A DNA stretch of 64,000 nucleotides from Verrucomicrobiota bacterium (GTDB lineage Bacteria > Verrucomicrobiota > Verrucomicrobiia > Limisphaerales > J093). Location: positions 2,390-66,389 of the forward strand of contig JAAYVR010000026.1 in assembly GCA_012517065.1 (NCBI GenBank), read 5' to 3'. Shown here piece by piece: positions 1 to 64,000 of the stretch. Under the pieces are notes generated by a model. The model ran no database searches. It was not told where the DNA came from and saw nothing but the letters and a program-made list of their open reading frames with translations. Positions within the stretch are counted from its first letter, which is position 1. Each line of letters starts with the position of its first letter. Both the position numbers and the translations under genes were made by a program.

Positions 1-34
1 CGCGGAGCAATTGTTGTGCGAGCCCTGGTTTCAT
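1..34 (-). CDS. 5' end (about 11 codons) of an unidentified gene coupled to the nucleotidyltransferase upstream; a HEPN-type toxin partner would be expected at this position
   Basis: ATG at 34-32 overlaps the TGA stop (33-31) of ORF 31..318 in an ATGA junction and reads MKPGLAQQLLR to the window edge. Too short to identify. Confidence 0.3.
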   Translation of the reverse strand, partial: MKPGLAQQLLR

Positions 35-318
35 ATCCTCAGTCCGGTGCTGAGACATAGCACGGCAAATGGGTCATCGAGCGCGTCGCGTCGCCGCACG
101 GTGAGATCAAGTTGCTGCCAGCCGATGCGATCGAGTATGGCGCGCCGGAGACGGACGATGTCGTGAAACGTCAACGTATCGGATACAACAAGGATGTCGA
201 TGTCGCCACCCCGGGCGGTGTCGTCCACTCGTGAGCCGTGGAGCCAGACCTGCGCCTGTGGATCGGCAGCTCGCACGGTATCGCCGATGACCTTGGCCAC
301 GTGCTCGCTTAATCGCAT
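31..318 (-). CDS. minimal nucleotidyltransferase (MNT/MntA-like antitoxin candidate)
   Basis: 95 aa. Pol-beta NTase signature HGSRVDDTARGGDIDILV (G-S...D-x-D), small size, ATGA coupling to a downstream gene. Confidence 0.8.
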   Translation of the reverse strand: MRLSEHVAKVIGDTVRAADPQAQVWLHGSRVDDTARGGDIDILVVSDTLTFHDIVRLRRAILDRIGWQQLDLTVRRRDALDDPFAVLCLSTGLRI

Positions 319-514
319 AACGCCAATTTCTCAGGAATGCGTTGTTAAGTCAACCGGCCGGACTGGCGAGCCCGGTGCCGGAAGACTTGGGAGGAGATAG
401 AATGTTGGAGTTTCGAAGCCTCGGAGTTTCAGAGGCCAGAGTTTCGGCGGCTGGCAAGAGAGTTGGCGATCACACCGAGAACCTCATCTCGCCAGAGACA
501 CTCTTCGAGAGTTT

Positions 515-642
515 AGCGTTGTACGTTGAAAGTTTCTATACGCCGACCATTTGGGTTGTCTGTTCGGGAACGCTCACCGCTCAATGTACAACGTACTACG
601 GTGTATTACTGCTCGACGAATGCTCGTTCCAAACCGCCTACC
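515..642. repeat. interspersed repeat, family G (CAACGTACAACG-type hairpin element)
   Basis: Related copies at 19430-19522 and 41482-41622. Inverted partners are cgttgtacgttgaa (517-530) and tcaatgtacaacg (581-593). Shared block ttactgctcgacgaatgctcgtt. Confidence 0.75.
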
Positions 643-706
643 GTGGAAATCTCACTGTCTGACCAGACCAAGACACACAAAGCTTCATTCCGGTGAGATT
701 CCAGGG
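643..706. repeat. hairpin MITE/REP-like element, family E (degenerate copy)
   Basis: Arms ggaaatctcactg / cggtgagattcc around the loop tctgaccagaccaagacacacaaagcttcattc. Same element at 18441-18505, 39043-39107, 41299-41363 and 44757-44822. Lies about 85 nt 3' of the GT2 stop. Confidence 0.8.
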
Positions 707-789
707 TCAGCAAAACTCTTGCCGCCGAAACTCCGCCCCCCTGAACCCCGTATGGCATACACGATCCATGTCTCGAGGCCGCCCAAGCA

Positions 790-2022
790 TCACGACTGCG
801 AGTCTTTTCTGATGCCAAGGATGCTCACAAGAAAACTGTTGAACACCGTCTGGATTGCAAGTGCAGTGAGAGTGGCGCCAGGGATGACGCGCCGCATCGT
901 GTGTGCGTAATCAAGACGACCGAAGTTCACCGAACGCCATTCGTTGACCGCACTCGCCAACAGAACAATACCGCCCACAAACGCAACGCCCGACAACACA
1001 AGACCGCGTTCAAGGGTTATCAGCTTTCGCAACCGGCTCAACCCCGGATCAGGCGGGAGCAATCCTTCGTTGACAGCGAACGTCTTCGTGAGCAGTGCAA
1101 AGATGATCGCCTGGTAACCACACAGTATGAACAGGCTCGCGAACAACAGCGTGTGCGCGTCAAGCGTCGCACGCCCTACCCTCGCGCCCGGGAGCGCAAG
1201 AGCGTATCCGATCAGACCCAACAACACGAGGCCCACCCCCGGCAGCAGGAACAGCCAACGCGGGCTGTAAATCAGCAAGACACGCAATGTCCGCCAGCCG
1301 TCGCGGAACGTTTTCAAATGCCGCGGGTGCGACTTTCGCCCATCGGCGTGGAGGGTTATCGGGACATCCACGATCTTTGCGTTGATCAAAGTTGCGCGGA
1401 TGACCATTTCGATGGCGAACTCCATGCCTGTGCTGCGCAAGCCCAGTTTGTTGTAAAGGTCTTTGCGGAATGCCCGAAACCCGCAATACACATCGTGCAC
1501 CGTAGCACCAAACCACCACCGCGCCATCATTGAGAACATCGGATTACCCCACCACCGATGCAAAAACGGCATCGCTCCGGGCAGAATCTGTCCCCCGCCA
1601 GACGGAAGCCTGCAGCCCTGGGCGTAATCGAATCCCTGCTGCAACGCCGCAATGAACTTCGGTATCTCCCTGAAATCGTAACTGTCATCCGCGTCTCCGA
1701 TGATGACGAACTGCCCTCGGGCTGCTTCGATGCCGGCACGCAAAGCGCGACCGTAACCGCGGCTGGGTTCACTGATCACGCGCGCGCCTGCGGCTTCCGC
1801 AAGCGCGGCTGAATTGTCCGTGCTGCCGTTGTCAGCGACAATTACCTCTCCCAGAACCCGGGCTGCGGCCAGGCCTTCCTTGGCCTTCTTTATGCAAGAC
1901 TCAATCGTGTCAGCCTCATTCAGGCAAGGGATGACCACAGACACTTCGATCCTGTCAGGCGAACCCGCGCTAACGGGTTCAAACCCATTCTCTGTTCCCG
2001 GTCCATAATCCTTTGCCACCAC
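790..2022 (-). CDS. family-2 glycosyltransferase with C-terminal transmembrane domain (polyprenyl-phosphate sugar transferase architecture, ArnC/GtrB/DPM1-like)
   Basis: GT-A motifs VSVVIPCLNEADTIE, DNGSTDNS and GDADDSYD, then about 4 hydrophobic helices. The longest ORF extends to 2178 (TTG), but its first 52 codons are Arg/Cys-rich and overlap the epimerase. GTG at 2022 is preferred; start uncertain. Confidence 0.85.
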   Translation of the reverse strand: MVAKDYGPGTENGFEPVSAGSPDRIEVSVVIPCLNEADTIESCIKKAKEGLAAARVLGEVIVADNGSTDNSAALAEAAGARVISEPSRGYGRALRAGIEAARGQFVIIGDADDSYDFREIPKFIAALQQGFDYAQGCRLPSGGGQILPGAMPFLHRWWGNPMFSMMARWWFGATVHDVYCGFRAFRKDLYNKLGLRSTGMEFAIEMVIRATLINAKIVDVPITLHADGRKSHPRHLKTFRDGWRTLRVLLIYSPRWLFLLPGVGLVLLGLIGYALALPGARVGRATLDAHTLLFASLFILCGYQAIIFALLTKTFAVNEGLLPPDPGLSRLRKLITLERGLVLSGVAFVGGIVLLASAVNEWRSVNFGRLDYAHTMRRVIPGATLTALAIQTVFNSFLVSILGIRKDSQS

Positions 2023-2143
2023 CTTTGTCGTTACATTTGCCGTTACCTTATCCGATCCGAAGGCGAGATCGCAGGACCGACAAAGGTTGCGGCCGGGACG
2101 ACGTTGAAGGCCGCACGATTGCCGGGATTGTACAAAGTGCCTG

Positions 2144-3151
2144 TCACCTTTTGTAGTATTCCTTGTACCAAGCCACAAACTTCGGAACGCCTTCTTCGAT
2201 CGACGTTGTCGGCCTGAATCCCGTGTCGCGCGTCAGATCGTCAATGTCGGCAAACGTTGCCGGGACATCGCCCGGTTGCATCGGCAACAGACGTCGTTCT
2301 GCGCGTTTGCCAAGAGCGCGCTCGAGTACGTCAATCAGATGGAGGAGTTCGACCGGCCGGTGATTGCCAATGTTGTAAATCTTGTATGGCGCGCGGCTCG
2401 TGCCGGGGTCAGGTCCGGCACCGTCCCAACCGGGATTGCCCGCAGGCACACGATCGATCACCCGGACAACGCCTTCGACGATGTCATCGACGTAGGTGAA
2501 ATCGCGCTGCATCCGGCCGTGGTTATAGACATCGATCGGCTGTCCTTCGAGGATCGCGCATGTGAACTTGAACAACGCCATGTCAGGCCGACCCCACGGA
2601 CCGTACACGGTGAAGAACCGCAACCCGGTAGTTGGCAGGCTGTAAAGGTGGCTGTAGGTATGCGCCATCAACTCGTTGGCTTTCTTTGTGGCCGCATACA
2701 GGCTGACCGGATGATCCACGTTGTCGTGCACGGAGAAGGGCAGCTTTGTGTTGGCGCCGTACACTGAACTGGATGACGCGTACACGAGGTGCTCGATGGC
2801 ATGTTTGCGGCAGCCCTCGAGAATGTTCATGAACCCCACCAGATTGGCCTCAACGTATGCATGTGGGTTCACAAGGGAATATCGCACGCCGGCCTGAGCC
2901 GCAAGATGCGCAACGCGATCGAACTTTTCCTCCGCGAACAGGCGGTCCATCGCCGGCCTGTCGGCCACATCGAGCTTGACGAACTTGAAGTTGGGCCGGC
3001 CGTCCATCAGCGCGAGGCGCGCGCGCTTGAGCGACACGTCATAGTAATCGTTCAGGTTGTCGAGGCCGATGACAGTGTCACCCCTGTCGAGCAAACGCCT
3101 GGCCAGATGGTACCCTATGAAACCTGCGGCGCCTGTAACCAGAATTCTCAT
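2144..3151 (-). CDS. NAD-dependent nucleotide-sugar 4-epimerase (UDP-glucuronate / UDP-GlcNAcA 4-epimerase-like, CapI/TviC group)
   Basis: 335 aa. Rossmann N-terminus [16 protein letters not shown], catalytic YAATKKANE (YxxxK). ATG at 3151 overlaps the hepT stop. Confidence 0.9.
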
Positions 3152-3558
3152 GTTTTGCTGCTAAGGATTGCGCTGATGAACGCCTCAAAATCCCCGAGAT
3201 GATGATCAAGGATTCTGGATAAGATGGGGAGTTGGATTTGCTGGTAACTGTGCACTGCTATGTTTCGGAATCCGACCATGGCCTGCATTCGCCGCGACAG
3301 TTCTGCAGCAATTACCCCGGCTTGTTCCAACATTGCGAATGCATCCCGTGAGGCTTGTGGAATGCCAAGGCGCCGTTTTGCCACTTCGTACATTGCCAGA
3401 TCTATGGCCGCTTCGCAGGCACGCAACAAGTTGAGCACAATTGCGTCCTGTTTGGTCCAATCCTCGAGATTCGACGTCTGCCCTCCGTACTCATCGCGAA
3501 TACGTTTGAGGCAGCGGCGGATAATATCCGCTTTGTTGAGCTGGGTGTCTTCAGGCAT
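3148..3558 (-). CDS. hepT: HEPN-domain (DUF86) toxin HepT
   Basis: R-x4-H HEPN motif in [13 protein letters not shown]. Internal ATG at 3558 overlaps the mntA stop by 8 nt (ATGCCTGA). Its TGA overlaps the epimerase ATG (ATGA). Confidence 0.85.
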
Positions 3559-3997
3559 GGCTATTGTATTCGTCAGCGATTGCGCGGAGGACCGGGGCTC
3601 GTTCCTCATTCAAGCGCGCGTAGTTACTGAGAGTGTACATTTCAAACTCGCTGACCTCATTGGGGCGCACGCGTGCTATACAACGACCCGTTCGAATAAC
3701 CTCTTTCCTCATCACGGTGCTGGCGCGACGCAGGTCAAGCAGTTCAACCTCGAGACCGAGCAACGATGAGAGTTCCTGGCTCGCAAGATAGACCTCCCAG
3801 ACATCGCATAGCTGCGACGACAGGAAAGCCACGTCAAGATCGCTTTGCGGCCCGGATGTGCCCTGGGCGCGCGACCCAAAAACATAGACTGCAGCGGGGT
3901 CGAATCGAGCGAGAGTGCGCAAGAGAACCCCGAGCTGATCGTTGTTCAGACGCAACAACTCAAGCGTGTCATTCGTTTCGTCGAGTTTGGCTGGCAT
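3551..3997 (-). CDS. mntA: nucleotidyltransferase antitoxin MntA
   Basis: 148 aa. NTase signature YVFGSRAQGTSGPQSDLDVAFL. Sits directly upstream of and overlaps the DUF86 gene. Confidence 0.85.
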   Translation of the reverse strand: MPAKLDETNDTLELLRLNNDQLGVLLRTLARFDPAAVYVFGSRAQGTSGPQSDLDVAFLSSQLCDVWEVYLASQELSSLLGLEVELLDLRRASTVMRKEVIRTGRCIARVRPNEVSEFEMYTLSNYARLNEERAPVLRAIADEYNSHA

Positions 3998-4057
3998 TTA
4001 CCCGTTTTGGGGGTCTTCCATTGGGAATGAAAGCGTTGGAATACGAGTCAAAGCCTG

Positions 4058-5347
4058 TCAAGCTTTCCACACTTGGCCGGGCTTTGTCTTGACGACGGCC
4101 ATGGCGTTGCGCGTATCGACAACACATTGAGCCCACTCGGCAAGTTCCTCGTAGTTGATGGCCTTGTGGTGAGTCGCGATCAAAACCACGTCGAAAGACG
4201 CGATTGTCTGGCGGTCCCATGAGACCGACCGCGTACCGGCCCAATGCGAATGCTCGCGGCTGGGCCGGATCACCGGGATGTGCGGATCGTAGTAGGCCAC
4301 TTCGGCGCCGCCTTCCTTCAAAAGGTCCATGAGAATGTAGCTGGGCGATTCGCGGTCGTCGTCCACATTTGGCTTGTAGGCAAGGCCGAGAACCAGCACG
4401 CGGCTGCCGTTAAGCGCCCTGCGCTGTGCATTCAACGCTTCGATGACGCGGCTGACGACGTACTTGGGCATTGACGTGTTGATTTCGCCTGCCAGTTCAA
4501 TAAACCGCGTGTGTTGACCATACTCGCGCGCTTTCCATGTCAGGTAGAACGGGTCTATCGGTATGCAGTGCCCGCCAAGGCCCGGCCCCGGATAAAACGC
4601 CATAAACCCGAACGGCTTCGTCTTCGCAGCTTCAATGACCTCCCAGATGTCAATCCCCATCGCGCCATAGACAAGCTTGAGTTCATTCACAAGTGCAATG
4701 TTAACGCTGCGAAAAATGTTCTCGAGCAGCTTGGTCGCTTCCGCAGCGCGACAGGATGAGACAGGGACAATTCGTTGTATTGCCCGGCCGTAGAGTTGCT
4801 TCGCCCGCTCGAGACACGCAGGGGTAAACCCGCCAATGACTTTCGGAATGCGCGCCACCTCGCTTTGTGGGTTGCCGGGGTCCTCACGTTCCGGACTGAA
4901 CGCAAGATGAAAATCCTTCCCCGCCTTCAACCCGGAGCCCGATTCGAGAACATTGCGGAGGTCCTCGTCGGTAGTCCCCGGATATGTCGTCGATTCGAGA
5001 ACAACCAAAGTCCCACGTTGAAGGTGCGGAGCAATGGTGCGTCCGGTCGCCAAAATATACGAAATATCAGGTTCGCGGTTCCGATTCAAAGGGGTCGGAA
5101 CACATATGATGATCGCTTCAACTTCGCGGACCCGGGAAAAATCGGTCGATGCTGCAAACGATCCGTTCTTTACAAGTTCAGCGACCGCGGCGGATGGGAT
5201 GTGTTGAATGTAACTGGTGCCCTGGTTGAGCGAGTCCACCTTGGCAGGATCAATGTCCAACCCGAGCACGCGCACACCCGATCGCGCAAACTGGAGCGAA
5301 AGAGGAAGTCCCACGTACCCGAGACCAACAACTGCGATTGTTTTCAT
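4058..5347 (-). CDS. nucleotide-sugar 6-dehydrogenase (UDP-glucose/GDP-mannose dehydrogenase family; TviB/WbpA/WecC-like)
   Basis: 429 aa. NAD-binding N-terminus MKTIAVVGLGYVGLPLSLQFA, catalytic-Cys block GLGGHCIPIDPFYL. Confidence 0.9.
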   Translation of the reverse strand: MKTIAVVGLGYVGLPLSLQFARSGVRVLGLDIDPAKVDSLNQGTSYIQHIPSAAVAELVKNGSFAASTDFSRVREVEAIIICVPTPLNRNREPDISYILATGRTIAPHLQRGTLVVLESTTYPGTTDEDLRNVLESGSGLKAGKDFHLAFSPEREDPGNPQSEVARIPKVIGGFTPACLERAKQLYGRAIQRIVPVSSCRAAEATKLLENIFRSVNIALVNELKLVYGAMGIDIWEVIEAAKTKPFGFMAFYPGPGLGGHCIPIDPFYLTWKAREYGQHTRFIELAGEINTSMPKYVVSRVIEALNAQRRALNGSRVLVLGLAYKPNVDDDRESPSYILMDLLKEGGAEVAYYDPHIPVIRPSREHSHWAGTRSVSWDRQTIASFDVVLIATHHKAINYEELAEWAQCVVDTRNAMAVVKTKPGQVWKA

Positions 5348-5452
5348 AGACTTATCTACTTATGAATGTTAGGGGATTCTGACAGGCTGCGTCTGTGCTT
5401 CGGCGCGCAGCGGAATGCACACCTTGTCGGCACTGCGCACAACCAAACGACC

Positions 5453-6289
5453 TTACTGTTGGCCGAACTGGTATGACAAGTACAATGCCACCCCGCGCTG
5501 GCGCGCGTATTCAGGCACGTCACGGCTCGAAACCATGTGCGCAACCAGTATGGGAAATACCTTGCCGCAGACCGCCTTCAGAGGTTCCACCCTGTTGCGA
5601 ATGAAACGGTCCACCTCGTTCTTGGACAATTGCGCCTTGGCTTCCCCGATTATCCAAACCGGCTCACTCCCTCGGGTCCCACGCCCCAAAATGTTGACCT
5701 CCAAATCCCGACCCCTTGCATCCGCGAGATAGTCGCGGCGAAGAGGTTCCGTAAGCTTGACTTGGTGGTCGCGTTCCAAGAGCACCGGCAAAGCCCGATA
5801 TGCCTCGTTTTCCAGAGTGTACCCCACAGTGATTGCCAGGCCGCCGAGTTGCTTGTTCGTGTCGTCCAGCCTTTCTGCGAGCTTTGCCAATGCTGATTCG
5901 GTTCGTTGCTGCGCCGCGGCAAGTTCCCCCAAACGAATCTCTGTACTTTTCTGCGCTTCGCTGAGTTCGTTTAACGACCGAGTAAGTTCCTCGACACGGG
6001 TCTCTGTGCGTTTCTGCGCTTCGGCGAGTTCTCCAAGCCGGATCTCGGTCTGCTTCTGTGCCGCACTGAGTTCTTCGACGCGAGCTTCGGTCCGCTTTTG
6101 TGCCTCGGCCAATTCCTTTTGCGACACTGCGAGCTCGCTAACAACACGTTGCAGGGCCTCGAAATCGGACCTCTTGACCGTGTCCTGAAGGTCCTCATAG
6201 ATCAGGCCCAGCACGGATGCGAGTTTCTGAGCAGGTCTCGGGTCCATGACCTCGCTCAGTTCCTCGTATATGCGCAAGGTGTTGATCAC
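5453..6289 (-). CDS. coiled-coil protein with C-terminal PD-(D/E)xK-like domain (DUF3782-like, function unknown)
   Basis: 278 aa. Repeated ELAEAQKRTExRVEEL units, then RDLEVNILG...IIGEAKAQL. The first codon at 6289 is GTG; an ATG alternative is at 6247. Confidence 0.7.
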   Translation of the reverse strand: MINTLRIYEELSEVMDPRPAQKLASVLGLIYEDLQDTVKRSDFEALQRVVSELAVSQKELAEAQKRTEARVEELSAAQKQTEIRLGELAEAQKRTETRVEELTRSLNELSEAQKSTEIRLGELAAAQQRTESALAKLAERLDDTNKQLGGLAITVGYTLENEAYRALPVLLERDHQVKLTEPLRRDYLADARGRDLEVNILGRGTRGSEPVWIIGEAKAQLSKNEVDRFIRNRVEPLKAVCGKVFPILVAHMVSSRDVPEYARQRGVALYLSYQFGQQ

Positions 6290-6320
6290 AGCTTTACTAT
6301 GCTTGATTCAGCGCGTCCGG

Positions 6321-6619
6321 TCAAGCTGTCGAATCCAGCGCGGCAGCCTCCAGCTTTCGTTGCAACCGGTTCAGGGCTTTCAACCTCTGAATGCAGACCT
6401 GGCGTATTGCGCCCCACGCGGCCAATCGTCGGGTGCCTGTACTTGCGCTGGCCTTGCTGATGCCAAGCAACCGAACAATGTCATCCAATGACAAAGGCGC
6501 CGCTGAAAAAATAGCAACCAATAAATCCGACCCAACGACCGCAGCAGGCCGAGTCGGCGGCACACATTGCCGGCTGTTTCGATGAATTTGAGCCTGCTTC
6601 GAGAGCGAAGGGGGGGCAT
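6321..6619 (-). pseudogene. GbsR/MarR-type winged-HTH regulator interrupted by a 1-nt frameshift
   Basis: Frame 1 (ATG 6619) reads MPPLRSRSRLKFIETAGNVCRRLGLLRSLGRIYWLLFF. Frame 2 continues SAAPLSLDDIVRLLGISKASASTGTRRLAAWGAIRQV. Together they match the GbsR-type N-terminus (FIE..G......GRIyglL....pLSlDdi...LgiSK.s.S...r.L..wGav). The junction is a 6-nt A/T homopolymer at 6506-6511. Confidence 0.6.
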
Positions 6620-6774
6620 GACGGACTCTTGCGGGGTATCAGACTGAATTGACACTTCGTGCTGGTCACTTCGCAGGTCGGCTCTGCTTTGGCGACCCGG
6701 TCTGGCGCGTGACAGCAGATTGTTCAAAACCGATTGAACGAAATATACAATCTGAACATTGACGTCAAGCAGAA

Positions 6775-6988
6775 AATGCCAGCCGCACCCCAAGCGCTTC
6801 GCGCCTGCCAACGCCCACTGCATCCGCGGCAGCGCGTGAGAAACCGTCGGGATCAGCGCGCTCTTCCTTGCGACGGAGTCGCAGGGCATATTGCCCAGCC
6901 CGGCGTGGCTGAAGGTCCGGGTGGTGCAAGAGCCGGGGGCGTTGTCCGTCAGGCGACCTTGGTTCCCGCTGCGCCGGGCTGCGAAATA
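6775..6988 (-). repeat. composite repeat, modules B + A in inverted orientation
   Basis: Reverse complement matches the A-B units at 17586-17830, 34470-34728 and 51715-51962. The long A hairpin (arms at about 6881-6902 and 6966-6988) ends 7 nt from the stop of the last hydrogenase gene. Confidence 0.85.
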
Positions 6989-6994
6989 TGCGGG

Positions 6995-7531
6995 CTAAAC
7001 CTTCTCAGCGTCCTTGTACACGATCTCAATTCCGGTCCCGACAAGTGATTCCGGGTGATAGCGAGGAATTGGTAACCTGCGCTGTTGTAATGTCACCGGA
7101 CACATCTTCTTCTCAACAAGACCCAGCGCAAGAGCAACCCCGTAAAGGATCGCTTCCGGCCGGGGCGGACATCCCGGGATGTAGTAATTAACGGGGATCA
7201 CCTTTTCAACAGGCCCGAGCACGTTGTATGAGTCGTGCCAAATCCCGCCGCCACACGCACACGAACCGATTGCAAACACCAGCTTCGGTTCCGGCATGGC
7301 TTCGTATGCGCGACGCAGTGCCGCTGCGGTGGGCCGCATTGCAGGACCCTGGCAAAGCATAACATCCGCGTGCCGCGGTGAACCCACCAGCTTTATGCCG
7401 AAGCGCTCGGCATCGTAGTAGGGCGTCAGAACGTTGAGGACTTCAATGTCACAACCGTTGCAACCGCCGCTGTTGGCATGGTAAACCCACAGCGATTTGC
7501 GAAACATCTTCCTGCAAAGTTGCTTGATCAT
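6995..7531 (-). CDS. [NiFe]-hydrogenase small subunit, NuoB/HycG-like (group 4 type)
   Basis: Motifs GGCNGCDIE, GSCACGGGIW and PGCPPRPEAI. ATG at 7531 gives an N-terminus parallel to HycG; the track ORF starts at a TTG at 7558. Confidence 0.9.
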   Translation of the reverse strand: MIKQLCRKMFRKSLWVYHANSGGCNGCDIEVLNVLTPYYDAERFGIKLVGSPRHADVMLCQGPAMRPTAAALRRAYEAMPEPKLVFAIGSCACGGGIWHDSYNVLGPVEKVIPVNYYIPGCPPRPEAILYGVALALGLVEKKMCPVTLQQRRLPIPRYHPESLVGTGIEIVYKDAEKV

Positions 7532-7558
7532 TTGTACACGACGGCAAACAACCGCCAA

Positions 7559-8083
7559 TCAGTCCAGATCAATCCTGATATCAGCCACTGTTGACTCGGT
7601 ATCAAGATAACCCTTCGAGTGGAATACCCATCTTTCACTGGCTACATCGTCGAATCTGTAACCCTTCAGTTTCAACCGTTCGAGCGGTGATGGTTCCGGG
7701 AAACACCTGCCACAACGCTGGCAAGTGCTCATGAACAGCTCGAGACGCTGGCTCAAATCGGCGATTGCGTTTGTCGCCGTTTCAAAGTCGTGGCTCATTG
7801 TGATGGCTTTTTCGGGGCAAACATCCGCACACCGGCCGCAGAATGTGCACCGCCTACCAAGGTACTGGATAATCCGCAGTTCCTGGCAAATGTCGTGCAC
7901 CAAAATCTCCCGAGCAGGACAGTTGTTCGCGCAACCCGCGCATCCGATGCATTTGGCCGCATCGAAAATCGGTCGGCCCCGAAACCGCGGCGGCACCGGC
8001 CGCGGCTCTGCCGGATAAGGCAGCGTCACGCGGCCAGCTTTGAGGCAAAGAACTGTTTCCCTGATTTTGCTCAGCAATGACAT
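7559..8083 (-). CDS. 2x[4Fe-4S] ferredoxin-like hydrogenase subunit (HycF/NuoI-like)
   Basis: 174 aa. CIGCAGCANNCP and CTFCGRCADVCP cluster motifs. Located within the hydrogenase operon. Confidence 0.9.
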   Translation of the reverse strand: MSLLSKIRETVLCLKAGRVTLPYPAEPRPVPPRFRGRPIFDAAKCIGCAGCANNCPAREILVHDICQELRIIQYLGRRCTFCGRCADVCPEKAITMSHDFETATNAIADLSQRLELFMSTCQRCGRCFPEPSPLERLKLKGYRFDDVASERWVFHSKGYLDTESTVADIRIDLD

Positions 8084-8185
8084 GACTTTGACTAGATTAT
8101 CCGCGGTGCAAACCCCGCAGTTCGTCCGGCTACAGCCGTGAAACCAACACGCGCCGCGGCTTCTGTTGGATTCGCCATGTTCGAC

Positions 8186-9109
8186 TCAGTACCCATACGT
8201 TGCAAGGATCAGCGCAAACACGGCAATCACCAGCATCCCGCCAAAGTACCGCACCGCCTGGTCCACCCGGTACCTCGCGTGTGTTGCCGCTACCAATGTC
8301 ACAAGCAGCACAAGAACCAACACCTTGCACCAGAACAGCACCCACCCAAGGGGAAACGGCAAGCCCGATCCCCACGGCACAAACAACGCCACAAACAGTG
8401 CCGCGTAAACCACCAGCTTTGCCATCCGCGCCCACTTGAACAACGCAAGTTTCGGACCCGAATACTCCGACAGCGGCCCTTCCATTATCTCAGTTTCAGC
8501 TTCCGGTATGTCGAACGGCACACGCTGTACCAGAGCTTGAAACGATGCCGCTGACACCACCAGCATCAGCAACCCGGACACTCCAAACCGCCCTTCATAG
8601 ACTGCACCCCCAAGGACCGCGTCCAGACGCAACGAGTTTGCGTGAACCGCTCCGACAATCATGGCCACCGCAAACAACGGTTCCAACGTGATCATCAGCA
8701 TCATCTCGCGGCTCATCCCCAAAAGCGAGTAGGTCGAACCCGCGGCAAGCCCCGCCATCAGCGTGCAAAGCCCACCCAGCATCAGCAAATAAATCAAGAC
8801 CAACGCATCGCCTGCCCCACCCAGCGGCGCATTAAATCCCATCGGAACAAAACAAACTGCGGCAAGCACCACGCCCATCGACAGCCACGCAGCGAATCGC
8901 TGTGCCCACGGCGCTTCCCCGGACTCGATGTCTTCCTTCCCGAGCAGCTTGAAAAGGTCGTAATAAGGCTGCAACAGCGGGGGGCCTTTTCTCGATTGCA
9001 CACGCGCCGTCACTTTCCTGAGAATGCCTTCGAACAAAGGCGCCAGCACCAGCACAAGTGCTGCGTTGCAGATGCATCCAATTATTGCCCAAAACCAACT
9101 CATGACCAT
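8186..9109 (-). CDS. integral membrane hydrogenase subunit (NuoH/HycD-like)
   Basis: 307 aa, polytopic. N-terminal block LAPLFEGILRKVTARVQSRKGPPLLQPYYDLFKLLGKE is typical of the NuoH/HycD family. Confidence 0.9.
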   Translation of the reverse strand: MVMSWFWAIIGCICNAALVLVLAPLFEGILRKVTARVQSRKGPPLLQPYYDLFKLLGKEDIESGEAPWAQRFAAWLSMGVVLAAVCFVPMGFNAPLGGAGDALVLIYLLMLGGLCTLMAGLAAGSTYSLLGMSREMMLMITLEPLFAVAMIVGAVHANSLRLDAVLGGAVYEGRFGVSGLLMLVVSAASFQALVQRVPFDIPEAETEIMEGPLSEYSGPKLALFKWARMAKLVVYAALFVALFVPWGSGLPFPLGWVLFWCKVLVLVLLVTLVAATHARYRVDQAVRYFGGMLVIAVFALILATYGY

Positions 9110-9116
9110 CAGTACC

Positions 9117-10814
9117 CTACGAATCCTTGATGTGGCGTCCGCTTTGCGCGCGTTTTGCCATTTCCCTGAGGTCGCGCGGCGTCCATACCTTGACCGCCCC
9201 AGACCTTACGTCCACAGCTTCGATCCGGTCCGTGCACGAAAAGCATGGATCGATGCTCCCCAAAGCAATTGTCATGTCCGCCAGTTGTGCGTCCCGAATC
9301 ATCGAAGGCACACCCTGCAGATTCTGGTAGGTCGGCGCTCTGACCCGCCACCGTCGAGGCCGGTTGTTCTCGCCCGTGATCACGAAATGATGCGATTCAC
9401 CACGTGGGGCTTCGACCGAAGACAGGCCGAACCGCCCGGCCGGGAGATCTTCCTTGATCGGGGTCTGGATCGGACCTGGCTCAAGTCGCGCGAGGCATTG
9501 GCGGATAATGCTTATTGATTCGAATACTTCGTCGGTTCGCACCACCAACCTGCCCCACACATCGGCGCTCTGGGCGGTTATCACTCGAAAATCGACCCTG
9601 TCATACGCCGCGTATGGATGATCGCGCCGGCAATCAATGTCAACGCCCGCTGCGCGCGCAACAGGTCCGATCAACCCCATTTCTTTCACAACACTCGCGT
9701 CAGCAACGCCAACGCCACACGTTCTTCTTTGGATGTTCTTGTCGTTCTTGACCGCCCTGGCCACGTTGTGCCATTCGCTTTCGAGCTTGTCCAAAACTGT
9801 TTTGAGCTCATCACTCAGCTCAGAGGTAATATCCCATCTTACCCCGCCAATCACGCACAAGCCGTAGGTCTTGCGATTGCCACTGATCTTCTCCGCAATC
9901 CACATCACCGGTTCCCGAACTCTGAAGGCCTGCATGAACAGCGTGTCAAACCCAACAATGTGACACGCCAAACCAACCCACAAAAGATGGCTGTGCAGCC
10001 GTTCCAGCTCCAGCATTATGGTGCGAATGTACTCCGCACGGGGCGGCGGACGCAAAGCAACGGCTTCCTCGACCGATTGCGCGTATGCAACGTTGTGCAC
10101 GCAGCCGCATATCCCGCAAATCCGCTCCGCCATGATCGGAATGTCATTGTACCCCAGCACGCTTTCAGCCAGTTTCTCGATCCCCCTGTGCACCATGAAA
10201 CCCCGATACTCGCACCCGCGAACGGTTTCCCCTTCAACGTACAGACGAAAATGTGCCGGCTCATCCAACGTCGGATGAAAAGGCCCAAACGGCACCACAG
10301 TGCAACCTTCCGGAGGATCATCGAAATCGTAGCCAGCCCCGCTCTCGTCACAATCCGGCGCCTCATCCCACTCGACATCCTTCCGCAAAGGATGCAGGCC
10401 TTCCGGCCAACCATCCGGCAAAACTAACCGCTTCGGATACGGATGCCCCACCGCCTCGATCCCAACAAGGTCACGCATTTCGCGTTCGGCCCAATTCGCC
10501 GCCGGCACAACATCGGAAATGCTCTCGATCCGCGGCGAGTCAGCCGGCAGCAGACACATCACGCTCACCAGCAACCGGTCCCGGTCAAACGCAAAGTTGT
10601 GCGCAACCATGAAACAACCCGACCACGGCCGATCGTCGGCCCCAATCGTTATCACGTACCGGGCGTCCAGCTCACGAAACAATGCCCGACACACCTCCTT
10701 CACCGATCTCGGCTCGACAAACACGTAAAGTCGGCGATCGCTCGTCAGGTCGGCGCGAATAATCGCCGCCCCAAACCGCTGCCGCAAAAAACCAAGTTTC
10801 TCTCTCGCCGCCAT
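9117..10814 (-). CDS. [NiFe]-hydrogenase large subunit fused to a NuoC-like domain (HycE-like, group 4)
   Basis: 565 aa. N-terminal NuoC-like part, then NiFe ligand motifs RICGICGCVH and DPCFSCTDR. Confidence 0.95.
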   Translation of the reverse strand: MAAREKLGFLRQRFGAAIIRADLTSDRRLYVFVEPRSVKEVCRALFRELDARYVITIGADDRPWSGCFMVAHNFAFDRDRLLVSVMCLLPADSPRIESISDVVPAANWAEREMRDLVGIEAVGHPYPKRLVLPDGWPEGLHPLRKDVEWDEAPDCDESGAGYDFDDPPEGCTVVPFGPFHPTLDEPAHFRLYVEGETVRGCEYRGFMVHRGIEKLAESVLGYNDIPIMAERICGICGCVHNVAYAQSVEEAVALRPPPRAEYIRTIMLELERLHSHLLWVGLACHIVGFDTLFMQAFRVREPVMWIAEKISGNRKTYGLCVIGGVRWDITSELSDELKTVLDKLESEWHNVARAVKNDKNIQRRTCGVGVADASVVKEMGLIGPVARAAGVDIDCRRDHPYAAYDRVDFRVITAQSADVWGRLVVRTDEVFESISIIRQCLARLEPGPIQTPIKEDLPAGRFGLSSVEAPRGESHHFVITGENNRPRRWRVRAPTYQNLQGVPSMIRDAQLADMTIALGSIDPCFSCTDRIEAVDVRSGAVKVWTPRDLREMAKRAQSGRHIKDS

Positions 10815-10838
10815 GTTAACAGTTTGTCACCTCGATTC

Positions 10839-12788
10839 TCACCCGCTTTTCCGGCCGTTTCCTCTTGATGCCACAGCCGATTCTTCAACCATGCTCCCGC
10901 GCCACCCGCCACCAACCCACCTGAACAGCCTCTTTATCTCCCCGTAATACCCGTGCGCTCGATAACGATTGTGTTCGCCTTCCCGCGCATAACCGCACAA
11001 CCACGGTTCAGCGATGCGCCGACTCGCGCCCCCCGCCCTGCTCACCCACAACGCAACCAGCAGCCCTCCCACCAACACCAAAGCAACACCCGCAGGAGCA
11101 AACACCGCCGCGCCATTGTCCAGTGTGACTCCCCACCATGCACCGCCGGAGGCTGTTGTTCCTGCTGCCAATGCTTCGCCCCAGCCCTGATGACTCTGCC
11201 GCAACGCCGTCCCAATCAGGACCACACCCAACGCGGGCCAAATTCCCAGCAATACGCAGGCCGCCGCAAGAAACACCTGCGGCACCTGCATCAATCCCCC
11301 GACCTCAAGCCGACCGCGGCTTGCAAACCGTTCTTTCACCAACTTGCTGCTGCGCGACAGGAAGCTCGCACCAAAGAACTTCATGAACGAAGCCAATGTA
11401 AGCGCGCTTGTAAGAATTGCTATCAGACCGCACACAGCAAGGTACTTGACGGCGCTGCTGCCGGTAATGCACGCCACATAAATGTGCCACTTGCTGGCAA
11501 ACCCGTTGAACAACGGCACCCCCGCAATCGAGAACGACGCAATGCACGCAGTCGCCGCCGTCAGCGGCATCAGGCGCACCAATCCTCCCATCCTATTCAG
11601 GTCTTGTGTGCCAGTGGCCCACAACAACGAGCCCGCGTTCAAAAACAGCAGCGCCTTGAACAGCCCGTGATTAAGCACGTGAAACAACGCGCCGCACAAA
11701 CCCACCGCCGCAAGCGTCGCGCCAATGCTACCCCCTTTGGCCAGCAGCACCATGCACGCCCCTGCCCCAAGCATGATGTAACCGATCTGCCCTATGCTGT
11801 GGAACGCCAGCAACCGCTTCGATTGTTCCTGTCGCAGCGCCTGCATCGTGCCGGTGAAAAGCGTGATCGTCCCCAGCGCTACAACCAATGCGCCCCACGA
11901 TGCCATCGGGAATTCTGCGCGCACCGCCGGCGACGGCAGCCACAGAAAATACCGCATCAGACCGTATGCGCCTGTCTTGATCATCACGCCCGAGAGCATC
12001 GCGCTCACTGGCGAAGGCGCCGCCGGGTGCGCGTCGGGCAGCCAAAACTGCCCAAACGGCCACATCCCCATCTTTATGCCAAACCCGATCAGGAACAAAC
12101 CAAACGCAATCGCCGATGCAGTCGGCCGCGTCTGCAACATGGCAGGCAAATTGCTCCTGACACTCTCGAAATCGTATTTCAGCCCGCCTGCGCCGGTGGC
12201 AGCCGCGCCGGTAAGCGCAAGGAGTTCCGCGCCAACCATCGTTGCCACACACGCAATCTGCATCATCAGAAGGTACTTGTTCGCTGCGCGGACGTTCTGG
12301 CGGATGCGGTGCTCGTATCTGATGAGCGCATAGCCCGGCATGGTCATCATTTGCCAGAAAATGAAGAAAAACCACATCATGTCCGTCGTGGTCAGCAACC
12401 CGTACATCGCCGCCAGAAAAACAAGAAAATAGGGATAGTACCTGCCAACACCGTACCCGCTGTAGTGGTCCATGTACCGGATGCCGTAAAGCGCTGCCGG
12501 CACCGCAACCAGCACCGACAACACCAAAAACACCGCGCTCAAACCGTCCACATGAAGCCGCAACGCAAATCCCAGTGCCGGCATCTGAAGGAACTGGGCC
12601 GGTTCTTCAGACGCTCCGCCCGCAAAAACCCGGGCCACAGCCGCCAGCACCAGAGCACCAGAAAGCGCCGTCACGAGAAACGCAGCCCAACCCGCCAGCC
12701 TCCTGCTGGAAGCAACAGCAGCGGTCAGCACCGCGCCGCCAAGGCACAGAAAAATCGCTCCTACGACTGCTTGTTCAGGCGTCAACAC
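10839..12788 (-). CDS. antiporter-like membrane subunit (NuoL/M/N, HycC/HyfB-like)
   Basis: 649 aa, about 14-16 TM. Conserved proton-pump blocks (WLPDAHPAAPSPVSAMLSGVMIKTGAYG, HSIGQIGYI). GTG start overlaps the stop of the protease gene. Confidence 0.9.
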   Translation of the reverse strand: MLTPEQAVVGAIFLCLGGAVLTAAVASSRRLAGWAAFLVTALSGALVLAAVARVFAGGASEEPAQFLQMPALGFALRLHVDGLSAVFLVLSVLVAVPAALYGIRYMDHYSGYGVGRYYPYFLVFLAAMYGLLTTTDMMWFFFIFWQMMTMPGYALIRYEHRIRQNVRAANKYLLMMQIACVATMVGAELLALTGAAATGAGGLKYDFESVRSNLPAMLQTRPTASAIAFGLFLIGFGIKMGMWPFGQFWLPDAHPAAPSPVSAMLSGVMIKTGAYGLMRYFLWLPSPAVRAEFPMASWGALVVALGTITLFTGTMQALRQEQSKRLLAFHSIGQIGYIMLGAGACMVLLAKGGSIGATLAAVGLCGALFHVLNHGLFKALLFLNAGSLLWATGTQDLNRMGGLVRLMPLTAATACIASFSIAGVPLFNGFASKWHIYVACITGSSAVKYLAVCGLIAILTSALTLASFMKFFGASFLSRSSKLVKERFASRGRLEVGGLMQVPQVFLAAACVLLGIWPALGVVLIGTALRQSHQGWGEALAAGTTASGGAWWGVTLDNGAAVFAPAGVALVLVGGLLVALWVSRAGGASRRIAEPWLCGYAREGEHNRYRAHGYYGEIKRLFRWVGGGWRGSMVEESAVASRGNGRKSG

Positions 12789-13330
12789 CTGGCCACCTCC
12801 AGCATCTCTCCAATCAACGACTCCAAAACGTTCAAGCTCTCTCTCACCGGCGCCGATAGACCGGTTCCGCGTTTCACTGACTCAGGTTTCACGCCCAAAA
12901 GCCACACTCGGGCCCCGCCAACTTCTTCGATATATTTCCCCAACAAACCTAGCCCGATTCTGTGAGTCGAAACCTCCAAACGCAATTCTTCCAACTCGTT
13001 GCAGTCCATCAGCACAATCGTCCCTGGGTCGCCTTCACACGCAACCGCATCCACAAACAACACCCGATCAAACCCGCCTTCAACCAGCCGACGCGAATGC
13101 CGCTCAGGTTCAACGCCCGCAACAATAAACTCGCAGTTCGCCCGCCCTCCAAACCCTCCAAATCGAGCGTCTTCGCCATCGTCGCCCAGAACACCAAGCC
13201 TGTTCATGAGCCCGTTCACCAGACACACTCCGAACCCGTCGTCGCCGCTCTCGGTGTTGCCGATGCCGACCACGGCCACGCGCCCTGGAGCGCCAAGGAT
13301 GCTGTGCAAGTGTTGTCTGATGTCGTTCAT
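12782..13330 (-). CDS. hydrogenase maturation endopeptidase (HycI/HyaD family)
   Basis: 182 aa. RVAVVGIGNTESGDDGFG and FVDAVACEGDPGTIVLMD motifs. Its ATG shares one base with the upstream stop (TGATG). Confidence 0.85.
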   Translation of the reverse strand: MNDIRQHLHSILGAPGRVAVVGIGNTESGDDGFGVCLVNGLMNRLGVLGDDGEDARFGGFGGRANCEFIVAGVEPERHSRRLVEGGFDRVLFVDAVACEGDPGTIVLMDCNELEELRLEVSTHRIGLGLLGKYIEEVGGARVWLLGVKPESVKRGTGLSAPVRESLNVLESLIGEMLEVARC

Positions 13331-14235
13331 CAGATGTCTTCGCCGAGTTTCTTGATTTGCTCGTAAGTGAAAACCGGCCCGTCAACGCAAACGTACGCAA
13401 CCCCGATGCAGCAATGGCCGCACTTGCCAACCCCGCATTTCATGTAGCGTTCAAGCGTCGAAACAATGTCGCGTTCCGCAAAACCGAGTTGCAGCAGGTC
13501 CTTGATCGCAAAACGAAACATCACGGGCGGTCCGCACACAAACGCCGTCGAGTTCGCCACCGCCACGTTGATCCCCGGTTTCTTCAGCAGGCTGCCCACC
13601 ACGCCAACATTCCCTTTCCACCCGTCCGCCGGGCGATCAACCGTGACATGGCACTCGAGCCCCGCAGATTCTTCCCACGCTTTCAAATCCCGCACGTACA
13701 TCAAATCTGACGGCGTCCTCGCCCCGTAAAAAACCTGAAGCCGACCGTAACGCTCCCGATGAGCCATCGCATATACAATGCAGGACCTCAACGGGATCAA
13801 ACCTATCCCGCCCGCCACAAACACAAGGTTCCGACCGTAGTATTGTTCCATCGGAAACCCGTTGCCATACGGACCACGCACGCCGAAAATCTCGCCCGGC
13901 TTCAGAGCATGAAGCGCAGCCGTGCAACTGCCCACATTCCGAACCGTGAAAAACAGTTCGTCCTCAGTCGGGCTCGGCGGCAACGAAGCCGGAAACTCCC
14001 CCACGCCAAACAATGAGACCTGCGCAAACTGACCCGGCCTGAACGCACGGAATTTCGCTTGCTCAGCCGCATCAACAAAATGCCAGTAAAAGGTTTTTAC
14101 TTCGGCAATTTCGTCCTGGACCCCGTCGAGCACGGCCAGTTTTGGCATATAAACGTTCTCAACCGGGCCGGGAATCGCGCCATCGAGCACGCCACGACCT
14201 TCAGCCGCTACGGTGATTTTGCCATTAACGCCCAT
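13330..14235 (-). CDS. FAD/NAD(P)-binding oxidoreductase with C-terminal [2Fe-2S] (sulfhydrogenase gamma / AsrB / PyrK-like)
   Basis: FNR-like fold blocks (RPGQFAQVSLFGVGEFP, LVFVAGGIGLIPL) and CGVGKCGHCCIG cluster motif. ATG at 14235; the track ORF begins at a TTG at 14265. Confidence 0.85.
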   Translation of the reverse strand: MGVNGKITVAAEGRGVLDGAIPGPVENVYMPKLAVLDGVQDEIAEVKTFYWHFVDAAEQAKFRAFRPGQFAQVSLFGVGEFPASLPPSPTEDELFFTVRNVGSCTAALHALKPGEIFGVRGPYGNGFPMEQYYGRNLVFVAGGIGLIPLRSCIVYAMAHRERYGRLQVFYGARTPSDLMYVRDLKAWEESAGLECHVTVDRPADGWKGNVGVVGSLLKKPGINVAVANSTAFVCGPPVMFRFAIKDLLQLGFAERDIVSTLERYMKCGVGKCGHCCIGVAYVCVDGPVFTYEQIKKLGEDI

Positions 14236-15325
14236 CAGCCGGAACAGGTTCGATCTTTTCTTCAAGCGCTGCAGCGCGCCTGATCATTTCTACAACGCTT
14301 GGCATGCCAACATCGCCGTGGCACACGGCGGCGCACCGGCCGCATCCCACGCATGCCATGCTCAATTCACGTTGAATGAAATAATGCGCCAGTTTCCTGA
14401 AAAACCGGCGGTTGCGCCTGTCGTGCACGCTCTTTCGCGGATTGTGCCCGCCTGCCATCCTCGTAAACCCGCCAAGCGCACACGAATCCCAAATCCGCAC
14501 ACGCTCGATCTCGTCGCGCCCTGTTGGCCTGTCCGACACAGTGAAACACGTGCAAGCCGGACAAACATAGGTGCATCCGCCGCACTCCAAACAACGGTTG
14601 CCAATTTCCTCCCATGTCCTCTCAGGCACGGACCCTTGGGACACATATCGGACCGTTGCACTGAACCAACAGGTGGTTGTCTTGAATCTCTTTCGCACTT
14701 CGCTGAGGATTTGCCGCCGGCGCTCGACATGTTCCTGTGCAGCTCTTGTGAAGATTGGTTCTTCGAACAGAGCTTCCCCCGCAGACGACCCTGCAACCGC
14801 AAGCAGCTCGCCTGCCCCAAGGTCCATCAGTTGCAGGTCGAAATGGTCCCTCGCCGCCGGCCCGGTATCAGTGCATACACAGAAACAGGCGTCGCTGATG
14901 TCCAACTCCGCATTCGTGCAGACAACGTTCACCAGCAACAGTTCCCGGCGCCGCCTCGCGTAGTACGTGTCCGGAAATTCACGGCCGAGATAAAACCGGT
15001 CAAGGTGGTATATCCCCGCCACATCGCATGAACGAATCCCAAATATCGCGCGCTTGGGCGCCTCATAGGTCGCCTGAATGTCATACGCGCCGTTGGCGCG
15101 TTTCACCCGCAGCAACCGCTCGATCGGCGGCAGCACAAACCGCTTCGGAGGATAATACGGATTCGGCACATGCAACCGCACACGGCCGATGTTCTCATCC
15201 GTCACCGTGTCATAGTAGGTGTCGCGCCCTTTGTTGCAGAAAGGCGCAACGACTTCGTACCCGCGCCGGCGAATCGCGTTCACCAGCATCGCAAGGTCTT
15301 CGCTGCGCATCAAACGCGCTTTCAT
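14225..15325 (-). CDS. 4Fe-4S dicluster protein (sulfhydrogenase beta / AsrA-like)
   Basis: 366 aa. CLECGGCTYVCPACTC and CVGCGRCAAVCH motifs. ATGA overlap with the upstream Mo-pterin gene. Confidence 0.85.
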   Translation of the reverse strand: MKARLMRSEDLAMLVNAIRRRGYEVVAPFCNKGRDTYYDTVTDENIGRVRLHVPNPYYPPKRFVLPPIERLLRVKRANGAYDIQATYEAPKRAIFGIRSCDVAGIYHLDRFYLGREFPDTYYARRRRELLLVNVVCTNAELDISDACFCVCTDTGPAARDHFDLQLMDLGAGELLAVAGSSAGEALFEEPIFTRAAQEHVERRRQILSEVRKRFKTTTCWFSATVRYVSQGSVPERTWEEIGNRCLECGGCTYVCPACTCFTVSDRPTGRDEIERVRIWDSCALGGFTRMAGGHNPRKSVHDRRNRRFFRKLAHYFIQRELSMACVGCGRCAAVCHGDVGMPSVVEMIRRAAALEEKIEPVPADGR

Positions 15326-17349
15326 TCTTTCACCTTTTCGATGCGCACTGGAATAAGTTGCTCGCCCGTGCCAGCACCGCGCATCTGCCGCTCGACTTCG
15401 CGCACAAAATACGGAACAAAAACCGTCCCACGACGCACTTCCTTGGTGACGCGCGCAACTGAAACCGCCTCGCCCGTGGAAGAACAGAGGCGAATCTTCG
15501 CCCCGTCTCTTACGCCGAGCATCGCCGCGTCTTCGGGATTGATTTCGACAAACCCATTCGGATAGTCCAGCAAAAGTATCCGATACTCCCGTTTCAGGGT
15601 CTCACTGTGGCGAATGAGCACATTCTGATGCCAGTAATAAAGCGAGTGCCCAAGTACCAACGTGAACGGGTATTCCTTTGACATTGCAGCGCCGCCAGAA
15701 GCTTCACGCGGCACGGGAACAAACTTGAAACGACGTGCCGGCCCGTCTTCCCCAAACAAAAACCGCGTGCCCAACGGCCGGTCTTTGGTGCATGGCCATT
15801 GCCGACCGTAATCCCGTGCCAGATTCTCGTACGACGCGCCACTGTAAAACGGAACCGCAGCGCCAATTTCTTCCATCACATCCGAACTGTCATTGTACCG
15901 CCAGTCCGCTCCCATCAATTGCGCGACGCGCGCAATCTGCTGCCACGCAGGCGTCAAACTCGGCGCCGATTCCAACACCTTTTCCGCAAGCTGAATCCGG
16001 CGCTCGGTGTTCGTGAAAGATACGCGCTCCTCACCAAAAGCAGTTGTCGGCAAAACCACATGCGCACGACGCGCTGTCTCTGTCAGAAAAATGTGCTGCA
16101 CAACAACCAACTCCATCCCGTCGAGCACCTTCGCCGCATCCCCAAACAACGCGGTGTTCACAGGGTCATACCGGCAGAGCCATAAAGCTCTAAGGTCTGA
16201 AGTGGAATTCCTCCCGAACAGTTCTCTCGCGCCCCGGCCGGGAACCGACGGAAGCCGCGCGCCCCAAAGCCGCTCGAAACGCGCACGCGCCTCATCGCAA
16301 ATGACAGGCTGGTACCCGGGGAACCGGTCCGGCAACATCCCCATGTCGCAAACACCCTGAAGATTGTTTTGCTCGGCAAGGGCGTAGATGCCCGCTCCTT
16401 CCTTTCCGACGTTTCCACACAGCAGCGCAAGGTTCACAATCGCGCGAATCGTTTCCTTGCTGCGCGCTTCCATCCCTGTCGAATAGAGCAGGGCCGCTCT
16501 TTTGGCGCGTGCGTAAATTAGGGCCGCTTCCTCGATCTGAGCAGGATTAACACCGCATTCCTCCGCTGCCGACCAAAGATCGTATTCCTGCAATCGCGCG
16601 AGAAACGCGCCGTAATCCTTGCAGTGCGCGCGGATGAAACCCAGATCGCGCAATCCCCGATCGTAAATCACCTTCGCCATCGCACCGTAAAGGACTGCCT
16701 CTGTTCCGGGATGCACTTGAAGGAACAGATCGGCGCTTTCGGCCACCCGATGTCGCCGGGCATCAATCACGATCAGTTTTGCCCCATTTAGTTTGGCCCG
16801 AATGACAACGCCCCCAACAGTGGGCAATTGCAGACCAAGGTCCACACCGTCCACCACAATCACATCACTCAGATCCAGCTCGCCAATCGAGTTGGTCGTG
16901 GCTGGCACTCCAATCATTTCGTCCAAAACCTGAATGCTGTTGTTGCAGTAGGCGCCTGTCCCGTGATCGACATTGTTCGTTCCCACAACCCCGCGCGCGA
17001 GTTTCTGCAGCAAATAGCTCTCCTCGTTCGAGCATCGTGGTGAATTGAAGAATGCAAGTGCATCTGGACCGTGCCGGTCTCGTATGCTTTTCAGCCGGTC
17101 TGCAACATAACCCAATGCCTCGTCCCACCCGACCTCGACAAGCTCCCTACCGCGCCGCATGAGCGGCATTTTCAATCGATCGGGTGAACTGGCCACCTCG
17201 TGCACGTGCCAGCCCCGAACGCAAATCCTTCCACGGTTCGCCGGATGCGACATGCTCGGATAAACGCCGGTGATCCGGTTTCCCTCGGTTTCGAGGTAAA
17301 TACCGCATCCGACACCGCAAAAAGTGCACGTGGTCAGTCGTTGGGCCAT
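15322..17349 (-). CDS. FdhF-like molybdopterin (bis-PGD) oxidoreductase subunit with non-canonical active-site residues
   Basis: 675 aa. N-terminal 4Fe-4S motif CTFCGVGCG, and strong block similarity to formate dehydrogenase H (GTNNVD, QNNLQGVCDMGMLPDRFPGYQ). However it has Tyr-Cys where FDH has (Sec/Cys)-His, and Ala where FDH has the catalytic Arg. No in-frame TGA. Confidence 0.85.
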   Translation of the reverse strand: MAQRLTTCTFCGVGCGIYLETEGNRITGVYPSMSHPANRGRICVRGWHVHEVASSPDRLKMPLMRRGRELVEVGWDEALGYVADRLKSIRDRHGPDALAFFNSPRCSNEESYLLQKLARGVVGTNNVDHGTGAYCNNSIQVLDEMIGVPATTNSIGELDLSDVIVVDGVDLGLQLPTVGGVVIRAKLNGAKLIVIDARRHRVAESADLFLQVHPGTEAVLYGAMAKVIYDRGLRDLGFIRAHCKDYGAFLARLQEYDLWSAAEECGVNPAQIEEAALIYARAKRAALLYSTGMEARSKETIRAIVNLALLCGNVGKEGAGIYALAEQNNLQGVCDMGMLPDRFPGYQPVICDEARARFERLWGARLPSVPGRGARELFGRNSTSDLRALWLCRYDPVNTALFGDAAKVLDGMELVVVQHIFLTETARRAHVVLPTTAFGEERVSFTNTERRIQLAEKVLESAPSLTPAWQQIARVAQLMGADWRYNDSSDVMEEIGAAVPFYSGASYENLARDYGRQWPCTKDRPLGTRFLFGEDGPARRFKFVPVPREASGGAAMSKEYPFTLVLGHSLYYWHQNVLIRHSETLKREYRILLLDYPNGFVEINPEDAAMLGVRDGAKIRLCSSTGEAVSVARVTKEVRRGTVFVPYFVREVERQMRGAGTGEQLIPVRIEKVKE

Positions 17350-17475
17350 ACCCAGACCGTCTTCCGGTCATGGCGGATTTCGTCGAATTCAAACTCGAGT
17401 TTTCCAACGCCGGTTCCGCCCCCGGTGAGTACGCCCAAAACCTAAAACCATCAATCAATTGAGCCAACCTTGCTT

Positions 17476-17501
17476 TGCCAAAACATCCACGTTTTTTGGC
17501 A
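17476..17501. promoter_or_regulatory. perfect 8-bp inverted repeat TGCCAAAA-N10-TTTTGGCA upstream of the hydrogenase operon (candidate operator/UAS)
   Basis: Read directly from the sequence. Centred about 140 nt upstream of the ATG at 17349, in otherwise unique DNA between the operon and the repeat field. Confidence 0.35.
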
Positions 17502-17585
17502 GCAACTCCTGGAATCTCCCACCGATTCACGACCGAACACTGATTGACTCCCCGGCCGTTGCCCCGGCTTCATTGGCCGGGCGCC

Positions 17586-17953
17586 CTAGCCCGCATATTT
17601 CCCAGCCCGGGGTAGCCGGAACCAAAGTCGCCCAACGGGCAACGCCCCCGGCTCTCGCACCCCCCGGACCTTCAGCCGCGCCGGGCTGGGAAATATGCCC
17701 TGCGACTCCGTCGCCGGGAAGAGCGCGCTGATCAAGCCCCCACTGCACGCGGCGCCGCCGCGGTTGCAGTGGGCGTTGGTAGGCGCGAAGCGCTTGGAGT
17801 GCGGCAGCTTGCTGCCGCTTTGTTTCTTATGCGCGAACAACGTGTCTGGCACTCTATTTACATCTCCACTGATGCATTCGGCGCGCCGGGCACGGCACTC
17901 CCTACCATTGATGAAATCTTGCGCAAGGCAGGGCGGGCGCTCCGCGCACACCG
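17586..17953 (+). repeat. composite repeat, modules A-B-C-K
   Basis: A is a long hairpin (cccgcatatttcccagcccgg ... ccgggctgggaaatatgccc). B contains gcgaagcgcttggagtgcggcagcttgctgccgctttg. C is the 25-nt joint. K is gatgaaatcttgcgcaaggcagggcgggcgctccgc. Each module recurs elsewhere in the window. Confidence 0.9.
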
Positions 17954-18192
17954 CAAACAAAGTGCCTGTCACCCTATTGCCGAGGCTGGCGCCGCAGCCA
18001 GCCACGAAGCTGCAGTTGGTTTGCGAGCTGGCTGATGGACAGCCGAAGGGGTCCGATGAGCAACAAAGTGCCTGTCACCCTATTGCCGAGGCTGGCGCTG
18101 CGGTCGGGCATGAAGCTGTAGTTGGTTTGCGAGCTGGCAGATGGACCGCCGCGGGAGCCTGATGAGCAACAAAGTGCCTGTCACCCTATTGC
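17954..18192 (+). repeat. tandem repeat, about 106-nt unit x 2.3
   Basis: Units start at 17954, 18061 and 18167, each beginning ca(a)acaaagtgcctgtcaccctattgc. The 80-nt remainders of units 1 and 2 are homologous to each other. Confidence 0.9.
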
Positions 18193-18440
18193 ATCATGAA
18201 AAACCCAGTGAGAGGGGCGTGCTCGAAAGGGCACAAAACTCTCAAACGGAACTCTGTGGGTAACCAATCCCACCCGGCAAAGGCTAACCACCAGCCGGAA
18301 GCGAGTTTTGCGTAGTTGTCAGCAATGGCAGCACGAAGCCGCCGACAGCCAGTGTCAAAGCCGTGTGATTGAGCCTCGAAATAAAGGTGTTGCTGGAGCC
18401 TTCGTTGTTAGAGTTGCGGGGGCGGCATCGAAGTCCCCAG

Positions 18441-18505
18441 CCCGGAAATCTCACCGCCTGACCAGACCAACAGACCGAGAGCTTCATTCCGGTGAGATTT
18501 CCGGG
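18441..18505. repeat. hairpin element, family E
   Basis: Perfect 16-nt arms cccggaaatctcaccg / cggtgagatttccggg with a 33-nt loop. Confidence 0.9.
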
Positions 18506-18738
18506 CTAGAAAGCCTGCGAACGGGGCCGCCCGAAGCCGGGGAGTAGGGAAGAGGCAGACACTGTTACGGAGCCGCCTTGAGGAAACACGATGGACACAC
18601 TGAGGTCCGGAGTCGTGTGAACGGAAAAACGGCGGATGGCAACTGCGGCGCGAAGCTGTAACTGGAAGAAGCGTGTGCGAGAAAACAGTTCGCACGGGTC
18701 TGTGGGGGAGCCGATGGAAAACCACCGGCTCTACCCGG

Positions 18739-19010
18739 ATCCGACTCACCCCCGAAGATCGTGCTGTTGTGAGCGCCTTACTTGCTGCCAAAGAAAGAGA
18801 TACAGAGAAACTGAGCAAACTCGCGGCGTGAAAATCTTCGCAAAGATGAGTGATTTTTCAATATAGCAATGCAGCCTGGCGCAGCCGGAGCCAAAGTTGC
18901 CCGATGGGCACTGATCCGGCGCCTGCGCACGCTGACCAGAGCCCTCTGCCACGCCGGGCTGCCAAATATCCGCTGCGACTCCGTCGCAGGCAAAACCACT
19001 CTGATCAAGC
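18739..19010 (+). repeat. composite repeat, 3' part of module D joined to module A
   Basis: Matches 26277-26415 and 34868-35000 (D, including the conserved 30-codon frame and AT-rich tail), then the A body gccggagccaaagttgcc ... ctgcgactccgtcgc. Confidence 0.85.
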
Positions 19011-19116
19011 CACGCACCGGACGTGTCACTGCCAGAGTATGTCCCAACCACATCTAACTCTTCCGCCCAAAGGCGGGACTCGAACAGCCCGGAGCGCGAA
19101 AACGTTGCTGTGATAG

Positions 19117-19413
19117 TCAGGGCTTTCAGCCCTTGGATTGTGGAAGGTGATGTCCAGATGGCCCTTGTCGTGGGGCTTCACCCCACGCTGGTATGGACCG
19201 CGCCCTTGGCGCTTCGATGACCGACCAAGACAACCGCGTTGTGCATGGCAGCGTAGTTGATTGTTTCAGCCATGAACGCCAATCACTGTGTTCGAGACCG
19301 TTGGTGTTCGTGGACCAATGACTCGAGGGCCGAAGGCCCCGCCCCATACCAGCCTGGGCCAGCGGCCCAGGTCAAAGGCGCCAGATCAGTATCAATAAGG
19401 GCTGAAAGCCCGT
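19117..19413. repeat. inverted pair of family J elements (gggctttcagccc type) flanking about 100 bp
   Basis: The left copy (19117-19218) and the reverse complement of 19325-19413 align: gggctttcagccctt ... ctggtatgg ... ccttnggc. Confidence 0.75.
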
Positions 19414-19429
19414 ATTATGCACGTTTACC

Positions 19430-19618
19430 GACGAATCACTGTTCGAGAACGTTCGACGTTCAACGTACAACGCTCAACGTACAACGTTCAGAGGTGTTAC
19501 TGCTCGACGAATGTTCGTTTCAAGGCCGCCTAAAGGCGGGACTCTAACGGCCGCGGGCACGGCAACGCCAAATGCCTGGAAATAACCCGCCGCCGTTAGA
19601 GTTCCGCGTTTAAGCGGA
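19430..19618 (+). repeat. composite repeat, modules G + F
   Basis: G carries tcaacgtacaacgctcaacgtacaacgttcagaggtgttactgctcgacgaatg. F is a nested stem-loop (ccgcctaaaggcgg, gactctaacgg ... ccgttagagtt, ccgcgtttaagcgg). Confidence 0.85.
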
Positions 19619-19639
19619 AACGAGAAGACTGTCTGTCAC

Positions 19640-19890
19640 AGCTCCGGCGCGCCAGGGACGGCGCGCCCTACCGTGGATGAAATCTTGCGCAAGGCATGGC
19701 GGGCGCTCCGCACACACAACAAACAACGTGTCTGTCCCCATATGGTCTCATTGGATCGCGCCGCTGATCCCGATGGTTTTTCACGCGCTGCCGCACATGC
19801 AGTGCGCGTTGGTAAACGCGAAGCGCTTGGAGTGCGGCAGCTTGCTGCCGCTTTGTTTTTGTGCGCAAACAACGTGCCTGCGCCCGTTGC
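19640..19890 (+). repeat. composite repeat, modules K-C-B-C'
   Basis: Same module sequences as at 17736-17980, in a different order. Abuts the 3' end of the EamA-like gene. Confidence 0.85.
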
Positions 19891-19931
19891 TGAGCGCTGC
19901 GCTTTCAAGCGTCGCACGTTGAAAGCTCCTT

Positions 19932-20363
19932 TCACTTGGCCGGCGTGGACTCCGAGCTGGGCGCGCTGGGTGGAAGCGCACTTTTTTGGTGCTCGGTCCA
20001 TGAAACAACCGCAGCGCCAAGCACGATGAGCAGCACGCCGCACCATCGCATGGCGGAAACCTGTTCGTGCAGAAGAAACCGTGCGGCCAAGGTCGTGAGG
20101 ACGAACCCTAACGACGTGAGGGGCCAGATAAAACTGACGTCGCTGCGCGACATCAGGTACAAAAGCCCGGCAAAAAAGAGCGCCTCGAAAAACACGCCCA
20201 ACAGAAAATTGCCGTTTGTCAGGCCCTGCCTTGCAACCCTCATGATCTCGGCGCCTGAGACTCTCTCGACGTTTCCGATTTGGTGAAGCCCTTTGCTCAA
20301 CAGGACGACGCCCGTGGCTTCGAGCACGAGGGCAACGAGCAATATGACAAGGAGTTTGGCCAT
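19932..20363 (-). CDS. small EamA/SMR-like membrane protein (ArnE/ArnF-like, 4 TM)
   Basis: 143 aa, four hydrophobic helices. Starts 1 nt after the YdjC-like stop. Confidence 0.7.
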   Translation of the reverse strand: MAKLLVILLVALVLEATGVVLLSKGLHQIGNVERVSGAEIMRVARQGLTNGNFLLGVFFEALFFAGLLYLMSRSDVSFIWPLTSLGFVLTTLAARFLLHEQVSAMRWCGVLLIVLGAAVVSWTEHQKSALPPSAPSSESTPAK

Positions 20364-20364
20364 C

Positions 20365-21198
20365 TCAGAGTTCTGAATAACGGATTAATCTGATGTTCAA
20401 CTGCCGCACCAGCTCGCGAACACGGCCGCTCACCAGCGCTTCGAGTTCGGCACGAGACTGATCGAGGGACGGATGCGAGTAAAGCTCGTAGTCGCCCGCC
20501 GACAGCCTTGGCATGAGACGCAAGATGTAGTCTTCATCGACGCGCCCGTTCTGAAGGAGGCCGAACACAGCATCTGTATGTCGGATGCCGGCTTTTCGAA
20601 GGCGTGGCCGTGCCCAGGCAGACAGGCAGGCAAAGATGATCGCATGACTGCTTCGGTAGAAGTACCGGCCGCGCGCGATTTGGTAATTGAGCCAAAAAAA
20701 GTCCCTTGTGAGGCGAATCGGCACCGGGCGCGGCATGGTGATGAAAGGGTACAACAGGGCTGTCACTGTCGGGTGAAGGTGGATGTTAAGGTGGCCGTTT
20801 ACATGATCCAATGGCAGGCCTGTTTCTTTGAAGCGATTGAACTGGGCTGCGATCTCGCCTGCCAACTGGTTGCGCAGTGTTCGGTTGAAAAAGTATCGCA
20901 GCCCTGTGCGCACCGGGTTGTCGCTGAATCTGCCCCGGTTGTCCACAAGGGTGGGTATCTCGTGCGGGGGCAAACAGGAGCGACCGCAGAGAAGCGTCAG
21001 GTGAAGGCCAACGCCCAGACCCGGGTTTGCTTTGGCGATTGCGACTGCTTCGTCGAAAGCGTCGCCTGTGACCATCAGACTGGCAGTTGTCAGAATGCCC
21101 TGCTGGTGCGCCATGGCTATGGCATGGTTTGCGGCCGAAGACTTGCCGAAGTCATCAGCGTTGACCACGAGGCGGATGCGCCGGTCACAGGAAACCAT
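20365..21198 (-). CDS. YdjC/ChbG/HpnK-family carbohydrate deacetylase
   Basis: RLVVNADDFGKSSAANHAIAMAHQQGILTTASLMV and GVGLHLTL motifs. Internal ATG at 21198 is preferred (the longer ORF overlaps the synthase by 110 nt). Confidence 0.85.
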   Translation of the reverse strand: MVSCDRRIRLVVNADDFGKSSAANHAIAMAHQQGILTTASLMVTGDAFDEAVAIAKANPGLGVGLHLTLLCGRSCLPPHEIPTLVDNRGRFSDNPVRTGLRYFFNRTLRNQLAGEIAAQFNRFKETGLPLDHVNGHLNIHLHPTVTALLYPFITMPRPVPIRLTRDFFWLNYQIARGRYFYRSSHAIIFACLSAWARPRLRKAGIRHTDAVFGLLQNGRVDEDYILRLMPRLSAGDYELYSHPSLDQSRAELEALVSGRVRELVRQLNIRLIRYSEL

Positions 21199-22060
21199 AG
21201 TTTGGCAGGGAGGAACATGTCCGAATCCGCCACCACGTCCGCAACACCAGATACAACTTCTCGGACTTGGGAAGGCGGGGACACTCAGGACCAAAGCAAT
21301 TGAAACCTGAGCGTTCCATCTTCAGCAGGAGACGCCAATAGACAGCTCCCATGAGCTCGGCTGCGATCATCGAAGGACGGTCTGTCGGCGGAAGGCAATC
21401 GTTTGCCTTGCGGTAAAACTCACGGGCGCGCCGGGCTGTTTCGGCGGCCAGCGAACGAAAACGGCCTGTGTACTTGTGATCGAGAATCTCCTCGGGCGCG
21501 ACATCGAACCGGCGCAGACATTCGTTGGGGAAATAAATGCGGCCCCGGTCGGCGTCGATTCGCACGTCTCTGAGGATGTTTGTGAGCTGGAGGGCCTTGC
21601 CCAGAAACACCGCGTATTCTTTGCAGACCGTATTCTGATAGCCAAAAATCTCGATGCTCAGCAGTCCAACAACCGATGCCACTCTGTAACAATACAACTC
21701 GAGGTCTTGCTGGGTTTCGTACCGCTGCTGATCAAGGTCCATGCCGACACCGTTGAGCAGTTCATCGAAAAGCTCCTTCGGGAGTGCGAACTGGCGGACA
21801 ACGCGCTGTAGCTCGCGATTGACCGCGAAACGCGGTTCGCCGCCGGAGTAGAGCGTTGCGATGTCATCGCGCCACGCGGCCAAGGCTTTCTTTCTTTCCT
21901 CGACGGGCTGGTTTGTCTCGTCGGCGATGTCGTCCACCTGGCGGCAGAAGGCGTACAAGGCCGCCATCGCAGCTCGTTTGGCCGGGGGCAACAGAATAAA
22001 ACCCAAAGCGAGATTGGATTCGCTCCGGCGCGTAATGGTTTGGCTGACGGACCCGCTCAA
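21185..22060 (-). CDS. squalene/phytoene synthase family protein (HpnD/HpnC-like)
   Basis: 291 aa. Asp-rich motifs FCRQVDDIADE and NILRDVRIDADRGRIYFP, plus YCYRVASVVG. TTG start overlaps the upstream stop (TTGA). Confidence 0.85.
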   Translation of the reverse strand: MSGSVSQTITRRSESNLALGFILLPPAKRAAMAALYAFCRQVDDIADETNQPVEERKKALAAWRDDIATLYSGGEPRFAVNRELQRVVRQFALPKELFDELLNGVGMDLDQQRYETQQDLELYCYRVASVVGLLSIEIFGYQNTVCKEYAVFLGKALQLTNILRDVRIDADRGRIYFPNECLRRFDVAPEEILDHKYTGRFRSLAAETARRAREFYRKANDCLPPTDRPSMIAAELMGAVYWRLLLKMERSGFNCFGPECPRLPKSEKLYLVLRTWWRIRTCSSLPNYGFL

Positions 22061-22419
22061 AGTGACGGAGGCAGTTCGTCCGTTTGCCGCGGCGGAGGCA
22101 GTCCGCCCGTTTCGGCAAGAGTAGGGTTGCGCGGTCGGTGTTCTCGCCGGTGGCGCCGCCGATGATGACGGTGTTTGTGCTCAGAGGACTCGGGCGTGTC
22201 TGTCTCCACAAGAACGTGTGAGGCAACTCTGAGATCGGCGTGCTTGCGGGAACGACGCCGGAAAAACCGCGCCCACAGCAGCAAGATCACAAGCAGCACC
22301 AGCGCGATCCCGATCAATACCGGCACATCCTGCAAAAACGCCGGAAGACGGAATCCTCCTGGCCCGCCTGATGGTGCAACAGGCAACTGGTCAAGCGACG
22401 ATTGTGCCAAGAGTTTCAT
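22057..22419 (-). CDS. small single-pass membrane protein with His/Arg-rich tail (hypothetical)
   Basis: 120 aa. One TM (VPVLIGIALVLLVILLLWARFF) and the tail HKHRHHRRRHRREHRPR. Coupled to the flanking genes at both ends (ATGA upstream, TTGA downstream), which argues for translation. Confidence 0.55.
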   Translation of the reverse strand: MKLLAQSSLDQLPVAPSGGPGGFRLPAFLQDVPVLIGIALVLLVILLLWARFFRRRSRKHADLRVASHVLVETDTPESSEHKHRHHRRRHRREHRPRNPTLAETGGLPPPRQTDELPPSL

Positions 22420-23843
22420 GACGACGACCTTCGGGTTGCCGCACCGGGCTCGTCTTCAGACAAATCCTTCATGCTGATCCCCAGACTGACCATGCGGTAC
22501 CGGAGTTGGTTGCGACTGATATTGAGGTATTCAGACGTTCTGGCAAGATTGTTGTTGTTTTCGCGAAGCGCAGCAAGGATCAGTTCACGCTGGTACCGAT
22601 CCACCATTTCATCCAATGAAAGCCGTCCCGGGCCGGGTATGGTGGGCCCTTTATGGAGCCGGTTTTCTACAATGAAGTCAGGGAGGTTTTCGGGCTGGAT
22701 GGTGTTCGAGGTCTCGAGGATTACGGCACGTTCAATGACATTCCGCAGTTCGCGCACGTTGCCCGGCCAGTGATGAGCCAGCAACTTGCGTTGCGCGGCG
22801 GGACTGATTCCGGTGATGTGCTTGTTCATTGAGGTCGAGTAGAGCGCGAGGAAATGTTCTGCGAGCAACAGCACGTCGTTGCCGCGCTCACGCAGTGGCG
22901 GGGGTTGAAACTGCACAACGTTCAACCGGTGGAAAAGGTCCTCTCGAAACTGGTCGTTTCGAATTGCCTGGACGATATCCCGGTTTGTGGCTGCTATGAG
23001 CCGCACGTCAACGCGCAGTTCCTGGTTTCCGCCCACCCGGGTGAATGTGCCGTCCTCCAGAAACCTCAGCAGCTTGGCCTGCAACGGCCGGCTCATGTCG
23101 CCAATCTCGTCAAGGAATATCGTCCCCCCATCGGCCTCTTCAACGCGCCCGATTTTCTGCCGCAGCGCGCCTGTGAACGCGCCTTTTTCGTGGCCGAACA
23201 ATTCGCTCTCGAGCAACGTGTCCGGGATAGCAGCACAATTGATCCGCACGTATGGCCGCTCACGCCGATGACTCAGCGTGTGCAGAGCGCCTGCAATCAG
23301 CTCTTTGCCGGTCCCGCTCTCGCCCAAAATAAGAACAGTCGCATTCGTTGGCGCCACGGTCTGGATCAATTGCCTCAAAGACCGCATTTTGGGTGATTCG
23401 CCGATTATCTGTTCGAGACCGTAGTTTTCTCCAGCCTTGGCTCTGAGGGCGGCGATTTCCTGTCTCTGCTGGTACTCACGTGCGCAGCGCTGGACTGCGT
23501 GGACGAGCTCTTCCGGAGCAAACGGTTTGGCCAGATAATCCTCGGCACCGGCCTTGATGGCTTCGACGGCGAGTTTCGGGGTGGCATAAGCGGTGATGAC
23601 CAAAACCGGCAGGTTCTGACGCCGGCTTTTGATTTCCTTCAGCAGATCGTATCCGCTCATTCCGCCGAGCCGCGCGTCCGTTATCACAAGAAAAAACTCT
23701 TCCTGGTTCAGAAGCTGGAGCGCTTGTTCTGCCGACTCGGCGGCTTCGACCTCGAAACCCTCGCCTTCCATGATCGTGCGCAGCGACGCGCGCATATTGC
23801 GCTCGTCGTCAACGATCAACAACGGTGGCAAAGGCCTTTTCAT
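22416..23843 (-). CDS. sigma-54-dependent response regulator (NtrC family)
   Basis: 475 aa. Receiver domain (LLIVDDERNMR), AAA+ (GESGTGKE, GAFTGA) and C-terminal Fis-type HTH. Confidence 0.95.
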   Translation of the reverse strand: MKRPLPPLLIVDDERNMRASLRTIMEGEGFEVEAAESAEQALQLLNQEEFFLVITDARLGGMSGYDLLKEIKSRRQNLPVLVITAYATPKLAVEAIKAGAEDYLAKPFAPEELVHAVQRCAREYQQRQEIAALRAKAGENYGLEQIIGESPKMRSLRQLIQTVAPTNATVLILGESGTGKELIAGALHTLSHRRERPYVRINCAAIPDTLLESELFGHEKGAFTGALRQKIGRVEEADGGTIFLDEIGDMSRPLQAKLLRFLEDGTFTRVGGNQELRVDVRLIAATNRDIVQAIRNDQFREDLFHRLNVVQFQPPPLRERGNDVLLLAEHFLALYSTSMNKHITGISPAAQRKLLAHHWPGNVRELRNVIERAVILETSNTIQPENLPDFIVENRLHKGPTIPGPGRLSLDEMVDRYQRELILAALRENNNNLARTSEYLNISRNQLRYRMVSLGISMKDLSEDEPGAATRRSSS

Positions 23844-25267
23844 TTTCGGATCGTCAACAGTGTCCTGGCGGGAAAGATTATTGTGAATCGCGATCCTTTT
23901 CCAAGCTCGGATTCGACATTGATTGTTCCGCCATAAGTCTCGACGTTGTGTTTGACTATTGACAAGCCCAGCCCGGTACCCTTTTCCCGCGTCGTAAAAT
24001 AGGGCTGAAATATCTTTTCGATGTTTTCCGGGGGAATCCCGGGACCGTCATCTGCTATGCTGATTTCCACGGACCGGTTTGGTCCATGGGCAATCCTAAC
24101 CCAGACATTGCCGCGGCCGTTCATCGCCTCTCGCGCGTTCTGGAGAACGTTCGCAAAAGCTTCCTGGATGTTGTTCCGATGCGCCAGCAGCGGCGGAATC
24201 CCAAGGGCATAGTCCCGGTGAATCTGGACCTCGTACTTGACCGCAGGCGGAAAAACGTTCCTGATCGCCCTGTCAAGTTCTTCCTGGAGATCGACCGCCT
24301 CGACGAGCCCCTCGTTGAGTTTGGCATAACCCATCAGATCGGTTATGAGCCGGTCCGATTTTTCGACTTCTTCGCGAATGATCTGTATTTGCTGGGTTAT
24401 GGTTTTACCTTCCCGGACGGTCTTTTGCAGTGTGTACGAAGCGTTGTTGATGACCGCAAGCGGGTTTTTCAACTGATGCGCGATTTCAGCGGCGAGCCTC
24501 GCAGCGGCTTCGAGTTGCTGGCGCCGCAGTTCAAGTTCGGCTTTCAAAGCCGACTCTCTCTGCTGTTTCTCGAGCAGAATCTGCAAGCCGCGGCACCATG
24601 CAGCCAAGCCAACCAACAGAGCCAGCCTGATCCACATCGTTGTGCCCATCTGGCGGATGTCATCCGAAGTAATCACCGGCCCCTCGAACTCGGTGCCGGG
24701 CGGGGTCGCATCAAGCTTGGTGATGGCGATGTCGGTCAATACGCCCGCCAAATAGAACAGCACCATCGAAACATTGAGAACATACTGTGGCAGAGCGGTG
24801 TTCATGCTGGCGCAATTGCGGATGATCAGCAGCACGTACAGCACATAAAGCGGGCTTTGCAACCCGCCGGTCATCGCAACCAAACCCGCAAGAAACAGCC
24901 CGTCCACCAAAGCAATAATGAAAACCGTCCACGGCACCACCGGGAATGAAACCTGCGCTATCCCCAAAAACACGAATGCAGCGCCAATGTTGAACGCAAG
25001 GTAAACCAGAAAAGCATGCTGCAAAACCCGCTGCGCAAAAACCCACGTCGGATTCTCAGGGACAAGGTTTGGGTTGAGCGAATAATCCGGCGCCCACTTG
25101 CTCCAGTAAAGGAAGTAGAAAAGGATCACCAACACAAGGCCCTTGACGACAAGCCCCACATCGCGCTCGACAAGGACGATCCTGCGCTCCATTTGAGCGG
25201 GTTCGGACGAGACGAGCGCCCGCAAATCTCCCACCGACCGCACAGGTTGTGTCCGGGCTTGGTGCAT
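23840..25267 (-). CDS. sensor histidine kinase with polytopic N-terminal membrane domain
   Basis: 475 aa. About 6-7 TM, H-box EIAHQLKNPLAVI, N/G boxes (DDGPGIPPE, GTGLGLSIV). ATGA overlap with the regulator. Confidence 0.9.
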   Translation of the reverse strand: MHQARTQPVRSVGDLRALVSSEPAQMERRIVLVERDVGLVVKGLVLVILFYFLYWSKWAPDYSLNPNLVPENPTWVFAQRVLQHAFLVYLAFNIGAAFVFLGIAQVSFPVVPWTVFIIALVDGLFLAGLVAMTGGLQSPLYVLYVLLIIRNCASMNTALPQYVLNVSMVLFYLAGVLTDIAITKLDATPPGTEFEGPVITSDDIRQMGTTMWIRLALLVGLAAWCRGLQILLEKQQRESALKAELELRRQQLEAAARLAAEIAHQLKNPLAVINNASYTLQKTVREGKTITQQIQIIREEVEKSDRLITDLMGYAKLNEGLVEAVDLQEELDRAIRNVFPPAVKYEVQIHRDYALGIPPLLAHRNNIQEAFANVLQNAREAMNGRGNVWVRIAHGPNRSVEISIADDGPGIPPENIEKIFQPYFTTREKGTGLGLSIVKHNVETYGGTINVESELGKGSRFTIIFPARTLLTIRK

Positions 25268-25277
25268 CCTTGCTCAA

Positions 25278-25844
25278 CTACACACTCTTTGCCGGCAATG
25301 CCAGCAGCTCGAGAGCTCTCGCTGCAATCTTGTTCACGTCATACAGTCTCCCAACACCTTCGTATCCGCAAGCCAGAGCACCCGCCTCCGGACCAATAAA
25401 CTCCACCCCCCGCTGTTGCAGTGTGGCAACGTTCTGTTGTGTGGCCGGGTGCAACCACATCTTGCCGTTCATGGCCGGCGCCACGAGGACCCGTGCCTGC
25501 GGATTGAGCGCAAGCGCAATGCAACTCAACGCGTCATTTGCAAGGCCGACCGCCATTTTGGCTATGAAGTTTGCCGTTGCCGGCGCCACAAGAAACAACC
25601 GCGCCTCATCTGCCAGTTTGATGTGCGCCGGCTGCCAGTCATCCACATCGTCGTACAGGTCGGTGATCACCTCGTTCCTTGATAATACCTTGAAGGGCAA
25701 TGGATTAACAAATTTCTGCGCGTCTGCGGTCATCACCACCCGCACATCCGCTCCGGCTTTTGTGAGCGTGCTGGCAAGATCGATTGCGCGATGCGCAGCG
25801 ATTGAACCGGTGACGCCCAGTATGACACATTTTGAATCTTGCAT
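25278..25844 (-). CDS. coaC: flavoprotein, phosphopantothenoylcysteine decarboxylase-type (stand-alone CoaC domain)
   Basis: ILGVTGSIAA, APAMNGKMWLHPATQ and GALACGYEGVGRL motifs. ATG at 25844 is preceded by AGGAAA. Confidence 0.8.
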   Translation of the reverse strand: MQDSKCVILGVTGSIAAHRAIDLASTLTKAGADVRVVMTADAQKFVNPLPFKVLSRNEVITDLYDDVDDWQPAHIKLADEARLFLVAPATANFIAKMAVGLANDALSCIALALNPQARVLVAPAMNGKMWLHPATQQNVATLQQRGVEFIGPEAGALACGYEGVGRLYDVNKIAARALELLALPAKSV

Positions 25845-25912
25845 CGGTTTTCCTGACATTCCATACACGATCACGATGATAAAATCCAGTGCGTAGCCCA
25901 CTTATTCCTGGT

Positions 25913-26500
25913 CGATATGGGGACAGACACGTAGTTTGCGCATCCCCAGCCGGTCAACGTTCAGGCGTCCGCTCTGTGGGATCGAAACCGATCGTACAAT
26001 CCGGGGTCAGATTGATGCGGCCGAGGACGACGCCGCGCCTTGCCGTTCATGAAACCGTGCACGGGTCAGGGCGGGCGCTCGGCGCACACCACAAACAAAG
26101 TGCCTGTCCCCATATCGGCATCCCCACAAACAATGTGCCTGTCCCCATATCGGCACCCATATCGTCAGCCGAGGGGTTCCTCCACAGACTTCAGCAGCCG
26201 CCGATTGGAACAAGGGGCAATCGGCTCGCCATGCCACGATCCTGGAGCAAAACCCAAACAAGGAGCCTGTCACTCTATCCGACTCACCCCCAAAGGCCGT
26301 GCTGTTGTAACCGCCTTATTGGCGGCCAGAGAAGCAGATACGGAGAAACTGACCAAACTGGCAGTCTGAAAATCTTCGCGAATATGAATGACTTTTCAAT
26401 ATGACAATGCAGCCCGACGTAGCCGACAGCCCTCATCAGACGACGTGGGAGCTTGGTCCACTCCCCGTCAGGCAACTTTGGTTCCGGCTATGCCGGGCTA
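25913..26500. repeat. composite repeat field: C (inverted), K, C, C, D, rearranged A
   Basis: 25913-25938 is the only inverted C motif. K-like at 26040-26090, C at 26092-26118 and 26127-26153, D at 26160-26415, A-derived sequence to about 26500. Confidence 0.85.
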
Positions 26501-26615
26501 CGAAGCATCCAAGACAAGGACCTCGGTAGAATTGGCTTGTTGTCTGCGAATGATGGCTTCATCATGCTTTGGACGTCCACGCGTAAGAAACGCTGCCGGA
26601 CGCGGCATTTTTGAA

Positions 26616-27740
26616 ATGGAGCAAGGTCCTATGCCATTGTACCGCCAACAACACTTGCAGGCGATTTCCCAGCAGTTCCAAATTTATGGTCAAATTCTGC
26701 ACGCCGAACCCTGCAAGATCGGCCATATCAACGAGACATACACCGCTACATACGACCAGGGCGGCATTTCCGTCAGGTACATCCACCAGAAAATCAACCG
26801 CGCCGTTTTTCAGAACCCAGCCGCCGTTATGGACAACGTCGTCCGAGTCACCTCCCACTTGCGAAAGAAGCTCGAGACCACAGGGGCACGACAAATCACA
26901 CGCAGAGCGCTCACGGTTGTACCCACTCGCGACGGCAAATCGTACTACTGCGATGGCAACGGCGACTTCTGGCGAACCTACGTTTTCGTCGAGCGTGTCC
27001 AGTCATTCGAAAGCGTCCAGAGCACCGCTCAGGCCTACGAAGCAGGGCGCGCATTTGGCGAATTCCAAGCGTTGCTGGCCGATTTGCCCGGGGAACGGCT
27101 CCACGAAACAATCCCCCATTTCCACGACACCCGCATGCGATTCGCCGCACTGAAAAAAGCGATTCAGGAAGACAGTCACGACCGCGCCCAGTTTGCCAAA
27201 CCGGAAATCGAGTTCGCGCTTGCACAGGAACCATGGATCGGGACCCTCCTCGACGCGCACGCGCGCGGCGATATCCCCGAGCGAATCACCCACAACGACA
27301 CCAAGTTCAATAATGTCATGCTCGATTGGGAAACCGGCAGAGCAGTGTGCGTCGTCGATCTTGATACGGTCATGCCCGGACTGGTTCATTACGATTTCGG
27401 CGACATGGTGCGCACCACGACCAGCCCGACCCTCGAAGACGAGACCGATCTCTCGAAGGTGCAGATGCAGATGCCCATGTTCAAAGAATTGGCCAGGGGA
27501 TACATCGATGCAACACGCAATTTCCTCACCCCGGCCGAGAAACAGTACCTTGCCTTTTCGGGGCGGCTCATAACATTCACAATCGGCATCCGGTTCCTCA
27601 CGGATTATCTCATGGGCGATACCTACTTCCGCGTGCACAGACCACATCACAACCTCGACAGGTGCCGCACCCAGTTCAAACTCGTCCGCTCGATAATGGA
27701 ACAAGAAGAAGCAATGCAAAAATATGTGGACAGCTTGTGA
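26616..27740 (+). CDS. APH/choline-kinase-fold phosphotransferase (sugar 1-kinase-like, NahK-type)
   Basis: GHINETY, catalytic loop HNDTKFNNVMLD, Mg site VVDLDT. The track ORF begins at 26388 inside repeat DNA; ATG at 26616 is preferred. Confidence 0.8.
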   Translation: MEQGPMPLYRQQHLQAISQQFQIYGQILHAEPCKIGHINETYTATYDQGGISVRYIHQKINRAVFQNPAAVMDNVVRVTSHLRKKLETTGARQITRRALTVVPTRDGKSYYCDGNGDFWRTYVFVERVQSFESVQSTAQAYEAGRAFGEFQALLADLPGERLHETIPHFHDTRMRFAALKKAIQEDSHDRAQFAKPEIEFALAQEPWIGTLLDAHARGDIPERITHNDTKFNNVMLDWETGRAVCVVDLDTVMPGLVHYDFGDMVRTTTSPTLEDETDLSKVQMQMPMFKELARGYIDATRNFLTPAEKQYLAFSGRLITFTIGIRFLTDYLMGDTYFRVHRPHHNLDRCRTQFKLVRSIMEQEEAMQKYVDSL

Positions 27741-27800
27741 GCCCGGCCAATAGCCGGCGTCTTCGATCGGATTCTGTTAACCCAAAACCCATCACACAAC

Positions 27801-29270
27801 ATGACAACACGATACCTTGCTTGCGACCTTGGCGCCGAAAGCGGCCGCCTGATCCTCGGCACAATCGAGAACGGAAAACTCCAGCTCGAAGAACTACACC
27901 GTTTCCCAAACGGCCCGGTCCAGTCCGGGAATTCGCTTCATTGGGACATCCCGAAGCTGTTCGACCAAGTGCGCGACGGACTGCGCGTCGCCTCGAAGCG
28001 CCAGGTGAAAATCGCAAGCATCAGCACTGATTCATGGGGCGTGGACTATCTCCTGTACGACGAACAAGGGAAGCTGATCGACCCGACCTTCCATTACAGG
28101 GATTCGCGGTGCCCCGTGGGCGTCAAAAACGCTTTTGCCAAAATCCCATGGGAAGAGATATTCGCAGAAACAGGCCTCCAGTTCCTCCAGTTCAACACAA
28201 TTTTTCAGCTCGCCGCAGAAACGCCAGAACGGCTCGCCCGGGCACGATTGATTCTCGGGATTGGAGACGGTTTCAACCATTGGCTCAGCGGCGTGGCGCG
28301 ATTCGAGGAATCTCTGGCCAGCACAACCCAGCTCTACAACCCCCGCACACGCGACTGGTCCCCAAAACTGCTGTCGGCTCTCGGCCTGCCGCCGTCCATT
28401 TTCCCAAAGATTGTGCCCTCAGGAACACGCCTCGGACCATTGCGTGCTGATCTGGCAAAAGAAACCGGGCTGGATGACGTCGAAGTTGTTGCCAGTTGTT
28501 CGCATGACACCGGAGCAGCCGTCGCAGCAGTTCCTGCTGAAGGCCAGGACTGGGCATATCTGAGCTCTGGTACATGGTCGCTCATGGGTGTGGAACTGGC
28601 GTCGCCGATTATCAACGACGCCTGTTTGTCTTTGAACTTCACGAACGAAATCGGGTTTGCCGGCTCGGTAAGGTTCCTCAAGAACATCATTGGCCTCTGG
28701 CTCGTTCAGGAGTGCAGGCGCGAATGGGCGCGCCAGGGCACAGAATACGATTATTCCACGCTGACCAATCTTGCGGCGAAAGCCGAGCCGTTCGTGTCGC
28801 TGATCAACCCGGCTGATCCGCGGTTTATAAGCCCGGGCGATATGCCGGGCAAAATTGCTGCTTTCTGCCGTGAACACGGTCAGCCTGTCCCCTCAACTCC
28901 CGGCGCCTATGTCAGATGCGCTCTCGAAAGTCTCGCCTTGCTCTACAAGCGGACTCTCATGCAAATCGAGAAGCTCATCGGCAGGCAAATCAGCCGGCTC
29001 CACATCGTCGGAGGCGGCAGTAAGAACGCTCTTCTCAATCAGTTTGCCGCCAACGCACTGCAAATCCCGGTTTACACCGGTCCGGTGGAAGCAACCGCCG
29101 CCGGCAATATTCTGGTGCAGGCGATTGGCCTGGGCGAACTCGATTCTCTGGCCCGTGCGCGCGCGGTGGTGCGCGCTTCATTCGAAATGGGCGTGGTCCA
29201 GCCGGCCGACAAACCCGCGTGGGAAACAGCGTACCGGCGCTTTGAAGATTTGCTGGCCACATCGCAATAG
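27801..29270 (+). CDS. rhaB: rhamnulokinase (FGGY carbohydrate kinase family)
   Basis: 489 aa. N-terminus YLACDLGAESGRLILG...LHRFPNGPV...HWDI parallels E. coli RhaB. Confidence 0.8.
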   Translation: MTTRYLACDLGAESGRLILGTIENGKLQLEELHRFPNGPVQSGNSLHWDIPKLFDQVRDGLRVASKRQVKIASISTDSWGVDYLLYDEQGKLIDPTFHYRDSRCPVGVKNAFAKIPWEEIFAETGLQFLQFNTIFQLAAETPERLARARLILGIGDGFNHWLSGVARFEESLASTTQLYNPRTRDWSPKLLSALGLPPSIFPKIVPSGTRLGPLRADLAKETGLDDVEVVASCSHDTGAAVAAVPAEGQDWAYLSSGTWSLMGVELASPIINDACLSLNFTNEIGFAGSVRFLKNIIGLWLVQECRREWARQGTEYDYSTLTNLAAKAEPFVSLINPADPRFISPGDMPGKIAAFCREHGQPVPSTPGAYVRCALESLALLYKRTLMQIEKLIGRQISRLHIVGGGSKNALLNQFAANALQIPVYTGPVEATAAGNILVQAIGLGELDSLARARAVVRASFEMGVVQPADKPAWETAYRRFEDLLATSQ

Positions 29271-29317
29271 CGGGTGTCATCTTTGGCACTGGCGATCCAA
29301 CGTATCAGCTTTACGGC

Positions 29318-30355
29318 ATGTCACTGTCCAGTTTCGGAGAGCACCGGCCGCAGATAGCATTGCTCCAGTCCAGCCTCGACGCAGGACGGTTGGGGCACGC
29401 TTATCTTTTCAGCGGCGATAGCGTGTCCGCCCTTGAAGCGGTCGCGCGCACACTTGCGAAAGTGGTCAACTGTCAAAGCCCGCCAACAGTCGGTCGGGCA
29501 GGTCTGCCGCTTGACTGCTGCGACGCCTGCTCATCGTGCAAGCGGATCGACGCCCATGAACATCCCGATGTCCACGAACTGCGCCCGGAATCAAAGCTCA
29601 GACAGATCAGAATAGAACAAATCCGAGAGCTCATCCGCGCCGTTCATCTCAAATCACACGAGGGACGGTTCAAGGTCGCCATCGTTTCGTGGGCGGATCG
29701 ACTCAACGATCAAGCCTCGAACGCTTTTCTCAAGACACTCGAAGAACCGCCCCCAACGTCGCTGCTCCTCCTGCTGACCACGGAACCATCCGCGCTCCTC
29801 GATACCATCCGGTCCAGATGCCTGCACCTCGCCTTCGGCGAAGGCCACGCCGCACCGCATGACCCCGCGGTCCTGGCATGGCTCACCAGTTTTGTTGACA
29901 CTGCCGCACAAGCAAAAGCTCAACCGCTGGCTCGGTACCGGCTCTTGAGCCTGCTGCTAAGTGAGCTCGCCAACCGCAGAAAAGCCATCGAGAAACAGCT
30001 CTCGGCAGATTCGCCGTTGCAGAAGTACGCCGATATAGAACCTGAAACAGAAGAGAAATTCGAAAGCGAGTTGAACGCCTCGATCGAGGCCGAATACCGC
30101 CAGCAACGCGGCGAAGTGCTGGGTGCTTTGCTTTGGTGGCTTCGCGATGTCTGGCTGCTGACCTCGGGCACAGGCGGTTCAGCTCTGGGATTCCCCGCCC
30201 TCGAAGAACAGTCCGCCGCAATTGCCCGGCGGATTTCTCCAAAGCAAGCCCTCGATAATCTGCGAATCGTCGAACAAACGCATCTGATGCTTGCGCGCTC
30301 GAATGTGCAGGAAACGCTTGCGCTGGAAACCAGCCTGTTGAAGCTTGATCTCTGA
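29318..30355 (+). CDS. holB: DNA polymerase III delta' subunit
   Basis: 345 aa. LGHAYLFSGDS, Zn module CDACSSCKRI, and the clamp-loader sensor block SNAFLKTLEEPP. Confidence 0.85.
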   Translation: MSLSSFGEHRPQIALLQSSLDAGRLGHAYLFSGDSVSALEAVARTLAKVVNCQSPPTVGRAGLPLDCCDACSSCKRIDAHEHPDVHELRPESKLRQIRIEQIRELIRAVHLKSHEGRFKVAIVSWADRLNDQASNAFLKTLEEPPPTSLLLLLTTEPSALLDTIRSRCLHLAFGEGHAAPHDPAVLAWLTSFVDTAAQAKAQPLARYRLLSLLLSELANRRKAIEKQLSADSPLQKYADIEPETEEKFESELNASIEAEYRQQRGEVLGALLWWLRDVWLLTSGTGGSALGFPALEEQSAAIARRISPKQALDNLRIVEQTHLMLARSNVQETLALETSLLKLDL

Positions 30356-30397
30356 TCGCCGCACACGGGTTACCTTGTCAGAACACTTTCAGGTTGA

Positions 30398-31780
30398 ATG
30401 CCAAGTCAGCGCCCCATGAAACAGTCCGGGAAAAACCGCACTGCCGGCGCATTCGCCCTGTGTGCAGGATTGTTTCTTGCCATTGCGCTGCTCAAGTTCG
30501 GGAATCCCGCAATCCTTGAACATGCGGTGCAGATTGCACAGACAGGGGCGCAGTCGTCGCCATCCAACGCTGGCCTCGCAGAAATCCTTATGGGCCGAAC
30601 TGGCAGGGGACCGGCCGACATCTATGAGTTGTTGTTTCAGGCATGGCCGCTTCACTGGGGGTACTGGATGCTCGGAGCGCTGGCCTGCCTCGGAGTTTGC
30701 GCAGCTCGTTGGCGATTGCCGAAACCAACATGGCTGGCCGCAACGCCATTGCTTTGGTTGATCTGGCTGTTCGTGAGCGCTGTCGATACGATCGATCCGG
30801 TATTAACCCGGCTCACCATGGTTCATTTGACCACGGTGGTCTTGTGCTACTGCCTTGGCCTTTTTGCACTGTCCAAGGTGGAATCAATCAGGCTGTTCTG
30901 GACGCCGATTTTGCTCGGTTTTCTGCTAATGATCTACATTGGGTTTGAACAGCATTTCGGCGGCCTCGAAGCAACCAGAAGGTTCATTTATTCACAGCCG
31001 GGCTGGGAAAACCTCTCCCCGGAGTATTTGAAACGCCTCGCGAGCAATAGAATCTTCGCCACAATGATCTACCCGAACGCGCTTGCCGGGGCACTCCTTT
31101 TGCTTCTGCCCGCAATGACCGTCGCAGCATGGCAAATCGGCCATTTCCTCACCAAACCAACACGCCTGGTTCTTGCAGGGCTTGTATTGATCGTTGGTTT
31201 GGCTTGTCTTTTTTGGTCCGGTTCCAAAGCTGGCTGGCTGTTTGCACTTGTCCAAGGGGTGGTGTTGTTGCTTGGCACGCGCTTGCAAAAGCGCTGGAAG
31301 ATCATGGTTGTGGTTGCCGTGATACTTGCGGGGCTGACTGTATTCGCTTTCAGGTTCTCCGAGTACTTCCAAAGAGGCGCCCCCAGCGCCAGCGCAAGAA
31401 TCGAATACTGGCGGGTGGCTGTGCGCGTTTTCCTCGATAACCCGGTCACTGGCACCGGGCCTGGCACGTTCAAGACGAACTATCAAAGGCTGAAACCACG
31501 CGAAGCTGAAATGGCGCGATTGACCCATAACGACTACTTGCAGCAAGCTTGTGATTCTGGGTTGCCGGGTGCGATAGCATACGCTGTTTTCATCTGGGGC
31601 ACATTGTACCAGTGCAGACGGGTGTCTTTGAGCGACAAAATGTCCCATGCCGTGTGGCTAGGGTTGATGGGATGGTCGCTCCAAGGGTTGACCGAGTTTG
31701 GTCTTTATGTGCCGGCGTCGAGTTGGACGGCCTTTTTTCTGTTTGGATGGTTGGTTGGCAAATCTGAATCGACAGAATAG
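30398..31780 (+). CDS. O-antigen ligase/polymerase family membrane protein (Wzy_C domain)
   Basis: 460 aa, about 10-12 TM. WSGSKAGWL and HNDYLQQACDSGLPG motifs. Confidence 0.8.
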   Translation: MPSQRPMKQSGKNRTAGAFALCAGLFLAIALLKFGNPAILEHAVQIAQTGAQSSPSNAGLAEILMGRTGRGPADIYELLFQAWPLHWGYWMLGALACLGVCAARWRLPKPTWLAATPLLWLIWLFVSAVDTIDPVLTRLTMVHLTTVVLCYCLGLFALSKVESIRLFWTPILLGFLLMIYIGFEQHFGGLEATRRFIYSQPGWENLSPEYLKRLASNRIFATMIYPNALAGALLLLLPAMTVAAWQIGHFLTKPTRLVLAGLVLIVGLACLFWSGSKAGWLFALVQGVVLLLGTRLQKRWKIMVVVAVILAGLTVFAFRFSEYFQRGAPSASARIEYWRVAVRVFLDNPVTGTGPGTFKTNYQRLKPREAEMARLTHNDYLQQACDSGLPGAIAYAVFIWGTLYQCRRVSLSDKMSHAVWLGLMGWSLQGLTEFGLYVPASSWTAFFLFGWLVGKSESTE

Positions 31781-31899
31781 GCGATTCGGGTAGTATTAGG
31801 TGCGTCTGAGAGATCAACGCGTGGGACAGTGACGGTTTTCAAGTGTGGGACTCGGGACATCGCTTTCAGCATGAGTGGCGCAGTCGCAAGCAAACGTTT

Positions 31900-32349
31900 A
31901 TGAAGATACTGTTCCTGAACGGACCGAATTTGAACCTGTTGGGGTCGCGTGAACCGGAGGTGTACGGTCGGCTCAGCTTGGCCGAGATAGAAGCCGAGGT
32001 GCGGAAGCGCGCTGCTGAACGCGGGGTGGAAGTGGAATTTGCGCAGTCGAATTCCGAGGGCGTCTTGGTGGATTTGATTCAGCAGGCGCGTGGCAGGTTC
32101 GACGTAATTGTTTTCAATCCAGCGGGTTACACGCATACCAGCGTTGCTTTACGGGACGCGATTGCGGCCTGCGGGATACCGGCCATTGAAATCCATCTGT
32201 CCAACATTCACGCGCGGGAACCGTTCAGGCGGGAATCACTGATTGCGCCTGTCTGTTGCGGGCAGGTGCTTGGTTTTGGGGCGGGGAGCTATGTGTTGGG
32301 GCTCGAAGCTGCGATCATGGTTGCCGGGCACAACAGAGCCGGGAATTGA
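31900..32349 (+). CDS. aroQ: type II 3-dehydroquinate dehydratase
   Basis: [23 protein letters not shown] and [12 protein letters not shown]. Start moved to the internal ATG. Confidence 0.9.
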
Positions 32350-32538
32350 ATTGCCGACGCAGAAGGCGGACTGACCGATTTCGTCCGAGAACGGAATGTT
32401 TGCTTGACGGGGGCCCGGGGTTTGCCTAGCTTCTTCGCCGATTCATACAGTTAGGGTTTGGAGCAGGGTCGGTTTTCGGCCTCTGCTCTTTTGCTTAATG
32501 AACGTGAATACTAGCAAGTCTAGGCCAAACCAACCAAC

Positions 32539-33024
32539 GTGGAGGCTGCTGTGGACCTCAAAGACATCAAGGCGATCATCGACCTGATGCGGAAGAACTC
32601 GATTTGTGAGTTCGAGCTCGAGAAAGAGGGGTTCAAAATCCGGCTGAAACGGGGTCCAAACGGCTCGAACGCAGGCGCTCAAGCCGATGAACAGGTCGGC
32701 GCAAACGCTGGCATCGGCCAGTTCCCGCCTTCTCAGCCCGTGCAACCGATGGTTCAACCGCCAAGGCCATCGCAACCGCCGGAAATTGAAATCAAATCAC
32801 CAATGATCGGCACTTTTTACCGTGCGCCTTCACCCGAAGCTGAGCCCTATGTTGATGTGGGCAGCGAAGTGAACCCTGACACGGTGGTTTGCATAATCGA
32901 AGCAATGAAGGTCATGAACGAGATCAGGGCCGAAGTCCATGGAGTTGTCACTCAGGTTCTGGTTGAAAATGGAAAACCGGTCGAGTTCGGCCAGCCGCTT
33001 TTCAAGATTCGACCGACAGAGTAA
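32539..33024 (+). CDS. accB: acetyl-CoA carboxylase biotin carboxyl carrier protein
   Basis: Pro/Gln-rich linker and biotinylation motif EAMKVMNEI. GTG start. Confidence 0.9.
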   Translation: MEAAVDLKDIKAIIDLMRKNSICEFELEKEGFKIRLKRGPNGSNAGAQADEQVGANAGIGQFPPSQPVQPMVQPPRPSQPPEIEIKSPMIGTFYRAPSPEAEPYVDVGSEVNPDTVVCIIEAMKVMNEIRAEVHGVVTQVLVENGKPVEFGQPLFKIRPTE

Positions 33025-33092
33025 GGTGTCACGGTTGCTTCTGAAACATGCCATGGACTTTCCGAAACGCCCCGTCCACCTCTGACACCCTG

Positions 33093-34454
33093 ATGTTCGA
33101 GAAGATTCTGATTGCGAACCGCGGCGAGATAGCAGTGCGGATAATCCGCACCTGCAAAGAGATGGGTATAAAGACCGTCGCGGTCTATTCCGAAGCCGAT
33201 GCCGACTCGATGCACGTCCAGATGGCTGACGAAGCAATATGCATCGGCCCGCCGCCCAGCAGCGAAAGTTATCTCCGAATTGACCGCTTGATAAGCGCCG
33301 CTGAAATCGCCGATGTCGATGCCATACATCCAGGGTACGGATTCTTGTCCGAGAACAGCCATTTCTCCGAAATATGCGAGAAGTGCAACATCAGGTTCAT
33401 CGGGCCAAGTTCACGCGCCATGGAAGCGCTTCGCGACAAGGCCGTAAGCCGCGCCCTTGCCAGAAAAGCCGGCGTGCCGGTCCCCCCGGGCTCTGAAGGC
33501 ACGGTGGAATCCGAAGAGGAAGCCTTGAGCGTGGCAAGGAAGATCGGGTATCCGGTATTGATCAAAGCCGTGGCTGGCGGCGGCGGCCGGGGCATGAGGA
33601 TTGCCCACAACGACATTTCGCTCAAGAAATGCTATCACACCGCCCGCACAGAGGCCGAAACGTGTTTTGGCAACTCCGGAGTCTATATCGAGCGGTACTT
33701 CGAAAACCCTCACCACATCGAGTTCCAAATCATTGCTGACACGCGCGGCAATGTCATCCATTTGGGCGAGCGCGATTGCTCGATCCAACGGCGCCATCAA
33801 AAGTTGATCGAAGAAACCCCTTCACCGCTTATCGAGAACAAATACAAGGACTTGCGCAAGAAAATGGGGCGCGCTGCCATCAAAATCATCGAGCTCGCCC
33901 AGTACAACAGCGCCGGTACTGTCGAGTTCATCGTGGACGACAACGGCAATTTCTACTTCCTCGAAGTTAACAAGCGCATCCAGGTCGAGCACCCAATCAC
34001 CGAGGAAGTCACCGGAATAGACATTATCAAGCAGCAAATCCTGATTGCGATGGGCGAGCCGCTCAAGATTTCCCAAGGAGATGTCCATCCGCGCGGCCAT
34101 GCAATCGAGTGCAGAATCAACGCCGAAGACCCGTACGACGATTTCAGACCGTCGCCGGGCCGTATTGAAATGTACTATCAGCCCGGCGGCCGGGGCGTGC
34201 GTGTGGACAGCCACGTCTATAGTGGTTACAGCATCCCCGCCACGTACGATTCCCTAATCTGCAAATTGATCACCTACGGGCGCGACCGACGCGAAGCCCT
34301 CGACCGCATGAGCCGCGCTTTGGGTGAGTATCTGATCGCCGGTATCAAGACTACCGTCCAATTCGAACAAAGCATCCTGCAAGACCCAGATTTCCGCCGC
34401 GGTGTCTATTCGACCGGTTTCGTTGATCAGCTCCTCCGCCGCGGGTCGCAGTGA
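33093..34454 (+). CDS. accC: acetyl-CoA carboxylase biotin carboxylase subunit
   Basis: [26 protein letters not shown] and ATP-grasp blocks. Start moved to the internal ATG. Confidence 0.95.
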
Positions 34455-34469
34455 GACCGCACATGCGCC

Positions 34470-35052
34470 GCACTTGCCTGCGCGGCCTAACCCGGAAATC
34501 TCGCAGCCCGGCGTAGCCGGAACCAAAGTGGCCCCACGGGCACCGCACGGCTCCTGCACCCCTTCGGACCGTCACCCGCGCCGGGCTGCGAAATATCTGC
34601 TGCGACTCCGCCGCTGGGAAAAGCGCGCTGATACCAATGGTTCTTCACGCGCTGCCGCGGATGCAGTGGGCGTTGGTAGGCGCGAAGCGCTTGGAGTGCG
34701 GCAGCTTGCTGCCGCTTTGTTTTTATGCGCAAACAACGTGCCTGTCCCCATATCGGTACCCGAGGGGTTCCTCCACGGACTTCGGCAAGCGCGGATTCGA
34801 ACAAGAGGCAATTTGCGGGCCAGGCCGGAATCAGAGTGCAAAACCCAAACAACGAGCCTGTCACTTTATCCGACTCACCCATAAAGGCCGTACCGTTGTG
34901 ACCGCCTTACTGGCTGCAAGAGAAGCAGATACGGAGAAACTGACCAAGCTGGCAGGTTGAGAATCTTCGCAAATATGAATGATTTTTAAATATAACAATA
35001 CAGCCTGACCACACCAAGAAACCCAAAGCCTCATTCCCTCGAGATTCCCGGG
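34470..35052 (+). repeat. composite repeat, modules A-B-C-D followed by a half E element
   Basis: A 34470-34625, B to 34728, C 34729-34755, D to 35000, E half (inverted) 35001-35052. Fills the whole accC / C_GCAxxG intergenic space. Confidence 0.9.
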
Positions 35053-35591
35053 GCCGGCGGCGGAGATGCGGATATCAAAACTTCGGCTGCCATTCGTGCC
35101 GCTTCGCGGGTGAACACGACACACTTTGCGCGAAGGTTGTTTTCAACGAAATATCGGTGGCCTTCCGGAGTGTCCAGCCTGCATCCGATGAGATCGCGAC
35201 AAAGCACTGTGCCGAAACGCGCCTCGAATTGGCGGATTACTTGCTGGATGAGTTTGCAGTTTTCGTCGCGTGGGTCGGTCGGACGGTTCCGGCCGGTGAA
35301 AAGGCTGAGCGCCATCACTGCGCCAGCAAGCGCGCCGCACACGTTCCCCGTACGCGCGATGCCACCGCAAAAGCCCGTGGCAATTCTGGGGATCAGGTCG
35401 GATTGGACCCCGCGGCTTTGCGCGACGGCCTGCAACACGCTTTCGGAACAACAAAAGCCCTTGTCGAAAAGCTCGGCAGCGCTTTCGGCGATATCATTAG
35501 ATTTGAGGTTCATGATGCAATCGTTGATCGGTTTCTTTCCATTGTGCGTGGCTTTCGACGTGGTTGGTAGGACAAACATTTGGTCGGTCAA
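35031..35591 (-). CDS. C_GCAxxG_C_C family protein
   Basis: GFCCSESVLQAV and CGGIARTGNVCGALAGAVMAL motifs. First codon is TTG (overlaps the ClC stop); an alternative ATG is at 35513. The last 6 codons and the stop lie in repeat E. Confidence 0.8.
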   Translation of the reverse strand: MTDQMFVLPTTSKATHNGKKPINDCIMNLKSNDIAESAAELFDKGFCCSESVLQAVAQSRGVQSDLIPRIATGFCGGIARTGNVCGALAGAVMALSLFTGRNRPTDPRDENCKLIQQVIRQFEARFGTVLCRDLIGCRLDTPEGHRYFVENNLRAKCVVFTREAARMAAEVLISASPPPAPGISRE

Positions 35592-37327
35592 ATAGCATGC
35601 GCACTCACGTCGCCGCCCAACGCCATCTCCGCCCGCAGTAAATCGTGAAGCGTCACCACGCCAGACACACCGTCGCCATCGGTTTCGCGGACCACCACAA
35701 GGCCCGTCGGCGATTCCAGCAATAGCTGCTGGAGTTCGCGCACGCTGGCATCGGGTGAGCAGATCACCGCCGGCACAAGGCGCGGTTGACGGTTTTCGGC
35801 CAGTGCCGCCAATGCCTCGGCACGCGTCAGCACGCCTTCGAGCCGGCCATTGGTCCAGACCGGAAAGCGCTCGTAAGGATGGTCGCGCAGCAGCTTTTGC
35901 ATGGCTTTTGGTTCGAGAGTCTGTGCCAATACCGGCGTTCGCGTGGCAAGCGCCGACACGGGTTGCTGCTGCCAGCCCGCAAGGTCGCGCGGTGGGATCA
36001 GGTGCTCGATGCGATGGCCGTCCTGCGTCAGGATGGCGTCGTAGAAATTGTGCCGTAGGAGCCGTCGGCTCAGTGCCTGGCTGACCAGCGCCCCAAGCAT
36101 CAACGCGGGCACGAGAGCAAACTCATGTGTCATTTCGAACACGATGAGGATGCCTGTGATCGGCGCACGCACAACCGCGCCCAGACACGCGCTCATGCCC
36201 ACCACCGCCAGGACCACATGGTCAGCCGCACTCACATGGCCCAACAACCCGGCCAGCCCGCCCAAAAACAGTCCGCACATCCCGCCGAAAAACAGTGTTG
36301 GCGAGAAAATGCCGCCGCAGCCGCCGAACCCATAACAGGCGATGGTCGCCACAAGCTTCGCTGCCAGCAATACGCCTGCGATTTTCCATGGCAATTGGTT
36401 AGCCAGCCCGGCCGACAAATCGTCGTAGCCAAGACTGAACACACCCAGATGCCCGGTCTTCATAAAAACCGTCACGCCCAGCGCCCACGTTACCAACGCC
36501 CCCAATGCCGGGCGCAGCCATAACGGCAAGCCCACCAGCGCGCGGTGCTGGCGTTGGTCGCGCAGCGCCAGCGTGGCTTTCTGAAACAGCACACCAATCA
36601 TCGCCGACACCGCCGCTACAACCGGCACGAGCAAATACACCGTCCATCCCGACGGCTCGACTGCGCCCAGTCTGAACGACGGCTGTTTGCCAATAACACC
36701 CTGCACCACGAACGCACCAAGCAACGACGCCAGCAATACACTGCCCAAAATCCGGCTGTTTAGGTCCTGGACAATTTCCTCCAAAACAAACGTCACCGCC
36801 GCCAACGGCGTGTTGAACGCCGCCGCCAACCCCGCCGCCGCGCCCGCTGCCGACGCCAGCCGACGATTCTGTTTCGGCTCTCCCAACAGCCCGGCAAGAT
36901 TCGACCCGACCGCACCGGCCAGTTGCACGCTTGGCCCTTCGCGGCCAAGGCTCGATCCGCCGCCAACGCTCAAAATGCCAGCAACGAACTTCACCCACGC
37001 CACCCGCCACGGCACATAACCGAAATCCTTCCAAAACGCTGCCTTGAGTTGTGGGATGCCACTGCCTCGGGCCTCACAGCAAAACGAATTCAACAACCAA
37101 CCGACAACAAGCGCGCTGCCCACAATGACCGCAAGGCTGCCGAGCAGGAACGTCGTTCGCGGTTGTGCCGACAACGGCACGAATGTGCCACGATACAGCC
37201 GGTTGATCCCGACCTGGAATGCAACCGTCGCCACGCCCGCGCCCAAGCCGAAGACACACGTCTGAACCACCACGCGTCCGCGCGGCGGAATGCGTTGCAA
37301 GAGCGAATGCAAAAAAGGCAGCTTCAC
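35588..37327 (-). CDS. ClC-family chloride channel/antiporter with C-terminal CBS pair
   Basis: Selectivity motifs GSGIPQ, GREGPSVQ and GIFSPT. GTG at 37327 (MKLPFLHSLLQR) overlaps the upstream stop (GTGA); the track ORF extends to 37444. Confidence 0.9.
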   Translation of the reverse strand: MKLPFLHSLLQRIPPRGRVVVQTCVFGLGAGVATVAFQVGINRLYRGTFVPLSAQPRTTFLLGSLAVIVGSALVVGWLLNSFCCEARGSGIPQLKAAFWKDFGYVPWRVAWVKFVAGILSVGGGSSLGREGPSVQLAGAVGSNLAGLLGEPKQNRRLASAAGAAAGLAAAFNTPLAAVTFVLEEIVQDLNSRILGSVLLASLLGAFVVQGVIGKQPSFRLGAVEPSGWTVYLLVPVVAAVSAMIGVLFQKATLALRDQRQHRALVGLPLWLRPALGALVTWALGVTVFMKTGHLGVFSLGYDDLSAGLANQLPWKIAGVLLAAKLVATIACYGFGGCGGIFSPTLFFGGMCGLFLGGLAGLLGHVSAADHVVLAVVGMSACLGAVVRAPITGILIVFEMTHEFALVPALMLGALVSQALSRRLLRHNFYDAILTQDGHRIEHLIPPRDLAGWQQQPVSALATRTPVLAQTLEPKAMQKLLRDHPYERFPVWTNGRLEGVLTRAEALAALAENRQPRLVPAVICSPDASVRELQQLLLESPTGLVVVRETDGDGVSGVVTLHDLLRAEMALGGDVSAHAI

Positions 37328-37515
37328 TGACCAAACGTTTCCCAATGGGACACAGCCACCGGACCAAGACCCTCGATGATCACCTGCCGCACGGACTCGG
37401 CATTGCAGTACAGTTTCGCCGCCTCCGCATCGCAAGACAACCACACGCTGCTCCGGGGCGATGCCTCCACTACCGGCACAAGCTTCAGAAACCCGTGTAC
37501 ATCGGTCACGGTCAT
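37324..37515 (-). CDS. DUF2283-like small protein (antitoxin-like partner)
   Basis: 63 aa. CDAEAAKLYC resembles the YDxEaDalYi signature. Overlaps both neighbours. Confidence 0.45.
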   Translation of the reverse strand: MTVTDVHGFLKLVPVVEASPRSSVWLSCDAEAAKLYCNAESVRQVIIEGLGPVAVSHWETFGQ

Positions 37516-37679
37516 AGTCGTTTTCTCCGCGTTAAAACCGCCACTCGGCGCGTCCAGAACGCCGTGACGAGGAACTCGCCGTTGTCCGATTCACGATAGA
37601 CCACCACCAAGGATTTGCCAGCTTCAAACTCCCGCACGGCCGACGGTTCACCTCCACCACCGGCCAGCACCCGCCCCAT
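37512..37679 (-). CDS. DUF4258/BrnT-like toxin fragment (possibly truncated)
   Basis: C-terminal pattern GKSLVVVYRESDNGEFLVTAFWT. The upstream part of the track ORF runs into C-motif repeats, so only about 55 aa are plausible. Confidence 0.35.
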   Translation of the reverse strand: MGRVLAGGGGEPSAVREFEAGKSLVVVYRESDNGEFLVTAFWTRRVAVLTRRKRL

Positions 37680-37733
37680 CGAGGTCACCGTCCCAACACC
37701 AACTCCCGGCACCCAGCGGGTTCGCAGTGCGCC

Positions 37734-37830
37734 CAAATAACGTGTCTGTCACCATATCGACACAACGCCCAAACAACGTGCCTGTCCCCATATCCGCGCT
37801 CGACAAACAAAGTGTCTGTCACTCTATTTG
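37734..37830 (+). repeat. mini-array of three C motifs (period 34-36 nt)
   Basis: caaataacgtgtctgtcaccatatcga, caaacaacgtgcctgtccccatatccg and caaacaaagtgtctgtcactctatttg. Confidence 0.9.
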
Positions 37831-37878
37831 GGTTTCCAACACAAACCCCTGGCAGCCAGCAAGTTCACAGCGCTGCAT

Positions 37879-38802
37879 TCATTTCTTTGTCAGCAGTGCC
37901 CTTTTGGCGGCAGCCAGCTCTTTTTGCTTGGCTGGCCCAACTTGAGGATACTTCAGGTCTAAATCAGCCAGCGTTTCGATGATGGCCGCGGCAACCACGA
38001 TGCGCGTGAACCATTTGTTGTCCGCAGGCACCACATACCACGGCGCCTCCGGAGTGGCGGTGTTCTGGATCATGTCTTCGTATGCCGCCATGTACTCGTC
38101 CCAATGCTCCCGCTCCGCGATGTCGCTGGCGGAAAACTTCCAATTCTTGTCCGGATCTTCAATCCGTTCCAGGAATCGGCGTTTCTGCTCCTTTTTCGAA
38201 ACGTGGAGGAAAAACTTGCGCACGATGATTCCGTTGTGCGTGAGGTAACGCTCGAAATGCCGGATGTCGGCGAAGCGCTCTTTCCAGATGTGTTTGCCAA
38301 CCAGTTGCGGCGGCAGTTTCTGCTTCTCGAGCAGTTCCGGATGCACCCGCACAACGAGTGTTTCCTCGTAATAACTGCGATTGAAAATGCCGATGTGGCC
38401 GCGGTTGGGCAGCCGTGTCACGCAGCGCCAGAGGTAATCGTGATCCAGTTCCTCCACTGACGGTGCCTTGAAAGAAAAGACCTGGCAACCCTGCGGGTTC
38501 ACTCCTGACATGACGTGTTTGATCGTGCTGTCCTTGCCGGCGGCGTCCATGGCTTGAAAGATGAGCAGTACGGCCCACTTGTCGTCAGCGTAAAGTTTGT
38601 CCTGCAACGCGGCCAGCATGCGAATCCCGTTGGCGGCGAGCCGCTCCTTGAGCTCCGCCTTGTCGTCGGGGGAAAAATCAAGTGTGTCGCCGGGGTCCAC
38701 GTCCTTGAGCCGGAATTTTGCGCCGTTGGTGATGCGAAACGGCCTTGCCAGTTTCCGGGCGGTCCTGATGATTTGTTTCTCCGTCATGTGCTTCCAGTTC
38801 AT
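37879..38802 (-). CDS. ppk2: polyphosphate kinase 2 family protein
   Basis: LLIFQAMDAAGKDSTIKHVMSGVNPQG (Walker A-like), and a PPK2-like arrangement of blocks across the rest of the protein. Start at the internal ATG (MNWKHM); uncertain by about 10 codons. Confidence 0.9.
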   Translation of the reverse strand: MNWKHMTEKQIIRTARKLARPFRITNGAKFRLKDVDPGDTLDFSPDDKAELKERLAANGIRMLAALQDKLYADDKWAVLLIFQAMDAAGKDSTIKHVMSGVNPQGCQVFSFKAPSVEELDHDYLWRCVTRLPNRGHIGIFNRSYYEETLVVRVHPELLEKQKLPPQLVGKHIWKERFADIRHFERYLTHNGIIVRKFFLHVSKKEQKRRFLERIEDPDKNWKFSASDIAEREHWDEYMAAYEDMIQNTATPEAPWYVVPADNKWFTRIVVAAAIIETLADLDLKYPQVGPAKQKELAAAKRALLTKK

Positions 38803-38878
38803 GATATGTCCCGTTGTAACAGGAGTTACTCCCAAAACAAAATCTTTAATCTCCGAGTTAGGTCTTAGGCGAGGTGAT

Positions 38879-39107
38879 TAAACAGTGTGTCTGTCACCCT
38901 ATTCTGCTTTCAAGCCGGACCAGGCTTGCAGCCCGATTCCCACGGGGCTGCATGGGCAGCTCCGGACCAAGACTCCCAGCGCCCAAACAGCGTGCCTGTC
39001 ACCCTATCCTCAGCACCTTTTCAGTGACGTCGCGGGCTCTGACCCGGGAATCTCACCAGAATGAAACTTTGAGTGTCTTGGTCTGGTCAGGCGGTAAGAT
39101 TTCCGGG
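38879..39107 (+). repeat. two C motifs plus a family E hairpin
   Basis: C at 38879-38904 and 38984-39009. E at 39043-39107 (arms cccgggaatctcacc / cggtaagatttccggg), ending 16 nt from the GH stop. Confidence 0.85.
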
Positions 39108-39123
39108 CGGGGTCTTGACACTT

Positions 39124-40512
39124 TTACCAGCCGGGGTCTGGTCGGGTGTTGGCTTTGGTTCCGGAGGCCCCGACGATATAAACCGGGCTCTCGCCCAGCG
39201 GCACGGGCAGATGACCAGTCCGGACTTTGTCGTAGGGAACATGGCGATAGGTGCCGAAGATGTCATAGAAATCCAAACCTCGGTCGGTGTTTGACACACG
39301 CACGTAGGCAAAGGGTTTGTTGGCCCAGGCGACCAGTGTATCTTCGCCGCTGGCTTCATCCCGAAAAACGCAGACAAACACATCGGGACCGAACGCGTCG
39401 TTGCGCAACCACCGCTTGCCTTCCAGCATTCGAGTCATGCAGGCATATGCGTAGTAGGAGTACTTGGGCGCGAGGTCTGCGCGCATGAGCCCCACCATGT
39501 CGGCCTGGTCAAACTGCCGCGTACCCTGATCCTTGAGTGTCCACCAGAACACCTTGTCGATTCGTTCGGACGCGATGGCCAGCACGTAGAGGCGCACCAG
39601 GAGATCGGCCTGGTGCAGCTCGGAAAGGCCATAGGGATGAATATGCGTGTTCCAGCACATTTCGGTAACCCAGAGCGGCTTTGCCGGGCCGAACTGGCGT
39701 ATCGTGCGGCTCAGCTCCTCTGCCTGTTCCAGCAAAGTCATCCGAATCAGCGGGTAATCGGTTGTCAGCGATTTCTTGTTCCAGCTCTTGACGTACTGGT
39801 CCAGCATCCACCAATCAAACTTGTCTTCGGGTGCGTTAGGTGGACGGTAGGGATGAAAGCAGGCGACGTCGAAGCAATCGTTTGGTACCTGCTTGAGCAC
39901 CGCCTCAGCAAAACGCACGTCGCAGAACGCGCTGTTCAGACCCAACACGCGGGCTTTCGGATTGGCTTGATGGATGGCTTTGCCGGCGGCCGCGAGCAAA
40001 CGCGCGTACTCATCGGCACTTCCCCTCCAGTAACCGCCGTTGGGTTCGTTCCAGATTTGCCAGTCGTCCACCTTGCCGGCGTACCGTTGGGCAGCGGTTC
40101 GGGCGAAGGCGCAGTAGGCCTCAACGCCGGCGGGGGTTCGGGGATCGTGGAAGGCTGGGGCGTACGTCAGATTTCCGAAGATCATCAAGCCATGCTGGTG
40201 GCAAAGATCGACCAACCGATCGTAACCTGACCAGTCGTATTCGCCTGGGGCCTTCTCGATGCGATGCCAGGTAAAATCCTGTCGGCCCCACTTGATGCCG
40301 GCCTGCTGGATGGCCTGGAGCCTTGGCACCAGATCGGGCGTCTCGGGACCGAAGGCGGTATTGATGCCGAATGGGGAGTCGGGTCGCAACGCGGTTGCAA
40401 ACTTGGGCGGGGGTAGCGAGACATGAAACGAATCTCGAGCGTTTTGGTTGGCGGCACAGAAGAGGTAGGCGCATGTTTCGGCGAGAAGGACTGTTAGGAG
40501 GAGACTTTTCAT
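39124..40512 (-). CDS. secreted glycoside hydrolase, clan GH-A (GH5/GH39-like)
   Basis: 462 aa. Signal peptide MKSLLLTVLLAETCAYLFCAA, acid/base motif QIWNEPN, (beta/alpha)8-type blocks. Confidence 0.75.
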   Translation of the reverse strand: MKSLLLTVLLAETCAYLFCAANQNARDSFHVSLPPPKFATALRPDSPFGINTAFGPETPDLVPRLQAIQQAGIKWGRQDFTWHRIEKAPGEYDWSGYDRLVDLCHQHGLMIFGNLTYAPAFHDPRTPAGVEAYCAFARTAAQRYAGKVDDWQIWNEPNGGYWRGSADEYARLLAAAGKAIHQANPKARVLGLNSAFCDVRFAEAVLKQVPNDCFDVACFHPYRPPNAPEDKFDWWMLDQYVKSWNKKSLTTDYPLIRMTLLEQAEELSRTIRQFGPAKPLWVTEMCWNTHIHPYGLSELHQADLLVRLYVLAIASERIDKVFWWTLKDQGTRQFDQADMVGLMRADLAPKYSYYAYACMTRMLEGKRWLRNDAFGPDVFVCVFRDEASGEDTLVAWANKPFAYVRVSNTDRGLDFYDIFGTYRHVPYDKVRTGHLPVPLGESPVYIVGASGTKANTRPDPGW

Positions 40513-40599
40513 AGACGTCTTCTACCCGCCTGGCAGAGCCGGCGCAAGTTTGGAGCAGAGTCAACTTCCACATCTCAGTACAAAGGTGTTTTTGACGCG

Positions 40600-40800
40600 G
40601 TAACCGAGGATGGGGGGGTCGTATGCGATGCCCTGCACGACGTGTTGCGGCACCCAGCGCAGCCGATCGCGTATGACGAGGGCAAGGGCCGTTTACAGGT
40701 CATGCGGTGTGACTGCTGAGGGCACGCGGCCCAAGGTGCAAAACAGGGTGTCCAGAAATGATTGCTTGAGATCAGCGACGGTTATGCCGGAGCGCAGGTC
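40600..40800 (-). pseudogene. relic of the N-terminus of an alpha-glucan (glycogen) phosphorylase
   Basis: Reads ITVADLKQSFLDTLFCTLGRVPSAVTPHDL-stop(TAA)-TALALVIRDRLRW, matching the GlgP N-terminal pattern (LK.s....L..tlGk.p..a...d.y.ALA..vRDRL..rW). There is an in-frame stop where Tyr is expected and no downstream catalytic domain. Confidence 0.45.
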
Positions 40801-41083
40801 ACCAGTCGATACGGGCAGAAGACAACCGTGCTTGCTGGATGAACTGGGCGGACTCGGCCTTGAGCGGCGTCGGCGTGATCCGGTTTTCGCAGCGGCCTCG
40901 TTCATTGGGCTTGACCTTTCCATCTCCAGTTGCGGATTTTGTTTCTCTTCCCGGCTGAACTCGAGCCGGACCAGCCAACACAACATCGGCAGCACCGGCC
41001 TTGACTGCTGAAACAGATGCTTACAAGGCGGAAACGAAGCAGTCAACACCGATGCGCGGCCCATGATCCTCGCGTAACGAGCC

Positions 41084-41155
41084 TAGCCCGCATATTTCAT
41101 ACCCTGAGCAGTCTGCGAAACGGGTGTCTTCAAGCAACAAAGGAATATGCGGGCT
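41084..41155. repeat. isolated hairpin made of module-A arm sequence
   Basis: tagcccgcatatttc (41084-41098) pairs with ggaatatgcgggct (41142-41155). Confidence 0.6.
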
Positions 41156-41298
41156 CTGGGAAACCCGCGCCAAACCGAACAAGTAGTGATATCTTCTACA
41201 GTGTGTCAGTAGTCGCGTTGCCGAAATCGGCTCCGGAGGGGAGCACGGTGTGAGGTCTGGAAACTGAGATTCTCTTGTTTGGGCGCGGGTTTCTTTGG

Positions 41299-41440
41299 CC
41301 CGGAAATCTCACCGGAATGAAGCTTTGGGTGTCTTGGGCTGGTCAAGCGGTGAGATTTCCGGGCTAGCCGCATATTTCCCAGCCCGGCGCAGCCGGAACC
41401 AAAGTCGCCTCACGGGCGGTGACACGGTGCCTGCTCTTCC
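41299..41440 (+). repeat. family E hairpin fused to the left half of module A
   Basis: E 41299-41363 (perfect arms cccggaaatctcaccg / cggtgagatttccggg), followed directly by ctagccgcatatttcccagcccggcgcagccggaaccaaagtcgcc. Confidence 0.9.
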
Positions 41441-41481
41441 GCGCGCCCATAAAGCCATTCGGTTGGCAAAACCGCGACCCG

Positions 41482-41862
41482 GTTGAACGCTGCGAGTTGA
41501 ACGTTGTACGTTGGAAGTTTTCGTAGGTTTATCAGCATGGTCGTCTTCTTGCGAACGTCCAACGTGCAACGCTCAACGTACAACCTTCAGAGGTGTTACT
41601 GCTCGATGAATGCCCGTTTCAAAGCCGCCTAAAGGCGGGACTCTCGCAGCCGTGGGCGCGGCATCGCCCGATGCACGCAACAACCTATCGCCGTCAGAGT
41701 TCCGCGTTTACGCGGAACACAGGCAGTTCACTGAAACAGTGCTCGTGGTCAGGTTCACGAAACTGTTCCGCCTAAAGGCGGGACTCTAACGGTCGTGGGT
41801 GCAGCATCGCCCGAAGCGCAGGACAACCTATCGCCGCCAGAGTCCCGCGTTTACGCGGAACA
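41482..41862 (+). repeat. composite repeat, module G followed by two tandem F stem-loop units
   Basis: G 41482-41622; F 41623-41718 and 41766-41862 (ccgcctaaaggcgg ... ccgcgtttacgcgg in each). Confidence 0.85.
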
Positions 41863-41940
41863 GTGAAAGTGTTCTGGTCCTGATTGTGGTACCCCAGCGC
41901 TCTACACCTCCGCCAATAGGCGGCCTGCCGCGCTCCGAGC

Positions 41941-42159
41941 CAATTACGTGTCAATTACGTGTCTGTCCCCATATGGCCTCATTCGATCTCGCCACTGATC
42001 CCAATGATTTTTCACGGGCTGCCGCGGATGCAGTGGGCGTTGGTAGGCGCGAAGCGCTTGGAGTGCGGCAGCTTACTGCCGCTTTGTTCTTATGCCCAAA
42101 CAACGTGCTTGGAACCAGATCCGCATAACGCCGAAAACAATGTGTCTGTCCCCATATCA
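41941..42159 (+). repeat. composite repeat, modules C-B-C'-C
   Basis: C 41952-41976 (with an 11-nt local duplication at 41941-41951), B 41977-42096, variant C 42097-42123, C 42133-42159. Confidence 0.85.
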
Positions 42160-42511
42160 CCCACCAGGTTCCACGAAACACCATTAAGCAGAAAACGTTG
42201 TGCATGGAATACGGAATACACAGTGGGGATGAACTGTCGCATGCCAAAGCGAGAGCAAGCTCTGCGGACTCTCTCCCGCGGGGGCGGGACTGGCGCGGCG
42301 ATTTTTTGCCGCACCCAACCCGTGTCTCCAGCCCAGTCAGATGCCCGGGATAGCGGCGCTCGATATGGGAGTCCAGTTGGTACCAAACGTGCCACTGTCA
42401 CAGAAAGCATGGCAGCCAGGCAGCCGGATGGTGTCTATTTGGTTATTGATGGCGGATTGGGAATGTGTAGATTCGTATTAGCCTACGAACCTGACCGGAA
42501 AATGCGCATTA

Positions 42512-43282
42512 GTGACCGGCGCCTGCAGCGGAATCGGTCGTGCAGTGTCCGTGGAGTTGGCGCGCAACGGGTGTGGGTTGCTTTTGACCGGATTCGAAGC
42601 CGAGGAGCTTGCCAGACTCGAAGTCGAGCTGAAGCCTTTTGCTGCGAGCCTGGCGACCAAAGCAGCCGATCTTGCTGATGCTCGAGAGCGGATGGCGCTT
42701 GTGGGCTGGCTGCGTGATCAAAGCACACCGCCTGACATTCTGATCAACAACGCGGGCATTGGCGGGCGGTTTGGTTCATTCGCTGCCTCCGAGATGGCTG
42801 ACATGGAGAAGGTGGTCGCGCTGAATGTGCTGGGGTTTCTGCATCTGACTCATGAGCTGATTCCATTGCTCCGAACCCGGCCCGAGGGCTGCATCGTCAA
42901 CATCAGTTCCGGCATTGGGCGGCTTCCTTATCCGGGTCTCGCTGTGTATGGGGCGACCAAAGCGTTCATCTCGAGTTTCAGCGAGTCGCTCGCATGCGAG
43001 CTTTCCGGAACACGCATCCGCGTGATGTGTTTCCATCCGGGGTTCACTTCGACCGGTTTCATGGCGCGGTCGGCCATGGATATGCGTCGTGTGCCAAGGT
43101 TCCTGGTGCATTCGCCCGAGCGCGTGGCACAGCGGTTGGTCAAGGCATTGCGAGCTGGCAGCAGATGGGTGTATTCGGACGTGCTCACAGGACTGAGCGC
43201 GCGACTTGGGATTCTGATTCCGCACCGTCTGCGAGTTCGGCTGTTCAAGAACCTTTTTTGGGAGTTGCCCGATGAACACTGA
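42512..43282 (+). CDS. short-chain dehydrogenase/reductase (classical SDR)
   Basis: TGACSGIGRAV (TGxxxGxG) and YGATKAF (YxxxK). The frame is open from 42482, but there is no ATG/GTG/TTG before the GTG at 42512 (see findings). Confidence 0.85.
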   Translation: MTGACSGIGRAVSVELARNGCGLLLTGFEAEELARLEVELKPFAASLATKAADLADARERMALVGWLRDQSTPPDILINNAGIGGRFGSFAASEMADMEKVVALNVLGFLHLTHELIPLLRTRPEGCIVNISSGIGRLPYPGLAVYGATKAFISSFSESLACELSGTRIRVMCFHPGFTSTGFMARSAMDMRRVPRFLVHSPERVAQRLVKALRAGSRWVYSDVLTGLSARLGILIPHRLRVRLFKNLFWELPDEH

Positions 43283-44756
43283 ACCGGAATCCGACGCCGA
43301 AACATCGCGGCCGCGTCACCTGGCGCTAAAGTCTCTGCTGGCCATTGGCGTTTTGGCACTGGGCGCACTTGGATTCGCGTACTGGTATATGGTCAGGTGT
43401 GATGGGCCGTGGCGGGGCGTTCCGCTGGAAGCCAGAGGCACGGCTGAGTTGGGCGCCATCGAGGCGCGATTAAAAAGCGACATTGCTTTTCTGCAAAGCC
43501 TTGGCCCGCGGCACATCGGCAATGAGACGGCTTGCGTTCAGCTACAACGATGCGCCGATTGGATCGAGAGAGAATGGCAGGCGCAAGGATACCATGTCCA
43601 ACGGCACGAATTCACCGTCAGCAACATTGCATGCGCCAACCTTGCAATCGAAATCCCCGGAACGGCTGCTGGGTCCGAAGTTGTGGTGATTTCGGCGCAA
43701 TATGACACTCTGCCGGATTCGCCCGGAGCCAACAACAATGGCTCGGGTGTGGCTGCACTGTTGCGGTTGAGCGAGCTGCTCAAGGGCCAGCGCCTGGACC
43801 GCACTGTGCGGTTGATCCAGTTCGTCAACGAAGAGGACCCGTTCTTTGGCACCGAGCAGATGGGCAGCTACGTGTACGCCAAAGCCTGTCATGAGCGCGG
43901 CGACGACATCCACGCAATGCTGTCGCTTGATTCCATCGGCATTTACAAGCACACGCCCGGATCGCAAAAGCTGCCGTGGCCGTTTTCTCTTTTCTATCCT
44001 GACCGGGGCAACTTTCTGGCTTTCATCGGCAACTTGTCCTCGAGGCAGTGTGTGAAGGTGGCCACCCTCGGGTTTCGGAAGTGGAGTTCATTCCCGATCG
44101 CAGCCGGGCTGGCGCCTGAATGGGTGGGTGGAGTGACGTGGTCCGACCACAGTTCATTTTGGGAATTCGGTTATTCTGGCGTGCAGGTGACCGATACCGG
44201 CGCCTTCAGAAGCGCGTCGCATACGACCAAGGACGACACAATGGAGAAGATCGACTTCGGCGCTCTGGCGCGGATCACTCTCGGGCTTTGCGGCGCTACC
44301 ATCGAATTGGCCAGCAAGCGCAACGAACCGGGCCGGCAGAATTTGCCGGGCCAATGGCTTCTGTTCAACAGTGCCATTGTGATGCTGGCGGGGTTGCTGG
44401 TCGGCTTGCCGCTGTGGCGGGCAATTGCACGAAATGAATCCGGCCCGGCCTGCCGTGCATGGCGGGTCGCACACGCCACGTTGATCGCTCAAGGACTGTG
44501 GATGCTGGCCGTGGCAGTGGCAATCCCACGGCTTGCCCTGAGTAATTCTGCGATCTGGATTGTTGTATGGAGTCTTGTTGCGGCTGGATACGGATTTGCT
44601 TTCGCAATGACGGTGGGTGCCTGGAGCGGGCGGCGTGGTCTTTCCCCAAAACCGTGGGGCGTCAACACATTGCTGTTTGCAGGGCACGCCGTCGGTGTCA
44701 TCGGCTCGATTGTGGCGGCTGGTCTGATTCTCTGTGGCGCACTCCGTGCCATTTAG
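43272..44756 (+). CDS. M28-family metallopeptidase with N-terminal anchor and C-terminal multi-TM domain
   Basis: 494 aa. NNNGSGVAALLRLSELL and HTTKDDT motifs; about 4 C-terminal TM helices. Confidence 0.8.
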   Translation: MNTEPESDAETSRPRHLALKSLLAIGVLALGALGFAYWYMVRCDGPWRGVPLEARGTAELGAIEARLKSDIAFLQSLGPRHIGNETACVQLQRCADWIEREWQAQGYHVQRHEFTVSNIACANLAIEIPGTAAGSEVVVISAQYDTLPDSPGANNNGSGVAALLRLSELLKGQRLDRTVRLIQFVNEEDPFFGTEQMGSYVYAKACHERGDDIHAMLSLDSIGIYKHTPGSQKLPWPFSLFYPDRGNFLAFIGNLSSRQCVKVATLGFRKWSSFPIAAGLAPEWVGGVTWSDHSSFWEFGYSGVQVTDTGAFRSASHTTKDDTMEKIDFGALARITLGLCGATIELASKRNEPGRQNLPGQWLLFNSAIVMLAGLLVGLPLWRAIARNESGPACRAWRVAHATLIAQGLWMLAVAVAIPRLALSNSAIWIVVWSLVAAGYGFAFAMTVGAWSGRRGLSPKPWGVNTLLFAGHAVGVIGSIVAAGLILCGALRAI

Positions 44757-44822
44757 CCCGGAAATCTCACCGGGACGAAAGCATGAGTGAGTCCGAGGGG
44801 GTGGCCGATGAGATTTCCGGGG
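44757..44822 (+). repeat. family E hairpin (diverged loop) starting right after the peptidase stop codon
   Basis: Arms cccggaaatctcaccgg / ccgatgagatttccgggg. The TAG stop at 44754-44756 is the tag of the element's tagcccgg boundary. Confidence 0.85.
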
Positions 44823-44990
44823 CCAGCGAGCCCGCGCCCAAACCAGAGAATCTCAATTCCAAGACCTAACAAAGGCCTGATCACCGTAGCCGATAGCGGC
44901 AAGCAGACTACTTACACACTGTAACCTTCATCATTCGCTTGTGGCTGCGCTGCGCTGTGTCAGTTGCGGCGCATGCATGCTGCAACCGGC

Positions 44991-45326
44991 TCAACTGACC
45001 ACGATGAGCGAAGCGGCTTCGTGCAATGGGTTCGGTTCGTGCACGACGCCTTGGGCGCGCGGGTCCAGCATCGGTTTTCCATCCACAAGAAACAAATAAC
45101 GATAGCTCCCGTGCCGAAGTTCCAAGCGCACCGTCCAGCACCCGTCCGGCATTCGTTGCATTGGATTGGCATCGGGCTGCCAGTTGTTGAAGTCGCCAAC
45201 CAACGACACGTTGTTGGCATGCGGAGCGTCACACGTGAAGAACACGACCGAATGTTTGGGGCGGCGGGCTGAATAGTTGCCCTCCGCGCCGCCGGTGCCT
45301 AAAGGGGGCGTTGGTTTTGAATTCAT
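44991..45326 (-). CDS. stand-alone CBM48 / early-set (glycogen-binding) domain protein
   Basis: VVFFTCDAPHANNVSLVGDFNNWQPDANPMQRMPDGCWTVRLELRHGSYRYLFLVDG. ATG at 45326 is preceded by AAAGGAAC. Confidence 0.75.
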   Translation of the reverse strand: MNSKPTPPLGTGGAEGNYSARRPKHSVVFFTCDAPHANNVSLVGDFNNWQPDANPMQRMPDGCWTVRLELRHGSYRYLFLVDGKPMLDPRAQGVVHEPNPLHEAASLIVVS

Positions 45327-45629
45327 ATGAGTTCCTTTTTCAGCTTCATGACCACGACTCTCCGTTAACAACGAAATGCTGGCGGCGCTCGCCGGGCGCG
45401 GACTCCCGTCCGCCGTCATTGTCCGCCGCAGACCTTTCGGTGTAACGCATCGAACACGCTGGACTGCACACCATCAACCATTCCTCCCCGCGCGTGGTGT
45501 TGCAAGCGAACTTTCTTCGAGCGAGTTGGCGTGACCACGGGCGTGGATTGTTTGGTCCGCTCTATGTTTGGTCCGTTCTATTCTTCTCCTCTTCCATTGT
45601 CCTTTCCATTCAATGAGGGTTGTGATTCG

Positions 45630-48600
45630 TCAAGCGTTTGGCGTGGTGGAAGGCTCAGCGGCGGTCCCTGCGAGTCCGCGGCGGGAGAGTCGGCGCCACA
45701 AATGTCCCAGAGCATTCTGCGCATCCTCGAACATCGAGTAGAGCACCGGCACATAAACCATCGTCAGGAATGTCGAAACCAGCAGCCCGCCGATCGCCAC
45801 CACCGCCAGTGGCGAGAGTCGTTCCAATCCAATGGCCCATTCCAGCGCGATCGGCACCATCCCAACCGCCGTGCCAACTGCGGTCATGAGAATCGGGCGC
45901 GTGCGGATGCGAACCGAATCGACGAGGGCGTCATACGTGCTTGCCCCGCGTTCCTTGGCGGCGGTGATGAAGTCGATCAGCAGAATCGAGTTCTTCACCA
46001 CAATGCCAGCCAGCAGGATCATGCCCATCATCGATGGCATGCAACCGTGTTTGTTGGCCAGCAACATCCCCCATGCCGCGCCGATCAACGCCAGCGGAAT
46101 GGCTGACATGATCGTCAGCGGGTGCAGCCACGACTTGAACGCCGGCACCAGCGAGAAGTACAGCAGCACAAGGCCGAGCAGGAGCGCTTTGCCCAGTAAA
46201 CCGAACGACTCGTTCATCTGCTTGATTTCGCCCTCGTGGCTCAAGCTGTAGCCCGGCGGCAGTTGCAGACCCTGAAGCGCCTTATCGACGTCTTCCTGCA
46301 GATGCGAGATCGTCTGCTTCGCGCGATAAGCCTGTATGTCCAACGTCCGCTGCAATCCCTGGCGTGTAATGACCGACGCCACGGGACGGCGGGTTACCTT
46401 GCCCAGTGCGGCCAGCGGCACGCTGCCGACTGGCGTCTGGATCGGATATGTTGCCATTTGGTCCGCGTGGGCACGCTGGTCCCGGGGCAATTGCAACCAC
46501 AGGGTCAGGCCGTCCTGGTTTGGCACACGAAAGATCGAGCCGGGCATGCCTCTCACCGCGCCAGCAAGCTGCCCCGCAACCGCAGCAGGGGAGATTTGGT
46601 AGAGCGCCAGTTTTTCCGGATTGGCAGCAAACTGCACCTCGAACGAGTCCAGCGTCCACGAACGCGTTATTGACGTGGCGCCGCGCAGGTTTTTCCGCAA
46701 GCGCTGTTCAACGTCGCGGCCAATGGCGTCCAGCGTCTCGAGGTCAGGCCCTGAAATCATCACGTCCACCGAAGAGCGAATGGTCGAGAGTGGTGTCGCG
46801 CCGAAGTCAAACACATCGACGCTTTTCAGCCCTGGCAGTTTTCGAAACTCGTCTCTGAATATGTCTTCGATCTCCCAAATGGACGTCTTACGGTGAAACC
46901 GATCGGTCAAATGCACCGTGATGTTGCCCTGCTGAGGTAGCCGGCCGGCGCCGAATGAAATCACCGCCGGCTCGGACCCGATCAATGACGAAGCCGATCT
47001 GACTTCGGGTCTTTGGCGGATGATCGCCTCGATGCGGTCCAGAAGGCGCTCGGTCTCTTCCAATGAAGTGTTCGCGTCTGTCTCGAAGTTGATCTTGATG
47101 ATGCCGGCATCCATCGGCGGCATCAGGTCACGCCCTATGAGTGGCATTTGCCGGGCTGAAACCGCCAACAGCAACAATCCGGGAATGAGAAAGAGCAGGC
47201 GGTGTTTCAAGGCCGTTCCGGTCAGACGAACGTAGAAATCTCGGACCGGTTCAACAACCCACGCGTCGAAACGGTAAATGATCCGCTCGAACCAATTCCG
47301 GCCCGCACCGGCTTTTCTGCGCAAGAACAACGGCGCCAGCAGCGGTATCACCGTCACGGAAATGACGTAGGACGCCGCCAACGCGATGCAGAGGCTCACC
47401 GACAACGGCCGCAGCACGGTCTGAACAAATCCGCCAATGAATATGATCGGCACCAGCACCATCACGGTTGCATAGGTGCCGGAGAAAATCGCGAGCATGA
47501 CCTCCTGCGTGCCGCCAACCACGGCCTTGTGTGCATCAACCCCTTTTTCGTGCAGATGTCGTTCGATGTTCTCGAGCACAACGATGGCGTCGTCCAACAG
47601 CATGCCCACGGCAATGATCACGCCGGTCAGAGTCACCATGTTGAACTCGTAGCCGATAAGCCACATGACGGCGAACGTGAGCAGGTAAGTGAACGGAATC
47701 GAAATCGCAGCCAAGGCCATTCCCCGCAGGTCCGCCAAAAACAGGAAAATGACGATCACTGTCATTATGATCGCGTCGCGCAGGGCATCGAGCATGTTGC
47801 CAACTGACAGTTCGATAAGTTCACCCTGTGTGTCGGGTACAGTGAATTCGATTCCGGGATAGCTTTTTTCAAGCTCCGGCAGCAGACCGGCCACGTCCGC
47901 AATGGTATGGAGCGAGTTGCCAGCAAGCGCGCGCTGAATGTTGACGGCAATTGCAGCACCGCTCCTTGCATCAGGCGCCGCGCCGAGGTTACCAACGTAT
48001 CCATGATAAGCGCTCTGCGGTTCAAGAACACCGCGCGAAATCGTTGCCACGTCGGCCAGATGCACATCGCCGTCGGGTCGATGCGCCACGACGATCCCGG
48101 CTATGTCGGACAGGCGCTCGAACTCGCCAGTGCGCTTGAACAGGAACTGGCTGTCGGACGTCAGCAACAGGCCGATGGGCTGGTTGGCATTGAAGGCCAC
48201 AAGCCGTTGGCTCACCTCCGCTGGCGTAAGACCGAAGCGCTGCAGTTTGTCACGGTCCAAGGTCACCCGTACCACCGGTTGATGCGCGCCGAAGACCTCG
48301 ACGTTCGCCACCTGGGGCAACTGCAACAACCGCTCCTTGATTTCGTTGTCGGCCAACTGGCGCACCATCGAAAGGTCAAGGGGAGAATCCTCTTTGGGCC
48401 GCAGTGCCAGCGTCAGCACAGCCGGTGTGGCCGACGAAACCTTGAAAACCATAGGCGGACGCGCTCCATCCGGTAGCAGCGCCTTGATTTTTTGCAGGCC
48501 GTTGGCGACGTCAGTTGCCGCTGAATCAAGGCCCTTGCTGTATTCGAACTCGACTGACACAGACGAGACCTCGTCCTTGCTCACAGAGGTAACGCGGCGT

Positions 48601-48830
48601 ACCTGTTCAATGGTGTTCAGCTCCTTTTCGATGGTGCGGCTGATTTCCGATTCGACATCCGCCGCGGACGCGCCCGGATAAACCGTTACAACGGCAATCT
48701 GAGGCCGTTCAGAATCCGGAAACAAGTTCACCGGCATGCGGCGATAGCCAACAAAACCAACCACCGCCGCCAACAGCACCAACGATGTGATCAAGTGCGG
48801 TTTCTTGAGATAACCTTCGACGAAGTTCAT
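45630..48830 (-). CDS. RND efflux transporter permease (AcrB-type)
   Basis: 1066 aa, 12 TM plus two large periplasmic loops. TM4 motif GMLLDDAIVVLEN. Confidence 0.95.
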   Translation of the reverse strand: MNFVEGYLKKPHLITSLVLLAAVVGFVGYRRMPVNLFPDSERPQIAVVTVYPGASAADVESEISRTIEKELNTIEQVRRVTSVSKDEVSSVSVEFEYSKGLDSAATDVANGLQKIKALLPDGARPPMVFKVSSATPAVLTLALRPKEDSPLDLSMVRQLADNEIKERLLQLPQVANVEVFGAHQPVVRVTLDRDKLQRFGLTPAEVSQRLVAFNANQPIGLLLTSDSQFLFKRTGEFERLSDIAGIVVAHRPDGDVHLADVATISRGVLEPQSAYHGYVGNLGAAPDARSGAAIAVNIQRALAGNSLHTIADVAGLLPELEKSYPGIEFTVPDTQGELIELSVGNMLDALRDAIIMTVIVIFLFLADLRGMALAAISIPFTYLLTFAVMWLIGYEFNMVTLTGVIIAVGMLLDDAIVVLENIERHLHEKGVDAHKAVVGGTQEVMLAIFSGTYATVMVLVPIIFIGGFVQTVLRPLSVSLCIALAASYVISVTVIPLLAPLFLRRKAGAGRNWFERIIYRFDAWVVEPVRDFYVRLTGTALKHRLLFLIPGLLLLAVSARQMPLIGRDLMPPMDAGIIKINFETDANTSLEETERLLDRIEAIIRQRPEVRSASSLIGSEPAVISFGAGRLPQQGNITVHLTDRFHRKTSIWEIEDIFRDEFRKLPGLKSVDVFDFGATPLSTIRSSVDVMISGPDLETLDAIGRDVEQRLRKNLRGATSITRSWTLDSFEVQFAANPEKLALYQISPAAVAGQLAGAVRGMPGSIFRVPNQDGLTLWLQLPRDQRAHADQMATYPIQTPVGSVPLAALGKVTRRPVASVITRQGLQRTLDIQAYRAKQTISHLQEDVDKALQGLQLPPGYSLSHEGEIKQMNESFGLLGKALLLGLVLLYFSLVPAFKSWLHPLTIMSAIPLALIGAAWGMLLANKHGCMPSMMGMILLAGIVVKNSILLIDFITAAKERGASTYDALVDSVRIRTRPILMTAVGTAVGMVPIALEWAIGLERLSPLAVVAIGGLLVSTFLTMVYVPVLYSMFEDAQNALGHLWRRLSRRGLAGTAAEPSTTPNA

Positions 48831-48917
48831 GGCTGAGCCCTCCAGCTTTGGCGGTTGCGAACCAGGCCTTGGTTTCCAGTGTTGCGGTGTACCGGAACAG
48901 ACGTTATTTCTGCAGCC

Positions 48918-49136
48918 ATGAAGTTGCCAGCCATCATCGAGCCGGATGATGATGGCGTTTTCGTTGCAGAGTGCCCCGCGCTGCCAGGCTGTGTCTCACA
49001 AGGAATAAAGCGCGAGGAGGCGATGGCCAACATGCGCGATACAATCCAGAGATACCTCGCCGGTCTCAAGAAACACGGTGAACCGATCCCGCTTGGCATT
49101 TTCATTGACCTCTCCCCCTGTCACCTGGCGTGCTGA
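48918..49136 (+). CDS. HicB-like (UPF0150) antitoxin-fold protein, orphan, antisense to the efflux operon
   Basis: MKLPAIIEPDDDGVFVAECPALPGCVSQGIKREEAMANMRDTIQRYLAGLKKHGEPIP matches the HicB N-domain pattern. Lies in the 271-nt gap between the MFP stop and the RND start; its 3' end overlaps the MFP stop region. Confidence 0.6.
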   Translation: MKLPAIIEPDDDGVFVAECPALPGCVSQGIKREEAMANMRDTIQRYLAGLKKHGEPIPLGIFIDLSPCHLAC

Positions 49137-50217
49137 TCGTTGTCACTTTCATTCCGGATGCCAGTGTCATCAGCCGCGATGGCCGCGCCACAATCACCCT
49201 GTCGCCAGCGCGCATATCGCCTTTGATCGCCACTTTGTCCAACGACCGGTCTAATACCTCGACCTTGACCGGGTTCACCACGCCGTTCTCAACCGCAAAC
49301 ACCCACGCGCCGGTCTCGCCTTCCAGCAATGCATCAGCAGGAACGACCAAGCCCTGCGCGGAACTCAATTGCACGTCCAAGCCAACAGTCGCACCGGACA
49401 CAAAACCCGGTGGCGGGTTCGTAATGTCACACTCGAAGCTCGCCAGATGGTTCTCACCCATTGCAGGAAACACGCGTGACACCGCAGCATCCAGAGAAAC
49501 GCCATCGGCCTTCACCGTGACTGCCTGACCAACGTGCAACCGGGCAAAATCTTCCGGTGGAAGCGACGCCCGAACTCGTACGCTATGCTGCGAAACAAGT
49601 TTGAGCAGTGGCTTGCCCGGCACGCCCAAGTCGCCCGGATCAGCCAGCCGCCGTGCCACCACACCGTTTGTCGGCGCAAGAAGCTGGCAGTACCCCAGCC
49701 GCGTGCGAGCCACATTCAGCCGTTGTTTGGCAGACTCGAGTTGAGCCAATGCCACGGCATCAGCGGCTTGCGAGCGATCCCACTGTTCCTGGGCTATGGC
49801 CTTCACCTCGAACAGCCGCTTGTCACGCGCAGTGATTTCATGTTGAGCCGCATACGACTTTTCCGCCGCGGCCAACGCTGCTTCCGACTCGAGGAGCACA
49901 TCCTGAAATTCGCGTTCGTCCAAACGCACCAGCAATTGCCCGGTTTTCACGTCGTCGCCTTCACGCACTTTGACCTCGACAACGCGCGCCATGACTTGTG
50001 GTGCAAGGTCGCTTTCCTCACCGCCAATCACCGTGCCCAGCACATGGCGGCTCCGCACAACCAGCCCTTCGCTGACTGATACAGTCTGAACGGCCACGGG
50101 TGTTTCTTTGACCAGCGGCGCACTTTCTTTCTGGCGGACGCGCTTGGCGCGCACCAGGATCAGCACCACTGCAATCGCAGCGATGACAACAATTCCGATG
50201 ATTCGACTTTTGTTCAC
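49102..50217 (-). CDS. RND efflux periplasmic adaptor (MFP/HlyD family)
   Basis: 371 aa. N-terminal anchor, coiled-coil hairpin, lipoyl and beta-barrel blocks. Confidence 0.9.
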   Translation of the reverse strand: MNKSRIIGIVVIAAIAVVLILVRAKRVRQKESAPLVKETPVAVQTVSVSEGLVVRSRHVLGTVIGGEESDLAPQVMARVVEVKVREGDDVKTGQLLVRLDEREFQDVLLESEAALAAAEKSYAAQHEITARDKRLFEVKAIAQEQWDRSQAADAVALAQLESAKQRLNVARTRLGYCQLLAPTNGVVARRLADPGDLGVPGKPLLKLVSQHSVRVRASLPPEDFARLHVGQAVTVKADGVSLDAAVSRVFPAMGENHLASFECDITNPPPGFVSGATVGLDVQLSSAQGLVVPADALLEGETGAWVFAVENGVVNPVKVEVLDRSLDKVAIKGDMRAGDRVIVARPSRLMTLASGMKVTTISTPGDRGRGQ

Positions 50218-51566
50218 GGCAGAATCTCCTTTTCCGCTATGGTGTTAATGCGCTCGGCGGAAATGACAAAATCGGCCCGGGCCGTTGCCAGTGCCGCGCG
50301 CGCGGCTTGTTCACGATAGCGCGCCCGCAACAGGTCCTCGATCGTGCTCGAGCCTGTGTCGTAGCGCACCTGCTCGATGCGCGCGGCTTCGGCGGCTGCA
50401 GTTACACGAGCCGCCGCGGCAGCCAGATTGGTTTGCGCGGCTTCGAGTTTCGCCACCGCATCCTGCCACGCCGCCAGGGTTTGCAATTGCGCCTGACGCA
50501 AGGCTTCCTCGGCGGCAGCCTGCCGCGCCCGAGCAGCGCTCACCCGCAGAAGGCGAGAACCACCCTCAAACAGCGGCAGAACCACCGACACGGTCGCGCC
50601 CCAGGTTTCCTCGTCGCGGTCGGTTCGCGTTCCGGTGTGCTCGAAGACGTTGGCACTGGCGATAACTCGGGGGAGCAGGTCGCTTCGGGCCACCTTCACC
50701 CCTCGTGCCGCCTGTTCGGCGGCCAGCTTGGCAGCGCGAATGGCGGAGTTGTCATCAACAGTCAATGGCAAGGCGCTGCCGCTTGTCGCTGCCATGGACG
50801 GTGCCGTCTGCGGATCCACTTCAAGCTCAATTGCCGGATCACGGCCAACAACGGACAACAACAGCGAAGCGACCTTGCGCCGGTCAGCACCCAGACTGGC
50901 GTGGCTGGCTCGCGCGGCTTCCAGTTCCTCGATCACCTTGAGCCGGTCCACCTCTGGCCGTTTGCCGATCGAAACCATCTGGTCAAGGTTTGTCCTGGTC
51001 TGGGTCAGCGCCGCGATTTGGCCGTCGAGCGCCAAAGCAGCTTGCTCGAGTGCCTGAAGCGAGGAGTAAAGCGAAACGACGTTGAAGCGGACCTGCCAAC
51101 GCGTGCCTTCGTGAAGTTCCGCCGACCTTTTGGCTTCGAGTTTGGCGATTTGAATCTGGTTGTGCAGCCGCCCGCCGAGATACAACGGGATTTCGTAGCT
51201 CAACCCGTAGTGCGCCTGGCTGCGATCCCACGGCGCGCCAAGGATACCGTTCGCCATCAACTCGCTCGACATGGGCCGAATGATCTGGTCATCGTTCAGG
51301 TAAGAATATGAACCGACGGCGTTGAGTGCGCCCCACCGCGAGCGATCAGCAGCCTTCGCTTCGCTCTCCGCAGCGCGACTCTGGTGGCCTCTGGCTTTGA
51401 GACTCGGATTCGCCTTGAGCGCTTCCTCGATCGCCTGTGCCAGTGTCAGATGCAGCGCCAACCCATTCCCTTGTGAAGAAGCTGCCTGCGCACAAACTTT
51501 GTCCGCCGCCCATGGTCCAAAGAAGACGCACAATCCCAGTGCCAATTCACAGAAACGCGCTTTCAT
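50214..51566 (-). CDS. TolC-family outer membrane efflux protein
   Basis: Two-repeat OEP architecture and signal peptide MKARFCELALGLCVFFGPWAA. Start moved to the internal ATG. Confidence 0.9.
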   Translation of the reverse strand: MKARFCELALGLCVFFGPWAADKVCAQAASSQGNGLALHLTLAQAIEEALKANPSLKARGHQSRAAESEAKAADRSRWGALNAVGSYSYLNDDQIIRPMSSELMANGILGAPWDRSQAHYGLSYEIPLYLGGRLHNQIQIAKLEAKRSAELHEGTRWQVRFNVVSLYSSLQALEQAALALDGQIAALTQTRTNLDQMVSIGKRPEVDRLKVIEELEAARASHASLGADRRKVASLLLSVVGRDPAIELEVDPQTAPSMAATSGSALPLTVDDNSAIRAAKLAAEQAARGVKVARSDLLPRVIASANVFEHTGTRTDRDEETWGATVSVVLPLFEGGSRLLRVSAARARQAAAEEALRQAQLQTLAAWQDAVAKLEAAQTNLAAAAARVTAAAEAARIEQVRYDTGSSTIEDLLRARYREQAARAALATARADFVISAERINTIAEKEILP

Positions 51567-51714
51567 TTCTTTGATCTCCCGCCATGGCTTTTTCACATTG
51601 CATAACAATTATCCCATTATTCAAAGCCGTCGGCAACGGTAAGCATATTTAGCAAAAATGCAAAACAGCTAATAATCAGGAGCCGTTACTCACAGAATAG
51701 TTACAGTTTTCTTA

Positions 51715-52040
51715 TCCGTAGCCCTCATGTTTCCCAGCCCGGCGAAGCCGGAACCAGAGTCGCCTGACGAGCAACGCCCCCCGGCTCTTGCACACCCCCT
51801 GACCTTCAGTCACGCCGGTTCGGGGAATATGCCCTGCGACTCCATCCCAAGGAAAAGCGCGCTGATACCAATGGTTTCTCACGCGCTGCCGCGGATGCAG
51901 TGGGCGTTGGTTGGCGCGAAGCGCTTGCAGTGCGGCAGCTTGCTGCCGCTTTGTTGTTATGCACAAACAACGTGCCTGGAACCAGATCGGCATGGTGTAG
52001 AAAATAACGTGTCTGTCCCCATATCGGCACCATATCGGCA
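51715..52040 (+). repeat. composite repeat, modules A-B-C'-C
   Basis: A 51715-51865, B to 51962, variant C 51963-51990, C 52000-52027 plus the short duplication caccatatcggca. Confidence 0.9.
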
Positions 52041-52055
52041 CTCCATTGGGTCCCC

Positions 52056-53399
52056 TCAAAACGAATAAACGAACTGGGCGAAGGCCCAATCGGCGCCGGT
52101 GTGACTGCCGGGAGTGGACCGCACGAAGCTGCCGGGGAAAAAGTGAGCATAGCCGAATAATAACTCCAGTTCCTTGTTCACCTGCCAGCGCGCAATGACG
52201 TCCAACTCGTGGCCGAGGTCTTGTCCGGCCTGGCCCGAGGGATCACGGCGCTCCGGTTTGCCGTTGACCCAGTACCAGGCGTCGCGCGCTTGGGCCAAAC
52301 GGAAATAGTGATAGTCCACGCTGACCTTGATGGATTTCGCCGGTTGAACGCTGAAGTTCAGCACGTAGTCCTCGAGATTCTTCCAGCTCACCACGTTCAT
52401 CCAGCCGTAGGGAATGTCCATCGCGCCAAAGATGCCGTCAAACGTGCCGGCCACGCCATCATGTGGGTCGCGGTCGCCGCTGGCGTAGTTGAACTCGACA
52501 CCGACCCGCGGCTTCCAGTCGGTCTTGAACGTGTAGCCTGCGCGCGCGATGACGCCAAAAGCCCGGATGTCGTCGCGGCCATACTCACCCAGTTGACCGG
52601 CGGCGAACAGGCCGTAATCCCAGCCCTTGCCGGCGGGCCGCTCGGTGAACAGGCCGAAGGTGTGGCGAATTTCGTCGCCCACGCCACTCTCGCCCTTGGC
52701 GCTGCCGGACCAGTCGTGTTTGACCACGTAGAAGGCGTCCAGCGTGACCGGTAGTTGTTTGACGCGGGCATAGACCGCACCCACGTGATAGGGCCAGTGA
52801 TCGAAGTTCCAGTCCTTGGGCTCGCTCAACACGCGTTGAGCGTAAAAGGCGTCCACCTTCACGGCGTCTGTGTCGTAATAAAGTTTGGCGCTGTCCCACC
52901 AGTAGTTGCCCACGTTGCCCCACTCGGCCGGGGCGAACACGCGGCGGTCGCCGTAGAGCAGGATCTGCCGGCCCAGCTTCACGCCGACCGGCGATGCACC
53001 GATGTGCTGCCACTCGAGGTAGGCCTGCCGCAGATCGAACCGGTCGAAGTACGAACTGCTACGCCCGAAGTCGGACAACGCGAGGTCGCTTAGCCAGTAG
53101 CGAGCATCTTGGAACTCAACGAACGCGTGCGCCTGATCCGTGAAGCAGTAATCGGCGCTCAAGCGGGTGCGGAGCAAGAGCACGTCATCATCCGCGCCCG
53201 TGCCGTAATGCAGGATGTTGAAATTGTCGAGATATTCGTAGCGACCGCGGACGTTGAGGCCGAGGTCCAGCCTGCCCGGACCGGCCTTGATGTCTTTGAG
53301 CGGCGAATACCAGGGCGAAGTGGCTTGGGGAGCAAGCGTGTCTGCCGCCTGCAACGAGATTGCTGCGCACACGAGCCACGGCAAGAAGTGCGCCGGCAC
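52056..53399 (-). CDS. outer-membrane beta-barrel porin (alginate-export/AlgE-like family)
   Basis: Alternating beta-strand pattern with aromatic girdles; blocks LGLNVRGRYEYLDNF and LLLRTRLSADY; terminal F. A GTG at 53399 gives the signal peptide VPAHFLPWLVCAAISLQA-AD. Start uncertain (the track ORF runs to 53609). Confidence 0.7.
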   Translation of the reverse strand: MPAHFLPWLVCAAISLQAADTLAPQATSPWYSPLKDIKAGPGRLDLGLNVRGRYEYLDNFNILHYGTGADDDVLLLRTRLSADYCFTDQAHAFVEFQDARYWLSDLALSDFGRSSSYFDRFDLRQAYLEWQHIGASPVGVKLGRQILLYGDRRVFAPAEWGNVGNYWWDSAKLYYDTDAVKVDAFYAQRVLSEPKDWNFDHWPYHVGAVYARVKQLPVTLDAFYVVKHDWSGSAKGESGVGDEIRHTFGLFTERPAGKGWDYGLFAAGQLGEYGRDDIRAFGVIARAGYTFKTDWKPRVGVEFNYASGDRDPHDGVAGTFDGIFGAMDIPYGWMNVVSWKNLEDYVLNFSVQPAKSIKVSVDYHYFRLAQARDAWYWVNGKPERRDPSGQAGQDLGHELDVIARWQVNKELELLFGYAHFFPGSFVRSTPGSHTGADWAFAQFVYSF

Positions 53400-53640
53400 C
53401 CTGCCGAGGCGAAACGGAGCGAAAACTGGAGGACAACGACAAAGGCGCTTTCGGCTGGAAAAGACGAAACGACAGGCCTCGGGCCGGAACGATGTCGCTC
53501 CCACCCGTGGGGCATTGTGGCCGCAGTCCAAGAGCATGCTGCCCGCCGCGTTGACTCGCCGGGCGCTTCCGCGACCAAACCGTCGCTTCGTTCCGGGGAT
53601 TGGTGTCATGCGCAGGCTGGCTGGACAATTCGCATGGCGG

Positions 53641-54264
53641 CTATTTCCTTTCGTAGCCGGAGCACGGAATGCACACCGGCTGGCCGTCTTTCATCCGTGC
53701 ATAGCGTTCAAAAACATATTCGCCGCACACGCTGCACTTGGTCTTGTTGAACGATCCCTTGATCGGCGTGTAGGTGAAGTCTGGTTTGTCCTCCACCTTG
53801 AATATCGCTTCGTCCGGCTGGGCGTAGGTCCACTGGATAACTTCCTGCCGCACCGGCAGCGGAATTTGCGACGGCTCGACGCCCTTTTTGCGATGAGCGA
53901 AAAACTCGAACTTGCCCAACGCGTCCACAAAGTCGGGACGGATGGAAACGCGCACCGCGCCCTTCTTCGGATGATAGAAAGTCGCCGCGAGCTTGCCGTA
54001 AAACGTCTTGGCGATGGTCAGCTTGCCGTAGGTCGCGCCGGTGGCAACCTGGATGCCGTCCATCAGGCAGGTCTGCGGATGCGCCTCGCCGAGCTCGGGA
54101 AAGACGTAAAAGCCGTGGTCTGGCTCGTGTTCAACACCCAGGCGCGCCATCGCGAGTTTCGCCATACGATAGCCCAGCGGCATGAATGGACATTGGTGGC
54201 CATGGAACTCGAACGCCCAGTCGGGCGGGATGTGATTGGTCCTTGCGGTTTGACTCGTACTCAT
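53641..54264 (-). CDS. FmdE/FwdE-family protein with C-terminal zinc ribbon
   Basis: FHGHQCPFMPLGYRM core and CSVCGEYV...CIPCSG ribbon. ATG at 54264 is preceded by AAAGGAGAG. Confidence 0.85.
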   Translation of the reverse strand: MSTSQTARTNHIPPDWAFEFHGHQCPFMPLGYRMAKLAMARLGVEHEPDHGFYVFPELGEAHPQTCLMDGIQVATGATYGKLTIAKTFYGKLAATFYHPKKGAVRVSIRPDFVDALGKFEFFAHRKKGVEPSQIPLPVRQEVIQWTYAQPDEAIFKVEDKPDFTYTPIKGSFNKTKCSVCGEYVFERYARMKDGQPVCIPCSGYERK

Positions 54265-54316
54265 AGTTCTGCTCTCCTTTCTTGTATTGTTGTTGCTTCG
54301 TGTCAGTTGACACGCC

Positions 54317-55081
54317 TTACACAATCCCCGCCAGCTTCAATGCGATTTGTGTGGCAAAAAACCACATGATGCCGGCGAAGGCTATCTTCACAAAGCCGGG
54401 GCTGGCCTTTACCGTGACGTGCGAGCCGACCGCAGAGCCCAAGACGCAGGCCACGGTCGTCACCGCCAAAAACTGCCAGTCCACATGGCCCAAAGCGAAG
54501 TGGCCGATCGTGCCCACGAAAGAGCTGACAGTTACGATCAGCGAGTTGGCGCCCGCTGCCATCTGTGCACCGTATTTCATGTAGAGCACGAGAAACGGGA
54601 AAATAATCAGCCCGCCGCCCACGCCGATGAGACTTGAAAGCACGCCCACGCCGAAGGCGAAAACTGTTACCAGCGCGATCATCTTTCCGGTGAGCTTTTT
54701 GACCTGCTGGCCGGGCTTCTCTTTGGCCGAAAAAACCATGAGCAGACCCACAACGTAAAGAAACACGGAGAAGATGCCGAGCAGGAGATTTTTGGGCGCC
54801 ATGCTGGAGAGCACGGCTCCCAAAAATGAACCCGCGACGGTCCCAGGCAAAAACACGAGGCAAAACCGGTAGTCCACCAGCTTGTTCCGCTGAAAGACAA
54901 TCGTGGCCACCAGCGAAGTCACCAGGTTTAAGAAGAGAGCGGTCGAGATGGCCGGACCGACCGCCATGCCGAGCATCACCAGCACCGGTGTGTAGAGCGA
55001 ACCGCCGCCCTTGCCGAACATCGAGAAGACCCCCGAGATCAGCAACACCACGAAGAAAGCGATGAGCAGAGTCGTGTTCAT
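54317..55081 (-). CDS. TauE/SafE-family anion exporter (DUF81)
   Basis: About 254 aa, 7-8 TM. N-terminus MNTTLLIAFFVVLLISGVFSMFGKGGGSLYTPVLV. Confidence 0.9.
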   Translation of the reverse strand: MNTTLLIAFFVVLLISGVFSMFGKGGGSLYTPVLVMLGMAVGPAISTALFLNLVTSLVATIVFQRNKLVDYRFCLVFLPGTVAGSFLGAVLSSMAPKNLLLGIFSVFLYVVGLLMVFSAKEKPGQQVKKLTGKMIALVTVFAFGVGVLSSLIGVGGGLIIFPFLVLYMKYGAQMAAGANSLIVTVSSFVGTIGHFALGHVDWQFLAVTTVACVLGSAVGSHVTVKASPGFVKIAFAGIMWFFATQIALKLAGIV

Positions 55082-55130
55082 CCTGTTCCTTGACGGGCGG
55101 GCGCTGATTCCGCGCCGGGCTGTTGCGTTC

Positions 55131-57590
55131 TCATGTCTCCAGCGGCTGCCCCTTACCAATTCCCGGCTCTGCCGGGACGGTTACAGCCAGCCGCAACAAC
55201 AACGTGACGATGGACACGAGCGCCACTAGTGTCAGGCCAAGGTCAAACCCCGTGTAAGCCAACCGGGTCACCGTGGCGAGCCAGTCGAACTTCACCAGCA
55301 TCGAAGCCCCGCACACGCCGGTCCAGAGGAGGAGCACCCACAGTGCGCCCGCGAGGGGCGCCGGTGTGGCTGCCACCGTTCCCTTGTTGCGGCGTTGCAA
55401 GGCCAGAACTAAGCCCAGCAACAGGATGCCGATGCCGATCCAGAAATGTGCCGCATCCAGCGTGAACCGCCGGGCGGTCATGTATTCCGCCAAGCCATGC
55501 GTGCGCACGACCAGCAATCCGCCCACGACCATGCCCACAAAGGCAAGCCAGGATAGCGCGACGGCCGTTTGCGGTGTCACGACGCCATGCCGCAGCGCCA
55601 CGTTTCGCAAGCCAAGGATGACCAGCAAGCCCGCCAGCAACGCCAGCAGCCCGTAGAGGATCGGCTTAAGCGTCGCCTCCCGAAAAGCGCCCAGCCGCAC
55701 GGAGTCGGTCGAATAGCCGAGGATCGTGTAATTCGGCCCCCATACAGGTCGGGCGTCGCCAGGCGAGAACGCGGCCAGCAGCACTGGCTGATCGAAAAAG
55801 CGCGAGTTAAACGAATGGCAGTCCACGCAACCACCCGAGCCGAGAGCGGCCCGTGCGGGGGCGATGTCGTGGTTGTATTTGTGGACGTTGGCGTAGGGCG
55901 AGGCTTCCCACTCGGTCTTGGCGAGCGCGCGGAATTCGGTGCCCGAACTATAAACGCGCTCATTTGAGACCCACACCACGCGTTTGCCTTCGAGGTCGTA
56001 GCCGAGCGATTTGAGATGGCGTGTGGTTGCAGCGATCAGTGCGTCAATTTCCTCGGGCCGGTTGATCTCCGGACGGCCGTCGCCGTTGTCGTCCTTGATG
56101 CGCGTCAGTTCGGCGTATTGGTTGGTGTCGGCCAGATGGGCCTTCCACATCGCCACGATATCGGGCGGCCGCGGTTGCATGAGGCCGGGTTTACCGGGCG
56201 TTTCGATACCGGGCCAGGCGGAATGGATGCGGTTGACGGGATAAATCTTGCCCTTGTAGCGGGCGAGCACGGGCCGGAAGGTCTCGGTGGGTTTGTCGTC
56301 GTAACCCATGACCTTGAGCAGGCCGTAGTGATTGCGATACGCGCCGTCCACGCCATAGAAAGTCCAGAGCTGCTTGCCGCCGGGATCAATCCACGCGTCG
56401 GTGTTAAACACATCACTGGCCTGAACCTGGATGGGCATGACCTGTTTTTCGGGTGTGTGACAGGTCTGGCAGGCGATCTTTTCCAAATGCAACGGCGGCA
56501 GCCATAGATGCGTGGCAACGGGCGCGCCAAAGCGGCCTGTTGTGTGACAACTGGTGCAATCCCGCACGGTGTTGTCGAGGTCATCACGCACGCGACCGCC
56601 GGGATCATCTCCCTTGCCGAATTGATGCACCTCTTGGCCGTGGATGCGCAGGTCATCGGCATTGCTGCCGGCGGGGTGGCAATCCACGCAGCGCAGCCCC
56701 GCGCGGAAATGAACGTCTGTGCGAGCGCGATAATCCGCGCCGCGTTTCTTCCAGCCCGGCTGCGCGTGGCAGGCCAAGCAGGTTTCATTACGCGGCTGGG
56801 CCACCACGCGGACCTTCACGTTGCCTGCGGCGTCGAAATGGCCGAGGTCGTAAGTGACCTGCGGCACTTGATTGCTGGCGACCGCGCCGGTCACCTGGCC
56901 AAAACCAGCCCCTACAGTTGCGGCCCAACGAAAGTTCAGCTTGGCGAGCTGGTCGTTGCGTTTCTTCATGTCGTATTCGGGCAGGTGGCAAAGCAAGCAA
57001 TCGGCCTCGACCACGCCGGTTTCGGTCCAGCGGGCCTTGTAGTAATCGCCGTCGAAACGGTTGTCGCCGCCCGGTGTCAGTCCATTGGCCGGGTCGCGCA
57101 TCCAGATGTCGTAGCGTTTGCCGTTCCGGTCAAACTCGAGCGGCCCGCCGCCCGGATGACAATTGCCGCAACCCGCCGTGATGAACGTGGCCGAGGTCAT
57201 GTCAATGGTGACCGCTGACGCATTTGTCTTGGGCGCGAGGTAACGGTAAAGCGGTGCGGGCGAACACCACGTGCCGCCGTAGTTGCCGGGTGACGTTACC
57301 CACTGATAACGCGCCGCCATGTCGGCGGGCACAGCTTCGCCCTTGCCCTGCATGAAATGGTAGCCCTGCGTGACCTTGTCGTAGTCGTGGCAACCGGCCG
57401 CGCCGCAGGTTTGGCGCGGCGAGTAAGGCGTGGTGGCGTTGATACCTTTAACCGGGTTGATGACGTTGCCCTGCTCGTCCTTGAGTTGATAGGGCGGACA
57501 AACCCGCACGGGCGGTTTGGGGGTGTCACCAGCCCCAAGAACAGCGCCAGCGGAGGCGAAAGTGACGAGCAAGCCCAGGCCGGATAGCAT
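55131..57590 (-). CDS. membrane-anchored octahaem c-type cytochrome (large periplasmic domain + 5 C-terminal TM helices)
   Basis: Signal peptide MLSGLGLLVTFASAGAVLG. Seven CxxCH (CGNCH, CLLCH, CLACH, CVDCH, CTSCH, CQTCH, CVDCH) plus one CGAAGCH (CX4CH). Five hydrophobic helices in the last ~190 aa. The track ORF extends to 57896 through repeat DNA. Confidence 0.85.
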   Translation of the reverse strand: MLSGLGLLVTFASAGAVLGAGDTPKPPVRVCPPYQLKDEQGNVINPVKGINATTPYSPRQTCGAAGCHDYDKVTQGYHFMQGKGEAVPADMAARYQWVTSPGNYGGTWCSPAPLYRYLAPKTNASAVTIDMTSATFITAGCGNCHPGGGPLEFDRNGKRYDIWMRDPANGLTPGGDNRFDGDYYKARWTETGVVEADCLLCHLPEYDMKKRNDQLAKLNFRWAATVGAGFGQVTGAVASNQVPQVTYDLGHFDAAGNVKVRVVAQPRNETCLACHAQPGWKKRGADYRARTDVHFRAGLRCVDCHPAGSNADDLRIHGQEVHQFGKGDDPGGRVRDDLDNTVRDCTSCHTTGRFGAPVATHLWLPPLHLEKIACQTCHTPEKQVMPIQVQASDVFNTDAWIDPGGKQLWTFYGVDGAYRNHYGLLKVMGYDDKPTETFRPVLARYKGKIYPVNRIHSAWPGIETPGKPGLMQPRPPDIVAMWKAHLADTNQYAELTRIKDDNGDGRPEINRPEEIDALIAATTRHLKSLGYDLEGKRVVWVSNERVYSSGTEFRALAKTEWEASPYANVHKYNHDIAPARAALGSGGCVDCHSFNSRFFDQPVLLAAFSPGDARPVWGPNYTILGYSTDSVRLGAFREATLKPILYGLLALLAGLLVILGLRNVALRHGVVTPQTAVALSWLAFVGMVVGGLLVVRTHGLAEYMTARRFTLDAAHFWIGIGILLLGLVLALQRRNKGTVAATPAPLAGALWVLLLWTGVCGASMLVKFDWLATVTRLAYTGFDLGLTLVALVSIVTLLLRLAVTVPAEPGIGKGQPLET

Positions 57591-57609
57591 CCGGCACCCA
57601 GCTTGTAGC

Positions 57610-57826
57610 GCAGACTTCCAGTCTGCCGTATCGCGGATTTCCAATCCGCAAAAGCTGCAAACTCTCCGAAGCGCCTCGAGTGACCACGCCCTGCCGACTA
57701 GAAGTCGGCGATACAGCAGGTTGGAAACCTTCGCTACAGTAGCGCGGGCTGGCAGCCTGCTGTGTCGCGCATTGGCAACAGCCGAGATGTTTCCGTTCTT
57801 GAGCGGTTCGCCGACCGCCCGTCGGC
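57610..57826. repeat. cluster of short 6-bp-stem / 5-nt-loop hairpins (family I)
   Basis: gcagacTTCCAgtctgc (57610-57626), gcggatTTCCAatccgc (57633-57649), gccgacTAGAAgtcggc (57693-57709) and gccgacCGCCCgtcggc (57810-57826). Confidence 0.8.
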
Positions 57827-57874
57827 CATGCGGCAGATTGTCAAACTGCGCTATGACTTCTTCAGAGTGCTCTT

Positions 57875-58180
57875 TCATGGCTTTTGTCCTTTCCATGCTG
57901 TGGGGGTTAAAGTCCTGGATGAAAAGCCGCCGCCCAGCGATTTGACCAGAGCCACAGCCGCAGCAAACCGCTGTCCGCGCAGCCTCGCCACGGCGCGGTT
58001 CTGCGCCTGGTCGCGGCCCACAATCTGGATGTCAAACGGCGCGGGCAGTCCGAAGTTGATGGTCTGGCTGACGATGTCCGTCGGCATCCGCAGCAGCACG
58101 AACGGCGTGAGCAGCAACAACACCAGCGCGGCCACCACGAAGGTGTAAGGCCGGCGAAGAGCTAGGCGGACGATCCACAT
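57875..58180 (-). pseudogene. relic of an RND efflux permease (N-terminal 35 aa fused to a mid-protein segment, then out of frame)
   Basis: MWIVRLALRRPYTFVVAALVLLLLTPFVLLRMPTDI is a typical RND N-terminus/TM1. It is followed directly by VSQTINFGLPAPFDIQIVGRDQAQNRAVA, a block normally about 500 residues further on. Total length is 101 codons. Confidence 0.6.
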
Positions 58181-58186
58181 GGCGCG

Positions 58187-58519
58187 TCACGTTTGGGTAA
58201 TGGCGATGTGAACGTCCTTGGGCAGAGCCAGTCCTGCGGCGACCTGCATGGCCTTGAACAGGCCCACCGGCACGGCGCATCCGGCACAACAGCCCGGCAA
58301 TGACTCACGCACGTTTTCCAACAGGCGACTCCCCCTGGCCGGATTAATTTCCTGAAAAGCATCCAGCGGACCGAGCGCCTGAAGGCGCGCGTTCAACTGC
58401 TGGATTTTGTCGCAGTCGGTTTCCAGCTCGAACGTCACGTATTGTGCATCGTCGCTGCGTGCCCGCACGGTCGTGCGGAATCCGCAGATTCCGGCTTGGA
58501 TTTCAGCCATGGCATTCAT
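58187..58519 (-). CDS. small Cys-rich protein of unknown function
   Basis: 110 aa. GICGF near the N-terminus, DCDKI, PGCCAGCAVPVGLFKAMQVAAGLALPKDV. Resembles an uncharacterised DUF family seen next to thiol-redox genes (from memory, unverified). Confidence 0.6.
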   Translation of the reverse strand: MNAMAEIQAGICGFRTTVRARSDDAQYVTFELETDCDKIQQLNARLQALGPLDAFQEINPARGSRLLENVRESLPGCCAGCAVPVGLFKAMQVAAGLALPKDVHIAITQT

Positions 58520-58669
58520 TGGTTGTCAAAACCGGTATTTGCTACTCGCAGTCTGTCTCCGACTCGGCGTTTGCTCCTCCGAGGCAGACCAGCGGAACTT
58601 GCGGGCGGCTGAGTCGTCTGCGTCCAGCCAATGTGGCTGGCCGCCCGGCAGCCCGGACAACCGCGCTGC

Positions 58670-59347
58670 TCAGCTCTTGCCCTCGAGGCGAAGGGCCACT
58701 TCGCCCACATGCTTGCCAAGCTGGGCGGCGGTTTTCAGGCCGAGCTCGTCGTCCGCGATGCTGTCCTTGGTCGAAAGCAGCGTCGCACCCTGAAATGCAG
58801 GCGCGTGGCCGCCGACAGGAATCATGCCGAAGCAGAGCAGGATGGCCTGCACCTGCTCGATGGCCATTTCCTGACCGCCGTTGCGGAACGCCCCTACCGT
58901 CACCACGCCGAACGGTTTGCCGGCCAGAACCATCTGCGGCTCACGCAACGGGGCGAGTCGTTCGAGGAAACATTTGGCCAGGCCGCTCAGGCTGCGGAAA
59001 TAGCAGGGCGTGCCGATGATCAGGCCGCCCAGGGCCGGGTCGCGGAACTTGGGCAGGACGGTCTTCATGTCGTCGTCGGGCGGCTGGGGCGACCATGGCG
59101 CGATGTTGAGCCCGCCCAGGTCGATCAGTTCAGTTTGAATCCGCGTGTCCACACTCTTGGCAGCGTCCAGTGCGGCTTGAACGGCTTTGGCTGTGGTCAT
59201 GCCCTTGCGCGGGCTGCACGAGACGCCGAGGATTCTGACGATACCCTGGCCGGGTGCTTCCGCCGCCCGGGCCGAGGTTGACGTTGCGGCCAACGCGGCA
59301 ACGCTGGCGCTGGCCAGGAAGTTCCGACGGTTGATTTGGTCTTTCAT
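58670..59347 (-). CDS. Tat-exported flavodoxin-fold NAD(P)H-dependent FMN reductase-like protein
   Basis: Twin-arginine signal MKDQINRRNFLASASVAALAATSTSARA, then ILGVSCSPRKGMTTAKAV (FMN_red-type P-loop). ATG at 59347 is preceded by AAAGGA. Confidence 0.8.
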   Translation of the reverse strand: MKDQINRRNFLASASVAALAATSTSARAAEAPGQGIVRILGVSCSPRKGMTTAKAVQAALDAAKSVDTRIQTELIDLGGLNIAPWSPQPPDDDMKTVLPKFRDPALGGLIIGTPCYFRSLSGLAKCFLERLAPLREPQMVLAGKPFGVVTVGAFRNGGQEMAIEQVQAILLCFGMIPVGGHAPAFQGATLLSTKDSIADDELGLKTAAQLGKHVGEVALRLEGKS

Positions 59348-59420
59348 GGGATGTCCTTTCGGTTTGAGGTTCAACTTTCACGCATCACGTTTCACGCATC
59401 AAGTTTCACTCTTCACGCCT
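59348..59420 (-). repeat. 7-nt periodic GTGAA-rich intergenic leader
   Basis: The minus strand reads GCGTGAA GAGTGAA ACTTGAT GCGTGAA ACGTGAT GCGTGAA AGTTGAA CCTCAAA CCGAAAG GACATCC before the ATG. Confidence 0.8.
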
Positions 59421-60119
59421 TCATGGCGCGCTGTAGATCAGCCACACGCCGCCGAGCATCACGAGGATGCCGCAGACGATTTTCAGCGCAGTGAGGCCCT
59501 TGGATTGCTCGTTCCATTTGAGCCAGCGCTCGACCAGTTCGGTGGATGTGCCCGCGGCCACTATCACACTGCAATGCCCCACGCCGTAGGCCAGTAGCAG
59601 CACGGCGCCGTAAAGGAAATTGGTCGCAGCCAGCTTGAACGTCACCGCCAACATCGGCGCCATGTACGCAAATGTGCACGGCCCAAGCGCGATGCCAAAG
59701 ATCAGTCCCAACATAAACGCCGCCAGCAGGCCCTTGCGCTTCATGCCCACTTGCCCCGGTCCGGACCACGGCATGGGAATCACGCCAACCAGATACAGGC
59801 CTACGGCAAAAAAGATCAGCGCCACGAAGTAGTTTCCGTAGCGGCCCACGTCGCCCATCAAACGCCCCGCCGCGGCCGTGATGATGCCGATGAATGCGAT
59901 GGTCGTCAGGATGCCCACCGCAAAGAGAGCCGATGTCCAGAACGCGCGCTTCGCCGTCACCGGGCCCTGCTCGCTGATGAAACCGACGATGAGCGGGATG
60001 CTGGCGAGATGGCAAGGGCTGAGGATGATGCTCAACACCCCCCAGACCGCCGCCGCGCTCAGCGCCAGCAACGGCGCCCCTTCCACCGCACGACTGAGGT
60101 TGGTGAAGAGTTGTTCCAT
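59421..60119 (-). CDS. CcdA/DsbD-type transmembrane thiol:disulfide electron transporter (possibly the ArsG-like branch)
   Basis: 232 aa, 6 TM. Membrane-embedded Cys motifs LSPCHLASIPL and LGPCTFAYMAP. Confidence 0.85.
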   Translation of the reverse strand: MEQLFTNLSRAVEGAPLLALSAAAVWGVLSIILSPCHLASIPLIVGFISEQGPVTAKRAFWTSALFAVGILTTIAFIGIITAAAGRLMGDVGRYGNYFVALIFFAVGLYLVGVIPMPWSGPGQVGMKRKGLLAAFMLGLIFGIALGPCTFAYMAPMLAVTFKLAATNFLYGAVLLLAYGVGHCSVIVAAGTSTELVERWLKWNEQSKGLTALKIVCGILVMLGGVWLIYSAP

Positions 60120-60122
60120 AAA

Positions 60123-60701
60123 TCATTGCTGGTCCAGACGCTGCGGAAAACCCGTTTGACCGGTGCTTATGGGCTGCTCTTGGCCGTCAATGAGGTTGCG
60201 CATTTCCGTTTCCACGTAGTTGCTTAACTTGGCGGGTTCATGCACCAGTTGCCATGTGTTAGCCAGCAGCTTCCACTCTTGCGGCTGGCCTTCCCGCAGC
60301 AGAACCAGCACCAGCGACGGGCACGGCAGGTTGTAGTCGGCCAGATAATGCTGGTTCTCCGGCAGATCATAATTGACCGATTCCCAAATCACACGGTTTG
60401 CCGCCACCTCGGCACCGAACTGCTGCTCCACCACCGCTTGGGCCAGCGCTTCGATCTGGAGGCACGTCTCGCAGCGGACCGTGCCGTGAAAGTAGTAGGC
60501 CATCAGGGTGCAAATCGCGTCATTGGTGGCCTCTGGATCGGCGTGGCGGGCAACGGTCTCCGCAGGCGGGGCAGGCACAGGAGAACAGCATGAGCCGTTG
60601 TCTTGCGTGCGACTCGCACTGCCCCGGCGCTTCATCGAAGATACTGCCCCCACCAGCACTAGTGCCCCGAGCAAGAAGACGATCTGCGTGCGGGGTTTCA
60701 T
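60123..60701 (-). CDS. membrane-anchored thioredoxin-fold protein with CxxC (resembles proteins RefSeq labels ArsF family; unverified)
   Basis: N-terminal TM (IVFLLGALVLVGAV). YYFHGTVRCETCLQIE motif followed by a thioredoxin-like pattern. Start moved to the ATG at 60701. Confidence 0.65.
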   Translation of the reverse strand: MKPRTQIVFLLGALVLVGAVSSMKRRGSASRTQDNGSCCSPVPAPPAETVARHADPEATNDAICTLMAYYFHGTVRCETCLQIEALAQAVVEQQFGAEVAANRVIWESVNYDLPENQHYLADYNLPCPSLVLVLLREGQPQEWKLLANTWQLVHEPAKLSNYVETEMRNLIDGQEQPISTGQTGFPQRLDQQ

Positions 60702-60865
60702 TTGCCTATCCGAATCTCGCCCACCAACGGCGCCGCTTCCCTCACGAACCGGGCGCATTTCTCGCGCAGTCTGCGTTCACCGGAGAACCGCGGCCCTCTT
60801 GGCGAACGGTCCGCCGCTCCGTTAGGCAGCAGATCAGGTGCGGACTTCATGGAATTTCGTTCCGG

Positions 60866-62194
60866 TCACTTGCACTCGCCGAGCTTGCATGCCTTCGCGA
60901 TTTGCTCAGGCGTCAGTTTCATTTTGTCCGCCAGCGCCTGCGCAATCGTGATTTGGCGCCCCGTCATCGCGGGACGGGCGTCCAGCCACTTCCGCAGGTT
61001 GTCCTGGTTGACGAAGAATCCCTGCTTGAAGCAGCCGGCCGAAACCCACTGGCCTTCGGCGTTTTTCGTTTGGCCAAACCAGGCAATGGCCGTCGGGGGG
61101 GCGATAGAGGCAATCTGGCCATCGAGCGTCTTCACCCGTATTGGTTCACCGGTCAGACCGTCATTTGCTTCGACCTCGATATCCTGCTTGAACCGTGCGG
61201 CCACACCGAGCGAGCAATGGGTACAACAGCCGTAGCCTCGTGTGGTCCCGAACTTCACCACGCAGGCGTCTTCGGGATACACCGCGCGGTCGCAGAAAGC
61301 GCACCGCGTGGCCAGTTCTTTGGACCGAAGCACGTCCCAGGCGAGCAGGTTGCCGCCGCTCGACCGCTGTTCATTCGTCGCGGCTTCCTTCTCACCGAAT
61401 GCCTTTATCGTTGGCCGCCCTTTGGCATCCATGCCGTAGATATAGACCGCCGCGGAGGCGGGCACGAGATTACCGCTGACCCAATCCGTTACGCTTACTT
61501 TGGAATCCTCGGTCTTCGGGTCTGCGCCCACAAGGCTCGAGAAGTAAATGAAGTAACAATGGGGGCTGCAGAAAATGCGTTGTTCGCTCTGCCCCTTAAC
61601 CACGGTCCTTGTCTTGGGGTCAACGTCCCCATCGCACATGAAACAGACCTTGTCGCGCGGGCGGGTATCAGGTTTGACAGGTTCCTCGCGAACGACGCCG
61701 GCGGACTGCTTGGCCAGTAAATCCACGCCCAGTTCCTTCCACTTGGCCAGGATGTCTTCCTTGCCAAAAAAGCCCACGTGGCGAAACCGTTCCTTGCCCT
61801 CTGCGTCGTAGAAAATCTGTGTGGGAATCATTTGAATGCCGTAGGCCCGGCCCGCAGCAGGATTCTTCCACACGTCAATGAACTCGACTTCCAGTCGTCC
61901 GGCATACTCGCGCTTCAGCTCTTCCAGGATCGGCGCCATCATCTTGCACGGGATGCACTTGTCCGCACCAAGATCGATCAGCTTCGGCAACTTCGCGGCA
62001 ACTGTCTGGGTGGAAGCCGGCGCTGCTGAAGCGGCCGTGGCGCTGGGGGCAGCCGCCGACTGTGCCGCCGCCGGGGGAGAATCGCCTGCACCGGCTGCAG
62101 ATTTCTTGTGGTTTTGTTTCAGCGCTACCGCGGCGATGACCGCCACCGCCAGCGCGGCGATGATGAGGAGTTTGGCGGATGTTTTCATGCTCAC
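60866..62194 (-). CDS. membrane-anchored thioredoxin fused to two TRASH-type Cys4 modules with NosL-like segments
   Basis: TM anchor; Trx domain with CIPC. CFMC-x21-CSPHC and CAFC-x21-CCTHC both fit the TRASH pattern C-x2-C-x19-22-C-x3-C. C-terminal tail CKLGEC. Confidence 0.8.
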   Translation of the reverse strand: MSMKTSAKLLIIAALAVAVIAAVALKQNHKKSAAGAGDSPPAAAQSAAAPSATAASAAPASTQTVAAKLPKLIDLGADKCIPCKMMAPILEELKREYAGRLEVEFIDVWKNPAAGRAYGIQMIPTQIFYDAEGKERFRHVGFFGKEDILAKWKELGVDLLAKQSAGVVREEPVKPDTRPRDKVCFMCDGDVDPKTRTVVKGQSEQRIFCSPHCYFIYFSSLVGADPKTEDSKVSVTDWVSGNLVPASAAVYIYGMDAKGRPTIKAFGEKEAATNEQRSSGGNLLAWDVLRSKELATRCAFCDRAVYPEDACVVKFGTTRGYGCCTHCSLGVAARFKQDIEVEANDGLTGEPIRVKTLDGQIASIAPPTAIAWFGQTKNAEGQWVSAGCFKQGFFVNQDNLRKWLDARPAMTGRQITIAQALADKMKLTPEQIAKACKLGECK

Positions 62195-62249
62195 TTGGTA
62201 TTCCCGGTTTTCTGAAACATTGGCTGTTGGTTGCAGCTTTCCATGGGTC

Positions 62250-62753
62250 TCATTCTGAACCGGCCCGGCAGCAGCAGCCTCCAGCAGGGGACGGTGTCAT
62301 GCCACCTTTTGCTTGGTGGACGAGCCGCTGAACATTGCCCAAACAGCAAGACCCTTGTGGGTTGGTACGCTCGCATGCATCCAGCCCTTGAGAGCACTTG
62401 GACTTGATGTCTTGCAGGATGCTGGAAGAGCCTGTTTCGCGCACCTCGCTCTGAATCGCTCGCACTGTGTGCCCGAAGCAGTAGCAAACCAACCGATCCG
62501 GGTTGGTGCTCTTTTGGAAAACCTCGACGCGCACTTCATTCAAACGCACGAGGTCGCTCGACCCCGGCTGGTAGTAAACGACCTCGCACTCCGGGCTTTG
62601 GCAGAACAAAAAGCCGGGCTTTGAAGGCAGACGGCTGCTTACTTCTGGCACGAGCATGGCTGACACTGTTGTTGGAGAAACAGGCCTGCCTCGCTGGCCA
62701 CAGCTTGGGCACCTGTCGTCAATGGCCCTTGAACAGCACGATGTGAGGTTCAC
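62250..62753 (-). CDS. CopZ-N-terminal-domain-like metallochaperone (Zn-ribbon + BFD-like [2Fe-2S] motif) with poly-Cys tail
   Basis: CCSRAIDDRCPSCG, FCQSPECEVVYY, VCYCFGHT...CERTNPQGSCC and the tail GGCCCRAG. Confidence 0.65.
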   Translation of the reverse strand: MNLTSCCSRAIDDRCPSCGQRGRPVSPTTVSAMLVPEVSSRLPSKPGFLFCQSPECEVVYYQPGSSDLVRLNEVRVEVFQKSTNPDRLVCYCFGHTVRAIQSEVRETGSSSILQDIKSKCSQGLDACERTNPQGSCCLGNVQRLVHQAKGGMTPSPAGGCCCRAGSE

Positions 62754-63526
62754 GGCTTGATCTTCTGGTAAATGGCCGGCAGGCGGGTGCGATACAGCTC
62801 ACTCACCTGCGCCTCCATCTCGGCCAATGGTTTCACCGGGATCAGGTCCATCACCTCTGACGGGCTCAGACCCGACTCGAGCAACGTGCGCGTGCCGCCG
62901 CAAACCATGCGTTTCATTGCCGGCACAATCTCGGCGTCCGTCAAACCAAAACCCGCAGCCACCTCGCGCAAGGTCTGCAATTGAAACCACAGGTACGTCG
63001 GCCCCATCCCAGACAAGATTGCGTATGCCTCGAGCTTTTCCTCGGCCACTTCCGGACACTCACCCAATGGCCCGAGCAATGATTTGACTTCAGCACGATC
63101 ACCGGCGCTCAACGCAGAACCTAACACCGTGGGATTGTAACCCTGGCCGATAATCGATGGCGCGTTTGGTATCACACGGGCGATCCGTGCAAATCCCCCA
63201 AGGATTTCTGTCAGCTTCGAGACCGTAAACTTTGGCGCCAACGACACAAGAATTGCATCGGGTTTGAGATTGGCTTTCACGCCGCCGCAGACCTCGACCA
63301 TCACGGGCGGGTGAACTGCCAGGAATACAATGTCCTGGGCTGCCACCGCCGAGCTCGAGGCCCCAACCTCGATGTTCGGGAACCTGTCCTTCAACTTCGC
63401 AAGCGCTTCTTGATTACAGTCGCAAACCGTCACTCTGGCTGGCATTGCGTTTGCGCGTTTCCAGCCCTCGAGAAAAATGCGGGTCACCCGCCCGCCGCCA
63501 ATGAACCCGATACTTTTGTGGTGCAT
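62750..63526 (-). CDS. pyrroline-5-carboxylate reductase-family NAD(P)H oxidoreductase
   Basis: 258 aa. IGFIGGGRVTRIF dinucleotide fold and a ProC-like C-terminal dimerisation domain. Overlaps the next gene by 4 nt. Confidence 0.8.
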   Translation of the reverse strand: MHHKSIGFIGGGRVTRIFLEGWKRANAMPARVTVCDCNQEALAKLKDRFPNIEVGASSSAVAAQDIVFLAVHPPVMVEVCGGVKANLKPDAILVSLAPKFTVSKLTEILGGFARIARVIPNAPSIIGQGYNPTVLGSALSAGDRAEVKSLLGPLGECPEVAEEKLEAYAILSGMGPTYLWFQLQTLREVAAGFGLTDAEIVPAMKRMVCGGTRTLLESGLSPSEVMDLIPVKPLAEMEAQVSELYRTRLPAIYQKIKP

Positions 63527-63619
63527 TTGTCCCTCCAGAGTCTGATTGTTTACTCTTTACCTCACACGTCTCACGTCTCCCGAATCACGTATTACGCATC
63601 ACTTTTCACGTCTCGCGTC
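63527..63619 (-). repeat. 7-nt periodic ACGTGA-rich intergenic leader
   Basis: The minus strand reads GACGCGA GACGTGA AAAGTGA TGCGTAA TACGTGA TTCGGGA GACGTGA GACGTGT GAGGTAA AGAGTAA, then ...GGAGGGACAA ATG. Confidence 0.8.
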
Positions 63620-63880
63620 TCAGCTACTCTTCTCCCCTTCAGCCGCCTGACTCAACATTGTCTTGAGTTCGGCTACGCTCGGCACTTTGCCGACCACTTT
63701 TATTGTCCCGTTGATTGCGAGCGCCGGCGTCATCATTACGCCGAGGGCCATGATCTGCTGGAGATCCGTGACCTTGTTGAGTTCATATTGCAGACCGAGC
63801 TCTTTTGCAGCCTGTTCAGCAAACTGCGCCAGCGTCCTGCACCGCGCGCATCCAGGTCCAATCACAAGCAAACTAATCAT
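63620..63880 (-). CDS. small thioredoxin-fold protein (redox-active disulfide protein, TM0996/MTH895-like)
   Basis: 86 aa. MISLLVIGPGCARC CxxC at the N-terminus and TPALAINGTIKVVGKVPS. Confidence 0.85.
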   Translation of the reverse strand: MISLLVIGPGCARCRTLAQFAEQAAKELGLQYELNKVTDLQQIMALGVMMTPALAINGTIKVVGKVPSVAELKTMLSQAAEGEKSS

Positions 63881-63952
63881 ACGCTTTCTCCTTTCACGCT
63901 CTCCATTTCATTGTTCACGTTTTACTTATCACGTTTCACGTTTCACGTTTCA
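63881..63952 (-). repeat. heptanucleotide tandem repeat (TGAAACG)n forming the whole leader of the thioredoxin-like gene
   Basis: The minus strand, from the stop codon of the upstream gene, reads TGAAACG TGAAACG TGAAACG TGATAAG TAAAACG TGAACAA TGAAATG GAGAGCG TGAAAGG AGAAAGC GT-ATG. Confidence 0.9.
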
Positions 63953-64000
63953 CTTCACCGCACCATATACCATGCCCGTGATCGTCGCCATGACGACGGT
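63950..64000 (-). CDS. 3' end of a membrane protein gene (permease-like; partial)
   Basis: The open frame reads ...TVVMATITGMVYGAVK-TGA. Hydrophobic C-terminus. Small thioredoxin-fold genes of this type usually sit beside a DUF318/ArsP-like permease (from memory). Confidence 0.4.
   Translation of the reverse strand, partial: TVVMATITGMVYGAVK

Follow-up and report, generated by a model that had tools for sequence, protein, structure and literature searches.

At positions 58187–64000 of a 64-kb stretch of DNA from a Verrucomicrobiota bacterium (hereafter 'the window'), an island of minus-strand genes includes a 442-aa protein in which a thioredoxin domain is joined to NosL-like and MerB-fold domains (the Trx–NosL–MerB fusion). 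With moderate confidence, we propose that an arsenic-induced, trans-envelope thiol relay would serve this fusion as a periplasmic binder of thiophilic metalloids, within an ArsR-repressed operon of arsenic type. The proposal draws on the genes present, their families and folds, conserved residues, the ArsR and ars context, and synteny among 80 loci related by the fusion (from Verrucomicrobiota, Planctomycetota, Hydrogenedentota, and others).

Organization of the operon

Nine minus-strand open reading frames make up the part of the island inside the window, one of them truncated by the window end. The initial annotation had placed all of its genes on this strand, and these reading frames were confirmed at their coordinates; it had counted ten, the tenth being arsR, which lies past the window end. 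Its advice to look beyond 64 kb for a regulator proved sound: two near-identical contigs (L085, from a metagenome, and L086) run beyond base 64000, and on them arsR and then a complete ArsP_1 permease gene lie directly upstream of the Trx_3 gene. The full order is arsR, ArsP_1 permease, Trx_3, ProC-like, CopZ-N-like, the fusion, ArsF-family, CcdA-like, Tat-FMN_red, and DUF6951, with which the operon ends in this genome.

The ArsR of L085 is an ArsR/SmtB repressor (HTH_5) with an As(III)-type CVC motif (ERCVCEL), and the operon is predicted to be under its control; with a CVC site in alpha-3, regulators of this family can respond to other soft metals as well. The window retains the C-terminal 16 codons and stop of the permease gene (63950–64000). 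The L085 copy encodes 447 aa (PF03773, 254 bits) with a VCSCS motif, VCSC[TS] being found in 51 of 54 permease copies from related loci, and is also similar to SO_0444 Cu/Zn exporters (113 bits, under the cut-off of 300) and to SaoE (103 bits, under the cut-off of 325). As the initial annotation had stated, the 64-kb window holds no homologues of ArsR, Acr3, ArsM, or ArsC, arsR lying just past base 64000. With Acr3, ArsC, and ArsM lacking within 64 kb, the arsenic link at this locus therefore comes from ArsR, from the family of the permease, and from gene neighbourhoods at other loci.

Two minus-strand tandem heptamer arrays flank the Trx_3 gene: one, AACGTGA-like and of 5.7 copies, between permease and Trx_3 (63914–63953), and one of 8.3 copies between Trx_3 and the ProC-like gene (63565–63622), which differs by a 6-nt indel between the window and L085. 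Trx_3 itself (63620–63880; 86 aa) belongs to the Thioredoxin_3 or MTH895/ArsE family (PF13192, 86.7 bits; TIGR00412, 96.5 bits; cut-off 62), has a CARC motif, and, being without a signal peptide, is assigned to the cytoplasm. The ProC-like protein (62750–63526; 258 aa) is a pyrroline-5-carboxylate reductase paralogue with an NAD(P)H-binding fold (F420_oxidored, PF03807) that scores 118 bits against TIGR00112, under the cut-off of 196.75. Its gene, an accessory of Verrucomicrobia-type loci, occurs in 22 of the 80 loci, 21 of the 42 Verrucomicrobia-type and 1 of the 38 others. The route from NAD(P)H through the membrane to the periplasm that had been predicted for the island stands in part: membrane-to-periplasm thiol reduction with many cysteine sites, involving Trx_3, the CcdA-like protein, the anchored Trx domain of the fusion, the ArsF-family protein, and the Tat flavoprotein, is the most economical reading, but NAD(P)H as an obligatory electron source finds no support in this distribution.

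Next comes the CopZ-N-like protein (CopZ_Nterm_CC; 62250–62753; 167 aa; PF18423), with a Zn site, a BFD-like 2Fe-2S region, and CCC close to the C-terminus; it passes NF047645 (108.4 bits; cut-off 100). At the far end of the island, the small Cys-rich DUF6951 protein (58187–58519; 110 aa; PF22263, 92.6 bits) has five cysteines, including a CCxxC motif. Present in 1 and 3 of the 80 loci, respectively, they are a lineage-specific and a rare accessory.

The remaining genes encode candidate redox partners. The ArsF-family CxxC protein (60123–60758; NF040494, 100.4 bits; cut-off 60) has an RCETC motif and an N-terminal membrane helix or signal, and its true start is likely Met20, at about 60701; the planctomycete-type copy taken as representative begins with a lipoprotein-like N-terminus that contains Cys. 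The CcdA-like protein (59421–60119; 232 aa), of the CcdA/DsbD-beta type (DsbD_TM, PF02683, 37.5 bits), carries the motifs SPCHL and GPCT, both of which were found in 76 of 76 copies. Tat-FMN_red (58670–59374; 234 aa) is a flavodoxin-like member of the FMN_red family (PF03358, 77 bits) with a TAT_signal match, and 35 of 36 copies have the twin-arginine motif; a pure chaperone model gives this flavoprotein no role. A further partner found at other loci, the SurA–Trx protein, has a signal peptide. Nearly all family calls of the initial annotation were borne out by HMMs (ArsE, F420_oxidored, CopZ_Nterm_CC, ArsF, DsbD_TM, FMN_red/Tat, and DUF6951).

The Trx–NosL–MerB fusion

Pfam domains, alignment, and Foldseek together define the fusion (60866–62194). 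A membrane helix (residues 6–26) opens the protein and is followed by a disordered Ala/Pro/Ser linker; the predicted periplasmic topology of the remainder is made less certain by basic residues on either side of the helix. The thioredoxin domain (residues 64–150; 61745–62005; PF00085, 47 bits) has the motif C80-I-P-C83 (CIPC), and its closest PDB structure is Bacteroides fragilis TrxP (3hxs; E 7.8e-15). Two domains with four-Cys knuckles follow, which repeat alignment identifies as an internal repeat, C-x2-C-x20/21-C-x3-C. Repeat 1 (residues 180–289; 61328–61657), with the knuckle C184-x2-C187-x21-C209-x3-C213, scores only just above the gathering score of Pfam NosL (PF05573; 26 bits against 24), and repeat 2 (residues 298–421; 60932–61303), with the knuckle C298/C301/C323/C327 plus C324 and C388, scores 72.4 bits against Pfam MerB (PF03243; gathering score 27). 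The protein ends in the tail CKLGEC. An earlier reading of the two units as TRASH domains was right about two repeated four-Cys motifs, but Pfam scores the units as NosL and MerB; because of these matches, the accompanying statement that no Mer gene is present is true only as the absence of a mer operon.

The top Foldseek match of the fusion is MerB2 (5C17; E 3.6e-8; phmmer E 8e-10), and in the alignment C324 corresponds to C102, C327 to S105, and C388 to C165. Cys96 and Cys159 of MerB are thus retained, and the position of the catalytic Asp99 is taken by a cysteine (C327), a replacement that would yield a thiolate-only site. All 15 cysteines are invariant in a 25-sequence alignment; in one of 67 sequences (48–77% identity), 13 are invariant, C213 reaches a conservation of at least 90%, and conservation is lost at C311. 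Identity across Verrucomicrobiota is about 75%. The double domain also stands alone in distant homologues, which bear lipoprotein or Sec signals and adjoin MacB/FtsX and ABC genes (loci L088 and L090). The four-Cys knuckles may do no more than coordinate a structural zinc, and the strong conservation, together with both MerB catalytic cysteines, would also fit an enzyme.

Conservation and neighbourhood

At least 569 species genomes, chiefly of Verrucomicrobiota and Planctomycetota, contain the trio of fusion, CcdA-like gene, and Trx_3. Among the 80 loci, the CcdA-like gene lies near the fusion, on the same strand, in 75 and Trx_3 in 68 (on the same strand in 67). The arrangement is far beyond chance, since strand and order of these three genes are kept in 68–75 of the loci, across several phyla. 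The co-conservation expected of the island thus holds for the fusion, CcdA-like, and Trx_3 genes and fails for the rare CopZ-N-like and DUF6951 genes, and the conserved core is the fusion and CcdA-like gene, usually with Trx_3.

ArsR is encoded near the fusion in 63 of the 80 loci (with CVC[DE] in 53 of the 63) and an ArsP_1-type permease in 53; Tat-FMN_red occurs in 36 and the ArsF-family gene in 18. Acr3 (31/80), ArsM (26/80), and ArsC (26/80) are also neighbours, as is ArsA in some loci, and NCBIfam models confirmed Acr3 (302 bits; cut-off 283) and ArsM (315 bits; cut-off 263). Of the 39 loci with 6 kb or more on both flanks, 24 carry one or more of Acr3, ArsM, and ArsC, and 38 do so once ArsR is included. 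An MFP–MacB–ABC set lies downstream of the module in 19 of the 80. The initial annotation had seen no recognizable catalytic or resistance core here; that view has to be given up, given ArsR control, an ArsP_1 permease at the operon start, a MerB-fold domain in the fusion, and at least one of Acr3, ArsM, and ArsC in 43 of the 80 related loci.

Alternative readings and the proposed relay

The MerB-fold domain might instead be a thiol-dependent, O2-independent periplasmic lyase that cuts C–As (or other C–metalloid) bonds of trivalent organoarsenicals. Cys327 would donate the proton in place of Asp99, and the site would be reset by the CcdA-like conduit together with the Trx domain. We consider this unlikely, although a MerB fold with invariant Cys96 and Cys159 equivalents, a degree of conservation typical of enzymes, and the company of ArsM and an ArsP-type permease (characterized ArsP is an organoarsenical exporter) all speak for it. 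Many carriers are labelled Sedimentisphaerales, Anaerohalosphaeraceae, or Hydrogenedentota, which we take to be largely anaerobic; the known enzymes ArsI and ArsH are O2-dependent and would therefore be unable to work there, which also counts for a lyase. However, As–C bonds are far less prone to protonolysis than Hg–C bonds, and the fusion is without Asp99, which is regarded as essential for MerB protonolysis (PMC8261052). Moreover, C327 is part of a four-Cys knuckle with a second copy in the NosL-like repeat, which suggests a role in binding or structure, and the stand-alone homologues are paired with ABC exporters, as is the chaperone NosL.

ArsEFG-type modules are known from ars operons of Shewanella putrefaciens 200 and of the Prevotella nigrescens (Bacteroidota) plasmid NZ_CP072340, the latter comprising ArsF, 'ArsG' (DsbD_2), Trx_3, ArsP_1, ArsC, and ACR3, without the fusion. 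They share with the operon of Planctomycetes–Verrucomicrobia–Chlamydiae (PVC) lineages an ArsR-type regulator, Trx_3/ArsE, an exported ArsF-family CxxC protein, an ArsP_1 permease, and a DsbD-superfamily membrane protein of about 230 aa. Chen, Zhang and Rosen reportedly described their function in 2019 as nitro-reduction and efflux. By analogy, Trx_3 (as ArsE) and the ArsF-family protein would act as nitroreductases on roxarsone- or nitarsone-type arsenicals, and the CcdA-like protein, as an 'ArsG', would export the amino product. The resemblance to ArsF and ArsG that the initial annotation had pointed out is real: Trx_3 and the CxxC protein pass the ArsE- and ArsF-family models, and the CcdA-like protein is 26% identical (E 5e-9) to a DsbD_2/DsbD_TM protein named 'ArsG family transporter' in RefSeq. 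The function is nevertheless not obviously transferable, and we hold it to be improbable here. The PVC module adds the fusion as a near-invariant centre, whereas ArsF is optional; no NCBIfam ArsG model matches the CcdA-like protein, even at E<=5; its DsbD_TM/CcdA-type two-Cys signature denotes an electron conduit, not a solute pump; and synthetic nitro-aromatic arsenicals cannot account for a module of environmental PVC lineages.

A system for copper rather than arsenic, with the fusion as a NosL-like periplasmic Cu(I) chaperone, the CopZ-N-like protein as its cytoplasmic partner, and the permease as an SO_0444-like Cu/Zn exporter, is very unlikely. Copper binding by MerB Asp99 variants was reportedly described by Wahba in 2016. 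The reading can also point to the NosL and CopZ_Nterm_CC matches and the permease similarity, yet the SO_0444 score is far under its cut-off, the neighbours are Acr3, ArsM, ArsC, and ArsA rather than Cop or Cus genes, and none of the 80 loci encodes an HMA-motif protein and one a CopZ-N-like protein. Binding of copper by variants at Asp99 is also noted by Haft and Gwadz (preprint, 10.1101/2022.07.06.499078). What the module does share with NosL and NosDFY, a Cu(I) chaperone lipoprotein with its ABC-type complex, is the NosL/MerB fold family, exported or lipoprotein relatives, and, for the stand-alone homologues and many PVC loci, adjoining MacB-type ABC systems; it differs in the lack of a nos cluster, its thiolate-rich sites, and its ars context.

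Some public annotations imply that the fusion is a true organomercurial lyase or serves mercury detoxification ('organomercurial lyase' in several NCBI records of relatives), which is most improbable. The common fold with MerB and MerB2 (PDB 3F0P and 5C17) and the Pfam score above gathering agree with those names, but the fusion replaces Asp99, adds a CxxC...CxxxC knuckle, a preceding NosL-like repeat, a Trx domain, and a membrane anchor, is probably periplasmic, and reaches 24–27 bits against NCBIfam MerB cut-offs of 193–200. Its regulator and neighbours are of ars, not mer, type; MerA, MerT, MerP, and MerR do not recur among the related loci, where the sole disulfide oxidoreductase cluster is without the MerA C-terminal Cys pair; and a curated MerB census has no entry from Planctomycetes or Verrucomicrobia. 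Equally remote is a general unit for periplasmic redox or cytochrome maturation, acting together with the neighbouring operon of octahaem cytochrome, TauE, FmdE, and porin: CcdA and an anchored Trx form the classic cytochrome c maturation pair, that operon is directly downstream, and TauE and/or FmdE-like genes adjoin the fusion in 4 of the 80 loci (as a pair in 3), but the link to the cytochrome operon that had been suggested finds no counterpart in the 80 loci, where the 921-aa cytochrome and AlgE-like porin are absent, a decayed RND/OMF remnant separates island and operon, and the ArsR and ars context dominates.

Two further systems resemble the relay that we favour. In B. fragilis TrxP–CcdA and in ScsB/ScsC, a two-Cys membrane conduit is likewise paired with an exported thioredoxin-fold acceptor, whereas here the acceptor is covalently joined to metal-binding domains and the unit lies inside an ars operon. 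A MerB-like protein also occurs together with an exporter of the ArsP superfamily, a small thioredoxin resembling MJ0307 and MTH895, and CC-motif proteins in the SAO system of Clostridioides difficile (SaoL, SaoE, and SaoT; Haft and Gwadz, preprint, 10.1101/2022.07.06.499078). In contrast, SaoL is cytosolic and retains the Asp, SAO includes an ABC importer and selenocysteines but no CcdA, and all Sao models score far under their cut-offs here (SaoL, 22 against 140; SaoE, 103 against 325). Both TrxP with CcdA and the copper-stress system ScsB/ScsC are dedicated to stress response.

In the proposed relay, cytoplasmic reducing power, from Trx_3 or the general thioredoxin pool, would pass through the two-cysteine CcdA-like conduit to the membrane-anchored Trx domain of the fusion and, where present, to exported ArsF-family or SurA–Trx proteins. 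On the periplasmic side, the anchored domain would hold the thiols of the NosL/MerB-fold domains and of the flexible CxxxxC tail in reduced form. These thiols may capture a thiophilic metalloid in its trivalent state, most probably As(III) or a trivalent organoarsenical, arriving via the ArsP-type permease or Acr3 efflux. Bound metalloid would be buffered or, as NosL does for NosDFY, passed to envelope exporters, for which MacAB-type or RND pumps, common neighbours of the module, are candidates. We infer this direction of electron flow, the ligand, and a chaperone rather than an enzyme activity from the families, conserved residues, and neighbours described above; the fusion at the conserved core of the operon is an uncharacterized, Cys-rich protein with a MerB-like fold.

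An ArsR-headed operon

Nine minus-strand open reading frames (ORFs) occupy positions 58187–64000 of the window, the first of them being truncated by the window's end. An exact 51-nt search with the last bases of the window recovered two near-identical metagenome contigs, L085 and L086, that reach past base 64000; their Trx_3 and CopZ-N proteins are identical to those of the window, their ProC-like protein has a single residue change, and the compared DNA shows a few substitutions and, within an intergenic repeat array, one indel of 6 nt. On L085, the truncated gene is complete and encodes an ArsP_1 permease of 447 aa (PF03773, 254 bits) with the motif VCSCS, a vicinal cysteine pair in a membrane helix. 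Directly upstream lies arsR (L085 759–1064), the product of which is an ArsR/SmtB protein (HTH_5, 56 bits) with the motif ERCVCEL, which is the alpha-3 site for As(III) known as classical from ArsR of the R773 type. A promoter-like TTGACA-17-TAACTT site with a perfect GCCAATTGGC palindrome is found upstream of arsR.

Because ArsR and the full permease lie beyond the window's end, the island is a ten-gene operon with arsR at its head and not an orphan redox cluster. The initial annotation had described it as lacking a recognisable catalytic or resistance core, and the regulator that it had proposed to seek beyond 64 kb turned out to be an ArsR/SmtB repressor. That the locus is an ArsR-type ars operon is, in our judgement, very probable; the predicted link to arsenic in this genome draws on its regulator, on the family to which the permease belongs, and on the synteny of loci elsewhere. 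As noted earlier for the 64-kb window, homologues of Acr3, ArsC, and ArsM were found neither there nor in the 2.4 kb upstream shown by L085. An Rfam search of 57–64 kb gave no match.

Profile searches (Pfam and NCBIfam) upheld most of the family calls made from the sequence alone. Trx_3 (63620–63880; motif CARC) belongs to the MTH895/ArsE family (TIGR00412, 96.5 bits vs a cut-off of 62), the CopZ-N-like protein matches zf_CopZ and CopZ_Nterm_CC (NF047645, 108 vs 100), the CxxC protein is of the ArsF family (NF040494, 100.4 vs 60), and the DUF6951 protein was confirmed. The CcdA-like protein (59421–60119) matches DsbD_TM (PF02683, 37.5 bits vs a gathering score of 27.1), and all 76 CcdA-like copies compared bear the SPCHL and GPCT cysteine motifs of DsbD type. 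The ProC-like protein scores 118.4 bits against a TIGR00112 cut-off of 196.75; it was therefore rejected as a true pyrroline-5-carboxylate reductase and is a paralogue only. The window's FMN_red protein bears a Tat signal; ArsH models gave no match to it at E<=0.01, general FMN_red and weak WrbA matches being the only ones.

Tandem arrays of an AACGTGA-like heptamer flank Trx_3 on the minus strand, at 63565–63622 (8.3 copies) and 63914–63953 (5.7 copies), and these spacers hold seven of the 28 ACGTGA sites in the window. The array at L085 2500–2560 carries the 6-nt indel relative to the window, and L020 and L023, two further loci from Verrucomicrobia, have arrays of similar type next to the module.

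A fusion protein with a MerB-like repeat

The 442-aa fusion protein (60866–62194, minus strand) consists of a membrane helix, a linker, a thioredoxin domain, a NosL-like domain (residues 180–289; PF05573, 26 bits vs a gathering score of 24), and a MerB-like domain (residues 310–421; PF03243, 72.4 vs 27), and is predicted to face the periplasm. The NosL match thus exceeds its gathering score by only 2 bits, and no nos genes were found near the fusion. The two C-terminal domains are repeats of one another (28% identity, E 3e-4) with aligned C-x2-C...C-x3-C knuckles (C184/C187/C209/C213 and C298/C301/C323/C327), which may hold structural zinc. Read from the sequence, both repeats have the TRASH-type C-x19-22-C-x3-C spacing (C187-x21-C209-x3-C213 and C301-x21-C323-x3-C327), in agreement with the two TRASH motifs recognised earlier; YHS, Arc_trans_TRASH, or similar Pfam families were not reported for the fusion at E<=0.01. 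All 15 cysteines are invariant among 25 relatives; across 67 sequences, this holds for 13, with C213 conserved to at least 90% and C311 not conserved.

MerB is defined by Cys96, Asp99, and Cys159 (PMC8261052). In an alignment to MerB2 (PDB 5C17; E 8e-10), C324 of the fusion corresponds to MerB Cys96 (C102 in MerB2) and C388 to Cys159 (C165), and C327 falls on the position of Asp99 (Ser105 in MerB2); each of the three is invariant in the 67 sequences. An AlphaFold model built on these 67 sequences (pLDDT 84.6) had 5C17 as its top PDB match in Foldseek (E 3.6e-8); a model with 25 close relatives (pLDDT 51) had been set aside, and the addition of 45 planctomycete-type sequences raised the value to 84.6. 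With the fold kept and Asp99 replaced, the protein has, by sequence and predicted structure, a MerB fold that lacks a defining catalytic feature.

The fusion is very unlikely to be an organomercurial lyase, given the replacement of Asp99, scores far under the NCBIfam MerB cut-offs (NF033555, 27.1 vs 200; NF009710, 24 vs 193), and the lack of a mer context, no recurrent MerA, MerT, MerP, or MerR neighbours having been found among 80 related loci compared for synteny. Nor did the neighbour search of these loci find HMA-motif proteins or MerA-like proteins with a C-terminal cysteine pair. A curated MerB census has no entries from Planctomycetes or Verrucomicrobia (PMC8261052). The locus does not match an SAO system, the SaoL model scoring 22 on the fusion (cut-off 140) and the SaoE model 103 on a permease homologue (cut-off 325). 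Several relatives of the fusion are named 'organomercurial lyase' in NCBI records despite a cysteine at Asp99 (P0249, P0266, P0268, P0273, P0282, P0301, and P0329).

Conservation of the module and its surroundings

The best 120 database relatives of the fusion are full-length, 71–82% identical, and mostly from Verrucomicrobiota, and all of them have Thioredoxin and MerB Pfam matches. A planctomycete homologue used as query gave a second large set, 48–57% identical to the window protein; an exact-sequence look-up of the fusion matched no contig. In a scan of one genome per species, the fusion was encoded in at least 569 genomes, the carriers among the matches listed being mostly Verrucomicrobiota, Planctomycetota (Pirellulales, Phycisphaerae, and Sedimentisphaerales), and Hydrogenedentota. 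The family is compact, since its C-terminal module has only 109 representatives at 50% clustering (E<=1e-3).

The 80 loci are all from MAGs among these carriers. ORFs were called for up to 10 kb on either side, or as far as the contig reached, and the queries were the window proteins and recurrent neighbour families; the counts derive from phmmer searches of six frames under ad hoc score thresholds, with crude gene calling (greedy, non-overlapping ORFs). The CcdA-like gene is present in 75 loci, always on the strand of the fusion and mostly immediately downstream of it, and Trx_3 in 68. Next in frequency are ArsR (63 loci, 53 of them with CVC[DE]) and the ArsP_1 permease (53 loci; VCSC[TS] in 51 of 54 copies), followed by the Tat-FMN_red protein (36 loci, 35 of them with a twin-arginine motif), Acr3 (31), ArsM (26), and the LMW-PTP-type ArsC (26); ArsA was seen as well. 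At least one of Acr3, ArsM, and ArsC occurs in 43 of the 80 loci; where at least 6 kb is available on both sides (39 loci), one of them is present in 24, and one of them or ArsR in 38. Representatives of Acr3 (302 vs 283 bits) and ArsM (315 vs 263) exceed their NCBIfam cut-offs, and that of ArsC is under its equivalog cut-off (149 vs 174).

Further neighbours are MacB together with MFP and ABC genes (19 loci), the ArsF family (18), a SurA-Trx protein restricted to loci not of Verrucomicrobia type (12), DUF6951 (3), and CopZ-N (1). The ProC-like gene occurs in 22 loci, 21 of them of Verrucomicrobia type, and was rejected as an obligatory electron source on account of this lineage restriction. 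From these counts, we conclude that the conserved unit is Trx_3, the fusion, and the CcdA-like gene within ars operons, the other window genes being lineage-specific additions. This gene module is real, non-random, and widely conserved.

Cysteine-rich DGC-domain proteins (PF08859) are frequent extras, in two separate clusters (26 and 9 of the 80 loci; e.g. L002 3074–5471, L005, L014, L025, L028, L051, and L054). Some Verrucomicrobia loci have them alongside a CLNVGC-type disulfide oxidoreductase without the MerA tail, an AhpD/CMD-like protein, and OsmC.

Downstream of the operon, a four-gene block on the minus strand (52056–57896) encodes a 921-aa cytochrome, a TauE/SafE permease, an FmdE-domain protein, and a porin of the alginate-export type. 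The cytochrome has seven CxxCH motifs and one CxxxxCH motif as well as five C-terminal membrane helices, and the FmdE-domain protein contains a C4 zinc ribbon. The initial annotation had combined this octahaem cytochrome operon with the redox island; the cytochrome and the porin occur in none of the 80 loci, and the block was rejected as part of the module and is unrelated to the ars-type operon. TauE occurs in four loci and FmdE in three. In these four loci, which are from Planctomycetota/Hydrogenedentota, TauE and/or FmdE-like genes lie directly upstream of the fusion: L049, L053, and L063 have both, and L077 has TauE alone. Between the DUF6951 and cytochrome genes is a 101-codon ORF (57875–58180, minus strand) without a Pfam match, in which the N-terminus of an RND pump (MWIVRLALRRPYTFVVAAL...), an RND-like piece in the interior, and the C-terminus of an outer-membrane factor (VALVKSLGGGF) can be discerned by eye. 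This composition suggests a collapsed efflux operon, a deletion scar between the ars-type operon and the cytochrome block; at 45630–51608, OMF-MFP-RND genes are present in intact form. The G+C content is 0.60–0.625 in 52001–62000, which takes in the cytochrome block and the greater part of the ars-type operon, vs 0.55–0.60 elsewhere in the window. This difference and the remnant of efflux genes may indicate that the segment was rearranged or acquired.

Proposed role in arsenic handling

The most economical reading of the module is a trans-envelope thiol relay, which we consider probable. It is supported by the CcdA signature of the conduit, by the best sequence-based structural relative of the thioredoxin domain (Bacteroides fragilis TrxP, a periplasmic CcdA-dependent thioredoxin), and by the export signals on accessory partners and on distant stand-alone double-domain homologues. 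A comparable arrangement was found, by tblastn with the ArsF-family protein, on the Prevotella nigrescens plasmid NZ_CP072340, where the gene order is wHTH regulator, ArsF family, 'ArsG', Trx_3, ArsP_1 permease, ArsC, and ACR3. RefSeq names the 'ArsG' protein (L087 6324–7031 on that plasmid) 'aromatic aminobenezylarsenical efflux permease ArsG family transporter'; it is a 235-aa protein with DsbD_2 (82 bits) and DsbD_TM (27.5 bits) matches and the two membrane cysteines of thiol-disulfide conduits, a fold that suggests electron transfer rather than solute efflux. The window's CcdA-like protein is 26% identical to it (E 5e-9), with both cysteine motifs aligned, and matched none of the ArsG models in NCBIfam even at E<=5. 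Of the ArsF/ArsG resemblance pointed out in the initial annotation, the ArsF part thus stands as a family assignment and the ArsG part at superfamily level only, membership of the ArsG family being rejected. The PVC operons would accordingly share the ars-linked relay of the Prevotella operon and differ from it in that their constant periplasmic partner is the fusion, not ArsF.

Within such a relay, we favour for the fusion an arsenical-induced role in the periplasm, where it would bind thiophilic metalloids or hand them on, its thiols being kept reduced by its own thioredoxin domain; to this overall reading we give about an even chance. That the protein is a chaperone rather than an enzyme is put forward more tentatively. 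Binding or hand-off is favoured by the stand-alone homologues beside ABC genes and by the MFP-MacB-ABC genes that follow the module in the 19 loci with MacB, both of which recall NosL feeding NosDFY. The distant stand-alone double NosL/MerB homologues have a lipoprotein or other signal peptide and CCPHC motifs in both repeats; in the conserved cassette at L088 8001–12915 and L090 1755–6983, such a homologue is accompanied by a 106–116-aa ORF, MacB/FtsX, an ABC ATPase, and two more proteins that lack annotation. In one of the two genomes, Spo0A lies nearby. The cassette looks like a separate uncharacterised system. Two other distant homologues, P0136 and P0177, had too little flanking sequence for comparison.

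The main rival to the binding or hand-off reading, which we consider unlikely, is an enzymatic role on organoarsenicals: the Asp99-to-Cys MerB fold, served by a CcdA-fed periplasmic thioredoxin, would constitute an O2-independent enzyme acting on carbon-metalloid bonds or on organoarsenical redox state, for example by removing methyl or aryl groups from trivalent organoarsenicals where habitats are anoxic. The reading would be important if true because, to our knowledge, no oxygen-independent C-As lyase has been described. ArsEFG-type nitro-reduction, copper, mercury, and cytochrome maturation are each weaker readings of the module.

The locus is a variation on the ars operon with an uncharacterised MerB-fold centre, neither categorically new nor a characterised system; our literature search found no published description of a MerB-like or thioredoxin fusion in ars operons. 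Since some relatives of the fusion are named 'organomercurial lyase', merB counts made by Pfam or KEGG in sediment metagenomes could include such proteins and come out too high where the residue at Asp99 is not examined. The label 'ArsG efflux permease' seems to have been placed on a DsbD-type electron conduit, and if the enzyme reading were true, the whole group of ArsE, ArsF, and 'ArsG' genes would constitute a thiol relay across the envelope and not a nitroreductase with an efflux pump.

Few resistance systems have been studied as thoroughly as arsenic resistance (ars) operons, yet the highly conserved three-gene core of Trx_3, fusion, and CcdA-like genes, for which Verrucomicrobiota, Planctomycetota, and relatives provide at least 569 genomes at species level, is unnamed and has no NCBIfam model. 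An O2-independent route for organoarsenicals is a testable possibility, and the core points to a periplasmic, thiol-dependent arsenic-handling step in diderms that is absent from current schemes.

Follow-up and report, generated by a model that had tools for sequence, protein, structure and literature searches.

A TGAAACG heptanucleotide array, probably born of slippage, in the intercistronic spacer of a verrucomicrobial operon

Why should the space between the stop codon of a permease gene and the start codon of a thioredoxin-like gene be filled with copies of a seven-nucleotide unit? The tract that raises this question lies near one end of a 64,000-nucleotide stretch of verrucomicrobial DNA, all of which was analysed and which we call the window. 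On the minus strand it runs for 72 nt, from 63952 to 63881, and reads TGAAACG three times, then TGATAAG, TAAAACG, TGAACAA, TGAAATG, GAGAGCG, TGAAAGG, AGAAAGC and GT, with an ATG following at 63880. The initial annotation, made from the letters alone, had seen about ten 7-nt units on the minus strand, and the sequence, TRF and a comparison of lag-7 identity with a Markov null all bear this out. Ten units occupy 63952..63883 and match TGAAACG at 55 of 70 positions. The description as a TGAAACG tract holds for this ten-unit array, but perfection is limited to the first three units (63932..63952); the other seven (63883..63931) keep the register and match the unit at 5, 6, 4, 6, 3, 6 and 4 of 7 positions. 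TRF reports a period-7 array at 63914-63953 with 5.7 copies and a score of 59, and the best 42-nt window has a lag-7 self-identity of 0.76, against a maximum of 0.67 when the window was simulated 100 times with a first-order Markov model and periods 4-15 were scored. By both measures the tract is made of head-to-tail 7-nt units, in at least three copies, above chance. Seven is the sole enriched short period in the window, and within the 64 kb only period 7 and its double, 14, attain a self-identity of 0.70. The purine content of the tract is 75%.

Both ends of the tract coincide with elements of gene expression. An ArsP_1 (PF03773) permease gene runs off the edge of the window, its 3' end occupying 63950..64000 on the minus strand, and the whole gene can be followed in six strain-level copies of the locus in public assemblies (L181-L186), which have an identical Trx protein and carry independent gene calls. 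There it encodes 435-447 aa and ends 69 nt before the Trx start, and the TGA at 63950-63952, the first three letters of the array, is its stop, as had been read initially. Also as first read, the last units hold a Shine-Dalgarno sequence: AAGGAG at 63888..63893 (minus strand), read from the sequence, spans units 9 and 10 and is normally placed, 7 nt 5' of the ATG of an 86-aa Thioredoxin_3 (PF13192) gene at 63620..63880 (minus strand; Pfam match and gene call).

The term 5' leader, used in the initial annotation, does not suit a sequence in this position. The operon begins with an HTH_5 ArsR-type regulator and continues with the ArsP_1 permease, the tract (69 nt), Thioredoxin_3, a second array (93 or 99 nt), F420_oxidored, zf_CopZ, a Thioredoxin-NosL-MerB fusion, a protein without a Pfam match, DsbD_TM, a third array, FMN_red, DUF6951, a second protein without a Pfam match and a 915-aa protein with faint multihaem-cytochrome matches. 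A sigma70-like promoter candidate, TTGACA-17-TAACTT, lies directly 5' of arsR, two genes before the Trx gene. Since the operon promoter is upstream of arsR, the tract is an intercistronic spacer within the operon and not a promoter-proximal leader. A single metatranscriptome contig (X12) spans 63660-63987 without a difference, which fits read-through from permease to Trx, though carry-over of DNA into the library is possible. As a thiol/metal(loid) redox gene set, the combination of ArsR, ArsP_1, Trx_3, zf_CopZ, DsbD_TM and FMN_red with the 915-aa protein is unusual, and the Thioredoxin, NosL and MerB (alkylmercury lyase) domains are joined in one protein of 442 aa at 60866-62194 (minus strand).

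A run of short repeated RNA motifs before a gene recalls the TRAP-bound trp leader of Bacillus, and a TRAP-like attenuator had been among the first suggestions for the tract. TRAP sites comprise 9-11 (G/U)AG triplets, 2-3 nt apart, which overlap an antiterminator and are conserved with the regulon. The tract differs in having a period of 7, with two GAG and no UAG, in lacking terminator and antiterminator hairpins, and in not being conserved with its gene pair. A search of the whole window with Rfam 15 gave no match in the tract at gathering score, and at E <= 1 the one match in 63400-64000 was to a viral pseudoknot, off the tract and ascribed to chance. Predicted folding of the sense RNA does not surpass that of shuffled sequences (z = -0.85). 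A promoter and terminator scan of the tract found no terminator or antiterminator and one weak promoter-like match, which overlaps the start codon, and an internal promoter or attenuator was rejected on this result. A conserved hairpin formed by palindromic ACGT pairing between units was likewise rejected, since the base before CGTGA varies between arrays.

Orthologous loci speak to the same question. We parsed 43 ArsP-to-Trx junctions and read three of them by eye. About 31 have a spacer of 19-43 nt without a repeat, typically TAACCTCAAACCAAAGGNATNNANTCATG and mostly with a TAA stop; among these are L121, L124 and L126, the nearest relatives when ranked by Trx identity. The remaining junctions, about 12, have heptamer spacers of 64-197 nt with 3-23 units of differing sequence, for example 23 units of GTGAGGC/GTGATTC in L123, TGATGCG in L135 and, in L146, TGAAACG units that give way to GGAAATT. 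In all 12 the permease stop is the TGA of the first unit. Since presence, length and unit all vary among orthologues, the array is not conserved with the gene pair, and its absence from about 31 of 43 junctions contradicts a dedicated regulator of the kind first imagined. The TRAP-like attenuator lacks support on the same count, with the array missing even from the closest relatives and its units differing where it is present, and on others: such arrays adjoin unrelated genes in both orientations, there is no terminator, and the fold is unremarkable. The tract is not a locus-specific sensor or attenuator.

Other arrays carry traces of how such repeats arise. The sister array, 260 nt downstream at 63562..63622 (minus strand; TRF 63565-63622), has units GAGACGT, GAAAAGT, GATGCGT and similar. 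It begins within the TGA stop of the Trx gene and takes up the greater part of the 93-nt spacer ahead of the F420_oxidored (pyrroline-5-carboxylate-reductase-like) gene at 62750..63526 (minus strand; Pfam match and gene call). It exists in two alleles that differ by one additional GAAACGT unit, one missing nucleotide and three SNPs, and all indels between the window and L181 or L182 (7.6-8.9 kb aligned, 99.0-99.5% identity) fall within it. L123, from a related MAG (JABTUJ01), has arrays of 20-28 units at three junctions within 5 kb, at 5799-5959, 6257-6396 and 10563-10758; they include a 14-nt super-unit present ten times with 98% identity, which suggests that expansion was very recent. Elsewhere in the window, TRF finds period-7 arrays with the unit AACGTTC/AACGTAC at 19448..19490 (plus strand), where the array makes up the 5' portion of a dispersed non-coding repeat module, and at 41554..41584 (plus strand); these and a third at ~569 are paralogous copies of one module, with differing unit numbers. 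The unit gain in the sister array, the super-unit and the unit numbers of the paralogues are what slippage or unequal exchange in the DNA itself leaves behind.

The tract itself is quieter. Its length is identical in at least ten independent assemblies (the window, L181-L186, the DNA contigs X6, X11 and X16, and the RNA contig X12), a comparison of assembled contigs, which hide minor variants, and one SNP falls within it, in L181 and X5. With three perfect units left, it looks like an old array that has mostly ceased changing. Slipped-strand copy-number variation, also suggested at the outset, therefore describes the class, in view of the unit indel in the sister array and the 3-23 units of the orthologues, but not this tract, which has one length in ten or more assemblies. 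The same evidence bears on the idea of a contingency (phase-variable) locus, in which frequent changes in unit number would switch or grade expression of the thioredoxin-like gene. The whole-unit indel between strains and the wide range of unit numbers among orthologues are what such a locus might display, but the single tract length in the window and in the L181-L186, X6, X11, X16 and X12 contigs (again, with minor variants hidden), the low slippage potential of only three perfect units, and a position outside any ORF or promoter spacer, where unit changes can shift neither a reading frame nor -35/-10 spacing, make it very unlikely.

We consider it probable, without great certainty, that the tract is a slippage-born heptanucleotide repeat of a kind that lives outside coding DNA, and that it here forms an intercistronic spacer that supplies a stop codon and carries a Shine-Dalgarno sequence. 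Replication slippage or unequal exchange, acting in the short stretch behind the permease stop, would have created the array and extended it; turnover would then have ceased, the distal units would have decayed by point mutation, and the array would by now be fixed in the species-level lineage. The tract is probably transcribed with its neighbours as a spacer, and any effects on expression may be generic ones: it would supply the stop codon of the upstream gene and close all three frames, keep the cistrons 69 nt apart with purine-rich RNA that lacks significant predicted structure, and bear in its last units the Shine-Dalgarno sequence of the thioredoxin-like gene.

How far does the unit extend beyond this locus? 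The window has three arrays of the CGTGA family, all in the ArsR-headed operon; the third, at 59376..59423 (minus strand; TRF 59376-59417), is at the junction of DsbD_TM (stop at 59421-59423) and FMN_red. Both further operon arrays lie on the strand of the tract and start at or adjoining the upstream TGA stop. We assembled a 587 kb set from the window and 51 loci fetched via the Trx protein, almost all verrucomicrobial, and analysed it with TRF and a phased 5-mer count. Phased 5-mers form 312 runs in it with a spacing of 7, whereas periods 6 and 8-11 yield 20-46. CGTGA heads the recurring cores with 21 runs, ahead of GCGTG with 9, and two variable bases complete the unit, giving a family TGANNCG of which TGAAACG, TGATGCG, TGAGGCG, TGATTCG and TGAGACG were seen. 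One count assigns about 20 arrays to it, another 34 in the 587 kb. A search of relatives for other such tracts had been proposed along with the original observation, and these CGTGA-family arrays, with unrelated flanking genes, are what it yields. At least ten unrelated heptamer units, such as GATGCCG, ATCCCGA, CTTCAGC and ATAGCCA, are also arrayed in the same clade.

In a collection with one genome per species (596 Gb, in which a given 21-mer is expected by chance about 0.3 times), exact (GTGAAAC)3 occurs at at least 120 loci. About half of the hosts among the matches listed are Chloroflexota; the others include Verrucomicrobiota, Nitrospirota, Gemmatimonadota and one Desulfococcaceae genome. 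The sequence is nonetheless not unique in being so widespread, and that notion was rejected: a composition-matched control, (TGACAGA)3, is also found at at least 120 loci, its listed matches being mainly in Bacteroidota, Kitasatospora/Streptomyces and Desulfobacterales. The control being equally widespread but in other phyla, the heptamer period is general and the favoured unit lineage-dependent. The TGANNCG family, with its CGTGA core, is common in Verrucomicrobiota and Chloroflexota.

Three further observations concern the distribution of the unit. Many (GTGAAAC)n hosts among the matches listed are filamentous (Anaerolineae, Chloroflexia and Ca. Leptofilum), recalling the STRR and TAACTGA repeats discussed below, whose hosts are filamentous too, though this could be a sampling effect. 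In a wastewater metagenome run (X1), more than 100 other contigs match 63914-63953, with a summed depth of ~9,900 against 6 for the flanks, so the unit is very abundant in activated-sludge communities, probably for the most part in Chloroflexota. Closely spaced inverted CGTGAAA pairs are frequent, as in L133 (6236-6277 on the plus strand with 6283-6303 on the minus strand) and in L003, L006, L050, L057 and L068; such pairs would fold into long imperfect hairpins, whether as RNA or as single-stranded DNA, with a possible role in bidirectional termination or in promoting slippage.

The position of arrays relative to genes was examined with a codon-usage gene caller. In a check on L181 this caller placed no gene falsely or on the wrong strand, overlooked one gene and cut several short at the start. 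By its calls the arrays are mainly extragenic (the mean fraction within called genes is 0.18-0.20), and the distance from the 3' end of an array to the next start codon is typically 6-54 nt, with a median of 23 nt in the verrucomicrobial set. Gene pairs that flank arrays are convergent in 23 cases and divergent in 7. Between co-directional genes at the Trx-operon loci the ratio of sense to antisense arrays is 22:7, a count from the codon-usage caller whose cases are non-independent. In the diverse (GTGAAAC)3 set the matches listed comprise 37 sense and 55 antisense arrays, and at ten independent verrucomicrobial loci orientation is mixed. A fixed strand relative to transcription was rejected on the last two results. 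Among the matches listed, array neighbours have no shared function: their 148 proteins contain 266 Pfam families, each present in at most four.

The stop codons of the arrays deserve scrutiny in this light. All three operon arrays have stops in all three sense frames, and their antisense strands are open in all three. The tract starts in a stop codon because its unit contains TGA, and upstream ORFs in the diverse set, among the matches listed, end in unit 1, 2 or 3 in 10, 8 and 11 cases, which is the expectation for arrays that abut or invade ORF ends at random phase, a constraint that MacGregor set out for TAACTGA (PMC4679880). The initial proposal of frame-independent stops was right about the property, as all sense frames are stopped and the first TGA is used; a selected function does not follow from it, and antisense arrays lack stops. 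A selected barrier that insulates the cistrons from read-through or frameshifted translation would account for the closure of every sense frame in the three operon arrays, and for the use of the first TGA by all array-bearing orthologues where repeat-free spacers mostly have TAA. The property is, however, automatic for any heptamer that contains TGA; antisense arrays, which stop no frame, are no rarer elsewhere (matches listed), the ORF ends are spread over the units as random invasion predicts, and arrays reach 28 units where three would suffice. Selection for such a barrier strikes us as very improbable indeed.

Pure random-seed slippage does not explain why a CGTGA core with two free positions dominates at many loci and in several phyla. 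This dominance, together with the 22:7 sense bias, the placement 6-54 nt before start codons and the constant tract length, would also fit a selected role. One candidate is that the arrays are multivalent mRNA sites for a protein that binds single-stranded RNA (S1, Csp, a CsrA-like protein or an unknown oligomer) and reads CGUGA every 7 nt. Binding would tune translation of the downstream cistron, a precedent being the hypothesis that MacGregor put forward for TAACTGA repeats (PMC4679880). The retention of five positions and freedom of two across loci and phyla, array ends near start codons (at a median of 23 nt for the verrucomicrobial loci), the sense bias in the operon family and a transcribed tract without significant predicted structure all speak for such a protein. 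Yet beyond the operon antisense arrays are at least as frequent as sense ones (55 against 37 among the listed matches, and mixed at verrucomicrobial loci), most orthologues have no array, unit number spans 3 to 28, unrelated heptamer units make similar arrays in the same clade, and the neighbouring genes have no functional theme. We regard this explanation as unlikely, but the unexplained core, the placement between stop and start and the local sense bias keep the idea of an mRNA-reading protein alive.

Indifference to orientation would come naturally to a site in double-stranded DNA, whether for a nucleoid-associated or repair protein (Chi-like or architectural) or as a recombination signal, with every third unit (21 bp, two helical turns) on the same face of the helix. 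The frequency of inverted pairs, L133 included, and the conserved core agree with this, but the arrays are excluded from coding DNA, as a pure DNA signal need not be, and an associated gene was not found; such a site is very improbable. A broader conjecture, distinctly unlikely in our estimate, is that CGTGA+2 arrays are the multivalent target of a widespread oligomeric nucleic-acid-binding factor, or the product of a dedicated repeat-adding activity. If it were true, the arrays of the operon family would work as intercistronic rheostats tuned by length, and this would account for the conserved core, for a position that runs from stop codon to Shine-Dalgarno sequence, and for the sense bias.

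Heptamer arrays of this type have relatives among described repeats. The first to become known, around 1990, were the STRR sequences, and the unit of STRR1 is CCCCAGT. The STRR heptanucleotide repeats of heterocystous cyanobacteria (Calothrix/Nostoc), as cited in PMC4692102, resemble the arrays described here in that several heptamer families occur per lineage, in intergenic positions that include intra-operon ones, and are co-transcribed; they differ in unit and in phylum, and our tract is short and mostly decayed. Heptamers are also reported to be the most abundant of the long simple sequence repeats (LSSRs) in many prokaryotes, and polymerase slippage was proposed as the cause of LSSRs, with 7 nt suggested to match the contact length of the polymerase (Mrazek, Guo and Shah 2007, as relayed in PMC4679880 and PMC4692102). 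As they are portrayed in those two accounts, LSSRs share with our arrays the tandem 7-nt unit, a mostly intergenic location, over-representation, scatter and variable copy number, and the differences are the TGANNCG unit and its hosts, Verrucomicrobiota, Chloroflexota, Nitrospirota and others.

TAACTGA direct repeats, reported from marine Beggiatoaceae, some Cyanobacteria and Bacteroidetes (MacGregor 2015, PMC4679880), come close in several respects. They have stops in all forward frames, so that overlap with ORF ends is at most ~2.5 units; they lie just 5' of start codons without predicted RNA structure; and their neighbours have no functional theme, with a patchy distribution across phyla. 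TAACTGA sets, however, mostly comprise 2-6 perfect copies of one invariant unit, whereas here a core is kept, two positions vary and relatives reach 28 units. The GGGAATC/GGGGAYT arrays of Xanthomonas and Nostoc (PMC4692102) are likewise intergenic, occupy shared junctions across species and vary in length and sequence, but they are G-rich and quadruplex-forming, and our unit has neither G-runs nor predicted structure. Heptanucleotide elements have also been reported from Geobacter metallireducens (PMC2700814). The tract unit, TGAAACG/TGANNCG, is not that of STRR1-3 or TAACTGA, and a literature search did not find the CGTGANN family, or heptamer arrays in Verrucomicrobiota, described.

The tract is a heptanucleotide intergenic array of the LSSR/STRR-like class, and it adds a documented unit family to phyla for which that search found none. 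For annotation, the tract ought not to be taken for a specific riboregulator. Across species a single operon junction holds anything from 0 to 23 units; together with the one-unit strain polymorphism, this forms a natural comparison series that could serve to test the effect of an array on translation of the downstream cistron.

The non-coding repeats that share the window with the operon have features of their own. In one dispersed module the AACGTNC heptamer array comes first and is followed by a conserved CAGAGGTGTTACTGCTCGAYGAATG..GCCGCCTAAAGGCGGGACTCT. Dispersed non-coding modules with a mutual identity of 75-93% form a mosaic at 569-710, 6782-6997, 17581-19880, 26029-26425, 34482-35009, 37734-37820, 39037-39116, 41197-42158, 44805-44923 and 51716-52025. 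Credible ORFs are missing from two stretches, ~17.4-19.9 kb and ~40.6-42.5 kb. The first of these, ORF-poor and rich in repeats, holds an Rfam match to group-II-D1D4-6 introns at 18264-18451 (plus strand; 66 bits, above the gathering score), with no intron-encoded reverse transcriptase ORF noticed adjoining it, and a tandem repeat of period 106 at 17956-18192, with 2.2 copies at 89% identity.
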